Shown: piece by piece, positions 1 to 64,000 of the stretch
How positions within the stretch are numbered: position 1 is the first letter of the stretch
Layout of the letters: each line of letters begins with the position of its first letter
NCBI RefSeq assembly: GCF_056712565.1
Contig: NZ_CM160072.1
Reading direction: 5' to 3' (one strand)
DNA length: 64,000 nt
Made by a program: the position numbers and the translations under genes
The notes under the pieces: model-generated
What the model saw: the letters and a program-made list of their open reading frames with translations, nothing else
The model's database searches: none
What the model was told of the DNA's origin: nothing

Positions 1-278
1 TCTTTGCCTTTTAACTTGCAACTGGCTCGCTCGTGATTTGCATTTGCAAGCTCTCCATTTACAAGCCAATTGATATCAGCTCCCGTGTCAAGACAACACC
101 TAACTATGACATTGCCAGGTATTGCATCACGCTGAACCCAGCCGCTAACGCTGTGTTTAGCGATACCTAGCAGGTCAGCCAAATCCTTTTGCATCTTGAC
201 CCCATAGGCTGACATTAAGCGTTCCAATACGCCGTTCGTTGCACTAACACGCCACTGTACATCAAGCTCAGAACTCAT
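1..278 (-). CDS. cI: phage immunity repressor, 186 CI-like; N-terminal part only (gene runs off the window start)
   Basis: Reverse-strand ORF from ATG at 278 (MSSELDVQWRVSATNGVLERLMSAYGVKMQKDLADLLGIAK...CLDTGADINWLVNGE); resembles 186-type CI N-terminal domain from memory; divergent from early operon. Confidence 0.5.
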   Translation of the reverse strand, partial: MSSELDVQWRVSATNGVLERLMSAYGVKMQKDLADLLGIAKHSVSGWVQRDAIPGNVIVRCCLDTGADINWLVNGELANANHERASCKLKGK

Positions 279-399
279 AAAAACCCCTACAGATAATTTT
301 ATGGGTGTTTACAGAAAACTTTTTACGATCTATAGTGGCATTCATCGACCAAGATGCACACCACTGCACTACATTTCAAACAACAGGAGATAATGCGAT
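279..399. promoter_or_regulatory. divergent early promoter/operator region between repressor and early operon
   Basis: 121-bp gap between divergent cI-like and early ORFs; AGGAGA RBS 385-390 precedes ATG 400; operators not resolved. Confidence 0.3.
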
Positions 400-771
400 A
401 TGTCAGATGCAAAATCAATCTCGACGCACGACTCGCAAAACTCACAAAATCAAACTGTGCTGCTAGATCCAACACAGTTTGATGCCATCGTTACCGCCAT
501 GCTGCCAGCTCTACAGACAATGATTCGCTCCGCTATGTCAGACACGATGACTGTGAAAGACTTCGCCGCTACTCGCGGTGTTAGCGAGCGTCTGGTCTGG
601 CAATGGCTCGATGAGGGAGTTCTTCTCAAAGCTCCGACCAAAGACTTTTCCAACAAAGAGGAAGCTGCTAAACGAAGCCGAACCCTCGTAAACGTAAAAG
701 CATGGCGCGATAAGCTGACTCAACAAGCGATTGATTGTCGCTACATCGACCAGCGCACCGCTCTTAACTGA
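400..771 (+). CDS. early regulator, Apl/Cox/Cro-like (putative)
   Basis: First gene of rightward early operon, strong RBS; possible HTH TVKDFAATRGVSERLVWQWLDEG; assignment by position. Confidence 0.35.
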   Translation: MSDAKSISTHDSQNSQNQTVLLDPTQFDAIVTAMLPALQTMIRSAMSDTMTVKDFAATRGVSERLVWQWLDEGVLLKAPTKDFSNKEEAAKRSRTLVNVKAWRDKLTQQAIDCRYIDQRTALN

Positions 772-803
772 ATTTGATTATGCAAGTTAGAGGGAATTTA
801 ACC

Positions 804-1313
804 ATGTTTGATTTTCAGGTTTCCAAACATCCCCACTATGACGAAGCATGCCGCATTTTCGCACAGCGTCACAACATGGCGAAGCTGGCCGAGCGTGCAG
901 GTATGAACGTTCAAACGTTACGTAACAAGCTCAACCCGGAACAGCCTCACCAGTTCACGCCGTCTGAATTGTGGCTGCTGACTGACCTGACCGAAGACTC
1001 AACCCTCATTGATGGTTTTTTAGCGCAGATTCACTGCCTACCATGCGTGCCGGTTAATGAGTTGGCTAAAGACAAATTGCAGTCTTATGTCATGCGCGCA
1101 ATGCGTGAACTCGGCGAACTGGCGAGCGGCGCGGTATCTGATGAACGTCTGACCATTGCCCGTAAGCACAACATGATTGAAAGCGTTAACTCCGGCATTC
1201 GCATGTTGTCATTGTCGGCTCTGGCGCTGCATGCACGTCTGCAGACTAATCCAGCTATGTCGAGCGTGGTCGATACCATGAGCGGTATTGGCGCATCGTT
1301 TGGTCTGATTTGA
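804..1313 (+). CDS. cII: CII-like regulatory protein (186 CII family)
   Basis: 169 aa from ATG 804 with RBS AGAGGG 789-794; resembles 186 CII family from memory; ORF track start at 774 is a TTG extension. Confidence 0.55.
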   Translation: MFDFQVSKHPHYDEACRIFAQRHNMAKLAERAGMNVQTLRNKLNPEQPHQFTPSELWLLTDLTEDSTLIDGFLAQIHCLPCVPVNELAKDKLQSYVMRAMRELGELASGAVSDERLTIARKHNMIESVNSGIRMLSLSALALHARLQTNPAMSSVVDTMSGIGASFGLI

Positions 1314-1314
1314 G

Positions 1315-1521
1315 GTGCGTATGCTGAAAAGTGAACCGTCATTCGCATCTCTGCTCGTTAAGCAAAGCCCCGGCATGCACTACGGCCACGGCTGGATCGC
1401 AGGTAAGGACGGCAAGCGCTGGCACCCGAGCCACTCGCAGGCTGATTTACTGGCTGGCCTCTCTACTCAAAAGCGGGGGGGATCATGGCTATCGAAGCTG
1501 TTTCCGCGACTGTTCCGCTAA
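1315..1521 (+). CDS. hypothetical phage early protein
   Basis: 68-aa ORF in early operon, GC-rich codon usage like neighbours. Confidence 0.3.
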   Translation: MRMLKSEPSFASLLVKQSPGMHYGHGWIAGKDGKRWHPSHSQADLLAGLSTQKRGGSWLSKLFPRLFR

Positions 1522-1823
1522 AAGCGGGTGAACGTCTGGCCGGTCTCAATCATGTTGCCGAATTGCGCGCGAGATATTGGGGCGATAGCTGGAAAGAGGT
1601 TGAACGTTTTGTCGATGATATGCGCGATAAACGTGACCCACAATTTGAAGAAAATAATCGGGCGCTGGCCGCTATTTTCTTTCTGGCAAAAATACCGGCG
1701 GCTCGTCATGAACTCGAATTAAGTGAGCTGACTACTGACGAGAAAAAGGCGCTTATTACAGCGATGAATCATTTTCGTGCAGTAGTGAGCTTATTTCCCA
1801 AACGGCTAACCATGCCGAATTAA
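1485..1823 (+). CDS. hypothetical phage early protein
   Basis: 112-aa ORF in early operon. Confidence 0.4.
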   Translation: MAIEAVSATVPLKAGERLAGLNHVAELRARYWGDSWKEVERFVDDMRDKRDPQFEENNRALAAIFFLAKIPAARHELELSELTTDEKKALITAMNHFRAVVSLFPKRLTMPN

Positions 1824-1890
1824 TCCAAACAGAAATTTAATGGCGTAAACCCGCCGGGCATCTTATTGCCCGAAATCAGGAGAGTTAATT

Positions 1891-2118
1891 ATGCGTAATA
1901 CCGAAATCCGTAGTTTTAACACTGATAGCGATGCGCTGGCCGTATTGCTGACCGATGCAAAAAAAGAAGAGCGTAAAGACCGCGCGCTCGCTGTTTCCAT
2001 CCGCCTTGAGGCGCTGGCTATCCATATTACCAGAGAGGGAATGAGCGGCACCGAAGCTGCCGAACTGCTGCGCCGTGAAGCAACCCGCTTTGAGAATGAA
2101 TCACAGGAGCTGCACTAA
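1891..2118 (+). CDS. hypothetical phage early protein
   Basis: 75-aa ORF, stop overlaps start of next gene (ATGA 2115-2120 region). Confidence 0.4.
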   Translation: MRNTEIRSFNTDSDALAVLLTDAKKEERKDRALAVSIRLEALAIHITREGMSGTEAAELLRREATRFENESQELH

Positions 2119-2339
2119 TGGCCGACGCAATGGATTTAGCACAACTGCGCGAGCAGGAAGACCGCGAACGCCACATCAGCAACGCACGCACCCGTATCGC
2201 TGCACCTTCCCGTTTTCTTTGCGAGGAATGTGACGCACCAATCCCGGAAGCTCGCCGCATTGCGATTCCGGGCGTGGCTTTTTGCGTAACCTGCCAGCAA
2301 ATCGCAGAGCTAAAAAACAAACACTATCGGGGGGTATAA
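2118..2339 (+). CDS. TraR/DksA-family C4 zinc-finger protein
   Basis: 73 aa with CEECDAPIPEARR...FCVTCQ (CxxC-N17-CxxC) typical of phage TraR-like proteins. Confidence 0.55.
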   Translation: MADAMDLAQLREQEDRERHISNARTRIAAPSRFLCEECDAPIPEARRIAIPGVAFCVTCQQIAELKNKHYRGV

Positions 2340-2340
2340 A

Positions 2341-4563
2341 TTGGCTGTTCAATTCGCTTATCCGTGGAACGTCCCACGGTCGGCAATCTCCAGCCCATAC
2401 CTTACTTATGAGCAACAGCATCGCCGCGACCGTATGTTCGCGGCTTTGCTGCATGCAAAAAAGGTGCTTTCTCTCCAGCCCGACTGCGTGCGGTTAGATG
2501 TTTATCGCACTGCTGCGGTGCTGGAGCAAAATCAGGGTAGTCAACGAGCCAATGCATTTTTAATCAGCTTCTGCAAAAAGGCATTGCCGCGTCTTGAACT
2601 GGTCGCAAAAAAATACGAATGCGCTGGTATCAACAGCAAGGTATCAACCGCTGTTTTTGGAAGTCATTTTGATACTCAGCAAATGCAATATCTGTCGTCA
2701 CGCATGGTTAATATGGTCGCCCGATATAACCGTCTCCCGGACATGTCGCGCGCTGATGTTGACCTGTTGGCCGCTGATATTGCTAATTTCATTCGTGGTG
2801 AACTTGCCAACATTAATGACCACGGATTCGGCGAGCTTAAAACGCTGTACACCTGGTATATTCGTGCTGGCTTTATTTCCCTCCAATTCAACGTTATCCC
2901 ACCACATTGGGAGCGGGTTGAAAAAAAATATGTCGGTGCGGATGAAATCGCACCGGCTATCGCCAAAATGTTTAACGATGGGTGGTGGCGCGGTCGTTTG
3001 CGCCGTGTAGCAGCTACGTGGCGCGAACACCTGCAAATTGCAGTCGGCAACGTCAGTAAGAAAAAAAACACTTACGCGAGTAAAAACTGCGTGACTGACT
3101 GGCGTGAACAAAAGCGCCGCACTCGTGAATTTCTCAAAGGTCTGGATCTCGAAGACGAAGACGGCAACCGTATCAGCCTAATTGAAAAATATGATGGCTC
3201 AGTTGCTAACCCTGCGATTCGCCGCTGTGAGCTCATGACCCGCATTCGTGGGTTTGAAAACATCTGTAATGAGCTCGGTTATGTCGGTGAGTTTTACACT
3301 CTAACCGCGCCGTCAAAATATCACGCCACGACTAAAGCCGGTTACCGTAACAGCAAATGGAGCGGTGCCAGCCCGGCTGACACGCAAAACTATCTAACCG
3401 GTATCTGGGCGCGTATCCGTGCCAAACTACATCGGGAAGATGTCCGTATTTTCGGTATTCGTGTCGCCGAGCCCCATCACGACGGCACTCCACACTGGCA
3501 CATGCTGATGTTCATGCTGCCGGAAGATGTTGAATATGTTCGCTCCATCGTCCGTAAATACGCATGGAAAGAAGACCGCCACGAACTGAAAAGCGATAAA
3601 TCCAAAAAAGCACGTTTCCACGCGGAGTCCATTGACCCGGAGAAAGGCAGCGCAACCGGCTATGTTGCTAAATACATTTCAAAAAATATCGACGGTTATG
3701 CTCTCGATGGTGAAACCGATGATGAAAGCGGTGAGCTGCTGAAAGAGACAGCCCCCGCCGTTTCAGCATGGGCTGCGCGCTGGCACATCCGTCAGTTTCA
3801 GTTTATTGGTGGTGCGCCGGTGACGGTTTACCGTGAGTTGCGTCGCCTCGCTGATACCGAAACCGCGCACGGTCTGAGCGTTGAGTTTGCCGCCGTCCAT
3901 GATGCCGCCGACGCTGGTGACTGGGCTGGTTATGTTAATGCTCAGGGTGGGCCGTTTGTCCGTCGCGATGATTTACAGGTGCGCACACTGTATGAACCGC
4001 GTACCGAGCTTAATCAGTACGGTGAGGAAACGGTATGTATTAAGGGGGTCTACGATTCCTCCATAGGTGCAGGAAGCCCGATTTTAACCCGGCTCACTCA
4101 GTGGAAGATTGTTCCGAAGCGTGCTGTTGATTTGCCCGTTGACCTTCAGGACGGCAAAGCCGTCCCTCGGAGTTCTGTCAATAACTGTACGGGAAGCGAA
4201 AGCGATCCACCGATACTGGATTTAACAAAACCACTGAGTCGGCGTGAAAGACGAGAATTGACCAACCGACTCAGGAAGCAAAAGCCAGCAGCACGGCGAA
4301 AATTCATCCACGGAACGGATGAGCAAAACGCAGCTATAGCTAAAACTATCGATGAGATACATCTGACAACCGGCATTAATATCAGCCGGGGCGAAGCCCT
4401 GCACCTGATGGCCGGTGGTAAAAGTTGTTTTGATGGTAAATGGCTACGCGGAACGGCCAAAGGAGAAATATTTTCCGCAGCACCATCGCATGAGGCTAAA
4501 GCTCGGAAAATCCTTAATCGTGTTGCGGCGATGGCTGAAGCATTAAAACCAATACATGAGTAA
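2341..4563 (+). CDS. A: replication initiation endonuclease (P2 gpA family, rolling-circle initiator)
   Basis: 740-aa ORF (TTG start in track; true start may be downstream ATG); motifs PHWHMLMF and YVAKYISKN (active-site Tyr region) as in gpA. Confidence 0.8.
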   Translation: MAVQFAYPWNVPRSAISSPYLTYEQQHRRDRMFAALLHAKKVLSLQPDCVRLDVYRTAAVLEQNQGSQRANAFLISFCKKALPRLELVAKKYECAGINSKVSTAVFGSHFDTQQMQYLSSRMVNMVARYNRLPDMSRADVDLLAADIANFIRGELANINDHGFGELKTLYTWYIRAGFISLQFNVIPPHWERVEKKYVGADEIAPAIAKMFNDGWWRGRLRRVAATWREHLQIAVGNVSKKKNTYASKNCVTDWREQKRRTREFLKGLDLEDEDGNRISLIEKYDGSVANPAIRRCELMTRIRGFENICNELGYVGEFYTLTAPSKYHATTKAGYRNSKWSGASPADTQNYLTGIWARIRAKLHREDVRIFGIRVAEPHHDGTPHWHMLMFMLPEDVEYVRSIVRKYAWKEDRHELKSDKSKKARFHAESIDPEKGSATGYVAKYISKNIDGYALDGETDDESGELLKETAPAVSAWAARWHIRQFQFIGGAPVTVYRELRRLADTETAHGLSVEFAAVHDAADAGDWAGYVNAQGGPFVRRDDLQVRTLYEPRTELNQYGEETVCIKGVYDSSIGAGSPILTRLTQWKIVPKRAVDLPVDLQDGKAVPRSSVNNCTGSESDPPILDLTKPLSRRERRELTNRLRKQKPAARRKFIHGTDEQNAAIAKTIDEIHLTTGINISRGEALHLMAGGKSCFDGKWLRGTAKGEIFSAAPSHEAKARKILNRVAAMAEALKPIHE

Positions 4564-4637
4564 TTCATATCCATATCATGCACATACAGCAATCGCTCTA
4601 TTCGTTTTTTTTCTTCCCATCTTTTGCCAATACGTGC

Positions 4638-4657
4638 TACTGTATAAATATACAGTA
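4638..4657. promoter_or_regulatory. LexA (SOS) box overlapping sigma70 promoter for tum/dinI-like operon
   Basis: TACTGTATAAATATACAGTA = CTGT-N8-ACAG palindrome; -35 TTGCCA (4625-4630) and -10 TATAAAT inside the box; RBS GGGAGGGAT then ATG 4677. Confidence 0.6.
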
Positions 4658-4676
4658 ACCCTATGGGAGGGATTTC

Positions 4677-4859
4677 ATGGTTGGCGAACATTTCAGCCGA
4701 ACGCAGCAAAAGTGGGCTTGTGTGCAATTTATTGCCGAGGTATCTCTGATTGCAAACTGCAAGCCATCAGACTTAAAGCTCGCGCTCACTCTCATTGCAG
4801 ACCTAGCAAACAGCGAAAATAACGAAACCGAAGATGATAATTTTTATAAGGCTGATTAG
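4677..4859 (+). CDS. Tum-like N-terminal segment (putative antirepressor part), ends at in-frame TAG
   Basis: 60-aa ORF directly downstream of LexA box; TAG 4857-4859 then ATT then ATG 4863 in the same frame. Confidence 0.4.
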   Translation: MVGEHFSRTQQKWACVQFIAEVSLIANCKPSDLKLALTLIADLANSENNETEDDNFYKAD

Positions 4860-4862
4860 ATT

Positions 4863-5093
4863 ATGAGAATCAATATCACGTTGGATAAAGAGCAAAAATT
4901 AGGGCAACAGATCATTGATGCTTTTCAGAATGAAATAACACATCGAGTACAATGCGTTTTTCCTGCAACAAAAGTTAACGTTAAGAAAGGGTCAATGACT
5001 GGTGTAGAGGCTATCGGATTCGATAAAGAGGCGGACAGAGAAACATTAGGCAGCATATTACAAGAGATTTGGGAAGACGATAGCTGGCGTTAA
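4863..5093 (+). CDS. DinI-family protein (Tum C-terminal domain-like)
   Basis: 76 aa MRINITLDKEQKLGQQIIDAFQNEITHRVQCVFP...LGSILQEIWEDDSWR matches DinI pattern (MRIEVTIAK...ISEILQETWESADDW) from memory. Confidence 0.6.
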   Translation: MRINITLDKEQKLGQQIIDAFQNEITHRVQCVFPATKVNVKKGSMTGVEAIGFDKEADRETLGSILQEIWEDDSWR

Positions 5094-5126
5094 ACATAAT
5101 AACCGTGCTGGCGCAAAAACTAGCTT

Positions 5127-5163
5127 TTTGCGTCGGCGGGGTTGAGTAACGAGCCCACGAGGC
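5127..5163. repeat. copy 1 of ~32-bp imperfect direct repeat (GGCGGGGTTGAnnAACGAGCnCnCGAGGC)
   Basis: cggcggggttgagtaacgagcccacgaggc here vs tggcgggggttgaacaacgagcaccgcgaggc at 5539-5570. Confidence 0.5.
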
Positions 5164-5292
5164 TTAAGTCCTGCCTTTCAAAATTTCTCAATGTGCTATT
5201 GATGACACGCCCATGATTAATGAGGCATGACCTGAGATGGTTTTATAGTGGCGTTTTGACGGCACTGATTAAAATTCATTGAGGGTGATAAT

Positions 5293-5502
5293 ATGCATCG
5301 ACTACCAGGTGAAATACCGCAGCACAAAACTAAAAGCATCAAACTGATGGCCATCGTTCATCGTTTGCAGCAGATAATGGTCAATGAGAATTTGACACCC
5401 GCAGAGCTGGTCGGGTGTGCCGAAATAGTCAGGGATAATTACGGCAAGCTGGATAGCATCAGCAGGTCGAAACAATACGCACCACCACCACGTCGACGAT
5501 AG
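5293..5502 (+). CDS. hypothetical small protein (69 aa)
   Basis: ORF with RBS GAGGGTGATAAT before ATG; flanked by the two direct repeats. Confidence 0.4.
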   Translation: MHRLPGEIPQHKTKSIKLMAIVHRLQQIMVNENLTPAELVGCAEIVRDNYGKLDSISRSKQYAPPPRRR

Positions 5503-5530
5503 CAAACGCCGCCGGTTCTGAAACTCGCTT

Positions 5531-5573
5531 TCAGTACTGGCGGGGGTTGAACAACGAGCACCGCGAGGCGTTA
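5531..5573. repeat. copy 2 of ~32-bp imperfect direct repeat
   Basis: See copy 1; both copies preceded by a short hairpin (CGCAAAAA..TTTTTGCG at 5117-5137; CTGAAA..TTTCAG at 5519-5534). Confidence 0.5.
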
Positions 5574-5576
5574 GCA

Positions 5577-6518
5577 TTAATTTATTTTTAATGAATGGTA
5601 ATCTCGTGAGTTGACCGAAGATTTGAGATAACTGCAATCATTAACCGACAGTATTGCCGCTAATAGGCGACATACCAGTGCCTGCATTTGCAGCAATATA
5701 TCGTTACCATATTGACTGTTGTTAACACTTGAGAAACCAAGCGGTTGACCAAAAAAAATAGCCTCATGAAAATTATCATTGCGGATGCCAGAAATGTTTT
5801 TTTTACCTGACACCCATGTGGGGATTGATAACCCATAAATTTTGCACATCCACTTTAATCGCTTGTAATGATTTGGCGGTTTTTTATCAGGAGCCTTGTC
5901 ATGCTCAGCCCACGACAAAGCAAAGCACCCATCAAGTGCCATGTAAAGATACTGGAATTTTTCAAAAGAAAGGTATTGTGGGTTTTGAGATAAGAATAGT
6001 GCATGCACCACTGCCGCAATTCTTTTGGGGGAGTGCGCATCCTTATGTTTGCCATTTATATAATTAAGAGCCAGTTCTATGACTTCTTTTTCAGAGCATC
6101 CAACGAGAATAAAGTCGGTTAACTTAGTGGGCTTGATAGTGGTTGCATCTAAAAAACCAGCGTCAGTGGTTGTCAATCTTATTCCCTTGAAAAAAGAAAG
6201 GCACCACACAATAAAGTTGAGAGTTTCTAACGAGGATGTATTTTTTAATTTTAGTGTGTGCGTTTTGGGCATACTGAATACTCGGTGACTATAAGGCATT
6301 GTGGATATGCCACCATTAAGGTTATATACATCTTGGTTTCCAGGGTATATCCAACCTTTCACAACGTTTTTATCATTATTAACACGCTCCACTTTCTCAT
6401 TGAGACCAGGTAAAGTAAGCAAAGAAAATTGTTCAGTCTCAATGTTAACTTCTACTGGATAGTATCCAAACTCCGACATAATCTCATTGGGTTGCTGTTC
6501 GTCAACTTCACCTTGCAT
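5577..6518 (-). CDS. hypothetical cargo protein, 313 aa, with RNxxxH motif (possible HEPN-like)
   Basis: AT-rich ORF unlike flanking phage DNA; motif GIRNDNFHEAIFF (R-x4-H) near C-terminus; no other recognisable domain. Confidence 0.6.
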   Translation of the reverse strand: MQGEVDEQQPNEIMSEFGYYPVEVNIETEQFSLLTLPGLNEKVERVNNDKNVVKGWIYPGNQDVYNLNGGISTMPYSHRVFSMPKTHTLKLKNTSSLETLNFIVWCLSFFKGIRLTTTDAGFLDATTIKPTKLTDFILVGCSEKEVIELALNYINGKHKDAHSPKRIAAVVHALFLSQNPQYLSFEKFQYLYMALDGCFALSWAEHDKAPDKKPPNHYKRLKWMCKIYGLSIPTWVSGKKNISGIRNDNFHEAIFFGQPLGFSSVNNSQYGNDILLQMQALVCRLLAAILSVNDCSYLKSSVNSRDYHSLKIN

Positions 6519-6541
6519 ATCTTTCTCCGTTCAAAAATAGG

Positions 6542-6557
6542 CTCGATAATTATCGAG
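6542..6557. promoter_or_regulatory. perfect 16-bp palindrome upstream of the 313-aa gene (candidate operator)
   Basis: CTCGATAATTATCGAG, 24-39 bp upstream of start codon at 6518 on reverse strand. Confidence 0.35.
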
Positions 6558-6755
6558 AGGCTATCATGTTTGGAAAGAACCAATGTCCGTAATTTTTGTA
6601 AATTTAAGGTGATTTATCAATAAATAAGCTGTGCATGCAACAGGTGCATGGTTCTGCATGCGCCGGGGTTACCCGTTTTGTACGTGCGCCGCAAGAGCTG
6701 GCGGGGATCCAGAGTGGTCATGCAACTGCATTAAAACCGCCCCATAAAGCGGGCA

Positions 6756-6774
6756 GGCGTGGCGGGGAAAGCAT
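6756..6774. other. cos: cos cohesive-end sequence, 186 type
   Basis: GGCGTGGCGGGGAAAGCAT equals the 19-nt 186 cohesive end as recalled (P2 GGCGAGGCGGGGAAAGCAC); in GC-rich non-coding stretch between A-side cargo and portal gene. Confidence 0.6.
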
Positions 6775-6993
6775 TGCGCGTCAGCAGTGATGCGTAATAA
6801 TAAAAATTATCCTCTGAGCGCGTCGTGATGGCGCTGTCGTGGTCGCTGCTGGTTCGTTGGTGGTCGGGTGTGTTCGTGCGCGTGAGACGCATCTGATGCG
6901 TGATGGTGGTGTGCATGGAAAAGCCACCAGGAGCAGCGGCTTTACAGGAGTGGCAGGATTCAAACTGCTAATTATGTTTCTACTATGATTAAA

Positions 6994-7998
6994 CTAATTT
7001 ACATGTATGTAGAGTTCACCGTCGCCAGACCAATCGGGACACTCTAAAACAAGCCCAAACTGCTTGAATATTTCATCAATGATTATTGTTATCTCCCGAA
7101 AATCACCAAAACCTGTAATGTGCTGGTCATTAAACTTCCCATAAAGATTCTGAAAAGCAATGCCTAATTCTGATAATTGATATCTTATCTTTGAGTTGGA
7201 TAGTGTAAGGGATAGCTTTGGATCGTATTCTTTAATATTGATGTTTAGAGAATGGACATAACCCATCGCATAAGCATAAGAGTTGATGATTAGCCTGATA
7301 CGTTTTTTTACTTCGAGATACATGTCATTCAGAGAAATATTACCGTACTTATAACCCCAGATGAGTTTTTCAATCTCGTCAGATACTTCATTTACAACAG
7401 TGTCAAGATTCTCTAAAAATAAATCGATAGTTTCTTGAGGGGCAGACCCCGAAGACATGTAATTAGCGAGATATTCAGACCATGCACGCGTGGCTGAGAT
7501 AAGAAGCGCGCTACCATACTCGTTGACTGTAAAGTTTTGGGCTAAGCATGTTAGTAAGTTTTTTTCATGTACGTGCACTAATTCATGGTGAATGCGATGG
7601 ATGACTGCGAGGTATCCTTCTTCTTTCAGTTTTAAGAAGCTACCATCATTGAAAAGCTCAACAAAAAAATCAATCGATAGCACAAGGGTATATTCTTCAC
7701 ATAGCCCATCATTGCCAATTTTTGTTACTAACTGCCCGACGGCTGCGCCCTGTTTACTATTGGTAAATGAACTAGGGGATTTGTGTTGGTAAGAGGATGT
7801 TACCTTTTGAAGAGCTTCACTGAAGTTATAGGAAACAATCACGCATTTTAATTTGGAGATATCAAGATTGAGATTTTTTGTTAAAGCTCGGATAGCTTCT
7901 AGTGTGAAATTACCGATATTATTTGCTTCTTGCTCAGTAGCGAAACCTTCGAGGGTTATTTTAAAATCAGTTTCCAAAATATTAATCTCCGCGCCCAT
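6994..7998 (-). CDS. hypothetical cargo protein, 334 aa, HExxH...E zinc-metallopeptidase-like motif
   Basis: AT-rich ORF between cos and portal gene; HELVH with Glu 22 residues after first His (gluzincin-like spacing). Confidence 0.6.
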   Translation of the reverse strand: MGAEINILETDFKITLEGFATEQEANNIGNFTLEAIRALTKNLNLDISKLKCVIVSYNFSEALQKVTSSYQHKSPSSFTNSKQGAAVGQLVTKIGNDGLCEEYTLVLSIDFFVELFNDGSFLKLKEEGYLAVIHRIHHELVHVHEKNLLTCLAQNFTVNEYGSALLISATRAWSEYLANYMSSGSAPQETIDLFLENLDTVVNEVSDEIEKLIWGYKYGNISLNDMYLEVKKRIRLIINSYAYAMGYVHSLNINIKEYDPKLSLTLSNSKIRYQLSELGIAFQNLYGKFNDQHITGFGDFREITIIIDEIFKQFGLVLECPDWSGDGELYIHVN

Positions 7999-8016
7999 TG
8001 TTTTGATATTCGATGC

Positions 8017-8045
8017 ACTATAGCTTTCGCAGATTGCATCTTCAA
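8017..8045 (-). promoter_or_regulatory. putative sigma70 promoter for the HExxH gene
   Basis: Reverse strand TTGAAG -17 bp- TATAGT about 20 nt upstream of ATG at 7998. Confidence 0.3.
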
Positions 8046-8075
8046 TAATGAGCGCAGAGATTGTGGCGGCCTAAG

Positions 8076-9122
8076 TTATTCTGGGTTGTCGAGGGTGTAC
8101 TCTTTGAATCTGATGACCTCCATGCCGAGCCAGTCATTTACCTCCCTGAACCTGTCCTGTAGCGGCGACAGCTCGTTGCGCACAAATACCTTTGCCACCT
8201 TCTCAACATCACCGAGTGAACCGATATTCTCGGGCTTGCCGCCCATGAGCTGGAACGGTACGCGGTGCGCGTCCATCAGATCGGCGGCACTGGCCTTCTT
8301 GATGTTGAAAAAGTCATCCTTTGTGGCGACCTCGCTCAGTGGCACGATTTTGATGCCGTCCGGTTTTCCGCCGGGAGCGTAGAAAAACAGGTTCTTAAAG
8401 TTGCCGAGCCCTTTTGAGTTGCGCATCGCCTCGCGCAGCGATTCGACGTCGGTCGCGCTCTGCGCCGGGTCAGTCACATACATGATGTAACCCGCGTGCG
8501 CGCCGTTCTGATAATACTTGCGGCGGAACAGCGTCGCGGATTCATTCAGCCAGGCGGAATTTAGCGCGCTGAGATATTCGGGCAGGCCGTAAATCTCCTG
8601 ATTAATGTCGGGCTCCAGCAGGTGAAACACGGTATCAGGCGCGAACTCGTGCGGCTGGGTGAAGTTTTCCACAAACCAGAAAATCGAATCGTCGACTCCG
8701 CGTCGGGTGTATTTGGCTGGCGAGGCCAGCAGTTTGATTAACTGGCCGGTGACGCTGTGGCGCTGCTCAAGAAAGGCGTTACCGAACACCAGATAATCGA
8801 GCGCAAAGCGGCTGAAATCCTGACGGGATAACAACGGGTGCGGAATGTAGGTGCTCGCGAGCACGTTACGCTTAACATAAATTGGCGAGCTGTGATGCAC
8901 GGCAGAGCGCAGGCTCTTTGCCAGCCCTGAGAAGCTGACCGGCGGCTCGTACCATTTGCCGTTACTGATGCACTCGACGTAATCCAGAATGTCGCGCTTA
9001 TCGAGTACCGGCACCGGCTCGCCGAAGGTGAACGCTGTCGTTTTTGGCGGTGCGCTGGCGGTCAGTTGTTGTGGTTTGCTGGCCTTTTGTGCGTTGGCTT
9101 TACGGGATTTTTGTTTACCCAT
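8076..9122 (-). CDS. Q: capsid portal protein (P2 gpQ family)
   Basis: 348 aa, size/position as P2 Q, immediately downstream of terminase on reverse strand. Confidence 0.8.
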   Translation of the reverse strand: MGKQKSRKANAQKASKPQQLTASAPPKTTAFTFGEPVPVLDKRDILDYVECISNGKWYEPPVSFSGLAKSLRSAVHHSSPIYVKRNVLASTYIPHPLLSRQDFSRFALDYLVFGNAFLEQRHSVTGQLIKLLASPAKYTRRGVDDSIFWFVENFTQPHEFAPDTVFHLLEPDINQEIYGLPEYLSALNSAWLNESATLFRRKYYQNGAHAGYIMYVTDPAQSATDVESLREAMRNSKGLGNFKNLFFYAPGGKPDGIKIVPLSEVATKDDFFNIKKASAADLMDAHRVPFQLMGGKPENIGSLGDVEKVAKVFVRNELSPLQDRFREVNDWLGMEVIRFKEYTLDNPE

Positions 9123-9123
9123 T

Positions 9124-10893
9124 TTAGTTGAACTCCAGAATAGATTTAGGCTGCATGCCGCTACCGGCAGAAAGCGGTTCGTTTAACAGGGCGTGCATGG
9201 TCGCCCATGCGATATCGGCGTGGCTGGCTTCCTCGGTGCGGCTGGCCTCATAGGTGGCGCTGCGCCCGCTGCTGGTCATGGTTTTGCGGATGGACATAAA
9301 CGACTGCGTGACGTCGGTTGCTCCGGCGTCGTACTCCAGACAGCCACGGCGAATGGTGTCTTTCGCCTTGAGTACCATTGCGGTTTTCATTTCAGGTGTG
9401 TAACGGATGCCGCGTGCCGCCGGGTAAAATGAGCGCACCAGCTGGAACACGCCGAGACCGAGGCCGGTTGCGTCAATGCCGATGTATTCGACGTTGTATT
9501 TCTCGGTCAGCTTGCGGATGCCCTCTGCCTGTGCTGCAAAATCCATGCCCTTCCACTGGTGGCGCTCCAGCATGCGGAACTTGCCACCAGAGACCACCGG
9601 CGGCGCGAGCACGACGCACCCGGCACTGTCGCCGGTGTGTGACGGGTCGTAGCCAATCCAGACAGGACGAGAGCCGAACGGATGGTCGGCGAACGGGGCA
9701 AAGTCCTCCCATTCCTCCATCACATCGACCATGCAGCGCTGCAGCTCCTCGAACGGGAATACCGACGCTTTATCGTCGACAAACTCGCACATAAACAGGT
9801 TCTTAAAGTCCTCATCACTGTTTTCGCGTTTGAGCTGGTCGAGGTCGAACAGGGTGCAGCCACCCGCAAGGGCGTCCTCAATGGTGACAATCTGCCGCCA
9901 CTGGCCATCGTCGCAGAGCTGGCCACCGGCGAGCGCGCTGTGACTGATGTCGATTTCGATGCGGTCGGCAATCCGGCTGCGCCCCTTGTTGAACAGCTCG
10001 CCAGACCAGAAGGGGTAAGCGCCGTGCGCCAGCGTGGAAGGTGTCGAAAAATAGGTCGAGCGCAGGTGCTTTTGCGAGGCCATGCCCGAGGCGACTTTGC
10101 GCAGTTTCTGAAAATTCGGGATCCAGAATATTTCATCGACATACAGATCGCCGTTATGGCTCTGCGCGGTGTTGGAATTGGTACCGAGAAAAATCAGTTT
10201 TGCGCCGTTGTTACCGATGACAATCGGGTCGCCAGTCAGGTCAACGTCGACCAGTCGCGCAAACTGGATGATGTATTCGCGGAACACGTAAGCCTGCGTT
10301 TTACTGGCTGATAAAAATATCTGGTTATGGCCGGTTTTGAGTACGCGCAGCAGTGCCTCGCGGGAGAAATAGAATGTCGCGCCAATCTGGCGGGATTTGA
10401 GAATGTCACGAATACGGTGCTCCAGTCCTGCGCGGTACCACTGCAACTGGTACTCGAAAGACTGGTCGAAAAATAATTCCTCTAGTTTATCGATAGCCTC
10501 GTCGCTGAAAAAATTCTTTTTCGGCTTTTTGCGCTCCCCTTTGTTGCGGTTGGCGACGTTGGGGTTAAGGTCGGCTTCGTTGCCGGTCTGGCTGTAGCGG
10601 TTGACTCGCGCCAACCGTTCAATCTGCCGTCCGAGCAGGTCAATCTCTTTGAAATCACCCCCTGTCTTTTGCGGCTTGGCGATGAGCTGAATCAGCCTAG
10701 CCTCAAGGCTGCTTTCAACGCGGGAAATCGGCGCGATGCCGTCCCAGCCGTCGCGCTGCTTCCAGCTCTGCACGGTCGGGCGCTTGACCTGCAGCATTTC
10801 GGCAATCTGTGGCACGGAAAAACCCTGCCAGTAAAGCAGCGATGCCTGCCGTCGCGGGTCATGCAACAAGGTTGTATCGGTGGAAATGGTCAT
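9124..10893 (-). CDS. P: terminase large (ATPase) subunit (P2 gpP family)
   Basis: 589 aa, size/order as P2 P. Confidence 0.8.
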   Translation of the reverse strand: MTISTDTTLLHDPRRQASLLYWQGFSVPQIAEMLQVKRPTVQSWKQRDGWDGIAPISRVESSLEARLIQLIAKPQKTGGDFKEIDLLGRQIERLARVNRYSQTGNEADLNPNVANRNKGERKKPKKNFFSDEAIDKLEELFFDQSFEYQLQWYRAGLEHRIRDILKSRQIGATFYFSREALLRVLKTGHNQIFLSASKTQAYVFREYIIQFARLVDVDLTGDPIVIGNNGAKLIFLGTNSNTAQSHNGDLYVDEIFWIPNFQKLRKVASGMASQKHLRSTYFSTPSTLAHGAYPFWSGELFNKGRSRIADRIEIDISHSALAGGQLCDDGQWRQIVTIEDALAGGCTLFDLDQLKRENSDEDFKNLFMCEFVDDKASVFPFEELQRCMVDVMEEWEDFAPFADHPFGSRPVWIGYDPSHTGDSAGCVVLAPPVVSGGKFRMLERHQWKGMDFAAQAEGIRKLTEKYNVEYIGIDATGLGLGVFQLVRSFYPAARGIRYTPEMKTAMVLKAKDTIRRGCLEYDAGATDVTQSFMSIRKTMTSSGRSATYEASRTEEASHADIAWATMHALLNEPLSAGSGMQPKSILEFN

Positions 10894-11058
10894 TGATGCC
10901 TCGCCGTAGTGGATTCAGGGCAAGGCTACTTAATGGCCGTCAGTGATTCGCTAAGGTGCTGTTGTGTGGGCGGTTGTCCAGTCGTCATTGGTGGTCTGGC
11001 GTGTCCTGAGTCTGGAAACTGGCGGTGACCAGTAACCTCAACCTCAGGACTCCTGACA
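10894..11058. promoter_or_regulatory. divergent late promoter region (P-Q leftward, O-N-M-L rightward)
   Basis: Intergenic region between divergent late operons as in P2; individual activator sites not resolved. Confidence 0.4.
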
Positions 11059-11913
11059 ATGGCAAAAAAAGTCTCAAAATTCTTTCGCATCGGCGTCGAG
11101 GGTGACACCTGCGACGGCCGCATTATCAGCGGCAACGATATTCAGGAAATGGCCGAATCGTTTGACCCTCGCGTCTACGGTTGCCGCATTAACCTTGAGC
11201 ATATTCGCGGTCTCTTTCCTGATGGCGACTTCAAACGCTTAGGCGATGTGGTTGAACTGAAAGCTGAAATAATTGACGACGATTCTGCGCTTAACGGCAA
11301 ATGGGCGTTGTTCGCCAGAATCACCCCAACCGACGACCTGATTGCGATGAATAAAAAATTGCAGAAGGTCTACACCTCAATGGAAATTCAGCCGAATTTT
11401 GCCAATACCGGCAAATGCTACCTCGTCGGCCTTGCTGTCACCGATGACCCGGCGAGCCTCGGCACTGAATACCTCGAATTCTGCCGCAACGCGAAGCACA
11501 ACCCTCTGCAGCGCTTTAAGGCCAACCCTGAAAACGTCTTTTCCGCTGCCACGCTGGCCGAACTGGAATTTGAAGACGTTCCCGATACGGTGCTAAACAG
11601 CCTGGCAGATAAGGTTAAAGCCATTTTCAGCCGTAAGCAGGTCAGCGACGATGCGCGCCTGAATGATGTGCATGAAGCGGTGACCACCGTCAGCGAGCAT
11701 GTGCAGACCAACCTCACTGCGCAGGATAAGCGTCTTTCCGCTATGGAAGCCGCGCTTACCACCTTTAAACAGGAACTGACCGGCAAGATTGAAGAAACCA
11801 GCCAGGCATTTTCCGCCCTGAAAGCCACCCTCGACAAAACCGAAAGTTTCAGCCAGCCGCGACGCACGAAAGCCAGCGGCGGTGGTGGCGATGAGCTGCT
11901 GACCGACTGCTGA
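11059..11913 (+). CDS. O: capsid scaffolding protein (P2 gpO family)
   Basis: 284 aa, same length as P2 O; first gene of rightward capsid operon. Confidence 0.8.
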   Translation: MAKKVSKFFRIGVEGDTCDGRIISGNDIQEMAESFDPRVYGCRINLEHIRGLFPDGDFKRLGDVVELKAEIIDDDSALNGKWALFARITPTDDLIAMNKKLQKVYTSMEIQPNFANTGKCYLVGLAVTDDPASLGTEYLEFCRNAKHNPLQRFKANPENVFSAATLAELEFEDVPDTVLNSLADKVKAIFSRKQVSDDARLNDVHEAVTTVSEHVQTNLTAQDKRLSAMEAALTTFKQELTGKIEETSQAFSALKATLDKTESFSQPRRTKASGGGGDELLTDC

Positions 11914-11989
11914 TAAACCGCAGACCAGAAACCGGGCGGTAACTCCGCCCGATGCAGTGACTAACCGATAAATTCAAACAGGAAATACT

Positions 11990-13057
11990 ATGCGCCCGGA
12001 AACCCGTTTTAAGTTCAATGCCTATCTGACCCGCGTCGCTGAGCTGAACGGCATCAGCACTGATGACGTCAGTAAAAAATTCACCGTCGAGCCGTCCGTC
12101 ACGCAAACGCTGATGAACAAAGTGCAGGAGTCATCCGCGTTTCTGCAGACGATTAACATTCTGCCGGTCGCAGAAATGAAGGGTGAGAAAATCGGCGTCG
12201 CTGTGACCGGTACTATCGCCAGCACGACCGACACCTCGGGCGATGATGAGCGTAAGACCGCAGACTTCACCGCGCTTGAGTCCAACAAGTACGAGTGCGA
12301 CCAGATTAACTTTGACTTCCATCTGAAATATAAAACCCTCGACCTGTGGGCGCGTTTTCAGGACTTTCAGCGCCGCATCCGTGACGCCATTGTTAAGCGT
12401 CAGGCGCTCGATTTCATCATGGCCGGTTTTAACGGTACCACCCGCGCCGCCACCTCTGACCGCACCAAAAATCCGATGCTGCAGGATGTAGCCGTCGGCT
12501 GGCTGCAGAAATACCGCAACGAAGCCCCGACGCGTGTGATGAGCAATATCACCGATGCTGACGGTAAGGTCGTTTCGGCAGTGATTCGCGTCGGTAAAAA
12601 CGGCGACTATGAGAACCTCGACGCGCTGGTGATGGATGCTACCAACAACCTGATTGACGAGGTTTATCAGGATGACCCGAAACTCGTTGCCATCGTTGGC
12701 CGTAAGCTGCTGGCCGACAAATATTTCCCGCTGGTGAACAAGCCGCAAGAAAACAGCGAAGCGCTCGCGGCAGATATCATCATCAGCCAGAAGCGAATCG
12801 GCAACCTGCCTGCTGTGCGTGTGCCGTACTTCCCGGCGAATGCCGTGTTAGTGACAACGCTGGAAAACCTCTCTATCTATTTCATGGATGAGAGCCACCG
12901 CCGCAGCATTGATGAAAACCCGAAAAAAGACCGCGTGGAAAACTACGAGTCAATGAATATCGACTATGTGGTCGAGGCGTATGCCGCCGGGTGTCTGCTG
13001 GAAAACATCACCCTAGGCGATTTCACCGCACCTGCAGCACCGGAAAGCGGAGAGTAA
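11990..13057 (+). CDS. N: major capsid protein (P2 gpN family)
   Basis: 355 aa, order O-N-M-L. Confidence 0.8.
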   Translation: MRPETRFKFNAYLTRVAELNGISTDDVSKKFTVEPSVTQTLMNKVQESSAFLQTINILPVAEMKGEKIGVAVTGTIASTTDTSGDDERKTADFTALESNKYECDQINFDFHLKYKTLDLWARFQDFQRRIRDAIVKRQALDFIMAGFNGTTRAATSDRTKNPMLQDVAVGWLQKYRNEAPTRVMSNITDADGKVVSAVIRVGKNGDYENLDALVMDATNNLIDEVYQDDPKLVAIVGRKLLADKYFPLVNKPQENSEALAADIIISQKRIGNLPAVRVPYFPANAVLVTTLENLSIYFMDESHRRSIDENPKKDRVENYESMNIDYVVEAYAAGCLLENITLGDFTAPAAPESGE

Positions 13058-13061
13058 GCCC

Positions 13062-13811
13062 ATGACGAGCCCCGCACAGCGTCACATGATGCGGGTCTCG
13101 GCCTCTCAAGCCGCGCAGCGGGAACAAGCCCCGCTGCGCCATGCAACCGCCTACGAGCAGATGCTGGTAAAGCTGGCCGATGACCGCCGCACGTTGAAAA
13201 CCATCCGTTCAAACGAACTGAAAGCCGCGAAAAAGCGTGAGCTGCTGCCGTTCTATGCGCCGTGGGTCGCCGGTGTGCTGGCTGATGGCCGTGGTGCGCA
13301 GGATGACATTCTGATGACAGTCATGCTGTGGCGTCTCGATGCCGGTGATATCGCTGGCGCGCTGGAAATTGCGCCATACGCGCTGAAGTACGGCCTCACC
13401 TCTGACTATCGCCGCACGACACCTTACATGCTGGTTGAGGAGGTGGCGCTTGCCGCGCTGCGCCTGCGCGATGCCGGTGAGCCTGTCGACCTCGCATTAC
13501 TGCTGACCACCCTTAGCCTGACCGACGGCGCAGACGTTCCCGATATGGTGCGCGCTCGACTGCATAAGGTGACCGGTCTAACCCTGCGCGATGCCGGTCA
13601 GAGCGCCGAAGCACTGGCACAGTTTCAGCGCGCGATGCAGCTCGACCGCAATGCCGGTGTGCGCAAAGAGATTGAGCGACTGGAGCGGGCATTGAAGCCT
13701 AAGCCCGATGCCGCGCCCCGTAAAACGACTAAACCGCGCACGCGCAAACCTGCCACCAAACCGGCGGCAAAGCGCGGGCGTCCACCAAAGGCGGTAAAAA
13801 CCGCCGGTTAA
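13062..13811 (+). CDS. M: terminase small/endonuclease subunit (P2 gpM family)
   Basis: 249 aa, basic Pro/Lys-rich C-terminus. Confidence 0.75.
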   Translation: MTSPAQRHMMRVSASQAAQREQAPLRHATAYEQMLVKLADDRRTLKTIRSNELKAAKKRELLPFYAPWVAGVLADGRGAQDDILMTVMLWRLDAGDIAGALEIAPYALKYGLTSDYRRTTPYMLVEEVALAALRLRDAGEPVDLALLLTTLSLTDGADVPDMVRARLHKVTGLTLRDAGQSAEALAQFQRAMQLDRNAGVRKEIERLERALKPKPDAAPRKTTKPRTRKPATKPAAKRGRPPKAVKTAG

Positions 13812-13904
13812 CTGAACGCTCCCCGAGCCGGGCGGCACGCCGGTCAAAGCGGGTTTTGACCCTGACGGCGACCGGCGTCCACCGCCCAACCTAATGAGGT
13901 TGTC

Positions 13905-14414
13905 ATGACGACAGTAATACTGAATCAGCCCGACGAACCGCAGGACGTACCGGGCGTGGTGATTCCCGCACCGGAGACGGGCGACGCAGTGATTAAAAAC
14001 ACGTTCTTTTTCCCTGATGTGGATCCGAAGCGGGTGCGCGAGCTGATGCGCCTTGAGCAGACGGTTTCCGATGCGCGCCTGCGCAACGCCATCAAGACCG
14101 GCATGGCGGAAACCAATGCGGAGCTTTACGACTACCGGCTGCGCCAGATTGCCGCAGGGTTTAAGACACTGGCCGACGTGCCTGACGCCGAGGAAATCGA
14201 CGGCGAGAATGTGCGCATTTTCCACTACCTCAGCGCCGTGACGGCGATGGCGACCGCCACCCTGTATGAGCGTTATCGCGGGGTTGAGGCCACCGGCAAG
14301 GGTGACAAAAAAGCCGACAGCGTCGAAACCACCATTGATGACCTGTGGCGGGATATGCGCTGGTCGGTCTCGCGCCTGCAGGATAAGCCGCGCTGCATCG
14401 TGGGTCAGCTCTGA
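13905..14414 (+). CDS. L: head completion/stabilisation protein (P2 gpL family)
   Basis: 169 aa as P2 L. Confidence 0.75.
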   Translation: MTTVILNQPDEPQDVPGVVIPAPETGDAVIKNTFFFPDVDPKRVRELMRLEQTVSDARLRNAIKTGMAETNAELYDYRLRQIAAGFKTLADVPDAEEIDGENVRIFHYLSAVTAMATATLYERYRGVEATGKGDKKADSVETTIDDLWRDMRWSVSRLQDKPRCIVGQL

Positions 14415-14617
14415 TGAAAGTCTACGCGATGCAGGGCGACACCATCGACGCGCTTTGCGCCCGGTATTACGGGCGCACTGAGGGCGTGGTCGAGGCGGTG
14501 CTGCAGGCTAATCCCGGTCTGTCTGAGCTGGGCGTCATTCTGCCGCATGGCACGGCAATTGACCTGCCCGACATGGCATCGTCACCCGTAACAGAAACTA
14601 TCAACCTTTGGGAGTAA
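14414..14617 (+). CDS. X: tail protein X (P2 gpX family)
   Basis: 67 aa, overlapping stop/start with L. Confidence 0.7.
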   Translation: MKVYAMQGDTIDALCARYYGRTEGVVEAVLQANPGLSELGVILPHGTAIDLPDMASSPVTETINLWE

Positions 14618-14620
14618 ACC

Positions 14621-14917
14621 ATGACAGAAGGGGAAAAAGGCGTCCTGTCACTGTTTGTGATTGGCGTGATGATTGTTGTCGGAAAAGTGCTGGCGGGTGG
14701 TGAGCCCATTACCCCGCGCCTGTTTATCGGCCGCATGCTGCTCGGCGGTTTTGTTTCAATGGTCGCCGGTGTTGTTCTGGTGCAGTTTCCAGATATGTCA
14801 CTGCCTGCCGTTTGTGGGATTGGATCCATGCTCGGCATTGCAGGTTATCAGGTGGTGGAAATCGCCATTCAGCGCCGCTTTAAGTCACAACAGGGGGATA
14901 GCGATGCCGGTCATTAA
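14621..14917 (+). CDS. Y: holin (P2 gpY-like)
   Basis: 98 aa with hydrophobic segments, first gene of lysis cassette. Confidence 0.7.
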   Translation: MTEGEKGVLSLFVIGVMIVVGKVLAGGEPITPRLFIGRMLLGGFVSMVAGVVLVQFPDMSLPAVCGIGSMLGIAGYQVVEIAIQRRFKSQQGDSDAGH

Positions 14918-15401
14918 TACTCACCAGAATATCGCCGCGTTTCTGGACATGCTGGCCTATTCCGAAGGGACGGCGATGCATCCGCTGACGAAAAATCGTG
15001 GTTACGACGTCATTGTCACTGGCATTGATGGCAAGCCGGAAATTTTCACCGACTACACCGACCACCCTTTCGCACATGGCAGACCAGCGAAAGTGTTTAA
15101 TCAACGCGGCGAAAAATCCACGGCATCAGGGCGTTACCAGCAGCTTTATCTCTACTGGCCGCACTATCAGAAACAGCTCGCATTGCCTGATTTCAGCCCG
15201 TTGTCGCAGGACAAACTTGCGATTCAGTTAATCCGGGAGCGCGGTGCCATTGAGGATATTAAAGCGGGGCGTATTGAGCGAGCAATTTCACGTTGCCGCA
15301 ATATATGGGCGTCGCTGCCGGGTGCAGGTTACGGCCAGCGTGAGCACAGCCTCGACAAACTGGTCACTGTGTGGCGCACGGCTGGCGGGGTGATGGCATG
15401 A
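14904..15401 (+). CDS. K: endolysin (phage lysozyme, P2 gpK-like)
   Basis: ATG 14904 overlapping holin end; track ORF 14673-15401 is an upstream extension. Confidence 0.75.
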   Translation: MPVINTHQNIAAFLDMLAYSEGTAMHPLTKNRGYDVIVTGIDGKPEIFTDYTDHPFAHGRPAKVFNQRGEKSTASGRYQQLYLYWPHYQKQLALPDFSPLSQDKLAIQLIRERGAIEDIKAGRIERAISRCRNIWASLPGAGYGQREHSLDKLVTVWRTAGGVMA

Positions 15402-15811
15402 AAATCCTGATAACGCTGCTGGTGCTGGCCGTGCTCGGGCTGCTGTGGTTGCGCCATGAGAACGGCAATTTATCCCGCTCCTTTGAGACGGCAAACCGCG
15501 TCGCAAGCGAACAAAAGACGACGATTGGCATGCTGAAAAATCAGCTCAGTGTTGCCGGTCAGCTTGCCCGACGTAATGAATCCGCGCAGGTGGAACTGCG
15601 CGAACAGCTCGCAAAGGCCAGCGCAGAGGCCAGCCGCCGTGAGCAGACGATAACGAGGTTACTTAATGAAAATGAAGCCTTTCGCCGCTGGTATAACGCT
15701 GCTTTGCCTGATGTTGTGCGTCGGCTGCACACCCGCACCGCCTGCGCCAGTGCCGGTGATTGTGGTCAGCGGATGCCCGAGGGTGAGCCTTTGTCCGATG
15801 CCGGGAAGTGA
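15398..15811 (+). CDS. lysB: i-spanin (Rz-like, P2 LysB-like)
   Basis: N-terminal TM helix ILITLLVLAVLGLLWL then coiled-coil region. Confidence 0.65.
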   Translation: MKILITLLVLAVLGLLWLRHENGNLSRSFETANRVASEQKTTIGMLKNQLSVAGQLARRNESAQVELREQLAKASAEASRREQTITRLLNENEAFRRWYNAALPDVVRRLHTRTACASAGDCGQRMPEGEPLSDAGK

Positions 15812-15956
15812 CCCGAAAACCAATGGTGACCTGAGCGCAGATATCCGCCGTCTTGAGGGCGCGCTGACCGCCTGCGCGCTGCAGGTTAAAACCGTCAAAC
15901 ACTGTCAGGATGAACTCGATGCAGAAGCACAAAAGCCTGCGCAAAGCGCTGATTAA
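15666..15956 (+). CDS. lysC: o-spanin lipoprotein (Rz1-like, P2 LysC-like), overlapping lysB out of frame
   Basis: Lipobox LMLCVGC, Pro-rich; overlaps the 3' part of lysB in a different frame. Confidence 0.6.
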   Translation: MKMKPFAAGITLLCLMLCVGCTPAPPAPVPVIVVSGCPRVSLCPMPGSDPKTNGDLSADIRRLEGALTACALQVKTVKHCQDELDAEAQKPAQSAD

Positions 15957-16386
15957 CGCCGTGCCGCAGCTCCGAAATAATCCCGATATGCTGCGCCTTT
16001 TTGCCGACAACGGCCATACCGATTCCCGACTGGCGAGCTCGCTGTCGTTTGAAAAGGTGTACGTGCTTAACGTGGTGGTGACTGACTTCACCGGTGACCT
16101 TGATTTGATATTCGTGCCGGTGCAGGCGTGGCTGCGTGAACATCAGCCGGACATTATGACCACCGACGACGGGCGGGAAAAAGGATTCACCTGGATTATT
16201 GATATCAATAACGACGATTCGCTCGATATCAGTATCAGCCTGAGGCTCACCGAGCGCACACTCGTCAAAGAGGTCGACGGCGCGCTGCACGTCAGCTATG
16301 CCCCTGAGCCGCCACTGCCTGAGCCGGTGACGCGCCCGGTCGAGCTGTACGTTAACGGCGAACTGGTGAGTAAGTGGGATGAGTGA
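15910..16386 (+). CDS. R: tail completion protein (P2 gpR family)
   Basis: 158 aa, order R-S. Confidence 0.7.
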   Translation: MNSMQKHKSLRKALINAVPQLRNNPDMLRLFADNGHTDSRLASSLSFEKVYVLNVVVTDFTGDLDLIFVPVQAWLREHQPDIMTTDDGREKGFTWIIDINNDDSLDISISLRLTERTLVKEVDGALHVSYAPEPPLPEPVTRPVELYVNGELVSKWDE

Positions 16387-16825
16387 ATTAACCGCGCTGC
16401 AGGAACGCCTTGCCGGTCTGATTGCCAGCCTGTCACCGGCGGCACGTCGGCAAATGGCGGCTGAGATTGCGAAAAAGCTGCGTACCAGTCAGCAACAGCG
16501 TATCAAGCGCCAGCAGGCACCCGACGGCACCCCGTATGCGGCACGAAAGCGCCAGCCGGTGCGGAGCAAGAAAGGTCGGATTAAACGTGAAATGTTCGCC
16601 AAACTGCGCACCAGTCGCTTTATGAAAGCCAAAGGCAGCGACAGTGCGGCGGTGGTGGAGTTTACCGGCAAGGTGCAGCGCATGGCGCGGGTTCATCAGT
16701 ACGGCCTCAAAGACCGGCCAAACCGTAACAGCCGGGATGTGCAGTACGAGGCGCGCCCGTTGCTCGGTTTCAATAGTATAGATATGAGAATTATTGAGCG
16801 GTTAATAATTGGGGCTTTGGATTAA
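16379..16825 (+). CDS. S: tail completion / virion morphogenesis protein (P2 gpS family); last ~18 codons AT-rich
   Basis: 148 aa; composition switches to AT-rich at about 16770. Confidence 0.7.
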   Translation: MSELTALQERLAGLIASLSPAARRQMAAEIAKKLRTSQQQRIKRQQAPDGTPYAARKRQPVRSKKGRIKREMFAKLRTSRFMKAKGSDSAAVVEFTGKVQRMARVHQYGLKDRPNRNSRDVQYEARPLLGFNSIDMRIIERLIIGALD

Positions 16826-16853
16826 TTATGATCTAATATATTATTTTGTGATG

Positions 16854-16880
16854 AGGCTGGATAAACACCAGCCTTGATTT
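16854..16880. terminator. hairpin between convergent S and HIT-family gene (bidirectional terminator candidate)
   Basis: GGCTGG-ataaacac-CAGCC followed by T-rich run. Confidence 0.4.
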
Positions 16881-17524
16881 TATAGTTTGAAATCTGCGTA
16901 ATTATCAATAACCTCTAGAACACCGCTGATGTTGTTATCTCTGCGCCAATTCCAATTGCCATGTATCAAATTTGCATTAGAATAAAGATATCTAAGGAAC
17001 TGAGATGGTAAGAGTGGTTTGTTGCATAAAAATTCATCATAACTATTACTCATATACCACACATATCCATTTTTAATGTCAAAACTTAAATTCTCACCTT
17101 CAATTTTCTTAAAGTTAATTTCTTTATTTAGAGCATTTTCAAACTCTTGTGTATAATAAACACAGTGTATATGAGCGTGAGAAATGCACCCTCCTGAACG
17201 ATCTATATTTTCACCTGCTCCGCTTTCAAAGAAAATTAGAGATCTACCAGATTGGTGGATTATAAATTCATTAAGTTCTCGCAGAATCTCCTTGCCATTA
17301 CTCCGGGTATCTCGATCAAGAGCAGCAAAGGAGTTGATATGCCGCTTAGGAATCAGCATCACATGCGAATTATTTAGCGGGCCAATACTAGGTACAATTA
17401 GAAAATCATTTGTTTCTGCAATGATATTTTTCTTGTCATTTACGATTTCATCGTATCCTTTGATAAGGCTAATGCCATTTATTTCATCGCATATTCCACA
17501 GAACGAATTACAAGAATTATTCAC
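16880..17524 (-). CDS. HIT-family (histidine triad) protein with ~80-aa C-terminal extension; cargo gene
   Basis: CNSFCGICDE, NSHVMLIPKRHI and histidine triad HAHIHCV; AT-rich. Confidence 0.7.
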   Translation of the reverse strand: MNNSCNSFCGICDEINGISLIKGYDEIVNDKKNIIAETNDFLIVPSIGPLNNSHVMLIPKRHINSFAALDRDTRSNGKEILRELNEFIIHQSGRSLIFFESGAGENIDRSGGCISHAHIHCVYYTQEFENALNKEINFKKIEGENLSFDIKNGYVWYMSNSYDEFLCNKPLLPSQFLRYLYSNANLIHGNWNWRRDNNISGVLEVIDNYADFKL

Positions 17525-18089
17525 GTTTATTGTCTCCTGGTTTTTTAGGGAGCAATTTTTCAGCCCAAGATGCGAGTCGGCTTAGAACTAAGTCTGAAAA
17601 ATATCCTAATATAAAACAAATCGAGAATGCAATTTTGGTCTTACCATGCCCTTTAATGGAGGATACAAACGTATCCGGAGATAATATCGTATAAGAACAA
17701 AAAGCCACTAAAGCAGCTAAGAACGGAATAAAAATCCTCCAGTAGAACTTATGGGATTCCCAAGGGAAATTATACTGATTGTTTTTCCCTCTAGCAGTTA
17801 CTCTATAAAACCATTTTGCATTATACACCCACCCTCCAAAAAAACCACCAAGAATAGAAAACAAAGATATTTTATTATTATATGACAGCTCAAAAACAAA
17901 TTGAAAAAGAAAGGCGAGAATGCAACCTATTACAAAAAGAACTATTAAATAAGCAAATTCGAATTTTATTTGTTCACAATCGTTATTAAAATAAGGCACA
18001 ACCTCATCATCGCCTAAGGTTTTTTTTCTTTCAGTCATTTGCCAAACACCTTCATTTTTTACTGTGAGCCAGGGTAATTGCATATTCAA
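17517..18089 (-). CDS. small integral membrane protein (about 4 TM helices); cargo gene, overlaps HIT gene by 8 nt
   Basis: Hydrophobic stretches YLIVLFVIGCILAFLFQFVF, ISLFSILGGFFGGWVY, IFIPFLAALVAFCSYTIL, IAFSICFILGYFSDLVL; AT-rich. Confidence 0.65.
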   Translation of the reverse strand: MNMQLPWLTVKNEGVWQMTERKKTLGDDEVVPYFNNDCEQIKFEFAYLIVLFVIGCILAFLFQFVFELSYNNKISLFSILGGFFGGWVYNAKWFYRVTARGKNNQYNFPWESHKFYWRIFIPFLAALVAFCSYTILSPDTFVSSIKGHGKTKIAFSICFILGYFSDLVLSRLASWAEKLLPKKPGDNKRE

Positions 18090-18214
18090 CTTGGCTATTC
18101 TAATTAATTCTCACAAGATTTCATAGATGTTGAGTAGACCTCTCAGAAGTTGTTTCATTCCTCACAGAATCCATCTCGATTGCCACTAATCTTGCCGGGC
18201 GTCATCCTTCCCAT

Positions 18215-18850
18215 ATGAAAAATCTAAATTCTTTGCAAGAAATCGCACGCGCGATCCGAAATCTCATCCGTACCGGCATCGTTAGCGACGTAGACCTCAA
18301 GGAGGGGCTATGTCGTATCCAGACCGGGGGGATGCAAACCACTTGGCTGAACTGGCTGACCACCCGAGCCGGTCGTTCGCGGACGTGGTGGGCTCCCTCG
18401 GTCGGTGAGCAGGTTCTGCTGCTGGCAATCGGTGGCGAGCTTGATACCGCTTTCGTGCTGCCGGGTATTTTCTCCGACGATAACCCCGCCCCGTCTGCCT
18501 CGGCGGATGCGTGGCATGTGGCTTTCCCTGATGGTGCGGTCATTGAGTACGAGCCCGAAACCGGCGCGCTGACGGTCAGCGGCATAAAAACGGCCGACGT
18601 GACGGCATCGGAGTCCATCACCGCAACCGTACCGCTGGTACTGGTGAAAGCCTCGACCAGTATCACCCTCGACACCCCGGAGGTGATTTGCACCAATAAG
18701 CTAACGACGGCGACGCTTGAGGTGCAGAAAGGCGGCAAGATGAGCGGCAATCTCGAACATACCGGCGGGTCACTGTCGTCTAATGGCAAGGTACTCCACA
18801 CCCATAAACACCCGGGCGACAGCGGCGGGCAAACGGGGGCACCGTTATGA
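18215..18850 (+). CDS. V: baseplate spike/assembly protein (P2 gpV family)
   Basis: 211 aa as P2 V, first of V-W-J-I-H-G run. Confidence 0.8.
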   Translation: MKNLNSLQEIARAIRNLIRTGIVSDVDLKEGLCRIQTGGMQTTWLNWLTTRAGRSRTWWAPSVGEQVLLLAIGGELDTAFVLPGIFSDDNPAPSASADAWHVAFPDGAVIEYEPETGALTVSGIKTADVTASESITATVPLVLVKASTSITLDTPEVICTNKLTTATLEVQKGGKMSGNLEHTGGSLSSNGKVLHTHKHPGDSGGQTGAPL

Positions 18851-19194
18851 CGGCGCGCTATCAGGGGATGAACCGAAATACCGGCCTTGGCATCAGCGAT
18901 ACCGAGCATATCAGCCAGAGCATGCGCGATATTCTGCTGACGCCGGTCGGCTCGCGGGTGATGCGTCGTGAATATGGCTCGCTTCTGTCGGCGCTGATTG
19001 ATATGCCGCAAAACCCGGCGCTCAGGCTGCAAATTATGGTGGCGTGCTATTCGGCTATCCAGAAGTGGGAGCCGCGCATCAGGCTTACATCCATCAGCTT
19101 TGAGGCCGGCGACGCTGGCGAGATGTATGTCGATATTACCGGGATGCGTACCGATACCGGTGCGTCAGTTTCAACCACTGTTTCACTGAGTTAA
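18847..19194 (+). CDS. W: baseplate wedge protein (P2 gpW family)
   Basis: 115 aa as P2 W. Confidence 0.75.
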   Translation: MTARYQGMNRNTGLGISDTEHISQSMRDILLTPVGSRVMRREYGSLLSALIDMPQNPALRLQIMVACYSAIQKWEPRIRLTSISFEAGDAGEMYVDITGMRTDTGASVSTTVSLS

Positions 19195-19200
19195 ATAACT

Positions 19201-20109
19201 ATGGCAACCGTTGACCTGAGTCAGTTACCCGTTCCCGATGTGGTTGAGGAACTGGACTATGAAACCATCCTTGCGGAACGCAAAGCGACGCTGATATCGC
19301 TCTATCCAGAAGACCAGCAGGAGGCCATTGCCCGGACGCTCACACTTGAGTCAGAGCCGGTTGTTAAGCTGCTGCAGGAAAACGCCTACCGTGAAGTTAT
19401 CTGGCGTCAGCGGGTGAACGAAGCCGCGCAGGCGGTGACGCTGGCCTACTCCGCCGGTAACGACCTCGACGTCGTAGCCGGGAACAATAATACCGAACGC
19501 CTGACCATCACCCCGGCGGATGATACCACCATCCCGCCGACACCTGCCGTTATGGAATCTGATACCGACCTGCGACTGCGCACGCAACAGGCGTTTGAGG
19601 GATTGAGCGTGGCGGGTCCGGTCGGTGCATATGAGTATCACGGTCGCAGCGCCGACGGGCGGGTCGCTGACGTTTCGGTCGCCAGCCCGTCGCCAGCCTG
19701 CGTGACGATTACCGTGCTATCGCGTGAGGGTGACGGCACTGCCAGCCCTGAGCTACTGGCGATTGTTGATAAAGCGCTGAACGCCGAAGATGTGCGCCCG
19801 GTGGCTGACCGGGTGACCGTCCAGTCAGCCGAGATTGTACCGTACCAGATTGACGCGACGATCTACGTTTACCCCGGCCCCGAATCTGAACCCATCAGGC
19901 AGGCGTCAGAGCAGAAGCTGCAGAGCTACATCAGCGCGCAGCACCGCCTCGGGCGTGATATCCGTCTGTCAGCCATTTATGCGGCGCTGCATGTTGAGGG
20001 GGTGCAGCGTGTCGAGCTGACATCACCGCAGGCCGACATAGTGCTGAGTAAGTCGCAGGCGTCGAACTGTACCGAGTACCAGATAACTATCGGGGGCTCG
20101 GATGAATGA
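19201..20109 (+). CDS. J: baseplate protein J (P2 gpJ family)
   Basis: 302 aa as P2 J. Confidence 0.8.
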   Translation: MATVDLSQLPVPDVVEELDYETILAERKATLISLYPEDQQEAIARTLTLESEPVVKLLQENAYREVIWRQRVNEAAQAVTLAYSAGNDLDVVAGNNNTERLTITPADDTTIPPTPAVMESDTDLRLRTQQAFEGLSVAGPVGAYEYHGRSADGRVADVSVASPSPACVTITVLSREGDGTASPELLAIVDKALNAEDVRPVADRVTVQSAEIVPYQIDATIYVYPGPESEPIRQASEQKLQSYISAQHRLGRDIRLSAIYAALHVEGVQRVELTSPQADIVLSKSQASNCTEYQITIGGSDE

Positions 20110-20710
20110 CCGGCTATTACCCGTTGGCTCGTCGCCGCTGGAGGTCGCCGCCGCCGCTGCGTTCTCTGAGATTCAGCGCGTGCCGGTACCGCTGCGCACC
20201 CTGTGGAACTGGCGCACCTGCCCGGTAAAGCTGCTGCCGTATCTGGCGTGGGCGCTGTCGGTCGACAGGTGGGATGAGAAATGGCCGGAGGCGACAAAGC
20301 GCAGCGTCTGCGCGTCCTCGTTTTTCGTCCATCAGCACAAAGGCACCATCAGCGCATTGCGTCGGGTCGTCGAGCCGCTCGGCTTTCTGATTGAGGTGCG
20401 CGAGTGGTGGCAACTCGACGAGGAGCCAGGCACATTCCGCCTCGTTGTTGGCGTCCTCGACAGCGGCATCACTGACGAAATGTATCAGGAGCTTGAGCGC
20501 CTGATTGAAGACGCCAAACCGGCAAGTCGCCACCTGACGGGGCTGGCTATCAGCCTGAGTGCAACCGGCGAGCTGTATGTCGGCGCGGGATGCTACGCCG
20601 GCGACGCGCTGACCGTTTACCCCTACACCCCCGAGGAAATTGTCGTCGGCGGTGAATATTACCCGGCCTCGGCCATCCATTTGATTGATAACCTGAGAGT
20701 GAACGCATGA
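20102..20710 (+). CDS. I: tail/baseplate protein I (P2 gpI family)
   Basis: 202 aa, position after J. Confidence 0.7.
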   Translation: MNDRLLPVGSSPLEVAAAAAFSEIQRVPVPLRTLWNWRTCPVKLLPYLAWALSVDRWDEKWPEATKRSVCASSFFVHQHKGTISALRRVVEPLGFLIEVREWWQLDEEPGTFRLVVGVLDSGITDEMYQELERLIEDAKPASRHLTGLAISLSATGELYVGAGCYAGDALTVYPYTPEEIVVGGEYYPASAIHLIDNLRVNA

Positions 20711-21732
20711 CCGCAAAATATTTTGCCATTCTGACCAATCAGGGCGCGGCGCGGCTGGCGAACGCGGCGACACTCGGTACCAAGCTCAACCTGACGCAGA
20801 TGGCGGTCGGTGATGCGAATGGTACGCTGCCGACCCCTGACCCGACGCAGACGAAGCTCATTAACCAGAAGCGCATCGCGCCGCTGAACCTGCTGACCGT
20901 TGACCCGGCCAATACCAGCCAGATTATCGCGGAACAGATTATTCCCGAGAATGAGGGCGGTTTCTGGATCCGTGAGATTGGTCTCTATGATGATGCCGGT
21001 GTGCTTATTGCCGTGGCGAACTGCCCGGAAACCTACAAACCACAACTGCAGGAGGGAAGCGGCCGCACGCAGACCATTCGCATGATTCTGATTGTGTCGA
21101 GCACGTCGGCTATTACTCTGAAAATCGACCCGTCGGTCGTGCTGGCAACGCGCCAGTATGTCGACGATAAGGTTATTGAGGTGAAAGCCTATGCCGATAA
21201 TCTGCTGGCCGCACACCTCGCCGCCGCGAATCCTCATCCGCAGTACCTGCAAGTCGCCGACATAGCGAAATATACGCCAGTAGGTGTGCCACTTCCTTTC
21301 CCGTCAGCAACGCCGCCGACAGGCTGGCTGAAATGCAACGGCGCGGCATTTGATAAGGCGAAATATCCGGGGCTGGCTGCAGTTTTTCCGTCTGGTTATT
21401 TGCCTGATTTACGCGGTGAGTTTATTCGCTGCTGGGATGATGGGCGCGGTATTGATTCAGGCCGCATGTTACTGAGCGCGCAGACGGGAATGCTGGAAAG
21501 GCACCGACACTTCATCGTCGCGAATACTGCATATGAGGAAACCGATGAATGGGATATTGGTGTCATTTATCGTTCTACATACGTGCAGGGACGCGGGCTT
21601 GATGCATCTTCGACTGGAGGTAGCTTGATTCCTACCCCGACCCTTCACTCTAAAGGTCGTGTAGGTAATACCGGCGGAGCTGAAACACGACCGCGTAACA
21701 TCGCATTTAATTACATCGTGAGGGCGGCATAA
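20707..21732 (+). CDS. H: tail fibre protein (P2 gpH-like, short form)
   Basis: 341 aa; C-terminal receptor-binding part shares long identical stretches with the silent fibre segment at 48185-48679. Confidence 0.75.
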   Translation: MTAKYFAILTNQGAARLANAATLGTKLNLTQMAVGDANGTLPTPDPTQTKLINQKRIAPLNLLTVDPANTSQIIAEQIIPENEGGFWIREIGLYDDAGVLIAVANCPETYKPQLQEGSGRTQTIRMILIVSSTSAITLKIDPSVVLATRQYVDDKVIEVKAYADNLLAAHLAAANPHPQYLQVADIAKYTPVGVPLPFPSATPPTGWLKCNGAAFDKAKYPGLAAVFPSGYLPDLRGEFIRCWDDGRGIDSGRMLLSAQTGMLERHRHFIVANTAYEETDEWDIGVIYRSTYVQGRGLDASSTGGSLIPTPTLHSKGRVGNTGGAETRPRNIAFNYIVRAA

Positions 21733-22328
21733 TGGCGAAAGCAACATTGAATAAAATCGGTATTGCCACAAAAGCCGGTGATATGACTGTTTATAACTAC
21801 GACGGGGAAACGCGCGAGTTTCTGTCGACTTCCACCGAGTTTCTAGCGGTGGGCGTGGGGATTCCAGCCAACTCGTGTACTGATGCGCCGGTCGATGAGA
21901 AAGAAGGTTTTGCCATTTGCCGCACGGCCAGCCTTGATGGGTGGGATTATGTTGTCGACCACCGGGGCGAGACCGTGTATGACACCGAAACCGGTCAGCC
22001 TGTCGAGATTACCGGGCTTGGTGATTATCCTGATAATGTGACCACCATCGAACCGATGACGCCTTACGACCGCTGGAACGGTAGCGAATGGATTATGGAT
22101 GCGGATGCACAGAAAGGCGGTCAGGTTGCGACAGCAGAACAGAATAAAGCCTCATTGCTGGCCGAAGCGCAAAGCACAATCAGCCTGTGGCAGACTGAGC
22201 TGCAGCTCGACATCATCAGCGACGATGACAAAGCCAACCTGATTGCATGGATGAAATACATTCAGGCACTGAACGCGGTCGACACCTCAACAGCACCGGA
22301 TATCGAGTGGCCGGTAAAACCGGAATAA
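21732..22328 (+). CDS. G: tail fibre assembly protein (P2 gpG family)
   Basis: 198 aa; N-terminus ATKAGDMTVYNYDGETRE shared with the ORF at 48679-49281. Confidence 0.75.
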   Translation: MAKATLNKIGIATKAGDMTVYNYDGETREFLSTSTEFLAVGVGIPANSCTDAPVDEKEGFAICRTASLDGWDYVVDHRGETVYDTETGQPVEITGLGDYPDNVTTIEPMTPYDRWNGSEWIMDADAQKGGQVATAEQNKASLLAEAQSTISLWQTELQLDIISDDDKANLIAWMKYIQALNAVDTSTAPDIEWPVKPE

Positions 22329-22334
22329 CGCAAG

Positions 22335-22357
22335 GCGGGCTGATGCCCGTCTTTTTT
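22335..22357 (+). terminator. intrinsic terminator after G
   Basis: GCGGGC-tgat-GCCCGT followed by TTTTTT. Confidence 0.55.
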
Positions 22358-22459
22358 ATGATTTGTTTATGTGCCATCCCCTACCCATCGCCGATAAATA
22401 GCCCCTCAACAGACCAGCCAGGACAATAACACTTGCCCACTAACCACGGAGTTAACCGG

Positions 22460-23638
22460 ATGAGTGATTTTCACCACGGCGTGCAGGTGCTTGAGATTAA
22501 CGACGGCACCCGCGTCATTTCCACTGTTGCAACCGCAATCGTCGGCATGGTCTGTACAGCCAGCGATGCGGATGCGGCAACCTTTCCCCTCAACGAGCCG
22601 GTACTGATTACCAATGTGCAAAGCGCCATTGCGAAAGCCGGTAAAAAAGGCACTCTGGCCGCGTCCCTGCAGGCCATCGCCGACCAGTCAAAACCTGTCA
22701 CAGTTGTCGTGCGTGTTGCCGAAGGTACCGGAGAAGACGCCGAAGCGCAGACCATTTCCAATATCATCGGCGGCACGGATGAGAACGGTAAATATACCGG
22801 CATCAAGGCGCTATTGACTGCCGAAGCAGTCACCGGCGTTAAGCCGCGCATTCTCGGCGTGCCGGGTCTCGATACCAAAGAGGTCGCAGTCGCACTTGCT
22901 TCGGTCTGTATCAGCCTGCGCGCGTTTGGTTATGTCAGCGCATGGGGTTGTAAAACCATTTCCGAGTCGATGGCCTATCGCGAGAATTTCAGCCAGCGCG
23001 AGCTGATGGTCATCTGGCCTGATTTCCTTGCATGGGATACCACCACAAACGCCACCGCACCGGCATACGCAACTGCGCGCGCACTCGGCCTGCGTGCCTA
23101 TATCGACCAGACCGTCGGCTGGCACAAAACCCTGTCTAACGTCGGCGTGCAGGGTGTTACCGGCATCAGTGCGTCAGTGTTTTGGGATTTGCAGGCATCC
23201 GGCACCGATGCTGATCTGCTCAACGAGGCCGGGGTCACGACACTGGTGCGTAAGGATGGCTTCCGCTTTTGGGGTAACCGCACCTGCTCTGATGACCCGC
23301 TTTTCCTGTTTGAGAACTACACCCGCACCGCGCAGGTGCTGGCCGACACGATGGCCGAGGCGCACATGTGGGCGGTCGATAAGCCCATCACCGCATCACT
23401 TATCCGTGACATTGTCGACGGCATTAACGCCAAATTCCGCGAGCTGAAATCAAACGGCTACATCGTGGACGGTGAATGCTGGTTCGACGAGGAATCGAAC
23501 GATAAGGAAACCCTCAAGGCCGGGAAACTGTATATCGACTACGACTATACACCGGTTCCACCACTGGAAAGCCTAACCCTGCGCCAGCGTATCACCGATA
23601 AATATCTGGTGGATCTGGCCGAATCGGTCAACAGCTAA
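22460..23638 (+). CDS. FI: tail sheath protein (P2 gpFI family)
   Basis: ATG 22460 (MSDFHHGVQVLEI...); about 392 aa. Confidence 0.85.
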   Translation: MSDFHHGVQVLEINDGTRVISTVATAIVGMVCTASDADAATFPLNEPVLITNVQSAIAKAGKKGTLAASLQAIADQSKPVTVVVRVAEGTGEDAEAQTISNIIGGTDENGKYTGIKALLTAEAVTGVKPRILGVPGLDTKEVAVALASVCISLRAFGYVSAWGCKTISESMAYRENFSQRELMVIWPDFLAWDTTTNATAPAYATARALGLRAYIDQTVGWHKTLSNVGVQGVTGISASVFWDLQASGTDADLLNEAGVTTLVRKDGFRFWGNRTCSDDPLFLFENYTRTAQVLADTMAEAHMWAVDKPITASLIRDIVDGINAKFRELKSNGYIVDGECWFDEESNDKETLKAGKLYIDYDYTPVPPLESLTLRQRITDKYLVDLAESVNS

Positions 23639-23653
23639 GGAGCCTGAAACAAC

Positions 23654-24172
23654 ATGGCACTACCCCGCAAACTTAAATATCTGAACATGTTCAATGACGG
23701 CCTTAGCTACATGGGCGTTGTGGAATCCGTGACGCTGCCGAAGCTGACCCGCAAGCTCGAAAACTATCGCGGCGGCGGCATGAATGGCGCGGCGGCGATT
23801 GACCTTGGTCTCGACGATGATGCGCTCACCGTCGAATGGTCTGTCGGTGGCCTGCCTGATGTGGCGCTGTGGGCGCAGTACGCCGCGCCGGGTGCTGACG
23901 CTGTGCCGTTGCGTTTTGCTGGCTCTTACCAACGTGACGACACTGGCGAAATCGTGGCGGTCGAGGTGGTCATGCGTGGCCGTCATAAAGAAATCGACGG
24001 CGGCGAGAATAAGCAGGGTGAAAACACCTCGACCAAACTGTCGACCGTATGCACCTATTACCGCCTCACGATTGATGGTAGCGACGTCATCGAAATCGAC
24101 ACCGTCAACATGGTTGAGAAGGTGAACGGCGTCGACCGTCTGGAACAGCACCGCCGCGCAATCGGGCTGTAA
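23654..24172 (+). CDS. FII: tail tube protein (P2 gpFII family)
   Basis: 172 aa as P2 FII. Confidence 0.85.
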   Translation: MALPRKLKYLNMFNDGLSYMGVVESVTLPKLTRKLENYRGGGMNGAAAIDLGLDDDALTVEWSVGGLPDVALWAQYAAPGADAVPLRFAGSYQRDDTGEIVAVEVVMRGRHKEIDGGENKQGENTSTKLSTVCTYYRLTIDGSDVIEIDTVNMVEKVNGVDRLEQHRRAIGL

Positions 24173-24235
24173 TTCCCTGACCGGTCAGCACTGCTGGCCG
24201 GTTATTAATCCCCATTCAGAGCAGAGAAAAACATC

Positions 24236-24571
24236 ATGGCAAAAGCACCACGTAAAACCGCTGAATTTGTTGATATGGCTGGCAATGAAATTGACACCGT
24301 AAACCCGAACGTCGTGACCCTCGACAAGCCGATTAAGCGCGCCGGTCAGACGATTGATAAAGTCACACTGATTGAGCCGAACGCCGGTACCCTGCGCGGT
24401 GTCAGTCTGGCAGCGGTGGCGCAGTCCGAAGTCGATGCGCTGATTAAGGTATTGCCACGCATGACCTACCCCGCGCTTACGGCGCAGGAGCTTACCGCAA
24501 TGAACCTGCCCGATATGCTGTCGCTGGCCGCTAAGGTGATTGGTTTTTTGTCACCGGCTTCGGCGGAGTAG
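24236..24571 (+). CDS. E: tail assembly chaperone E
   Basis: ORF preceding tape measure; contains slippery site TTTTTTG 24544-24550. Confidence 0.7.
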   Translation: MAKAPRKTAEFVDMAGNEIDTVNPNVVTLDKPIKRAGQTIDKVTLIEPNAGTLRGVSLAAVAQSEVDALIKVLPRMTYPALTAQELTAMNLPDMLSLAAKVIGFLSPASAE

Positions 24572-24722
24572 ATTTCCCGCCCGACCTGTCGACCGATGAC
24601 CTGATGGCGGATATCGCGGTGATATTCCACTGGCCGCTATCAGATCTCTATTCCCTGAGCCTGACCGAGCTCATCACATGGCGCGAAAAGGCGCTGCAGC
24701 GTAGCGGACACCACAATGAGTA
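24236..24722 (+). CDS. E': E+E' -1 frameshift product (tail assembly chaperone extension)
   Basis: -1 frame after TTTTTTG is open to TAA 24720-24722 (FFVTGFGGVDFPPDL...ITWREKALQRSGHHNE), arrangement as in P2 E/E'. Confidence 0.6.
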
Positions 24723-27160
24723 ATAACCTGAGACTTGAGGTTTTGCTGAAAGCGGTCGACCAGGCGACCCGACCGCTTAAATCCATCCAGACCGCGAGTA
24801 AAACCCTGTCGGGCGATATTCGCGACACACAAAAAGGGCTGCGTGACCTGAACGGGCAGGCCGCGAAAATCGACGGCTTTCGCAAAACCAGCGCTCAACT
24901 GGCCGTAACCGGCCAGTCGCTGGAGAAGGCAAAGCGCGAGGCTGAAGCGCTTGCCACGCAATTCAAAAATACTGAGCGCCCGACGCGAGCGCAGGCACAG
25001 GTGCTCGAATCCGCAAAACGTGCCGCCGAGGGGCTGCAGGTTAAATACAACAGCCTCACCGAGTCGGTTAAACGCCAGCAACGCGAGCTGGGTGCCGCCG
25101 GTATCAATACCCGCAATCTGGCAAACGATGAGCGGGGGCTTAAAACACGTATCAGCGAGACGACGGCGCAGCTCAACCGGCAGCGTGAAGCATTGGCGAA
25201 GGTCAGCGCACAGCAGGCGCACCTAAACCGAGTGAAAGAGCGATATAAATCGGGTAAGGAGCTTGCCGGTAACATGGCCGCTGCAGGTGCTGCCGGGGTC
25301 GGTATTGCGACAGCGGGAACGATGGCCGGGGTTAAATTGCTGATGCCCGGTTATGACTTTGCGCAAAAAAACTCCGAGCTGCAGGCTGTGCTCGGGGTCG
25401 ATAAGCAGTCGCCAGAAATGCAGGCGTTACGCAAACAGGCGCGCCAGCTCGGTGACAATACAGCCGCTTCTGCTGATGATGCAGCCAGTGCGCAGATTAT
25501 CATTGCAAAAGGTGGTGGTGATGCGGCGGCTATAGCGGCCATGACACCTGTGACTCTCAACCTGTCGCTTGCAAACAAAAAAACAATGGAGGAAAACGCG
25601 CAACTGTTGATGGGGACAAAAGCCGCCTTTCAACTTTCTAATGACGCGGCTGCGCATATCGGTGATGTTCTTTCAACCACGATGAACAAAACCACCGCTG
25701 ATTTTCAGGGACTAAGTGACTCATTAAGTTACCTTGCCCCTGTTGCGAAAAATGCTGGGGTGAGTCTTGAACAGGCGGCGGCGATTACCGGCACACTTCA
25801 TGATAATAACATCAGGGGGTCAATGGCTGGGACTGGCGGCGCTGCTGTTATAACGAGACTACAGGCACCCACAGGCAAAGCATACGATGCTCTCAAAGAG
25901 CTGGGAGTTAAAACCTCAGACAGCAAAGGCAATACGCGCCCGCTATTTACCATCCTGAAAGAAATGCAGGCCAGTTTTAAGCGCAACAATCTTGGTACCT
26001 CACAAAAGGCCGAGTACGTGAAAACGATATTCGGCGAGGAGGCTATGAAGTCTGCAAGTGTCCTTATGGCGGCAGCGGCAAGCGGAAAACTCGATAAGCT
26101 AACTGCCACGATAAAGGATTCAGACGGTAAAACAGAGGAGCTGGTCAAGGTTATGCAGGATAACCTCGGCGGCGACTTCAAGGAGTTCCAGTCAGCATAT
26201 GAGGCGGTCGGCACTGACCTCTATGACCAGCAAGATAGCTCATTGCGTCAGCTAACTCAGACAGCAACACGGTATGTGCTAAAGCTTGATGACTGGATCA
26301 AAGACAACAAGGAGTTAGCGGAAACTATCGGCATCATCGCCGGTGGTGCGCTGGCGCTGATTGGTATCATCGGCGGCATTGGTCTCGTTGCGTGGCCGGT
26401 TGTCATGGGGATTAATGCAATTATCGCCGCTGCTGGCGTGCTGGGTACGGTCTTTACTGTCGTCGGTAGTGCCATTGCGACAGCGCTCGGTGCGATTACC
26501 TGGCCGATAGTGGCCGTCGGTGCGGCGATTGTGGCGGGGGCGCTACTCATCCGTAAATATTGGGAGCCCATCAGCGCATTTTTCTCGGGAGTGATTGAAG
26601 GCATCATGAGTGCCTTTGCCCCAGTCGGGGAAATGTTAGCTCCACTGGCTCCCATTTTTGATGGTCTCGGCGAGAAACTGCGCGGCGTCTGGCAGTGGTT
26701 TAAAGACCTGATAGCACCGGTTAAGGCCACGCAGGAAACGCTTGATAGCTGCAAAAATGTCGGCGTCATATTTGGTCAGGCACTGGCCTCTGCCTTGATG
26801 GCTCCGCTCAATGTTTTTAACAAGCTGCGCAGCGGTGTCGACTGGCTTCTCGAAAAGCTCGGCATCATCAACAAAGAGTCGGACAGCCTCGACCAGACCG
26901 CCGCCAAAACCAATGCCGCCACACAGGGTAATTCCTACATCCCGGCAACCAGCACATATGGCGGCTATCAGGCTTATCAGCCAGTTACCGCACCGGCGGG
27001 GCGCTCTTACATTGACCAGAGCAAAAGCGAATACAACATCAATCTGCCGGGAGGTGTTGCGCCGGGGCATCAGCTTGACAGACAACTACGCGACACGCTC
27101 GAACAGATTGAGCGCGATAAACGCGCCCGCCAGCGTGCCAACATGACCCACGACTATTGA
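24716..27160 (+). CDS. T: tail tape measure protein (P2 gpT family)
   Basis: 814 aa, coiled-coil N-terminal half, Gly/Ala-rich hydrophobic segment. Confidence 0.85.
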   Translation: MSNNLRLEVLLKAVDQATRPLKSIQTASKTLSGDIRDTQKGLRDLNGQAAKIDGFRKTSAQLAVTGQSLEKAKREAEALATQFKNTERPTRAQAQVLESAKRAAEGLQVKYNSLTESVKRQQRELGAAGINTRNLANDERGLKTRISETTAQLNRQREALAKVSAQQAHLNRVKERYKSGKELAGNMAAAGAAGVGIATAGTMAGVKLLMPGYDFAQKNSELQAVLGVDKQSPEMQALRKQARQLGDNTAASADDAASAQIIIAKGGGDAAAIAAMTPVTLNLSLANKKTMEENAQLLMGTKAAFQLSNDAAAHIGDVLSTTMNKTTADFQGLSDSLSYLAPVAKNAGVSLEQAAAITGTLHDNNIRGSMAGTGGAAVITRLQAPTGKAYDALKELGVKTSDSKGNTRPLFTILKEMQASFKRNNLGTSQKAEYVKTIFGEEAMKSASVLMAAAASGKLDKLTATIKDSDGKTEELVKVMQDNLGGDFKEFQSAYEAVGTDLYDQQDSSLRQLTQTATRYVLKLDDWIKDNKELAETIGIIAGGALALIGIIGGIGLVAWPVVMGINAIIAAAGVLGTVFTVVGSAIATALGAITWPIVAVGAAIVAGALLIRKYWEPISAFFSGVIEGIMSAFAPVGEMLAPLAPIFDGLGEKLRGVWQWFKDLIAPVKATQETLDSCKNVGVIFGQALASALMAPLNVFNKLRSGVDWLLEKLGIINKESDSLDQTAAKTNAATQGNSYIPATSTYGGYQAYQPVTAPAGRSYIDQSKSEYNINLPGGVAPGHQLDRQLRDTLEQIERDKRARQRANMTHDY

Positions 27161-27173
27161 GGGGGATTAAACG

Positions 27174-27659
27174 ATGATGCTTGCTCTCGGAATGTTTGTG
27201 TTTGAACTTCGCACCCTGCCTTACCAGTCGATGCAGCATTCGAAAGATTATCGCTGGGTGTCCAATGACCGGGTGGGTAAACCACCTGCCTATCAGTTTC
27301 TTGGCGAGGGGGAAACCTCTATACAGCTTGCTGGTACGCTATACCCCGCTATCACTGGCGGTTGGATCTCACTAAAGGCTGTAGAGGTGATGGCCAATGA
27401 AGGCAGAGCGTGGCCGTTGATAGAGGGAACCGGAAATATCCTCGGGATGTATATCGTCGATAAAGTATCGACTACACGCACCGAGTTTTTCAGTGATGGT
27501 GCGGCCAGAAAGATTGATTTCACGCTTTCGCTAAAACGGGTTGATGAATCGCTGACAGAGATGTTTGGTGACCTGAATAAACAGGCCAGTGAGCTTCTCG
27601 GCTCTGCCGGTAATTTGACAGATAAACTGCAGGGTATGCCCGGAGGTTTCACTGCATGA
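27174..27659 (+). CDS. U: tail protein U (P2 gpU family)
   Basis: 161 aa, order T-U-D. Confidence 0.75.
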   Translation: MMLALGMFVFELRTLPYQSMQHSKDYRWVSNDRVGKPPAYQFLGEGETSIQLAGTLYPAITGGWISLKAVEVMANEGRAWPLIEGTGNILGMYIVDKVSTTRTEFFSDGAARKIDFTLSLKRVDESLTEMFGDLNKQASELLGSAGNLTDKLQGMPGGFTA

Positions 27660-28825
27660 TAACGGGGATGGCAATTGACGCCGGTGCCAGCCTTGCACCG
27701 GCATTTATGTTGACGCTGAACAGCCAGGACATTACCAGCAATTTTAGTGACCGATTGATTTCTCTCACCATGACCGATAACCGGGGTTTTGAGGCTGACC
27801 AGCTCGATATTGAGCTTGATGATACCGACGGGAAAGTTGAGTTACCCCTGCGCGGGGCAGTGCTGACGCTGTGGCTTGGCTGGCAGGGCTCGGCGTTGCT
27901 GAATAAGGGGGATTTTACGGTCGATGAGATTGAGCACCGGGGAGCGCCTGACACCCTGACCATCCGGGCGCGCAGCGCGGACTTTCGCGGCACGCTAAAT
28001 TCCAGGCGTGAAGAGTCATGGCATGACACCACCATCGGAGAACTGGTCAGCACCATCGCAAAACGCAATAAACTGACGGCCAGTGTCGCTGATTCACTGA
28101 AAAAAATCCCGGTACCGCATATCGACCAGTCGCAGGAGTCCGACGCGGTGTTTCTGACCCGGCTAGCTGACCGAAACGGAGCTGCGGTGTCAGTGAAAGC
28201 GGGGAAATTGCTGTTTCTGAAAGCCGGTAGTGCGATGACGGCCAGCGGCAGACCCATCCCGCAAATGACGCTGACCCGTAGCAATGGTGACCGTCATCAA
28301 TTTGCTATTGCCGACCGTGGGGCTTATACCGGCGTAACGGCAAAATGGTTGCACACCAAAGACCCGAAGCCGCAAAAGCAAAAAGTGACGCTGAAACGCC
28401 AGCCAAAAGAGAAACACCTACGCGCACTGGAGCACCCGAAAGCAAAGCCTGTCAGCAAAAAGACAAAGGCCAAAAAAGAGCAGGAGGCTCGCGAGGGTGA
28501 GTATATGGCCGGTGAAGCCGATAACGTGCTGGCGCTGACAACGGTCTACGCATCAAAGGCGCAGGCGATGCGTGCCGCTCAGGCTAAGTGGGATAAACTG
28601 CAGCGAGGCGTTGCGGAGTTTTCAATCACACTGGCGCTAGGGCGAGCGGATTTATTTCCTGAGACGCCTGTACGTGTGTCGGGCTTTAAGCGCGTAATAG
28701 ACGAACAGGTATGGTTAATCAGTAAAGTAACTCACATTCTGAATAATAGTGGCTTCACGACGGGGTTAGAGCTTGAGGTTAAGCTATCTGATATAGAGTA
28801 CAGCTCAGAGGAAAGCGAAATATAA
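27656..28825 (+). CDS. D: tail protein D / late control D (P2 gpD family)
   Basis: 389 aa as P2 D. Confidence 0.8.
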   Translation: MITGMAIDAGASLAPAFMLTLNSQDITSNFSDRLISLTMTDNRGFEADQLDIELDDTDGKVELPLRGAVLTLWLGWQGSALLNKGDFTVDEIEHRGAPDTLTIRARSADFRGTLNSRREESWHDTTIGELVSTIAKRNKLTASVADSLKKIPVPHIDQSQESDAVFLTRLADRNGAAVSVKAGKLLFLKAGSAMTASGRPIPQMTLTRSNGDRHQFAIADRGAYTGVTAKWLHTKDPKPQKQKVTLKRQPKEKHLRALEHPKAKPVSKKTKAKKEQEAREGEYMAGEADNVLALTTVYASKAQAMRAAQAKWDKLQRGVAEFSITLALGRADLFPETPVRVSGFKRVIDEQVWLISKVTHILNNSGFTTGLELEVKLSDIEYSSEESEI

Positions 28826-28900
28826 AAAAGCAAATCATAACTTGCAAATGCAATTTTAGAGTTTATTATTCCCTCAAACGCGCCAGCAGGGGGAAAAATT

Positions 28901-29119
28901 ATGATGCACTGCCCGTTATGCCAAAACGCCGCACATGCTCGTACTAGCCGGTACCTTAGCACCGAAACGAAAGAACGTTATCACCAATGCCAGAACATAA
29001 ATTGCGGATGTACATTTATCACTTTTGAGACGCTATCAAGATTCATTGTGAAACCGGGCACTGTTGATCCTGCTCCGCCACATCCCATCAGAAACCAACA
29101 ACAGCAACTTTGGCTTTGA
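28901..29119 (+). CDS. ogr: late transcription activator, zinc finger (Ogr / 186 B family)
   Basis: 72 aa with CPLCQ...CQNINCGC zinc finger, last phage gene before host DNA. Confidence 0.8.
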   Translation: MMHCPLCQNAAHARTSRYLSTETKERYHQCQNINCGCTFITFETLSRFIVKPGTVDPAPPHPIRNQQQQLWL

Positions 29120-29141
29120 ACCTGCTTCGGCAGGTTTTTTT
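29119..29141 (+). terminator. intrinsic terminator after ogr
   Basis: AACCTGC-ttcg-GCAGGTT followed by TTTTT. Confidence 0.65.
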
Positions 29142-29195
29142 ATATCTGTCGCCATCGCGCCAATCTCTGCCGCCAATTTGCCGCCACCACCAATG

Positions 29196-29223
29196 AAAAA
29201 GGGGTTAGCAATTCGCTAACCCC
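29196..29223 (-). terminator. intrinsic terminator of rplS operon
   Basis: 9-bp stem GGGGTTAGC/GCTAACCCC followed by TTTTT on reverse strand. Confidence 0.65.
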
Positions 29224-29263
29224 TTGTTTCATAACACGCTTTGGATGTAGCGCGAAGACGTTA

Positions 29264-29614
<351 letters not shown>

Positions 29615-29652
29615 TTAATCTCTTATCCTGGGTAAACTGATATCTCGGGGGC

Positions 29653-30420
29653 TTACGCCATCCCATCATGTTTATGTTGCTGTTGTGCGTGTTCCGTTTT
29701 GAACTCCGCCAGCAACCTTGCTTGCTCTTCAGTCAGAGCCAGGTTTTCCAGAAGTTCAGGTCTTCTAAGCCAGGTACGGCCCAGCGACTGTTTCAAACGC
29801 CAGCGACGTATCTCGGCATGGTTACCCGACAGTAACACTGGCGGAACTTCCATCCCTTCTAACACCTCAGGCCGCGTATAGTGCGGGCAATCCAGCAATC
29901 CTTCAGCAAAGGAATCTTCCGTTGCCGAGGCTTCATGTCCCAGTACTCCCGGAATAAACCGGGAAACGGAGTCAATCAGCGTCATTGCTGGTAACTCACC
30001 ACCACTGAGAACGTAATCGCCGATTGACCATTCTTCGTCAATTTCGGTTTGGATCACGCGCTCATCTATACCTTCGTAGCGACCACACACCAGAATCAAT
30101 TTTTGATTCGTTGCCAGTTCGCTGACGCCCGCTTGATCAAGCTTGCGTCCCTGTGGTGACAGATAAATCACCTTTGCGCCTTCACCCGCCGCGGCTTTTG
30201 CTGCATGAATGGCGTCCCGCAAGGGTTGCACCATCATTAACATCCCCGGTCCGCCGCCGTAAGGACGATCGTCCACGGTACGGTGCCGGTCATGCGTGAA
30301 GTCGCGAGGACTCCAGCTCTGGATGCTCAGCAGGCCATTTTTAACTGCCCGGCCAGTTACCCCGTAATCGGTAATTGCGCGGAACATTTCAGGAAACAGG
30401 CTAATTATGCCAATCCACAT
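29653..30420 (-). CDS. trmD: tRNA (guanine37-N1)-methyltransferase
   Basis: 255 aa; conserved rimM-trmD-rplS order. Confidence 0.9.
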
Positions 30421-30450
30421 AGCGCCGTCTTTTACCGTTTATCCGGTGGT

Positions 30451-30999
30451 TTAAAAACCAGGATCCCAATCTACTTCGATTGAACGTGTAGTGAGATCGA
30501 CTTTCTTGATAACCTGCCCATCGAGGAACGGTACGAGACGTTCCTTGATACCAAACGCATCTTTCAGGTTTGCCTTAATGACGAGAACGTCATTAGATCC
30601 GGTTTCCATCATATCTACGACTTTACCGAGATCGTAGCCTTCAGTGGTTACTACCTGGCAGCCCATCAGGTCTTTCCAGTAGTAGTCCCCCTCTTCAAGC
30701 TGAGGCAACTGCGATGAATCCACGACAATTTCACAATTCGTCAGCAGGTTCGCCGCATCACGATCGTCAACGCCTTTCAGCTTGATGATCATGTCCTGAT
30801 TGTGGTGCTTCCAGCTTTCCAGCTGGACTTGCTGCCACTGACCCGCCTTCTGGATAAACCAGGGCTGATAGTCAAAAATGCTTTCGGCGTCTTCGGTGGA
30901 AGAAAACACTCTGAGCCACCCACGAATACCGTAAGACGACCCCATTTTTCCCAAAACGATGGGATCAACAGGTGCTTGCGCGGTGAGTTGTTTGCTCAT
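30451..30999 (-). CDS. rimM: ribosome maturation factor RimM
   Basis: Start taken at [11 protein letters not shown]...; track ORF extends 3 codons upstream. Confidence 0.85.
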
Positions 31000-31017
31000 C
31001 ATGACCACCGTGACAGA

Positions 31018-31344
<327 letters not shown>

Positions 31345-31402
31345 TTACTGATTTCTGGAGAAAATGCAATCAGCAGTTAATAACTCTATCGCATAAGGTC
31401 AT

Positions 31403-32764
31403 TTAGCGACCAGGAAATCCCGGCGGCATCATCCCTTTCATGCTTCTCATCATCTTCGCCATCCCGCCCTTTTTCATTTTCTTCATCATGCGCTGCATGT
31501 CGTCGAACTGTTTCAGAAGACGGTTAACGTCCTGCACCTGCATACCGCAACCGGCAGCGATACGACGCTTACGCGAACCTTTGATGATTTCTGGCTTAGC
31601 GCGCTCTTTCATCGTCATCGAGTTGATGATGGCTTCCATACGCACCAGCACTTTATCGTCCATCTGTGACTTGACGTTATCCGGGATCTGCCCCATGCCC
31701 GGCAGCTTGCCCATCAGGCTAGCCATGCCGCCCATATTTTTCATCTGGCGCAGCTGCTCAAGAAAGTCGTTGAGATCGAAGCCGTCGCCTTTTTTCAGCT
31801 TGCTGGCTAATTTCTCTGCCTGCGCGCGGTCAACCTTGCTTTCGATATCTTCGATCAGTGACAGTACGTCGCCCATGCCGAGAATACGGGAGGCAATACG
31901 GTCCGGATGGAATGGCTCCAGCGCCTCGGTTTTCTCGCCAACACCGAGGAACTTGATCGGTTTGCCAGTGATGTGACGAATAGAGAGCGCCGCACCGCCG
32001 CGGGCATCGCCGTCCACTTTGGTCAACACTACACCGGTAAGCGGTAACGCTTCATTGAATGCTTTTGCCGTATTGGCCGCATCCTGACCGGTCATGGCAT
32101 CGACCACAAACAGGGTTTCAACCGGATTAATCGACGCATGGACTTGTTTGATCTCGTCCATCATCGCTTCGTCAACGTGCAGACGACCGGCAGTATCCAC
32201 CAGCAGCACGTCGTAGAATTTCAGTTTGGCTTCTTTCAGCGCCGCGTTAACGATATCTACCGGCTTCTGACCAACATCAGAAGGGAAGAAATCAACGCCC
32301 ACCTGCTCTGCCAGCGTCTCAAGCTGTTTGATTGCCGCCGGGCGATAGACGTCGGCAGAAACCACCAGCACTTTCTTCTTGTGCTTCTCGCGCAGGAACT
32401 TACCGAGTTTACCAACGCTGGTTGTTTTACCGGCACCTTGCAGGCCCGCCATCAGCACGACCGCAGGCGGTTGCGCAGCCAGGTTCAGGGTCTGGTTCTC
32501 TTCGCCCATCGCCGCAACCAGTTCGTTACGGACAATTTTGACGAACTCCTGCCCCGGCGTCAGGCTCTTATTAACTTCATGACCAACCGCTTTCTCTTTT
32601 ACGCGATTGATAAACTCACGCACTACCGGCAGAGCGACGTCCGCCTCCAGCAGCGCCATGCGCACTTCGCGCAGCGTATCTTTTACGTTGTCTTCAGTGA
32701 GGCGTCCACGGCCACTGATATTGCGCAGCGTGCGCGACAAACGATCGGTTAAATTATCAAACAT
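31403..32764 (-). CDS. ffh: signal recognition particle protein Ffh
   Basis: 453 aa, GTPase motifs GLQGAGKTT and DTAGR, Met-rich C-terminal M-domain. Confidence 0.9.
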   Translation of the reverse strand: MFDNLTDRLSRTLRNISGRGRLTEDNVKDTLREVRMALLEADVALPVVREFINRVKEKAVGHEVNKSLTPGQEFVKIVRNELVAAMGEENQTLNLAAQPPAVVLMAGLQGAGKTTSVGKLGKFLREKHKKKVLVVSADVYRPAAIKQLETLAEQVGVDFFPSDVGQKPVDIVNAALKEAKLKFYDVLLVDTAGRLHVDEAMMDEIKQVHASINPVETLFVVDAMTGQDAANTAKAFNEALPLTGVVLTKVDGDARGGAALSIRHITGKPIKFLGVGEKTEALEPFHPDRIASRILGMGDVLSLIEDIESKVDRAQAEKLASKLKKGDGFDLNDFLEQLRQMKNMGGMASLMGKLPGMGQIPDNVKSQMDDKVLVRMEAIINSMTMKERAKPEIIKGSRKRRIAAGCGMQVQDVNRLLKQFDDMQRMMKKMKKGGMAKMMRSMKGMMPPGFPGR

Positions 32765-32930
32765 TGTCTCTCGCCTGGGGTGGAAACGGTTGGCCGCAAT
32801 CGCGACACATCATCAGTATTTTGCCGCAGTATAACATGAAGGCGTCTTTGTTGTTATGCAACGGTTGGAGCAGCGTTCACCTGACGCTATACTGCTTCTC
32901 TTTCTTATTGCTCAAACTGTCGACATTACT

Positions 32931-33722
32931 ATGCCCGTTTTTGCTCTGCTCGCGCTTGTCGCCTACTCCGTCAGTCTTGCGCTGATTGTTCCCGGTCTGC
33001 TGCAAAAAAACGGCGGCTGGCGGCGCATGGCTATTATTTCTGCGGTCATCGCGCTGGTCTGCCACGCAATCGCTCTGGAAGCCCGCATCCTGCCCGACGG
33101 TGATAGCGGACAAAACCTCAGCCTGCTGAACGTTGGTTCATTGGTCAGTTTGATGATCTGTACGGTAATGACCATTGTGGCTTCTCGCAATCGTGGCTGG
33201 TTGTTGCTACCCATTGTCTATGCCTTTGCGCTTATCAACCTGGCGCTGGCGACCTTCATGCCCAATGAATACATCACCCATCTGGAAGCAACGCCGGGGA
33301 TGCTGGTGCACATTGGCTTATCGCTTTTTTCCTATGCCACGCTAATTATCGCTGCCCTGTACGCGCTGCAACTGGCGTGGATTGATTACCAACTGAAGAA
33401 CAAGAAGCTGGCGTTTAACCAGGAAATGCCTCCATTGATGAGTATCGAGCGTAAAATGTTCCATATCACGCAGATTGGCGTGGTGCTGCTAACGCTCACT
33501 CTTTGCACTGGCCTGTTCTACATGCACAACTTATTTAGCATGGAAAATATCGACAAGGCCGTGCTCTCTATCGTGGCGTGGTTTGTCTATATTGTGCTGC
33601 TGTGGGGACATTATCATGAAGGATGGCGTGGACGCCGCGTCGTCTGGTTTAACGTTGCGGGTGCAGTCATTCTGACACTGGCCTACTTCGGCAGCCGAAT
33701 TGTCCAGCAGTTAATCAGCTAA
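32931..33722 (+). CDS. ypjD: inner membrane protein YpjD (cytochrome c assembly family)
   Basis: Multi-TM protein divergent from ffh; start taken at MPVFALLAL... Confidence 0.75.
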   Translation: MPVFALLALVAYSVSLALIVPGLLQKNGGWRRMAIISAVIALVCHAIALEARILPDGDSGQNLSLLNVGSLVSLMICTVMTIVASRNRGWLLLPIVYAFALINLALATFMPNEYITHLEATPGMLVHIGLSLFSYATLIIAALYALQLAWIDYQLKNKKLAFNQEMPPLMSIERKMFHITQIGVVLLTLTLCTGLFYMHNLFSMENIDKAVLSIVAWFVYIVLLWGHYHEGWRGRRVVWFNVAGAVILTLAYFGSRIVQQLIS

Positions 33723-33766
33723 CCCCAGAAAAGGAGTTTCCCCTGGAACACATTTCTACTACTACG

Positions 33767-35029
33767 TTGATCATTATTCTGATCATCATGGTGGTCATTT
33801 CAGCCTATTTTTCCGGTTCAGAAACTGGAATGATGACACTCAACCGCTATCGCCTGAGACACATGGCGAAGCAAGGTAATCGCTCGGCAAAACGCGTCGA
33901 AAAATTACTGCGCAAGCCAGACCGCCTGATAAGCCTGGTGTTAATCGGCAATAATCTGGTCAATATCCTTGCTTCCGCACTCGGCACTATTGTCGGGATG
34001 CGCTTGTATGGCGATGCTGGCGTGGCAATTGCGACTGGCGTGCTGACCTTCGTAGTGCTGGTTTTTGCTGAAGTATTGCCGAAAACCATTGCCGCGCTGT
34101 ACCCGGAAAAAGTCGCTTATCCGAGTAGTTTTCTACTGGCTCCGCTGCAAATTTTGATGATGCCGCTGGTCTGGTTGCTGAATGCTATTACCCGCATGTT
34201 AATGCGCATGATGGGCATCAAAACCGATATCGTGGTTAGCGGCTCTTTAAGCAAAGAAGAGTTGCGTACCATCGTGCACGAATCACGCTCACAAATTTCC
34301 CGTCGCAATCAGGATATGCTGCTGTCGGTGCTCGATCTGGAAAAGATGACCGTCGATGACATCATGGTGCCGCGCAGTGAAATTATCGGTATTGATATCA
34401 ACGATGACTGGAAATCGATTCTGCGCCAACTCTCCCACTCACCTCACGGGCGCATCGTGCTCTACCGTGATTCGCTGGACGACGCCATCAGTATGCTGCG
34501 TGTGCGTGAAGCCTGGCGACTCATGTCGGAGAAAAAAGAGTTCACCAAAGAAACCATGCTACGCGCCGCGGACGAGATCTATTTTGTCCCGGAGGGTACG
34601 CCGCTCAGCACACAGTTGGTGAAGTTTCAGCGCAACAAAAAGAAAGTCGGCCTGGTCGTCAACGAGTATGGAGACATTCAGGGACTGGTGACGGTCGAAG
34701 ATATTCTCGAAGAGATTGTCGGCGATTTCACCACGTCGATGTCGCCAACACTTGCCGAAGAGGTCACGCCGCAAAACGACGGGTCGGTGATTATCGATGG
34801 CACCGCCAACGTGCGAGAAATTAACAAAGCCTTTAACTGGCATCTACCGGAAGATGATGCTCGTACTGTTAACGGCGTCATTCTGGAAGCGCTGGAGGAG
34901 ATCCCGGTAGCAGGCACCCGCGTGCGTATAGGCGAGTACGATATCGATATTCTCGACGTACAGGACAATATGATTAAGCAGGTAAAAGTTTTTCCTGTAA
35001 AACCGCTGCGCGAGAGTGTGGCGGAGTAA
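33767..35029 (+). CDS. yfjD: CNNM/CorC-family membrane protein with CBS domains
   Basis: 420 aa, N-terminal TM domain, CBS and C-terminal transporter-associated region. Confidence 0.75.
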   Translation: MIIILIIMVVISAYFSGSETGMMTLNRYRLRHMAKQGNRSAKRVEKLLRKPDRLISLVLIGNNLVNILASALGTIVGMRLYGDAGVAIATGVLTFVVLVFAEVLPKTIAALYPEKVAYPSSFLLAPLQILMMPLVWLLNAITRMLMRMMGIKTDIVVSGSLSKEELRTIVHESRSQISRRNQDMLLSVLDLEKMTVDDIMVPRSEIIGIDINDDWKSILRQLSHSPHGRIVLYRDSLDDAISMLRVREAWRLMSEKKEFTKETMLRAADEIYFVPEGTPLSTQLVKFQRNKKKVGLVVNEYGDIQGLVTVEDILEEIVGDFTTSMSPTLAEEVTPQNDGSVIIDGTANVREINKAFNWHLPEDDARTVNGVILEALEEIPVAGTRVRIGEYDIDILDVQDNMIKQVKVFPVKPLRESVAE

Positions 35030-35083
35030 CGAAAACGGCCCGGCATTCGCATGCTGGGCCGTGATTTATTACGAAAGCAGAAA

Positions 35084-35710
<627 letters not shown>

Positions 35711-35799
35711 CTAACTTCGCTTATTATGGGGATCAGTTTCAGGGTTTCAAGGGAAGCACTCACATTGTCATCAATCTTCGCAACAAGGACCTCGGAAAA

Positions 35800-36678
35800 A
35801 TGAATAATCATTTCAAGTGTATTGGCATTGTGGGACACCCACGGCACCCCACTGCACTGACAACACATGAAATGCTCTACCGCTGGCTGTGCACAAAAGG
35901 TTACGAGGTCATCGTTGAGCAACAAATCGCTCACGAACTGCAACTGAAGAATGTGAAAACTGGCACGCTCGCGGAGATTGGGCAACAGGCTGATCTCGCG
36001 GTTGTCGTTGGCGGCGACGGTAATATGCTGGGCGCGGCGCGCACGCTCGCGCGCTATGATATTAAAGTTATTGGAATCAACCGTGGCAACCTGGGTTTCC
36101 TGACTGACCTTGATCCCGATAACGCCCAGCAACAATTAGCCGATGTGCTGGAAGGCCACTACATCAGCGAGAAACGTTTTTTGCTGGAAGCGCAAGTCTG
36201 TCAGCAAGATTGCCAGAAACGCATCAGCACGGCGATTAACGAAGTGGTACTTCACCCTGGCAAAGTGGCGCATATGATTGAGTTCGAAGTGTATATCGAC
36301 GAGATCTTTGCGTTTTCGCAGCGTTCCGATGGACTGATTATTTCGACGCCAACAGGCTCCACCGCATATTCCCTCTCTGCGGGCGGTCCTATTCTGACAC
36401 CCTCTCTGGATGCGATTACCCTGGTGCCCATGTTCCCGCATACGTTGTCAGCACGACCACTGGTCATAAACAGCAGCAGCACGATCCGTCTACGTTTTTC
36501 GCATCGCCGTAACGACCTGGAAATCAGTTGCGACAGCCAGATAGCACTGCCGATTCAGGAAGGTGAAGATGTCCTGATTCGTCGCTGTGATTACCATCTG
36601 AATCTGATTCATCCGAAAGATTACAGTTATTTCAATACATTAAGCACCAAGCTCGGCTGGTCAAAAAAATTATTCTAA
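35800..36678 (+). CDS. nadK: NAD kinase
   Basis: 292 aa with [11 protein letters not shown] motif. Confidence 0.9.
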
Positions 36679-36697
36679 TTTTACGCCAGCCTCTTTA

Positions 36698-36713
36698 CTG
36701 TATATAAAACCAG
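36698..36713. promoter_or_regulatory. LexA box 1 upstream of recN
   Basis: CTGTATATAAAACCAG (CTGT-N8-CCAG). Confidence 0.7.
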
Positions 36714-36719
36714 TTTATA

Positions 36720-36735
36720 CTGTACACAATAACAG
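36720..36735. promoter_or_regulatory. LexA box 2 upstream of recN
   Basis: CTGTACACAATAACAG (CTGT-N8-ACAG). Confidence 0.7.
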
Positions 36736-36763
36736 TAATGGTTTTTCATACAGGAAAACAACT

Positions 36764-38425
36764 ATGTTGGCACAACTGACCATCAGCAACTTTGCTATCG
36801 TTCGTGAGCTTGAGATTGATTTTCATAGCGGCATGACCGTAATAACTGGCGAGACCGGCGCGGGTAAATCTATTGCAATAGATGCCCTCGGCCTTTGTCT
36901 CGGTGGTCGCGCTGAAGCCGACATGGTGCGTACCGGCGCTGCTCGTGCCGACCTGTGCGCCCGTTTTTCTCTGAAAGATACGCCAGCGGCCCTGCGTTGG
37001 CTGGAAGAAAACCAGCTTGAAGACGGGCATGAATGTTTGCTTCGTCGCGTAATCAGCAGCGATGGTCGCTCCCGTGGTTTCATCAACGGTACAGCTGTTC
37101 CTCTGTCACAACTGCGCGAACTGGGTCAGTTGCTGATTCAGATCCATGGTCAGCACGCTCATCAGTTACTCACCAAACCCGAGCACCAAAAATTCCTGCT
37201 TGATGGCTATGCCAATGAAACCTCTCAGCTCCAGGAAATGACCGCACGTTATCAGTTGTGGCATCAAAGCTGCCGTGACCTCGCGCATCATCAGCAGTTA
37301 AGTCAGGAACGCGCCGCCCGTGCGGAGCTGCTGCAATACCAATTAAAAGAACTTAACGAATTTAATCCGCAGCCTGGAGAGTTTGAGCAAATCGACGAAG
37401 AGTACAAACGTCTGGCGAACAGCGGTCAATTGCTGACCACCAGCCAGAATGCATTGGCATTAATGGCTGACGGTGAAGACGCAAATCTGCAAAGTCAACT
37501 TTACACGGCTAAACAACTGGTGAGCGAATTGATTGGCATGGACAGCAAACTGTCCGGCGTACTTGATATGCTGGAAGAGGCTACCATCCAGATTGCTGAA
37601 GCCAGTGATGAACTACGCCACTACTGCGATCGTCTGGATCTCGATCCCAACCGACTGTTTGAACTTGAACAGCGCATCTCAAAACAGATTTCGCTGGCAC
37701 GTAAACATCACGTCAGCCCTGAGGCATTGCCACAGTATTACCAGTCGCTACTGGAAGAACAGCAGCAACTGGACGATCAGGCCGACTCACAAGAAACGCT
37801 CGCGCTGGCGGTAACGAAACATCATCAGCAGGCACTGGAAACGGCGCGCGCGTTACACCAGCAACGCCAGCATTATGCAAATGAGTTGGCACAGCTGATC
37901 ACCGATAGTATGCATGCACTCTCTATGCCACATGGGCAGTTTACGATCGATGTTAAATTTGACGAGCATCACCTGGGCGCTGACGGCGCTGATCGTATTG
38001 AGTTTCGGGTAACCACCAACCCAGGTCAGCCAATGCAGCCTATTGCCAAAGTCGCATCCGGTGGTGAGTTGTCCCGCATCGCATTGGCAATCCAGGTCAT
38101 TACCGCGCGTAAAATGGAAACCCCGGCACTGATTTTTGATGAAGTGGATGTAGGGATTAGCGGCCCAACAGCGGCAGTTGTCGGCAAACTGCTACGTCAA
38201 CTTGGCGAATCAACTCAGGTGATGTGTGTTACCCACCTGCCACAAGTCGCGGGATGTGGTCATCAACACTATTTTGTCAGCAAAGAAACCGATGGTGCGA
38301 TGACAGAAACGCATATGCAATCCCTGGATAAAAAAGCGCGGTTACAAGAGTTGGCGCGCCTGCTTGGTGGCAGTGAAGTCACACGTAACACACTGGCGAA
38401 TGCGAAAGAACTGCTTGCGGCGTAA
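36764..38425 (+). CDS. recN: DNA repair protein RecN (SMC-like ATPase)
   Basis: 553 aa, Walker A GETGAGKS, coiled-coil middle, C-terminal signature region. Confidence 0.9.
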
Positions 38426-38573
38426 ACTTTTTTCCTGCTTCACGGTCAGAGTAAACAGCAAAACGCCGTAAGACCGGAAAGCAAAAGGTTTTAAAGTGAT
38501 GAAAGGTCTATTATCATCGGCATATTACAGATGAGCCACGTACTGCTCGGGCCCGAAAAGGAATCAAATCACT

Positions 38574-38915
38574 ATGCGCTGTAAAACGCTGACTGCTGCA
38601 GCAGCAGTACTATTGATGTTGACCGCAGGCTGTTCCACTCTGGAGCGAGTGGTTTACCGTCCTGACATCAACCAGGGGAACTATCTGACCGCTAACGACG
38701 TATCCAAAATACGTGTTGGCATGACGCAACAACAAGTTGCGTACGCATTGGGTACACCGCTGATGTCCGATCCATTTGGTACAAATACCTGGTTCTATGT
38801 CTTCCGCCAGCAACCTGGTCATGAAGGTGTAACGCAGCAAACGCTGACGCTGACCTTTAACAGTAGCGGTGTGTTGACCAACATTGATAACAAACCTGCG
38901 CTGAGTGGTAACTAA
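38574..38915 (+). CDS. bamE: outer membrane protein assembly factor BamE (SmpA)
   Basis: 113 aa lipoprotein, lipobox LTAGCS. Confidence 0.85.
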
Positions 38916-38940
38916 TAATAAAGTTGCTCTCAAAGACGTT

Positions 38941-38969
38941 AAAAAAGGTGCTCAATGAGCACCTTTTTT
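38941..38969. terminator. bidirectional intrinsic terminator between bamE and ratB
   Basis: AAAAAAGGTGCTC-aat-GAGCACCTTTTTT. Confidence 0.75.
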
Positions 38970-38976
38970 CTGTCTG

Positions 38977-39267
38977 TTATTTATTCGCTGATTTTTCTGC
39001 TCGTTGCCTGCGAAGCTCTTTCGGATCGGCAATGAGAGGACGATAAATCTCCACCCGATCGCCATCATGCACAATATCGCTGAGTTTTGCCGGACGGCTG
39101 TAAATGCCGACTTTGTTTTTAGTTAAATCGATATCGGTACGCAATTCCAGCAAACCACTGGCGCGAATAGCTTCTTCAACCGTCGCGCCCTCCTGCAACG
39201 TCACGCGCTGCAGGTACTGCTTCTCAGGTAGCGCATAAGCCACCTCAACGGCAATTTTACCTGGCAC
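38977..39267 (-). CDS. ratB: RatB / YfjF (UPF0125) protein
   Basis: About 96 aa from GTG ([23 protein letters not shown]...); track ORF is an upstream extension. Confidence 0.75.
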
Positions 39268-39733
39268 TGTAGACCTCTTTTGCACGAACAGTAAAAGCCT
39301 GCACCATATTAGCTGCCAGCTCTTTAAACACACGACCAAAGGCGAGTTCAATCAACTTATTGGTAAACTCAAAGTCGAGATGAAACTCAATACGGCACGC
39401 GTCCTGGCTCAACGGCGTAAACTTCCAACCGCCGATCAATTTCTTAAACGGTCCATCAACCAGACTCATGAGAATACTTTGATTACTGGTCAACTGGTTG
39501 CGGGTTGTAAACGTTTTGCTGATCCCAGCCTTAGACACATCTACCGCAGCAGTCATCTGCCCAGGAGTGGACTCCAGAATCCGACTTCCGGTACAACCCG
39601 GCAAAAACTGAGGATAAGACTGAACGTCATTCACTAACTGATACATTTGCTCCGCGCTGTAGGGCACCAGTGCGGTCCGGCTAATCTGAGGCATAACAAT
39701 TTCCATCAACAAAAATCCAACAAATAATATCAT
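39257..39733 (-). CDS. ratA: ribosome association toxin RatA (SRPBCC/polyketide cyclase fold)
   Basis: 158 aa; conserved position between bamE and smpB. Confidence 0.8.
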
Positions 39734-39864
39734 TTATCCTGCTGTAAAAAAAACGCTATCCCGGCGCTGGGTAACATCGGGTTCATGCTAAGATAGAGCC
39801 TTGTCCCCCGCAGGATTGATATGGGGTGTTTTCGATTTCAGATTACCGATGATTCACGACGCTT

Positions 39865-40347
39865 ATGACGAAGAAAAAAGCACATAAACCTGGTTCAGCG
39901 ACCATCGCGCTTAACAAGCGCGCCCGTCACGAATACTTTATCGAAGAAGAGTTCGAAGCGGGACTTGCCCTGCAAGGCTGGGAGGTTAAATCCCTGCGCG
40001 CAGGAAAAGCCAATATCAGCGACAGCTATGTCCTTCTGCGCGACGGAGAGGCATTTCTGTTTGGCGCTAACATCACGCCAATGGCTGTGGCCTCCACGCA
40101 TGTGGTGTGCGATCCTACCCGTACCCGCAAGTTACTTCTCAACCAGCGCGAACTGGACTCATTGTACGGTCGCGTCAATCGAGAAGGCTATACCGTAGTG
40201 GCGCTCTCCCTGTACTGGAAAAATGCCTGGTGCAAAGTGAAAATCGGCGTCGCCAAAGGTAAGAAACAGCACGATAAACGTTCAGATATCAAAGAACGCG
40301 AATGGCAGGTGGATAAAGCGCGTATCATGAAAAATGCCCACCGTTAA
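39865..40347 (+). CDS. smpB: SsrA-binding protein SmpB
   Basis: 160 aa [34 protein letters not shown]... recognised as SmpB. Confidence 0.9.
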
Positions 40348-40561
40348 ACCTATATAAGCGATACTAATCAAATCCTCACCGCGCCTCCCTATCCGGTGGC
40401 GCGAATGAACATCTTATCGACTGTCAAATCTGACACAGATGTAGCCATCCCATTGCTTAATCGAAAAAAAATCATACTATGCAGGCGCTAATTCCAGGAT
40501 GATAACGCCTTTTGGGCTAGTCATGCTGCTCATAAATCTGGTATACTTACCGTTACACATT

Positions 40562-40924
40562 GGGGCTGATTCTGGATTCGACGGGATTTGCGAAACCCAA
40601 GGTGCATGCCGAGGGGCGGTTGGCCTCGTAAAAAGCCGCAAAAAATAGTCGCAAACGACGAAAACTACGCTTTAGCAGCTTAATAACCTGCTTAGAGCCC
40701 TCTCTCCCTAGCCTCCGCTCTTAGGACGGGGATCAAGAGAGGTCAAACCCAAAAGAGATCGCGTGGAAGCCCTGCCTGGGGTTGAAGCGTTAAAACTTAA
40801 TCAGGCTAGTTTGTTAGTGGCGTGTCCGTCCGCAGCTGGCAAGCGAATGTAAAGACTGACTAAGCATGTAGTACCGAGGATGTAGGAATTTCGGACGCGG
40901 GTTCAACTCCCGCCAGCTCCACCA
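40562..40924 (+). ncRNA. ssrA: tmRNA (transfer-messenger RNA)
   Basis: Starts GGGGCTGATTCTGGATTCGACGGG, contains tag ORF region (GCAAACGACGAAAACTACGCTTTAGCAGCTTAA), ends GGGTTCAACTCCCGCCAGCTCCACCA; 363 nt. Confidence 0.9.
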
Positions 40925-41052
40925 ATCATGATTGGACGGTGTAAGGACAACACCAACAAAAACAGGAAGTTAGAAGTCTCAGCAGGACACCGACCAGACG
41001 GTGAGGAGACATAAAAGGATACGCAAAGGAGCCGCGGCTCCGAAGTGAAATG

Positions 41053-41077
41053 AAAGCCCGCTGATGCGGGCTTTTTT
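41053..41077 (+). terminator. intrinsic terminator downstream of ssrA
   Basis: AGCCCGC-tgat-GCGGGCT followed by TTTTTT. Confidence 0.55.
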
Positions 41078-41356
41078 GCTTCTTCTCTTTAGCCTGATTC
41101 GACACTCTCAATGCGGCCATAAACAACAACCCACTTTTCTTATACCGTAGCCTGTCCCCCTCTTCCTGCTTTCTAACCATAACAGATGTGAGCGTTTGCT
41201 ATGAGCGATATATAGTCATTCGTACCCTCCGATACTAATCATCACAGAAATTAATATATTCATTCCTTACTGAAAAGCTATGAAGTAGATATATAGGATT
41301 GGGGCGCGTATGGCACTGGACAGTTATGCATCTCCGAATATTATTCCGGAGCTAAG

Positions 41357-41361
41357 ACAAC
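41357..41361. repeat. IS2 target-site duplication, left copy (ACAAC)
   Basis: 5 bp ACAAC immediately left of IS2 terminus; identical copy at 42693-42697. Confidence 0.7.
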
Positions 41362-41452
41362 TAGACTGGCCCCCTGAATCTCCAGACAACCAATATCACT
41401 TATTTAAGTGATAGTCTTAATACTAGTTTTTAGACTAGTCATTGGAGAGCAG

Positions 41453-41818
41453 ATGATTGATGTCTTAGGACCGGAGAAACGCAGACGGCGTACCACACAG
41501 GAAAAGATCGCAATTGTTCAGCAGAGCTTTGAACCAGGGATGACGGTCTCCCTCGTTGCCCGGCAACATGGTGTAGCAGCCAGCCAGTTATTTCTCTGGC
41601 GTAAGCAATACCAGGAAGGAAGTCTTACTGCTGTCGCCGCCGGAGAACAGGTTGTTCCTGCCTCTGAACTTGCTGCCGCCATGAAGCAGATTAAAGAACT
41701 CCAGCGCCTGCTCGGCAAGAAAACGATGGAAAATGAACTCCTCAAAGAAGCCGTTGAATATGGACGGGCAAAAAAGTGGATAGCGCACGCGCCCTTATTG
41801 CCCGGGGATGGGGAGTAA
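41453..41818 (+). CDS. insC: IS2 OrfA (InsC, HTH transposase part)
   Basis: [56 protein letters not shown]... Confidence 0.85.
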
Positions 41819-42681
41819 GCTTAGTCAGCCGTTGTCTCCGGGTGTCGCGTGCGCAGTTGCACGTCATTCTCAGACGAACCGATGACTGGATGGATGGCCG
41901 CCGCAGTCGTCACACTGATGATACGGATGTGCTTCTCCGTATACACCATGTTATCGGAGAGCTGCCCACGTATGGTTATCGTCGGGTATGGGCGCTGCTT
42001 CGCAGACAGGCAGAACTTGATGGTATGCCTGCGATCAATGCCAAACGTGTTTACCGGATCATGCGCCAGAATGCGCTGTTGCTTGAGCGAAAACCTGCTG
42101 TACCGCCATCGAAACGGGCACATACAGGCAGAGTGGCTGTGAAAGAAAGTAATCAGCGATGGTGCTCTGACGGGTTCGAGTTCCGCTGTGATAACGGAGA
42201 AAAACTGCGAGTCACGTTCGCGCTGGACTGCTGTGACCGTGAGGCACTGCACTGGGCGGTCACTACGGGCGGCTTCAACAGTGAAACAGTACAGGACGTC
42301 ATGCTGGGAGCGGTGGAACGCCGCTTCGGCAACGAGCTTCCGGCGTCTCCAGTAGAGTGGCTGACGGATAATGGTTCATGCTACCGGGCTAATGAAACAC
42401 GGCAGTTTGCCCGGATGTTGGGGCTTGAACCGAAGAGCACGGCGGTGCGGAGTCCGGAGAGTAACGGCATAGCAGAGAGCTTCGTGAAAACGATAAAGCG
42501 TGACTACATCAGTGTCATGCCCAAACCAGACGGGTTAACGGCAGCAAAGAACCTTGCAGAGGCGTTCGAGCATTATAACGAATGGCATCCGCATAGTGCA
42601 CTGGGTTATCGCTCGCCACGGGAATATCTACGGCAGCAAGCCAGTAATGGGTTAAGTGATAACAGGTGTCTGGAAATATAG
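41776..42681 (+). CDS. insD: IS2 OrfB (InsD, DDE transposase catalytic part)
   Basis: 301 aa overlapping orfA in -1 frame, typical IS3-family arrangement. Confidence 0.85.
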
Positions 42682-42692
42682 GGGCAAATCCA

Positions 42693-42697
42693 ACAAC
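42693..42697. repeat. IS2 target-site duplication, right copy (ACAAC)
   Basis: See left copy. Confidence 0.7.
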
Positions 42698-42839
42698 CGA
42701 ATGCCGCAGCAGGTAAGATCACGCTAGGGGGGCTGGACAGAATGGCTGTTACGCCCAGTGTGAAGAAAAGAAGGCTAAGTATGGTAGAATTTCCATACGC
42801 ACAGACCTTGTTATCCGACTATACAGCCTGGAAGGCACT

Positions 42840-43628
42840 ATGACAAATCTACAACTGGAAGAAAGATTTAGGGCGCTTGAGAAAGATTACGATGCGCTCA
42901 TTTCCACAAAATATACTGCGCAGAACGTTCTCACTCACACTATGGAAACCTATGTTGATTCTGGTAAATATAAAAACTGGATCGCCAGAGTGAAAAAGTT
43001 AATAGAGGACAGCTACGGAAAAGAGTCTGATTATTACAATGACTTCAATACTGTAAACAGCAGGTGGTCTTCTAATTACAATACACTGATCAAAAGTTAT
43101 AAACCGTTGTTTGATGCGGCGAGAGATGATCTTGCGCACTCTGCTGTCAGTACTAATACTCCTCAAGAAGGTTCGCCGCTGAGCCTCGTACTTAATATTC
43201 TTAACAGGTTTCCGACCTTTGTTCGCCAGTTAAAGAGGCGGTACAACGGCCGTGCGCCGCTTGAAGTTAATGATGAGTATGACGTACAGGATTTGATTTA
43301 TGCACTGCTGACGCTTCATTTTAATGATATTAGGGCGGAAGAGTATACCCCCAGCTTTGCGGGCGCGGCCTCAAGACAGGACTTTCTTTTGAAAAAAGAG
43401 AAAATTGTGATAGAGGTGAAGAAAACCCGTGAATCTCTGGGAGCGGGTAAAGTTGGTGGAGAGTTGCTTATTGATATGGCGCGCTACCGCGCTCACCAAG
43501 ACTGCGATACGTTGATCTTGTTTGTATATGACCCGGATTGCTACATAAATAATCCTTTGGGCGTGAAAACCGATCTGGAATCTAAAGACGCGGAAGGAAA
43601 AGTGAAGGTTGTTATTGCGCAGTTCTGA
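42840..43628 (+). CDS. hypothetical protein with putative PD-(D/E)xK nuclease core in C-terminal half
   Basis: 262 aa; candidate motifs E-YDVQDLIYALL, RQDFLL and IVIEVKK (D...ExK); helical N-terminal half; motif-level call only. Confidence 0.55.
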   Translation: MTNLQLEERFRALEKDYDALISTKYTAQNVLTHTMETYVDSGKYKNWIARVKKLIEDSYGKESDYYNDFNTVNSRWSSNYNTLIKSYKPLFDAARDDLAHSAVSTNTPQEGSPLSLVLNILNRFPTFVRQLKRRYNGRAPLEVNDEYDVQDLIYALLTLHFNDIRAEEYTPSFAGAASRQDFLLKKEKIVIEVKKTRESLGAGKVGGELLIDMARYRAHQDCDTLILFVYDPDCYINNPLGVKTDLESKDAEGKVKVVIAQF

Positions 43629-43715
43629 CACGCTTAAGTGTCACCTTACAGGATTAGGTTTGCGGCCGTGCCAGCAGGACGAGCATGAAAAAGGCCGCTG
43701 GCACGGCCGGATTTG

Positions 43716-44009
43716 TCATCTTTGCCAGGTCAAATCAAAATCTACGTGAAAATCCGCAGGCTTAAGCTCGCAACTGCCACCACGCCCAATTAACGACGTT
43801 ATGTTTACAACGTTTGAACCTGTTGAGATGGCAAGTTGAGTGTCATCTGTAAACGTGATGATTAGCATTTCAGTCTGATGAACCTGTACTCCAGTTTTCT
43901 GAAAACCAATCTGGACAGATTTCACCGTTTTCCCAACCATTTCACGGGCTTGATTGATAGAGTAATTAGCTTCAACTTGTAGGTCATTCCTGAACTTGGG
44001 TAGTGTCAT
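43716..44009 (-). CDS. hypothetical small protein (97 aa), downstream of GIY-YIG gene on same strand
   Basis: ORF convergent with 42840-43628; 12-bp inverted repeat GGCCGTGCCAGC/GCTGGCACGGCC at 43664-43708 between them. Confidence 0.45.
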   Translation of the reverse strand: MTLPKFRNDLQVEANYSINQAREMVGKTVKSVQIGFQKTGVQVHQTEMLIITFTDDTQLAISTGSNVVNITSLIGRGGSCELKPADFHVDFDLTWQR

Positions 44010-44219
44010 TTTACATCCTCTTTAGTGAAGTTTTCGCTATTTAAATCAGCAGCATTCCTTTTAAATCACTGGCATGTCAGCAGTGGATAGTCTGAGTGTA
44101 ACGTCCAGTGAGGGGAATAAATATTGGTCAGACTTTGCACAAAAGAGCCAACTATCGCGGGCTCTCTCTCATCATGTGCGAAAATTGACCACAATATGAA
44201 ATCCAGTTCCATTCCGAAA

Positions 44220-45044
<825 letters not shown>

Positions 45045-45140
45045 TCAATTGACAACTTATAATCCCTACTAGTTAGCATTATGATTTCCAGAGTGAGGAA
45101 TATAAAAATCTCTGTTTCTGGCACATAACAGCCCTTAAGA

Positions 45141-45200
45141 TCGTAGCTCGCCATCATGGGGTGTCGGGGGGCGGAGGTTCAAATCCTCTCGTGCCGACCA
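45141..45200 (+). other. tRNA-Pro 3' fragment (about 60 nt, anticodon-stem to CCA end), att-like remnant, not a complete tRNA
   Basis: catggggtgtcggggggcggaggttcaaatcctctcgtgccgacca matches recalled proL 3' 46 nt with one mismatch; 5' acceptor/D-arm region diverged. Confidence 0.6.
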
Positions 45201-45213
45201 AAAATCCCTTAAG

Positions 45214-45241
45214 AACCAGCCTATTATGGCTGGTTTTTTTA
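45214..45241 (+). terminator. intrinsic terminator following the tRNA-Pro fragment
   Basis: AACCAGCC-tattat-GGCTGGTT followed by TTTTTTT. Confidence 0.6.
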
Positions 45242-45441
45242 TGATTGTTTTTTATGCGGAGAAATACCGGGGAATAATTGGGGTAAAACACCTTTAGGCT
45301 ATTCACTTAGCCTACCACCATCAAAATCTTTCCGAATGTATCCATCTCTTTTTTCTTATGCAGCTAAAACGAAGTCTTGATACTGTTTATTTACACAGAT
45401 AAGAATAATACTGTCTACAAACGCAGTACAAAAGAAGTGTT

Positions 45442-45620
45442 ATGCGTATTGAGATCTCCATAGCCAAAGACAAAATGACCAAATGCCAAACGGCGCTGTG
45501 GACGCGTTAAAGGAAGAATTAACCCAACACATTGGCAAGCGTTATGACGATGTGGAGATGATCGTAAAAGCCACCAGCAACGATAGTTTTTCAGTTAGAC
45601 ATACTGCAGATAAAGATTGA
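45442..45620 (+). pseudogene. DinI-like small gene with apparent frameshift (two overlapping short frames)
   Basis: [14 protein letters not shown] (frame 1, stop 45508-45510) continues in another frame as [37 protein letters not shown]; resembles DinI N-terminus from memory. Confidence 0.35.
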
Positions 45621-46044
45621 GCTAAAACTTTCGTTCAGGAAACTCTGAATGATACCTGAGAGTCTACTGAAGAGTTGTTTGTTCACTAGTTAGCACGTAG
45701 GAAATCATTCAATACTCGCACTATCGGAAGTTCACCAGCCAGTCGTAGCACGTCCTTGCAAACGACGTGCCTACGGTTTCAATCACCTCTCACCATCAAT
45801 TCTATCAATAATAATTAAACAGCGCCTAGACAAAATAAATAACAACAAGTCAACAACCTCGACAGGATGCCGATGGGATGATGAAGAGATAAGAAAGAAT
45901 AACCAGTAAAGCCCTAAAACGTCAGCGTTCAGACGCGTTTTTTACTTAATCGGTAACAAATACGTTGTATCATAGCAAAATAAAATGATTGTTCTAAATC
46001 AGATTAACTCCTCACTTTTGTACAATGTCGCTTACAGGTATACC

Positions 46045-47934
46045 ATGAAATCCGAGACGCTAACTGTCCAACAACTTTTTCAAGACCGCCGACAATACTG
46101 TGTTCCATTCTATCAACGTGCCTATGTATGGACTCAGCAAGACCAGTGGTCAGCTCTACTGGAGGATATCCTAGAGAAAGTACAATCCCGGCTCTCGGGT
46201 ACAAAACCAACTCCCCATTTCCTTGGTGCGGTTGTACTGGAACCTCAATCAAAAAAAGGATTATTAGGTGTAGATTCCATACATATTATTGATGGTCAGC
46301 AACGATTGACCACTCTTCAATATGTTCTGGCATCCATCCGATTAGCATTACGTGCTACGGATCTTTCCAGCTTAGAGGCTCTCATTTCGCCTTGCCTGAA
46401 AAACTCAAACGAAGACACAATGCGAAATAAAGAAGTAGAACGCTTCAAACTGTGGCCAACTTTTCGGGATCAAACTCATTTTATTCAAAGTTTTAATGTT
46501 GAAAATATTGACGATCTCCGGGACGTATTCTCTGATAGTTTCACGCAGCATGGTACGTTGCGTAAGCATTTTAATCACCCGCCATCACTAGAAGCATTAT
46601 GTTTTTTTACTGAAGCCTTTATAAAATGGATTAAAATAGAAAACCACTCACCACAAGAAAATGCTGTAGCTCTAATTGAGGCTGTCTTAACAGATCTGAA
46701 ACTGGTAAGCATATTTCTCGAAGCTGAAGATGATGCCCAAATAATTTTTGAAACATTAAATGGGCGAGGGGCGGAACTTCATGCTACGGATCTTATTCGC
46801 AACTATATCTTTATGTGCGCTGAGCATGAAAATATTAATGCTATTGAATTATATGAAAATGAGTGGAAGAGCTTTGAAGATAAATACTGGTCGGAAAAAC
46901 AACGCCGTGGACGTATTAATAAACCACGCATGGAGTGGCTAGTACATGCGACATTGCAATCAGAAAGGCAACGTGAAATTGATCTGTCTCGCCTTTACAA
47001 TGAGTATCGTGATTATGTAAGTAAGGACTTGTCTTCACAACGAGCAGATCTGCAAGTAAAGCGCCTCAAACAATATGCATCACAATATAAAGAATTGGTT
47101 GATGGTTTTGGCACAACCCCCATCTCACACTTTGGATATCGCATCGCAGACTATGATGTGACGACACTTTATCCGCTTGCTTTGTTCATTTCGATAGCTA
47201 ACATCGCTGATGATGAGAAAGCAGCCATGTATAATGATCTTGTCTCCTACGTAGTACGAAGAGCCGTATGTGGCCTGACGCCAAAGAATTACAACAATGT
47301 ATTTATGAATGTATTGCGGCACTTGGCTAAAACGGAAATTTCCAGTGTTGAGTTACGTAATATCCTCAATAACTTAAATGGCGAAGCCTCACGTTGGCCT
47401 GGTGACTCAGAATTTCTCAACGCTTGCATCAATGCTCCACTTTATCCTGGCAGGCTCGACGCACCGAAAATGCGCTCAATGTTAACGGAACTTGAAAGAG
47501 AACTTTGTCGCCAAGTAAAGACAGAAAAGCCTGATGTTCCAAATCTTTCTAATCTCGATATCGATCATCTTATGCCTCAAAGTTGGTATTCCTGTTGGCC
47601 TCTCGAAAATGGTCGTATGGTGACAAATTCAGATGCTACGGTATTGAACCAAATTGTTCTGTCTGGAACCGATCTTACCCCTGAACAGCTACTGGTAAGG
47701 AAACGGCAACAAGCGATATCTACTTTGGGAAATCTAACTTTGCTTAACCTTAGCGTAAACCGTTCTGTTCAGAATGCTGTATTTCTGAAAAAACGTGATG
47801 CTCTCATCGTCCACACCAATCTACGACTGAACATTCCACTTATAGTTAAGGATAAATGGGATGAGGATGAAATCCTGGAGCGGGGTAAAAAGTTGGGGGA
47901 AATTGCATTGAAAGTATGGCCAAAACACGATTAA
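46045..47934 (+). CDS. GmrSD-family type IV (modification-dependent) restriction endonuclease-like protein (DUF262 + DUF1524/HNH)
   Basis: N-terminal YCVPFYQRAYVW and DGQQR (DUF262/ParB-like); C-terminal DIDHLMPQSW (His-Me/HNH-like); start taken at ATG 46045. Confidence 0.7.
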   Translation: MKSETLTVQQLFQDRRQYCVPFYQRAYVWTQQDQWSALLEDILEKVQSRLSGTKPTPHFLGAVVLEPQSKKGLLGVDSIHIIDGQQRLTTLQYVLASIRLALRATDLSSLEALISPCLKNSNEDTMRNKEVERFKLWPTFRDQTHFIQSFNVENIDDLRDVFSDSFTQHGTLRKHFNHPPSLEALCFFTEAFIKWIKIENHSPQENAVALIEAVLTDLKLVSIFLEAEDDAQIIFETLNGRGAELHATDLIRNYIFMCAEHENINAIELYENEWKSFEDKYWSEKQRRGRINKPRMEWLVHATLQSERQREIDLSRLYNEYRDYVSKDLSSQRADLQVKRLKQYASQYKELVDGFGTTPISHFGYRIADYDVTTLYPLALFISIANIADDEKAAMYNDLVSYVVRRAVCGLTPKNYNNVFMNVLRHLAKTEISSVELRNILNNLNGEASRWPGDSEFLNACINAPLYPGRLDAPKMRSMLTELERELCRQVKTEKPDVPNLSNLDIDHLMPQSWYSCWPLENGRMVTNSDATVLNQIVLSGTDLTPEQLLVRKRQQAISTLGNLTLLNLSVNRSVQNAVFLKKRDALIVHTNLRLNIPLIVKDKWDEDEILERGKKLGEIALKVWPKHD

Positions 47935-48029
47935 TGCAATTAATAAAATGATTATAGTGGCCTTACATTAGTAAGGCCGCTACTCACTATTAAATACTTT
48001 AATTTGCATCAAGAACAGCAGTGTCAGCC

Positions 48030-48158
48030 CTAGGTCTCGGACTTTGTACCGCTTATCTTGTCTTCAAAAATCAGCTCGCATCCTGCACAGTTCAGCGCAT
48101 TACGTTGTAGATCTGTGTTCTGGTCATTTGTTGACACACGTACATAGCCAATAAGCAT
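48030..48158 (-). pseudogene. pin: truncated serine DNA invertase gene (Pin/Gin family), N-terminal 42 codons only
   Basis: MLIGYVRVSTNDQNTDLQRNALNCAGCELIFEDKISGTKSET then TAG; matches recalled Pin/Gin N-terminus incl. catalytic Ser region; RBS GGGAGA upstream. Confidence 0.7.
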
Positions 48159-48184
48159 GGTAGATCTCCCTGACAAAAGCAGGA

Positions 48185-48679
48185 ATGATGCCATTTGCTC
48201 GTTATTTCTGCATTTTCATAAACGTTGGTTTGGGAGAAGGCTCTGCATTACCTGTTGGTGTGCCTGTTCCATGGCCTTCAGCCACACCGCCAACAGGCTG
48301 GCTGAAATGCAACGGTGCGGCTTTTTCTGCTGAAGAATACCCGGAACTGGCAAAGGCTTATCCGACAAATAAATTGCCTGATTTACGTGGTGAGTTTATT
48401 CGTGGCTGGGATGATGGGCGCGGCGTTGATTCAAGGCGTGCGGTGCTGTCAACACAAGAGCCAACTGTAGGTACTTTTTATGTGGAGCTAGCTATCATCT
48501 CGGGAACTTTGAGCGGCTCAGGTGCTAAATTTACCGATTCAGTAGGGATTGGATCAACCAGTAGTAACATTACCGTTAGCAACGGTAATGACCAGTCCGT
48601 GTCGGGTACAGTGGCCGTTAACCCCGTCGATACCCGTCCACGCAACATTGCATTTAACTATATCGTGAGAGCAGCATAA
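48185..48679 (+). CDS. silent alternative tail-fibre C-terminal (variable) segment inside invertible region
   Basis: PSATPPTGWLKCNGAAF...TRPRNIAFNYIVRAA shared with P2-family H C-terminus (21280-21730); no own N-terminal domain. Confidence 0.6.
   Translation: MMPFARYFCIFINVGLGEGSALPVGVPVPWPSATPPTGWLKCNGAAFSAEEYPELAKAYPTNKLPDLRGEFIRGWDDGRGVDSRRAVLSTQEPTVGTFYVELAIISGTLSGSGAKFTDSVGIGSTSSNITVSNGNDQSVSGTVAVNPVDTRPRNIAFNYIVRAA
48213..48238. repeat. gix-like inversion crossover site (left boundary of invertible tail-fibre segment)
   Basis: TTTTCATAAACG-TT-GGTTTGGGAGAA; 15-bp core TTGGTTTGGGAGAAG is exact inverted repeat of 50139-50153; half-site resembles Gin/Pin site TTATCCAAAACC. Confidence 0.55.
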
Positions 48680-49281
48680 TGGATAAAGCAATATTAAATA
48701 GTGGACTTGTTGCTACAAAGGCAGGGGATATTACCGTTTATAACTATGATGGTGAAACTCGGGAATATATTTCCACTTCAAGTGAATATCTTGCCGTTGG
48801 TGTTGGTATCCCGGCATATTCCTGTCTGGATGCACCAGGTATACATAAGGCGGGTTATGCTATCTGTCGTTCTGTGAATTTAAATTCATGGGAATATGTG
48901 CCAGACCATCGCGGTGAAATCGTCTATAACACCGAAACGGGAGAATCAAAACAAATCACAGCACCGGGTGATTACCCCGAAAATACAACCACTATTGCCC
49001 CATTAACGCCATACGATAAATGGGATGGTGAGAAATGGGTGACCGATACTGAGGCACAGCATAGCGCCGCAGTAGACGCGGCAGAAGCACAGCGTCAGTC
49101 ACTGATTGATGCTGCAATGGCTTCCATCGGTCTGATTCAGCTGAAATTACAGGCCGGACGGAAGCTGATGCAGGCAGAAACAACCCGGCTTAACGCTGTG
49201 CTGGATTACATTGACGCGGTGACGGCAACAAATACCAGCACAGCGCCGGATGTCATCTGGCCTGAACTGCCGGAGGCGTAG
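48679..49281 (+). CDS. tail fibre assembly protein (alternative copy, inside invertible segment)
   Basis: N-terminus ATKAGDITVYNYDGETRE near-identical to gpG-like protein at 21732. Confidence 0.65.
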   Translation: MDKAILNSGLVATKAGDITVYNYDGETREYISTSSEYLAVGVGIPAYSCLDAPGIHKAGYAICRSVNLNSWEYVPDHRGEIVYNTETGESKQITAPGDYPENTTTIAPLTPYDKWDGEKWVTDTEAQHSAAVDAAEAQRQSLIDAAMASIGLIQLKLQAGRKLMQAETTRLNAVLDYIDAVTATNTSTAPDVIWPELPEA

Positions 49282-49696
49282 GCCATTCAATATCTGGCGC
49301 ACAGGAAGTATCGACCAGTTCCAGTGCGTCCAGATAATCCAGCCACGAATTATATTGCGCCAGTTCCTCGCCTTTCAGACGACCAATAGCAGCTTTGCCA
49401 GGCCACTGATGGGTATTGATGTAGGTATTGACTTCTGAAACCAAAGATATTTTTTTCATTTCAGCCGTCAACACCTCATCCTCTTTTGAAGGGGGTGGGG
49501 AATTAATCCATACTGGCCGTCCTGAACTGTCAGCGCCAATTTCTTTCCCTTCTGGATGCAGACCAAGAAATTGCTCATATGTTTCTCTGGTAATTTCAAT
49601 AACATCATCAGGAAGCGTTCCCGCATCCTCATATTCTGGAAACAATTCTTGCAGATAAAAACTTTTACTTCCGGGTGAAAAGAATACTGAGTTCAT
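49253..49696 (-). CDS. tail fibre assembly protein (expressed orientation)
   Basis: 147 aa with C-terminal ...LDALELVDTSCAPDIEWPTPP typical Tfa ending. Confidence 0.65.
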   Translation of the reverse strand: MNSVFFSPGSKSFYLQELFPEYEDAGTLPDDVIEITRETYEQFLGLHPEGKEIGADSSGRPVWINSPPPSKEDEVLTAEMKKISLVSEVNTYINTHQWPGKAAIGRLKGEELAQYNSWLDYLDALELVDTSCAPDIEWPTPPAVQAR

Positions 49697-49698
49697 TA

Positions 49699-50442
49699 TT
49701 ACCGTCCAATGATTAACGCTGAGACGCTGGTATCTGAAGGAAAGGCTGCATTCAGTGGTTTGTCGACTTTGAACACAATCGTATTATTCCCCCTGACAGC
49801 GGCAAAAGAACAAACCGCCGTCGCGTATGAACCTGTAATATTACTGGATACACCACCATAAGCTGTTGTTGATACCAGAGGGATAACGCCCAGCACCTTA
49901 TTAGGAAATACAAAGGGCAATGTGGCTGTGGCAATATAAGACTTATTAGAACCTGTGATGGCATAAGCATTATCAGTCATTCCATTCATCGCCACTGGGC
50001 CGCTTATACTTACAGTAACCATCTGAATGATTAGCCCGTCAGGTTGACGAATCACAAAATTTCCATTGCCACCAGTAACCGTCCAGAAAGACATATCAGG
50101 GATTTGGTTTTCCCCGTTGCCCACATTCCGTTTTGCCGCTTCTCCCAAACCAAGGTTTTCGAGAGCCGTTTTCACCGTGCCGTCCGATTTGATATCGCTA
50201 AACGGATTCTTGCGGCTTAACAGCAGCGCACGAAGCGCGGTAAGCAGCTGGTCGTGCCGCGCCTTCTCCAGACTGGCACCGGATGCCTCCACCACGCTGC
50301 AGAGTTCTTCCTGCAACATGTCAAAGTAGTCATCATCCAGATCGGTGGCAGGCGTGCCTGTCTGGGGGTTACCACGGGTAAAACCGTTCTTACCCGCGCC
50401 GAACTTATCCTTCTGCGCGGTTTTCGTGTCTATACGATGCAT
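49699..50442 (-). CDS. tail fibre protein (constant N-terminal part + current variable C-terminal part)
   Basis: 247 aa; gix-like site lies inside the gene at codons around [10 protein letters not shown]. Confidence 0.65.
50140..50165. repeat. gix-like inversion crossover site (right boundary, inside tail-fibre gene)
   Basis: TTCTCCCAAACC-AA-GGTTTTCGAGAG. Confidence 0.55.
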
Positions 50443-50445
50443 GGA

Positions 50446-51030
50446 TTACTCCGGATATTTAAAAATTACGTAGGTATGCGAAGGGCAGAGTTTGTTAAGC
50501 ACACATTCGACGACGGTGTCGCCCCAGATACGCAGCGCGGAATCACAGGGATCGCCACATGTCATCCAGGTGCTGTTGGTGGCGGCTGGCATGTTGACCT
50601 GCCAGTAATACCGCCATTCCGGCGCATTCACCGCGTCAGTACAGGCCGATGAGCAGGTGAACGTGCTTTTGTCGTATCGCGTGATGGTGGCGTCTGGTCT
50701 GCCCAGGGCAGCAAGCTGTGCAAGGTAAAAATCCTCATTGATGCCGCCCGCCAGGTTAACCTTCGCATCCAGTCGTTGCTGACGCTGGCGAAGGGTCTGT
50801 GTTCCTGCGGGAATACATTCATCCGGCAGGCCGCACAGACGCTCCCAGCGATTTATCAGTTCGGTGGTGGTGCGCGGATCCAGCTCCCGCATCAGGGCAT
50901 CCGCACGCTGATGAACGCGGGTTAATGACTGTGCCGCACCGGCAATCGCCGGATCGCTGGCTGACCACGCCGGACCGGGCGGCAGCAGTGCCGACAACAG
51001 ACGGATGTAATCATCGTTTGTCACGCCCAT
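50446..51030 (-). CDS. Mu gp48-like tail protein (DUF2313-like)
   Basis: 194 aa between baseplate J and tail fibre genes. Confidence 0.55.
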
Positions 51031-61784: not shown

Positions 61785-62990
61785 TTACGCCGCTGCAATC
61801 TTCAGCAGTTTGATGGCCTGCGAATCGACCAGCATCCCGCCGGTGCGCTTGGTGGTATAAAAACCGACAAACGGTTTATTGGTGTACGGGTCACGCAGAA
61901 TGCGGGTGCCGATACGGTCAACGATGGTGTAACCCCGTTTGAAGTTACCAAATGCAATGGCTTTCGCATCAGCGGCGATATCCGGCATCTGTTCGTTTTC
62001 AGCGATACCGTAACCCGCCAGAGAGGACGGCTGCCCCAGTTCCAGCCCCGGACGCCACAGATAGTTACCCTCGCTGTCTTTAAGCAGACGGATGGCAAAC
62101 AGGCTGTTGTTGTTCATCATGAACTTCGCGCCAGTGCGGTGTGCCTTACGCAGCGTGTAAATCAGTTTGATAATGGCGTCTGCGGTCACCGCCGTCGCTT
62201 CGCCGGATACAATATGCTGAAGTTTGCCGAACGCCCGGACCTTATCGGTTTCATCAGTGGATTCATACGCCAGGAACCCTTTCGGCTTCTTGGTACCATC
62301 GCCGGTGGTAAAGGCAATTTCTTCCTGTTCGGCAAATTCGGTTGCCAGCTCGCTGTTGATCCATGCTTCCACGTTGAAAAAGGCATCATCCAGCATTTTC
62401 TGGGTGGCCTGCGGGTTACCGTAGATTTCCCCCATGAAAGGTTCAATCAGGCCCAGTTTTGAGGTGGCAGTCTGGGAGCGCGCGTCAGTCTCGCCAACCC
62501 ATCCGGAAGCCGTGCCGCCCAGATTCACCAGTTTTTTGTAGTCGGAACCACCAACGGTGATCACCGTGGCTTCCTGGCGCATCACCACTTCATCTTTCAG
62601 CAGGGTGAGAATGTTGCGATCCAGTGCTTCCGGCACGGCATAGCCGCCGTCTTCATCGGTGCCCACCTGCAATGCCTTGCGCTCCAGATCGCGCAGACCA
62701 TCTTCACGGCCTTTACGCAGGAAGCCCACAAACGCTTCTTTATGCTCGGTGGCCAGTTTATTTTGCGCACCACCTGCCGGACGTTTCAGCTCAAGCAGCT
62801 CTTTTTCAAGATCGCTTTTGAGGTTTTCCAGCTCGCTGAGTTTCCCGTTCAGGGTTTCCACCTGCCCGGCAAGTTTGCCTTTTTCCTGCTCAATCGCATC
62901 CACGCGCTTGTCGTTCTTTGCTTTGAAGTCGTCAAACTTCTGCTGCAGCTCCTGCGCGACCTGTTCGACATCTTTAATATCAACCGCCAT
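61785..62990 (-). CDS. major capsid protein (HK97 fold family)
   Basis: 401 aa, N-terminal coiled-coil delta-domain-like region; follows prohead protease. Confidence 0.8.
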   Translation of the reverse strand: MAVDIKDVEQVAQELQQKFDDFKAKNDKRVDAIEQEKGKLAGQVETLNGKLSELENLKSDLEKELLELKRPAGGAQNKLATEHKEAFVGFLRKGREDGLRDLERKALQVGTDEDGGYAVPEALDRNILTLLKDEVVMRQEATVITVGGSDYKKLVNLGGTASGWVGETDARSQTATSKLGLIEPFMGEIYGNPQATQKMLDDAFFNVEAWINSELATEFAEQEEIAFTTGDGTKKPKGFLAYESTDETDKVRAFGKLQHIVSGEATAVTADAIIKLIYTLRKAHRTGAKFMMNNNSLFAIRLLKDSEGNYLWRPGLELGQPSSLAGYGIAENEQMPDIAADAKAIAFGNFKRGYTIVDRIGTRILRDPYTNKPFVGFYTTKRTGGMLVDSQAIKLLKIAAA

Positions 62991-63004
62991 CGTATTTCTC
63001 CTGA

Positions 63005-63691
63005 TTAGAAGTTCAGATTTTTCAGTGCATTCAGTGCAGAGCCCACATCCTCAGCGTCGCGCAGGGACAGTGCGCCATAGCCCCCGGCCATGAATGCTTT
63101 GGCCTGGGTACGGGAGAGTCCGACATCACGCAGGACTCTTTCGATTTTTTTCTGTTCGGGGATTTCCCCGCGGGCCAGTGCGTTCTTGACGTCGCTGATC
63201 CGCGCCTCGTCGTTAGACGGGAACGTCACCAGGCTGACTTCCCAGAGGTCGATTTCTTTCAGCAGAAAGGCTTCTTTGCTCCGGTCGTATTCCCAGTCTT
63301 TCAGGACGTACCCAATAGAAAGGCCGGTTAACGAACCGGCCTTCATGTGTGCATGTGCGCGTTTTGCGAGGGGATCATCATCAATAAGCAACCGTCCCCT
63401 GACGTAAAGCCCGACATCGTCTTCCTTCATTTCGGTGTAAACACCGATGGGTTCATCCATGCGGTGCTGCCAGAGCAGCGCAGGTAACGCTTTTCTGTCA
63501 CTCCACGCCCGCAGGGAAGCAGCAAATGCCCCGGACATCACCACATCATCGTGGCTGTCCTTTACACCAAAGACGGAGCCATACCCTTCAAACTCACCGG
63601 AGTCACTGACAGATTTCAGACTCAGCGGTACATCAAGACGTTGTTTCGTCTGCATTGGCGTTATCCTTCTGCTTACCGGCTTTACTGCCAT
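63005..63691 (-). CDS. prohead maturation protease (HK97 family)
   Basis: 228 aa with GYGSVFGVKDSHDDVVMSGAF region typical of HK97-type prohead proteases. Confidence 0.75.
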   Translation of the reverse strand: MAVKPVSRRITPMQTKQRLDVPLSLKSVSDSGEFEGYGSVFGVKDSHDDVVMSGAFAASLRAWSDRKALPALLWQHRMDEPIGVYTEMKEDDVGLYVRGRLLIDDDPLAKRAHAHMKAGSLTGLSIGYVLKDWEYDRSKEAFLLKEIDLWEVSLVTFPSNDEARISDVKNALARGEIPEQKKIERVLRDVGLSRTQAKAFMAGGYGALSLRDAEDVGSALNALKNLNF

Positions 63692-64000
63692 CGGAGGGTT
63701 TCGTGGTCATGTTCATCGGTGTGAGATAGACATCCCCACCGGGACGGGGATTCATATCTTCCAGGTCGCGGCAGTCATTGGGAGAGTAAATTCCCCAGTT
63801 AATCCCGGTGGCGTAGGCTTCAAAACGGGACTTCATATCCCCGCGCAGTAACGCCCCGGCGTTAAATTTGGCGTAATAAACGCCCTGCTTACTTTTTCGA
63901 ACCAGTCCGGTGTTGATCCGCTGCTCGATGCGGGTCAGATACGGCACCAGTGAATAGTTGATAAATCCCAGCCCCAGCTCTTCAATATTGTTGAAGGTGG
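63633..64000 (-). CDS. portal protein, C-terminal part (gene continues beyond window end)
   Basis: Reverse-strand frame open to window edge; overlaps protease start as in HK97-type head modules. Confidence 0.6.
   Translation of the reverse strand, partial: TFNNIEELGLGFINYSLVPYLTRIEQRINTGLVRKSKQGVYYAKFNAGALLRGDMKSRFEAYATGINWGIYSPNDCRDLEDMNPRPGGDVYLTPMNMTTKPSDGSKAGKQKDNANADETTS

What the first reader, a model, noticed from the sequence alone, without database searches (positions are those of the whole stretch)
46045..48158. GmrSD-like type IV restriction gene abutting a truncated pin invertase gene (e14 pin-mcrA-like arrangement)
A DUF262+DUF1524 (HNH-like) protein of the GmrSD/modification-dependent restriction type sits directly beside the stump of a Pin/Gin-type invertase. 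This resembles the e14 element, where pin is followed by the type IV enzyme mcrA, but with a different enzyme family, suggesting this prophage terminus is a swap site for anti-modified-DNA nucleases. The insertion appears to have removed all but 42 codons of pin.
Basis: partly seen in the sequence, partly recalled or inferred. Interest (0 to 1): 0.5.

Follow-up and report, generated by a model that had tools for sequence, protein, structure and literature searches.

The report
Known GmrSD nuclease replacing prophage invertase
This is the already characterised E. coli UTI89 GmrSD enzyme, which cuts the sugar-modified DNA of T-even phages; it sits in an e14-like prophage where its gene cassette has overwritten most of the pin invertase gene, in a slot that related prophages fill with other nucleases of the same kind.

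Summary
The ORF at 46045-47934 (+) encodes 629 aa with GmrSD_N and GmrSD_C domains. A 42-codon pin stump lies at 48158-48030 (-).

The gene is not new. Its DNA is 100% identical to UTI89, and it carries the same protein accession, WP_000834402.1. That is the published "UT" GmrSD, which restricts T2, T6 and RB69 but not T4, and is insensitive to IPI*. Its position beside prophage tail-fibre genes and an invertase-like ORF is also published.

The comparative reading holds:
- **Same junction elsewhere:** the stump/GmrSD junction occurs in about 300 of 5,426 complete E. coli genomes, at ssrA, icd and next to paoD.
- **Direct swap at icd:** in strain A8 the cassette replaces exactly mcrA plus the 3' three-quarters of pinE of K-12 e14.
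- **Other occupants:** relatives with intact pinE carry McrA (330 genomes) or PD-T4-3/CMoRE (578). Both are also type IV nucleases against modified cytosine.
- **A second type IV enzyme here:** the window also encodes CMoRE, 100% identical to PDB 9U7U.

The invertible tail-fibre segment occurs in both orientations among identical prophages that all carry the stump. This implies an invertase supplied in trans.

Verdict: ordinary and already known, inside a mildly interesting exchange slot.

The parts
46045..47934 (+). GmrSD type IV restriction endonuclease gene, 629 aa. Identical to UTI89_C2960 / EcoUTI89GmrSD (the 'UT enzyme'), WP_000834402.1.
   Evidence: Pfam GmrSD_N + GmrSD_C. PADLOC mREase_IV full length. 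DGQQR at 83 and D507/H508; N522 counted by hand. 100% DNA identity to UTI89 and same protein accession.
45781..46044 (+). Upstream part of the conserved GmrSD cassette; presumed promoter/leader, not demonstrated. Strain A8 shares it only from 45841.
   Evidence: Conserved together with the gene in L002, L003 and L016. The promoter scan gave nothing above the shuffled background.
45700..45780 (.). 80-nt block at the left edge of the cassette. In strain S163-2 it lies immediately 3' of the stop codon of an intact pinE.
   Evidence: It also follows dinI in phages PhiR63_1 and 2H10, so its origin is ambiguous.
47955..47982 (+). 12-bp-stem hairpin directly after the GmrSD stop codon; likely terminator between the convergent GmrSD gene and pin stump.
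   Evidence: The 81-nt stretch containing it folds at -26.2 kcal/mol, z = -6.8 against shuffles.
48030..48158 (-). pin (PinE-type serine invertase) stump: 42 codons plus TAG. It keeps the Ser10 region but lacks the rest of the catalytic domain and the DNA-binding domain. DNA homology to pin extends to about 48013.
   Evidence: Annotated as an incomplete recombinase pseudogene in RefSeq.
48220..48239 (.). Left crossover site of the invertible segment. It contains TTGGTTTGGGAGAAGG, the e14 P-segment inversion site.
   Evidence: Inverted repeat I1. Exact inversion breakpoint against UTI89. Site sequence given in PMC12529663.
50139..50158 (.). Right crossover site, the inverted copy.
48220..50158 (.). 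Invertible tail-fibre segment (P-segment type). It holds two alternative tail-fibre C-terminal parts and two tail-fibre assembly genes. It is found in both orientations among otherwise identical prophages.
44220..44993 (-). PD-T4-3 / CMoRE, a GIY-YIG type IV nuclease specific for 5hmC/5ghmC. It is a second enzyme against modified cytosine in the same cargo region.
   Evidence: PADLOC PD-T4-3, E 8.6e-137. 100% identical to PDB 9U7U, APEC O1 CMoRE. WP_000353910.1.
45442..45659 (+). DinI-like pseudogene between CMoRE and the GmrSD cassette.
   Evidence: RefSeq annotation transferred from IHE3034 and UTI89.
42840..43628 (+). 262-aa cargo protein with a C-terminal REase_DpnII-MboI nuclease-like domain; uncharacterised.
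   Evidence: Pfam PF18742, E 4.5e-48. PADLOC Aga_Helical-REase, C-terminal part only.
40893..41077 (+). Left copy of the att repeat: the last 32 nt of ssrA plus 153 nt. It is repeated beyond the integrase at the far end of the prophage.
   Evidence: 90.8% match to IHE3034 3096648-3096826. Integrase at the far end.

Best explanation
The gene encodes the single-chain GmrSD type IV restriction endonuclease already studied as the UTI89 'UT enzyme'. It is carried as cargo at the tail-fibre end of an e14/SfII-like prophage integrated at ssrA.

How the enzyme works (from literature on this family, with the sequence features verified here):
- The N-terminal DUF262 domain (ParB/Srx-like, DGQQR motif) binds and hydrolyses NTP.
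- The C-terminal DUF1524 domain is a His-Me/HNH nuclease (D507, H508, N522) that cuts DNA carrying hydroxymethyl- or glycosyl-hydroxymethyl-cytosine.
- A lysogen therefore destroys incoming T-even-type phage DNA while its own unmodified DNA is spared.

How the arrangement arose (inferred from comparisons). A cassette of about 2.2 kb (45781 to about 48012) replaced roughly codons 46-184 of the prophage's pin invertase gene, leaving a dead 5' stump. This happened once, long ago. The cassette-plus-stump module then spread among e14-like prophages at several chromosomal sites by homologous recombination in the conserved flanks. Related prophages hold McrA or CMoRE at the same position. The position therefore works as an exchange slot for defence genes, mostly type IV nucleases.

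The invertible tail-fibre segment is intact and still switches, presumably through an invertase supplied in trans.
For: Identity and domains. Published activity of the identical protein: it restricts T2 and T6 (PMC4437046) and RB69 (PMC6024577), does not restrict T4, and is insensitive to IPI*. The catalytic D507/H508/N522 were shown by mutagenesis in the 93%-identical Eco94GmrSD.

Prophage cargo: att repeats at ssrA and beyond the integrase enclose the region.

Single old truncation: the same stump junction occurs in three allele groups (>=99%, about 96.6%, about 93.5% identity) at ssrA, next to paoD and at icd.

Replacement of pin: right-hand homology to pinE ends at about codon 45-49. The left cassette edge matches the 80 nt just 3' of an intact pinE stop.

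Swap with mcrA at icd: A8 4472-7258 corresponds to K-12 3403-4986, between flanks of 97.7% and 90% identity.

Serial turnover: GPT24-02 keeps the stump and the last 59 nt of GmrSD but has a different 445-aa gene upstream.

Slot occupancy: pinE-mcrA 330 genomes, pinE-CMoRE 578, pin'-GmrSD about 300, out of 1,715 genomes with an e14-like ymfQ tail.

Inversion after truncation: UTI89 and the window differ only by an exact flip of 48220-50158. 22 genomes have the window orientation and at least 60 the UTI89 orientation, all with identical flanks. PinQ/PinR invert the e14 P segment in trans at the same site sequence (PMC12529663).
Against: - No expression data for this strain, and no promoter found above background.
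- No isolated phage in the phage collection carries the cassette, so whether the prophage is active is unknown.
- The 80-nt left-flank block also occurs 3' of dinI in lambdoid phages, so it does not prove that the left breakpoint lies at the pin stop codon.
- The slot is not exclusive to type IV enzymes, and some e14-like prophages have no pin at all.
- The trans-acting invertase in ST95 strains was not identified. Most of these genomes show no second PinE-type sequence (places_in_record = 1).
Confidence: 0.9

Rival explanations
1. The DUF262/DUF1524 protein is not a stand-alone restriction enzyme. It would instead be an accessory of a larger system, like BrxU with BREX or SspE with Ssp phosphorothioation.
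For: PADLOC also gives weak N-terminal matches to SspE models and moderate matches to Orf5/HEC-06 models. The family does include such accessory members.
Against: The best model is stand-alone mREase_IV, matched over the full length at 1415 bits. No BREX, Ssp or Dnd genes are among the neighbours. The identical protein restricts phage when cloned alone (PMC4437046).
Confidence: 0.03
2. The gene is a silent relic in a decaying cryptic prophage, and the stump merely marks random decay rather than an exchange slot.
For: A pin pseudogene, a dinI pseudogene and an IS2 lie in the cargo region. CMoRE of APEC O1 is only weakly active from its native promoter. No free phage with the cassette is known.
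Against: The 629-codon ORF is intact and identical in more than 100 genomes. The prophage has a complete set of head, tail, lysis, regulatory and integrase genes. The same junction is conserved across alleles that are 4-10% diverged, at three chromosomal sites. The slot holds defined alternative defence genes in hundreds of genomes.
Confidence: 0.05
3. pin was truncated by an unrelated deletion, and GmrSD arrived separately as two events. Alternatively, GmrSD is ancestral at this position and the intact-pin prophages are the derived state.
For: The 80-nt left-flank block is also found in other contexts. In strain A8 the cassette begins at 45841 rather than 45700.
Against: Every GmrSD-bearing locus examined has the identical stump junction. 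No locus was found with GmrSD next to an intact pin or with the stump lacking any GmrSD sequence; GPT24-02 still keeps 59 nt of GmrSD. Intact pinE genes are full-length, conserved serine recombinases, so they cannot derive from the stump.
Confidence: 0.1
4. The two orientations of the tail-fibre segment reflect a single flip early in the ST95 lineage, or assembly choices, rather than continuing inversion by a trans-acting invertase.
For: No second PinE-type gene was detectable in most of these genomes. No phylogeny was built here.
Against: The breakpoints lie exactly at the 20-nt crossover repeats. Both orientations occur within several strain series from the same studies, namely the N, GN, AH21, MS and FDAARGOS series. 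Trans inversion of the e14 P segment by PinQ/PinR is documented.
Confidence: 0.3

Closest known systems
EcoUTI89GmrSD (UTI89_C2960, the 'UT enzyme')
   Same: Identical: 100% DNA identity over 46045-48036 and the same RefSeq protein, WP_000834402.1. Same prophage, same ssrA site, same stump.
   Different: Only the orientation of the adjacent invertible tail-fibre segment and an IS2 upstream in the window.
Eco94GmrSD (STEC_94C) and EcoCT596GmrS/GmrD, the prototype GmrSD enzymes
   Same: 629 aa, reported as 93% identical. Same D507/H508/N522 catalytic residues and DGQQR motif. Also prophage-borne next to tail-fibre genes, and for CT596 next to an invertase-like ORF.
   Different: Different phage range. 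CT596 and Eco94 restrict T4 lacking IPI and are blocked by IPI*. The UT allele is IPI*-insensitive, does not restrict T4, and restricts T2, T6 and RB69.
e14 pinE-mcrA terminus of E. coli K-12
   Same: Same prophage family: ymfQ and the tail-fibre constant part are about 95% identical. Same P-type invertible segment and crossover sequence. A type IV nuclease sits beside pin at the att-proximal end. Strain A8 shows allelic replacement at the icd site itself.
   Different: In K-12 pinE is intact and mcrA is co-directional with it. Here pin is a stump and GmrSD converges on it. The enzyme fold and specificity differ: McrA acts on 5mC/5hmC, GmrSD on hmC/glycosyl-hmC. The window prophage is at ssrA, not icd.
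PD-T4-3 / CMoRE (GIY-YIG type IV enzyme)
   Same: It occupies the same slot, directly beside intact pinE, in 578 genomes. It targets 5hmC/5ghmC DNA of T-even phages (PMC12923530). It is also present in the window at 44220-44993.
   Different: Unrelated fold: a GIY-YIG domain plus a sensing domain, forming a tetramer. It restricts T4 as well as T2 and T6.
BrxU and SspE (GmrSD-family members of BREX and Ssp islands)
   Same: DUF262 plus a C-terminal nuclease architecture.
   Different: Distant in sequence: no PDB hit to BrxU or SspE at E <= 1, and only weak N-terminal SspE model matches. No BREX or Ssp neighbours.
Defence hotspots of P2 and P4 prophages and satellites (Rousset et al. 2022, cited from my own knowledge)
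   Same: A fixed position in a temperate-phage genome where alternative anti-phage genes replace one another between conserved flanks.
   Different: A different phage family and position (next to pin and the att site). The occupants here are dominated by type IV nucleases against modified cytosine.

Membership tests
GmrSD family type IV restriction endonucleases | N-terminal DUF262/GmrSD_N domain with a conserved DGQQR motif | tested here: met
   PF03235, residues 8-256, E 6.8e-34. IIDGQQRLTT, with DGQQR starting at residue 83.
GmrSD family type IV restriction endonucleases | C-terminal DUF1524/GmrSD_C His-Me (HNH-like) nuclease domain with the D-H...N catalytic residues | tested here: met
   PF07510, residues 451-619, E 9.4e-20. 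D507 and H508 located by script. N522 counted by hand from the printed sequence. These are the positions mutated in Eco94GmrSD.
GmrSD family type IV restriction endonucleases | Modification-dependent cleavage of hmC/glycosyl-hmC DNA and restriction of T-even phages | not testable with these tools
   Reported for the identical UTI89 protein and for the 93%-identical Eco94GmrSD (PMC4437046, PMC6024577).
Pin/Gin/Hin/Cin serine DNA invertases | Complete resolvase-type catalytic domain, of which the Ser10 nucleophile region is only the start | tested here: not met
   Only residues 1-44 are present (95% identical to PinE). Intact PinE has 184 aa.
Pin/Gin/Hin/Cin serine DNA invertases | C-terminal helix-turn-helix DNA-binding domain | tested here: not met
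   tblastn with four PinE proteins finds no further Pin-like segment in 45001-48300.
Din-type invertible tail-fibre segment (e14 P segment type) | Inverted crossover sites flanking alternative tail-fibre C-termini and assembly genes | tested here: met
   20-nt inverted repeat, 95% complementary, at 48220-48239 / 50139-50158, containing the e14 site TTGGTTTGGGAGAAGG. ORFs and PHROG tail-fibre matches.
Din-type invertible tail-fibre segment (e14 P segment type) | Both orientations occur in nature | tested here: met
   Exact flip against UTI89. 22 genomes in one orientation and at least 60 in the other.
Din-type invertible tail-fibre segment (e14 P segment type) | Fis-dependent enhancer about 100 bp from one crossover site | tested here: inconclusive
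   Two G-N13-C motifs centred at 48081 and 48130, 49 bp apart, lie inside the stump. The Hin enhancer is 65 bp long and lies about 100 bp from hix (PMC3798978). No binding data.
e14 element | Integration in icd | tested here: not met
   The window prophage is at ssrA. Relative A8, with the same cassette, is at icd.
e14 element | ymfQ / stfP / tfa / pin late-region module | tested here: met
   K-12 e14 matches 50114-51000 at 95.0% and 48037-48433 at 94.7%.
BREX-associated BrxU or Ssp-associated SspE | Location within a BREX or Ssp/Dnd gene cluster | tested here: not met
   The neighbours are CMoRE, a dinI pseudogene, the pin stump and tail-fibre genes.

The most novel reading that the evidence does not exclude
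The pin-proximal end of e14/SfII-like prophages may be an exchange slot that is preferentially filled by type IV nucleases against modified cytosine. McrA, CMoRE and GmrSD would account for about 1,200 of the roughly 1,700 E. coli genomes that carry this prophage family. The cassettes would be swapped by homologous recombination between the att-side flank and the pin 5' end / crossover site.

The 5' stump of pin may persist because it holds the cis-acting Fis enhancer. That would keep tail-fibre switching possible through invertases supplied in trans by other prophages (PinQ/PinR type). I found no description of this slot in the searchable literature.
Probability: 0.4. Interest if true: 0.4.

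Novelty: already known. Interest (0 to 1): 0.2.

Why it matters
The enzyme itself adds nothing new. It is a textbook type IV restriction enzyme with a published phage range.

The context has some value:
- **Allelic occupants of one slot.** Three mechanistically unrelated nucleases that all sense modified cytosine (McrA, CMoRE, GmrSD) are alternative occupants of one position in one widespread E. coli prophage family. ST95 pathogens stack two of them.
- **Relevance to phage therapy.** CMoRE restricts T2, T4 and T6. The UT GmrSD restricts T2, T6 and RB69 and ignores the T4 inhibitor IPI*. This bears on predicting T-even phage susceptibility of ExPEC/APEC strains.
- **Where to look for new defence genes.** Slot occupants without a known function, such as the three ORFs in strain 0-4 and the 445-aa gene in GPT24-02, are candidates.

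Tried and rejected
- **NCBIfam:** no hit for GmrSD, CMoRE or the two small cargo proteins.
- **PDB sequence search with GmrSD:** only a weak N-terminal match to 9JFL, with no BrxU or SspE. I did not model the structure, because the protein is a known enzyme.
- **Promoter/terminator consensus scan of 45000-48300:** counts were no higher than in shuffled sequence, so I name no promoter.
- **Rfam on 40400-48400:** only tmRNA. Nothing was found for the 80-nt flank block.
- **Phage collection:** no record holds the cassette. Only the pin 5' end and the 80-nt block match.
- **Four pin-containing hits turned out to be P2-like prophages**. There the invertible cassette lies between tail-fibre and sheath genes, not at a terminus, so they say nothing about the e14-type slot. 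E. coli B has an independent 240-nt pin stump there.
- **Trans-acting invertase in ST95 genomes:** I could not look for one, because the tools do not allow a search restricted to chosen genomes.
- **Literature search for a described e14 defence hotspot:** nothing relevant was returned. This is absence in that library only.
- **Unknown cargo:** PADLOC gave no hit for the cargo of strain 0-4, and only marginal hits for the 445-aa GPT24-02 protein.
Full report
**1. What is at the coordinates**

The window is E. coli chromosome of the ST95 type. The stretch 45300-48700 is 100% identical to IHE3034, PMV-1, APEC O1 and others.

The ORF at 46045-47934 (+) encodes 629 aa. It has Pfam GmrSD_N (residues 8-256, E 6.8e-34) and GmrSD_C (residues 451-619, E 9.4e-20). 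It matches PADLOC's type IV model mREase_IV from end to end at 1415 bits. DGQQR starts at residue 83, and the nuclease residues fall at D507, H508 and N522 (N522 counted by hand).

On the other strand, 48158-48030 encodes MLIGYVRVSTNDQNTDLQRNALNCAGCELIFEDKISGTKSET*. Intact PinE proteins match residues 1-44 at 95% identity (E 6e-25). Nothing else Pin-like exists between 45001 and 48300. An alignment with intact pinE genes and with other stumps shows nucleotide homology to about 48013. It also shows a 1-nt deletion that creates the TAG at codon 43. RefSeq annotates the same two features.

**2. Identity of the enzyme**

D507, H508 and N522 are the residues shown by mutagenesis to be needed for cleavage in Eco94GmrSD, a 629-aa enzyme (PMC4437046). 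That paper describes a 93%-identical homologue, UTI89_C2960, the "UT enzyme". The window's 46045-48036 is 100% identical to the UTI89 chromosome. UTI89 and IHE3034 carry the same protein accession, WP_000834402.1. The gene is therefore the UT enzyme itself.

Published properties:
- It is a single-chain enzyme, insensitive to the T4 inhibitor IPI*.
- It does not restrict T4 with or without IPI, but restricts T2, T6 and other T-even phages. It also restricts RB69, which carries arabinosyl-hmC (PMC6024577).
- For the family, the DUF262 domain is proposed to be a ParB/Srx-like NTPase, and the DUF1524 domain the HNH-type nuclease (PMC4619093).

He et al. state that the Eco94, UTI89 and APEC O1 genes lie in prophages directly beside tail-fibre genes. 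Machnicka et al. report that the prototype CT596 gmrS/gmrD genes have tail-fibre assembly and phage invertase-like ORFs as nearest neighbours. The gene, its function and its neighbourhood are therefore already in the literature.

**3. The element that carries it**

ssrA lies at 40562-40924. A 185-nt stretch, made of the last 32 nt of ssrA plus 153 nt, is repeated at 90.8% identity beyond the integrase gene about 43 kb away in IHE3034.

Between these repeats lies a complete prophage with an HK97-like head, a Mu/e14-like tail, and lysis, regulatory and integrase genes. Its tail-fibre end faces ssrA. The cargo region between att and the tail fibres contains, in order:
- an IS2 that is specific to the window (41362-42692, 5-bp target duplication);
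- a 262-aa protein with a REase_DpnII-MboI domain;
- a 97-aa ORF without matches;
- PD-T4-3 on the minus strand (44220-44993);
- a dinI pseudogene;
- the GmrSD cassette;
- the pin stump.

PD-T4-3 was recently characterised as CMoRE, a type IV enzyme that degrades 5hmC and 5ghmC DNA and protects against T2, T4 and T6 (PMC12923530). The window protein is 100% identical to the crystallised APEC O1 CMoRE, PDB 9U7U. This prophage end therefore carries two characterised type IV enzymes.

**4. How pin was lost**

- The block 45700-48239 is shared by prophages next to paoD: strain LAU-OXA at 96.2% and strain S3 at 90.4%. An icd-integrated prophage in strain A8 shares it at 91%, from 45841. All have the same stump junction.
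- Altogether 305 of 5,426 complete genomes hold the gene, in three allele groups. The truncation is therefore a single old event that has travelled with the cassette.
- The left 80 nt of the block (45700-45780) match the 80 nt immediately 3' of the stop codon of an intact pinE in strain S163-2. This fits a replacement of roughly pin codons 46-184 by about 2.2 kb. The same 80 nt also follow dinI in two lambdoid phages, so this point is suggestive, not proven.
- A strong hairpin (47955-47982) follows the GmrSD stop codon. The 81-nt stretch containing it folds at -26.2 kcal/mol, z = -6.8. GmrSD and the stump are convergent, whereas mcrA and pinE in e14 are co-directional.

**5. The e14 comparison and the swap-site idea**

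K-12 e14 shares the late region with the window: about 95% identity over ymfQ and the tail-fibre constant part, and 94.7% over the pin 5' end and crossover site.

Strain A8 has a full e14-like prophage at icd. Compared with K-12, the sequences are 97.7% identical up to just past the icd fragment and 90% identical from pin codon 45 onward. Between these flanks, K-12 has mcrA plus the 3' three-quarters of pinE (1.58 kb), while A8 has the GmrSD cassette (2.8 kb). This is a direct allelic replacement.

Prophages of the same family with intact pinE carry the following next to pin:
- CMoRE, in O157:H7, 21B8, strain 3036, and GPEC1210 and O103 WL1467 at ssrA; the last two also carry a type II R-M system;
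- a Ppl-like ATPase, in S163-2;
- unknown ORFs, in strain 0-4.

S3 has a type IIG/ISP R-M enzyme beside GmrSD. GPT24-02 keeps the stump and the last 59 nt of GmrSD, but a 445-aa gene of unknown function has overwritten the rest. This shows serial turnover at the position.

Junction-specific searches count pinE-mcrA in 330 genomes (many are K-12 derivatives), pinE-CMoRE in 578 and pin'-GmrSD in about 300, against 1,715 genomes with the e14-type ymfQ module. Some family members lack pin altogether.

The three common occupants are all type IV enzymes against modified cytosine, although the slot is not exclusive to them.

**6. Consequence for the invertible segment**

The 20-nt inverted repeats at 48220-48239 and 50139-50158 contain TTGGTTTGGGAGAAGG, the crossover sequence of the e14 P segment (PMC12529663).

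UTI89 differs from the window only by an exact inversion of 48220-50158. The flanks are 100% identical. Among prophages with identical flanks and the same stump, 22 genomes have the window orientation and at least 60 the UTI89 orientation. Both orientations occur within several strain series from the same studies.

Because the truncation predates the divergence of the allele groups, the inversion must be more recent than the loss of pin. It therefore needs an invertase supplied in trans. PinQ and PinR of lambdoid prophages invert the e14 P segment in trans. I could not identify the responsible gene in ST95 genomes. Most of them show no second PinE-type sequence, but PinQ/PinR-type genes would not be detected by that search.

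In the Hin system the 65-bp Fis enhancer lies about 100 bp from a crossover site (PMC3798978). Two G-N13-C motifs 49 bp apart lie at the corresponding place inside the stump. The idea that the stump preserves the enhancer is an untested inference.

**7. Verdict**

- The enzyme is a known, characterised protein in a context that has been described, so the finding is "already known" and of low interest.
- The proposed T4-based assay would be misleading for this allele.
- The comparative picture deserves a systematic census: an exchange slot beside pin dominated by three unrelated type IV nucleases, two of them stacked in ST95 strains, with continued tail-fibre switching despite a dead cis invertase. 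I found no description of it in the searchable literature.

Noticed in passing
window 44220-44993 (-): PD-T4-3/CMoRE gene, 100% identical to the crystallised APEC O1 enzyme (PDB 9U7U). Its orientation is opposite to that of the pinE-adjacent CMoRE alleles in O157:H7 and GPEC1210, to which it is about 75% identical at the nucleotide level. The published weak activity of the APEC O1 allele from its native promoter may relate to this displaced context.
   Followed up: partly
window 41362-42692: IS2 insertion (InsC- and InsD-like ORFs) with a 5-bp target duplication between ssrA and the cargo genes. It is absent from IHE3034.
   Followed up: yes
window 42840-43628 (+) and 43716-44009 (-): A 262-aa protein with a C-terminal REase_DpnII-MboI domain (PF18742, E 4.5e-48; PHROG 29450, function unknown) and a 97-aa ORF with no match. 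Both are uncharacterised cargo next to the att site and possible defence genes.
   Followed up: partly
window 48220-50158 compared with L018 (UTI89) 2921-4859: The tail-fibre segment is flipped exactly at the crossover repeats between prophages that are otherwise identical and all carry the dead pin. This implies a trans-acting invertase that was not identified.
   Followed up: partly
window 48081 and 48130 (motif centres), inside the pin stump: Two Fis-like G-N13-C motifs 49 bp apart, about 100 and 150 bp from the crossover site. This is where the recombinational enhancer lies in the Hin system, so the stump may preserve a cis enhancer.
   Followed up: partly
window 45700-45780; L015 6389-6467; L020 558-637: An 80-nt block found at the left edge of the GmrSD cassette, directly 3' of intact pinE in strain S163-2, and 3' of dinI in phages PhiR63_1 and 2H10. 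There is no Rfam match and its role is unknown; it may be a recombination junction or a terminator.
   Followed up: partly
L004 (GPT24-02) 5643-7161: A 445-aa gene of unknown function (only marginal Lit-like and PD-Lambda-2_B hits) has replaced GmrSD but left its last 59 nt and the pin stump. It lies in a different phage backbone at argW.
   Followed up: partly
L024 (strain 0-4) 3607-5331: Three unannotated ORFs (343, 114 and 70 aa) occupy the slot between ssrA and an intact pinE. None has a PADLOC hit, which makes them candidate unknown defence cargo.
   Followed up: partly
L010 (E. coli B derivative AS19) 4897-5136: An independent pin truncation (240 nt retained) in a P2-like prophage remnant, fused to a truncated VgrG/Pvc8-family (contractile injection system) pseudogene.
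   Followed up: no
L009 (IHE3034) 15627-17497: Three genes, including one for a STAS-like domain protein, lie between the prophage integrase and the right att repeat. They may be a second cargo region at the other end of the prophage.
   Followed up: no

Follow-up and report, generated by a model that had tools for sequence, protein, structure and literature searches.

Does an invertible tail-fibre segment become locked in one orientation once its own invertase gene has been reduced to a stump? This question is raised by a 64-kb stretch of an E. coli ST95-type chromosome (hereafter the window, meaning the whole stretch of DNA that was analysed), which contains a prophage integrated beside ssrA. 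The prophage is e14-like, with an HK97-type head and a Mu-type baseplate, and is near full length. A preliminary description of this DNA had taken the tail-fibre segment for a probably frozen host-range switch.

The sequence TTGGTTTGGGAGAAG was found in exactly two copies in the 64-kb window, at 48225-48239 on the (+) strand and at 50139-50153 on the (-) strand, which confirmed the exact inverted repeat of a 15-bp core given in the preliminary description. In shuffled sequence it matched 0.17 times on average, and two or more matches occurred in 0 of 100 shuffles. The inverted repeat lengthens to 20 nt with one mismatch. A scan of the 64-kb window with the 26-bp consensus of invertase sites returned only two matches, with 0 and 1 mismatch, and again none of 100 shuffled sequences gave two or more. 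Both sites are imperfect dyads of 12-bp half-sites around a common 2-bp core, TT/AA, and they are inverted with respect to each other. A shufflon-like layout was also considered and rejected, as the consensus scan found no third site in the window. The two sites and the segment that they delimit are as follows:

48213-48238: left 26-bp recombination site, pixL-like, TTTTCATAAACG TT GGTTTGGGAGAA
50140-50165: right 26-bp recombination site, within the fibre gene, TTCTCCCAAACC AA GGTTTTCGAGAG
48225-50153: invertible segment, 1,929 bp long when measured from one core dinucleotide to the other

The segment holds two C-terminal cassettes of the tail fibre, each with its own assembly gene:

49699-50442, (-) strand: tail-fibre gene in its present assembly, an ORF of 247 aa (phrog_1396 over residues 1-102, phrog_12714 over residues 101-247)
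49253-49696, (-) strand: assembly/chaperone gene of the currently expressed cassette (phrog_188, E 3e-55)
48185-48679, (+) strand: alternative fibre C-terminal cassette of the tail-collar fibre type, silent in the window's orientation (phrog_523, E 3e-69)
48679-49281, (+) strand: tfaE-like assembly/chaperone gene of the alternative cassette (phrog_105, E 3e-95), annotated as tfaE in relatives

The 247-aa fibre gene contains the right site and is made up of a constant N-terminal part (50154-50442) and a variable part (49699-50138). The alternative cassette forms an ORF of 164 aa, the start of which lies outside the segment, and flipping the segment in silico fused this cassette in frame into a fibre of again 247 aa. 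In either isomer, the 247-aa fibre gene is followed by a tfa gene, and inversion exchanges the C-terminal part together with the cognate assembly gene. Both fibre forms are annotated in relatives (WP_000554664.1 and WP_000554665.1). The Mu G/e14 P arrangement proposed in the preliminary description is supported, the 16-bp core TTGGTTTGGGAGAAGG being identical to the published e14 repeat (PMC12529663).

Beside the left site lie the remnant of the invertase gene and a restriction gene:

48030-48158, (-) strand: pin invertase stump of 42 codons (remnant 48158->48033), 41 of them from pin and the last one foreign, closed by a stop
45985-47934, (+) strand: type IV methyl-directed restriction enzyme gene, DUF262/GmrSD-like (PADLOC mREase_IV, full length, 1415 bits)

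Comparison with the intact pinE of KE58 revealed one mismatch up to about codon 41 and divergence thereafter, bearing out the earlier statement that the adjacent invertase is cut to 42 codons. The stump retains the N-terminal active-site region (MLIGYVRVST...) and is devoid of the remaining catalytic domain and of the DNA-binding domain; in relatives, PGAP (NCBI) labels it 'recombinase family protein, incomplete, missing C-terminus', i.e. as a pseudogene. No intact invertase adjoins the segment, and no serine-recombinase motif was found elsewhere in the 64-kb window. With pin reduced to 42 codons, the segment depends for its inversion on an invertase in trans, as the preliminary description had argued. 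A scan for promoter and terminator consensus sequences around the stump (47850-48300) found nothing.

The restriction gene, annotated as DUF262 or GmrSD in relatives, is cargo that, on arriving, displaced three quarters of pin at the 3' end. The breakpoint, between AAAGTCCGAGA and CCTAGGG, is identical in all carriers examined, and its presence in the window and in three other prophage contexts points to a single ancestral truncation. The DUF262/stump junction is also found in different prophage backbones integrated elsewhere in the chromosome. Beyond pin, e14-like prophages seem to end in a swap site for defence genes, which is occupied by mcrA in e14 and by the GmrSD-like gene here.

The segment was flipped in silico, with the truncation junction left as it is, and complete E. 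coli genomes were searched. The window's isomer was found in 23 complete genomes and the flipped isomer in 78, all with the identical DUF262/stump junction (the counts are junction-specific). The flipped sequence of 2,601 bp was matched base for base, with 100% identity and 100% coverage, in at least 60 genomes, and nearly all carriers have both cassettes intact. The 42-kb flanks, with 0-5 private SNPs between genomes, gave too little signal for a tree of the carriers; shared markers were therefore compared in a four-gamete style. Flanking SNPs and indels defined three small clades, each with both orientations. GN06489 and SF-166 are in opposite orientations and have in common three SNPs, which flank the segment on either side; MS20655 and N58, likewise opposite, have one SNP in common; and the window and APEC E16002, also opposite, have in common a 1-bp deletion in a baseplate gene:

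51021-52078, (-) strand: baseplate J/gp47 gene, frameshifted by a 1-bp deletion near 51269 (GCGCCACCGG changed to GCGCACCGG)

The nearest shared flank marker is 0.18 kb from the right site. Three clades with both orientations apiece point to at least three independent inversions after the single truncation; in two of the three clades the marker is a lone SNP or a lone 1-bp deletion, and either could have arisen twice. An IS insertion was tried as a clade marker with MS20673, SCU-116 and Eco_23-2678 and rejected, since the IS of MS20673 lies about 110 bp away and is therefore a separate insertion.

Inversion has also been recorded within cultures. In control cultures of UTI89, Russell et al. 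(2019) confirmed an inversion 'at 2.9 Mb' by PCR and detected both orientations (PMC6458436); their three primers map exactly to 47421-47440, 49073-49092 and 50984-51003 of the window. In view of this result, the split of 23 versus 78 genomes and the three clades of mixed orientation, the description of the segment as a probably frozen switch is not supported.

The preliminary description had called for a search for other Gin/Pin/Hin-family invertases, and in UTI89 this search was successful: an intact Gin-like invertase of 199 aa (UTI89_RS04425, 918974-919573) is encoded in a P2-like prophage, beside its own gix-like sites, and matches Mu Gin (PDB 3UJ3) with E 1e-99. NU14 likewise has an invertase. 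The preliminary description had named both isomers in the absence of any other invertase as counting against it; in UTI89, both isomers coexist with this intact gene. P2-like regions with such a recombinase were found in about 1,100 of 5,426 genomes, and the Gin-like invertase is a candidate for the enzyme that flips the segment. Genomes in the rarer orientation more often carry additional pin/gin-like loci (8 of 11 versus 13 of 37; Fisher p = 0.04, uncorrected for phylogeny), an association that lends weak support to action in trans. In several genomes of either orientation, among them SF-166, GN06489, ATCC 11775 and PMV-1, a blastn search for pinE/gin-like and pinQ-like genes, which covered the chromosome and close homologues, found none. 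In IHE3034, the search indicated one extra pin/gin-like place; when this locus was sought, the serS region was found to be without a prophage and the P2-like prophage between pflA and pflB without an invertase, and the locus did not appear among the matches listed (the best place per record).

Precedents for action in trans exist: PinQ of Qin inverts the e14 segment (PMC12529663), and the Salmonella H segment is reportedly a target of Fin of Fels-2 as well as of Hin (Kutsukake et al. 2006, as cited in PMC4272514). PinQ/PinR-like genes were considered as helpers and rejected; they are missing by blastn from most ST95 chromosomes, including those of UTI89 and IHE3034, and are therefore unlikely to be the general helper.

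The stump also contains a stretch that matches, by position, the Fis-dependent recombinational enhancer of the Hin family:

48074-48137: putative Fis-dependent recombinational enhancer

The genes for Gin and Cin carry the enhancer within their 5' ends. The same placement is described for the Hin enhancer (PMC3798978, PMC9368917), which is 65 bp long, lies ~100 bp from hixL and has ATTTA and TAATG between its Fis sites (PMC3798978). Within the stretch in the stump lie two Fis-like cores of the form G-N13-C, 48123-48137 and 48074-48088, at 95.5 and 144.5 bp from the centre of the left site, with ATCTA and TAATG between them; the second core is G+C-rich. In UTI89, the stretch is conserved within the intact Gin-like gene. 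We assigned the putative enhancer on the basis of this positional homology, and it may be in use.

We consider it probable that the locus is a switch of the e14 P-segment type, orphaned by one truncation and still flipped by Gin/Pin-family invertases acting in trans with the retained enhancer. In one ancestral event, the type IV restriction gene would have come in and pin beyond codon 41 gone out, with the survival of both 26-bp sites, both fibre and chaperone cassettes and the first ~124 bp of pin, including the putative Fis-binding enhancer. The segment would be unable to invert alone, yet would still be a competent substrate. Gin/Pin-family serine invertases from elsewhere, for instance from P2-like prophages, would bind both sites, Fis would act at the retained enhancer, and strand exchange at the central AA/TT dinucleotide would provide the constant N-terminal part with the other C-terminal end and its chaperone. 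The flipping is most likely due to invertases that other prophages lend, and the switch could still alter host range. A more speculative extension, which we regard as doubtful, is that the pin stump was retained for its enhancer and is not debris, and that the restriction gene, stump and left site make up a switch cassette without an invertase, which passes from one prophage backbone to another and makes use of the invertases of prophages in the same genome. If so, the fibre phase of one prophage would hang on which other prophages co-reside.

The truncation of the invertase would also fit a relic, in which the destruction of pin locked the segment and left the alternative cassette as a decaying fossil. 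Several observations are in line with this: some chromosomes have no detectable pin/gin-like or pinQ-like gene, the cassettes of PA45B are frameshifted or truncated, IMT5155 has an IS66-family element between the stump and the left site, and baseplate J of the window's prophage is frameshifted. Such a state may hold for individual strains, but at the level of the lineage it is contradicted by the at least three independent flips, the same truncation junction in both orientations, the intact cassettes of almost all carriers and the detection of both orientations in UTI89 cultures, and as a general explanation it is unlikely.

Inversion without a site-specific recombinase, through rare RecA-dependent homologous recombination between the short inverted repeats, would draw on the exact repeat of 15 bp, or 20 bp with one mismatch, and would suit some mixed-orientation clades, on whose chromosomes blastn found no candidate invertase. 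At 15-20 bp, however, the repeats fall short of the ~25 bp that is generally reported as the minimum for RecA-dependent recombination to be efficient in E. coli. The repeats are moreover true invertase sites with the sequence of the e14 core, and the inversion recurred at least three times in a lineage differing by 0-5 SNPs per 40 kb and was common enough for PCR detection within one culture (PMC6458436), making this route very improbable. We give still less credence to the homologous replacement of the segment by related incoming phage DNA (gene conversion via flanking homology) in place of inversion in situ. The stump/DUF262 module and the cassettes are indeed mosaic across prophage backbones, and the stump of L020, which differs at several positions (mostly third-codon ones, by eye), would fit recombination with another pin allele. 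The flipped isomers, however, equal the in-silico inversion with 100% identity over 2,601 bp, the flank markers are shared down to 0.18 kb from the right site, and gene conversion cannot account for both isomers in one UTI89 culture.

Even if the orphaned segment is flipped in trans, the frameshift in baseplate J argues against a working host-range function in the window's own prophage. The deletion splits the gene into ORFs of 279 and 79 aa, and the prophage may for this reason be tail-defective; in APEC E16002, the gene with the same deletion is annotated 'frameshifted'. The window differs from IHE3034 by one SNP, a 1-bp deletion and an IS3-family insertion of 1,331 bp (41362-42692), and its exact structure had no match among the genomes of the collection. 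The alternative 164-aa ORF might act at the level of the host, for instance by preventing phages from adsorbing, the function claimed for StfE2 of e14.

A pseudogenised invertase is not equivalent to a locked switch, and orphan segments can probably stay dynamic via cross-talk between prophages. This is relevant to the reading of 'structural variants' in clinical E. coli genomes, with ST95 assemblies split 78 versus 23 at this locus, and would account for the UTI89 inversion, which was published without a cause (PMC6458436).

The locus belongs to a known kind of system, being e14 P-segment-like and orphaned. The P segment and PinE of e14, a cryptic prophage of E. coli K-12, were reportedly described by Plasterk and van de Putte in 1985. 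The two loci share the 16-bp core repeat and the layout, in which pin is followed by the left site, the alternative fibre part with tfaE, and tfa with the variable part, the right site lying in the fibre gene; full-size intact e14-like relatives such as KE58 are 94-95% identical over the locus. In contrast to e14, pin here breaks off at codon 41, with a type IV restriction gene in the place of the 3' part of pinE and mcrA; the segment is 1,929 bp long versus 1,797 bp, and the prophage is near full length versus a 15-kb remnant. It is integrated at ssrA and not at icd, and does not end in pinE followed by mcrA, so that it is not an e14 in the strict sense. With Mu G/Gin and P1 C/Cin, the locus shares 26-bp serine-invertase sites with 12-bp half-sites and a 2-bp core, as well as the exchange of the fibre C-terminus along with its chaperone, whereas those systems have their own intact invertase and differ in the central dinucleotide and the outer half-sites. 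Shufflons, which comprise several segments and the tyrosine recombinase Rci, likewise provide alternative C-terminal ends of an adhesin-like protein by DNA inversion, but here there are only two sites, of the serine-invertase type, and no Rci. The closest parallels in mode of action, as far as the cited accounts describe them, are PinQ on the e14 segment and Fin on the Salmonella H segment, in which a prophage invertase flips a segment elsewhere in the genome; there, however, the target keeps its own invertase and the second enzyme is an extra, whereas the target described here is without any and would depend wholly on foreign enzymes.

The 15-mer TTGGTTTGGGAGAAG is present in exactly two copies in the window, at 48225-48239 (+) and 50139-50153 (-), confirming the exact inverted repeat of the preliminary description; none of 100 shuffles contained two matches. 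The inverted repeat reaches 20 nt with one mismatch included, and the 26-bp invertase-site consensus has two matches only in the 64-kb window, namely the left and right sites bracketing the invertible segment (48225-50153). The e14 P-segment repeat, as published (PMC12529663), has a 16-bp core identical to the window's. The sites and the accompanying genes are:

48213-48238, left recombination site, TTTTCATAAACG TT GGTTTGGGAGAA
48185-48679 (+), ORF with the alternative C-terminal part of tail-collar fibre type (phrog_523), inside the segment
48679-49281 (+), tfaE-like gene (phrog_105), inside the segment
49696-49253 (-), tail-fibre assembly gene (phrog_188), downstream of the fibre gene
50442-49699 (-), tail-fibre gene, 247 aa, of which the first ~100 residues are the constant fibre N-terminus (phrog_1396)
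50140-50165, right recombination site, TTCTCCCAAACC AA GGTTTTCGAGAG

The right site falls at about codon 97 of the fibre gene, and flipping 48225-50153 in silico fused the alternative part in frame, again giving a 247-aa fibre. The ORFs, the phrog matches and this in-frame flip agree with the earlier claim of two variable fibre parts with assembly genes on opposite strands between the sites. Mechanistically, inversion would switch the fibre between two receptor-binding tips. A 164-aa ORF (window 48185-48679; 20289-20780 in L011, a locus from another genome) begins outside the left site and runs into the silent cassette in both orientations (products WP_001115587.1 and WP_001115559.1). Its layout is that of e14 stfE, a chimeric form of which is reported to block T2 adsorption, and by analogy with e14 stfE/StfE2 a host-level role is possible; no promoter consensus was found near this ORF.

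The adjacent pin remnant, 48158-48033 (-), encodes MLIGYVRVSTNDQNTDLQRNALNCAGCELIFEDKISGTKSE-T-stop. Aligned to the intact KE58 pinE, it has one mismatch as far as about codon 41 and diverges completely beyond, with a stop after one more codon, so the invertase is indeed reduced to a short stump; in relatives, PGAP labels its counterpart a partial recombinase pseudogene. Besides the stump, no serine-recombinase motif was found in the window. The Hin enhancer is a 65-bp element on the hin gene, ~100 bp from hixL, with a Fis site at either end and ATTTA and TAATG between (PMC3798978, PMC9368917). The stump contains a homologous stretch:

48123-48137, putative Fis-like G-N13-C core 1, homologous to the Hin enhancer stretch, its centre 95.5 bp from that of the left site
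48098-48112, ATCTA and TAATG motifs
48074-48088, putative second Fis-like core

UTI89 conserves this stretch in its intact Gin-like gene. Since the whole of it lies within the retained 124 bp of pin, the truncation missed the likely cis-acting enhancer by about 40 bp. Several bases set the stump of VTB97022v (L020, 4837-4959) apart from the other stumps, mostly at third-codon positions on reading the alignment; this pattern would fit recombinational exchange of the 5' part with a functional pin allele rather than drift.

We built the inverted isomer in silico, leaving the junction between the stump and the DUF262 restriction gene unchanged, and searched for it among 5,426 complete E. coli genomes. 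At least 60 carried it at 100% identity and 100% coverage, including UTI89, S88, NU14 and the type strain ATCC 11775. With junction-specific queries, 78 genomes were flipped versus 23 in the window's orientation, and 43 further, more diverged carriers had the same junction. As both orientations occur with the junction unchanged, inversion took place later than the truncation.

The flanks (~33-40 kb) of 12 sequences were compared after their segments had been set to one orientation. Variation within the lineage is very low, at 0-5 private SNPs per 42 kb. Three derived SNPs, lying -6.1 kb, +0.18 kb and +18 kb from the segment, unite GN06489, in the window's orientation, with the flipped SF-166; a single SNP unites MS20655, in the window's orientation, with the flipped N58; the window and APEC E16002 (flipped) share a 1-bp deletion in baseplate J, in a CC dinucleotide and no long homopolymer. 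Both orientations were also found among the other genomes compared. Together, these distributions require at least three and probably four inversions, where, of the three markers, two are single events and could in principle have arisen twice. Among the changes common to GN06489 and SF-166 is an A>G inside the annotated ssrA/tmRNA gene (L001 position 14177, gene at 13999-14361), which served as a clade marker.

Inversion has also been recorded in culture. In a structural-variant screen of UTI89, Russell et al. 2019 (PMC6458436) found two prophage inversions that control cells had too, and a phage invertase adjoined just one of the two; Fig. S1 places inversions at 0.9, 2.1 and 2.9 Mb. Primers 1, 2 and 3 for '2.9 Mb' map to window 47421-47440 (restriction gene), 49073-49092 (tfaE, within the segment) and 50984-51003 (ymfQ), primer 1 matching exactly once an extra base in Table S2 is removed. 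Since the UTI89 locus lies at 2,905,683-2,908,283, the segment with the same stump has both orientations in UTI89 cultures, and the inversion that PMC6458436 left without explanation is that of this locus. With these PCR data, the genome counts and the repeated inversions, the proposal of a probably frozen switch finds no support at the level of the lineage, though it may be true of individual strains, that of the window included.

Gin, Cin, Pin and Hin are known to cross-complement. A recent case of such action in trans is the inversion of the e14 segment by PinQ (PMC12529663). The '0.9 Mb' inversion of UTI89 lies in a P2-like prophage adjoining serS, with an intact 199-aa invertase (918974-919573; E 1e-99 to Mu Gin, PDB 3UJ3) next to its own gix-like sites. 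For UTI89, we infer this enzyme to be the obvious candidate for a helper. The prophage in this exact form occurs in UTI89 and NU14 only, and about 1,100 of the 5,426 genomes have P2-like regions that resemble it and include a recombinase. A query combining an ST95-specific anchor with the 3' part of pinE gave 0 to 4 extra pin/gin-like loci per ST95 chromosome; PinQ-like genes are absent from most of those searched. Extra loci were present in 8 of 11 genomes in the rarer (window's) orientation versus 13 of 37 (Fisher p = 0.04, relatedness ignored). No chromosomal candidate was found in some genomes of either orientation (e.g. SF-166, GN06489, ATCC 11775 and PMV-1); there, a plasmid or a transient phage would have to supply the helper, or the helper would since have been lost.

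Three further contexts have exactly the same truncation breakpoint, between AAAGTCCGAGA and CCTAGGG:

L018, another ssrA prophage with different cassettes
L019, a prophage near paoD with a different baseplate module
L020, a remnant at tRNA-Pro near yejM

The shared breakpoint thus marks a single truncation, after which the module moved among prophage backbones. Between ssrA and the stump-side tail end of the prophage lies a defence-gene cluster (42840-47934):

~42840-43628, Aga-type REase-like gene (PADLOC E 1e-26)
44220-45026, PD-T4-3 GIY-YIG gene (E 9e-137)
~45442-45659, DinI-like pseudogene
45985-47934, full-length type IV methyl-directed restriction enzyme (1415 bits)

As mcrA follows pinE in intact e14-like relatives, the prophage end beyond pin appears to be a site of defence-cargo exchange, and one exchange clipped pin.

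ST95-type genomes, IHE3034 and APEC O1 among them, match the locus at 100% identity; the exact structure of the window occurs in no genome of the collection. Relative to IHE3034, the window has one SNP, a 1-bp deletion and an extra 1,331-bp IS3-family element (IS2-sized; 41362-42692), inserted 437 bp downstream of ssrA (40562-40924), which the prophage adjoins. MS20673 carries an identical copy ~110 bp from this insertion point, a separate event. The deletion, at ~51269, frameshifts baseplate J/gp47 (51021-52078, -), making virion production by the window's prophage doubtful; tail assembly is probably defective here and in E16002, which has the same deletion. The IHE3034 prophage appears complete, with integrase, repressor, replication, antitermination and lysis genes, terminase, HK97-type head and Mu-type tail and baseplate. 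Elsewhere, an IS66-family element splits the stump from the left site in IMT5155 (L003, 3332-5947), the PA45B cassettes are frameshifted and truncated (L004, 6289-8449), IS3 breaks up the 2.6-kb locus in N66, and the E16002 prophage has an IS1-bounded deletion of its lysis-to-early region (L012, 40072-41001); these are independent cases of decay or disruption. IHE3034 also has a classical P2-like prophage without invertase between pflA and pflB and, between yljB and clpS (920.4-930.6 kb; L021, 15456-25643), a satellite-like element of ~10 kb that is absent from UTI89 and carries genes for integrase, primase, capsid, head decoration and small terminase.

Trans-complementation, the pseudogene annotation of the stump and the UTI89 inversion, published unexplained, were already known, and the novelty is modest. 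The locus works like the e14 P-segment and Mu G family and, by its sites and layout, is part of it, but it lacks one defining feature, a linked intact invertase; the best description is thus that of an orphaned member dependent on helpers in trans.
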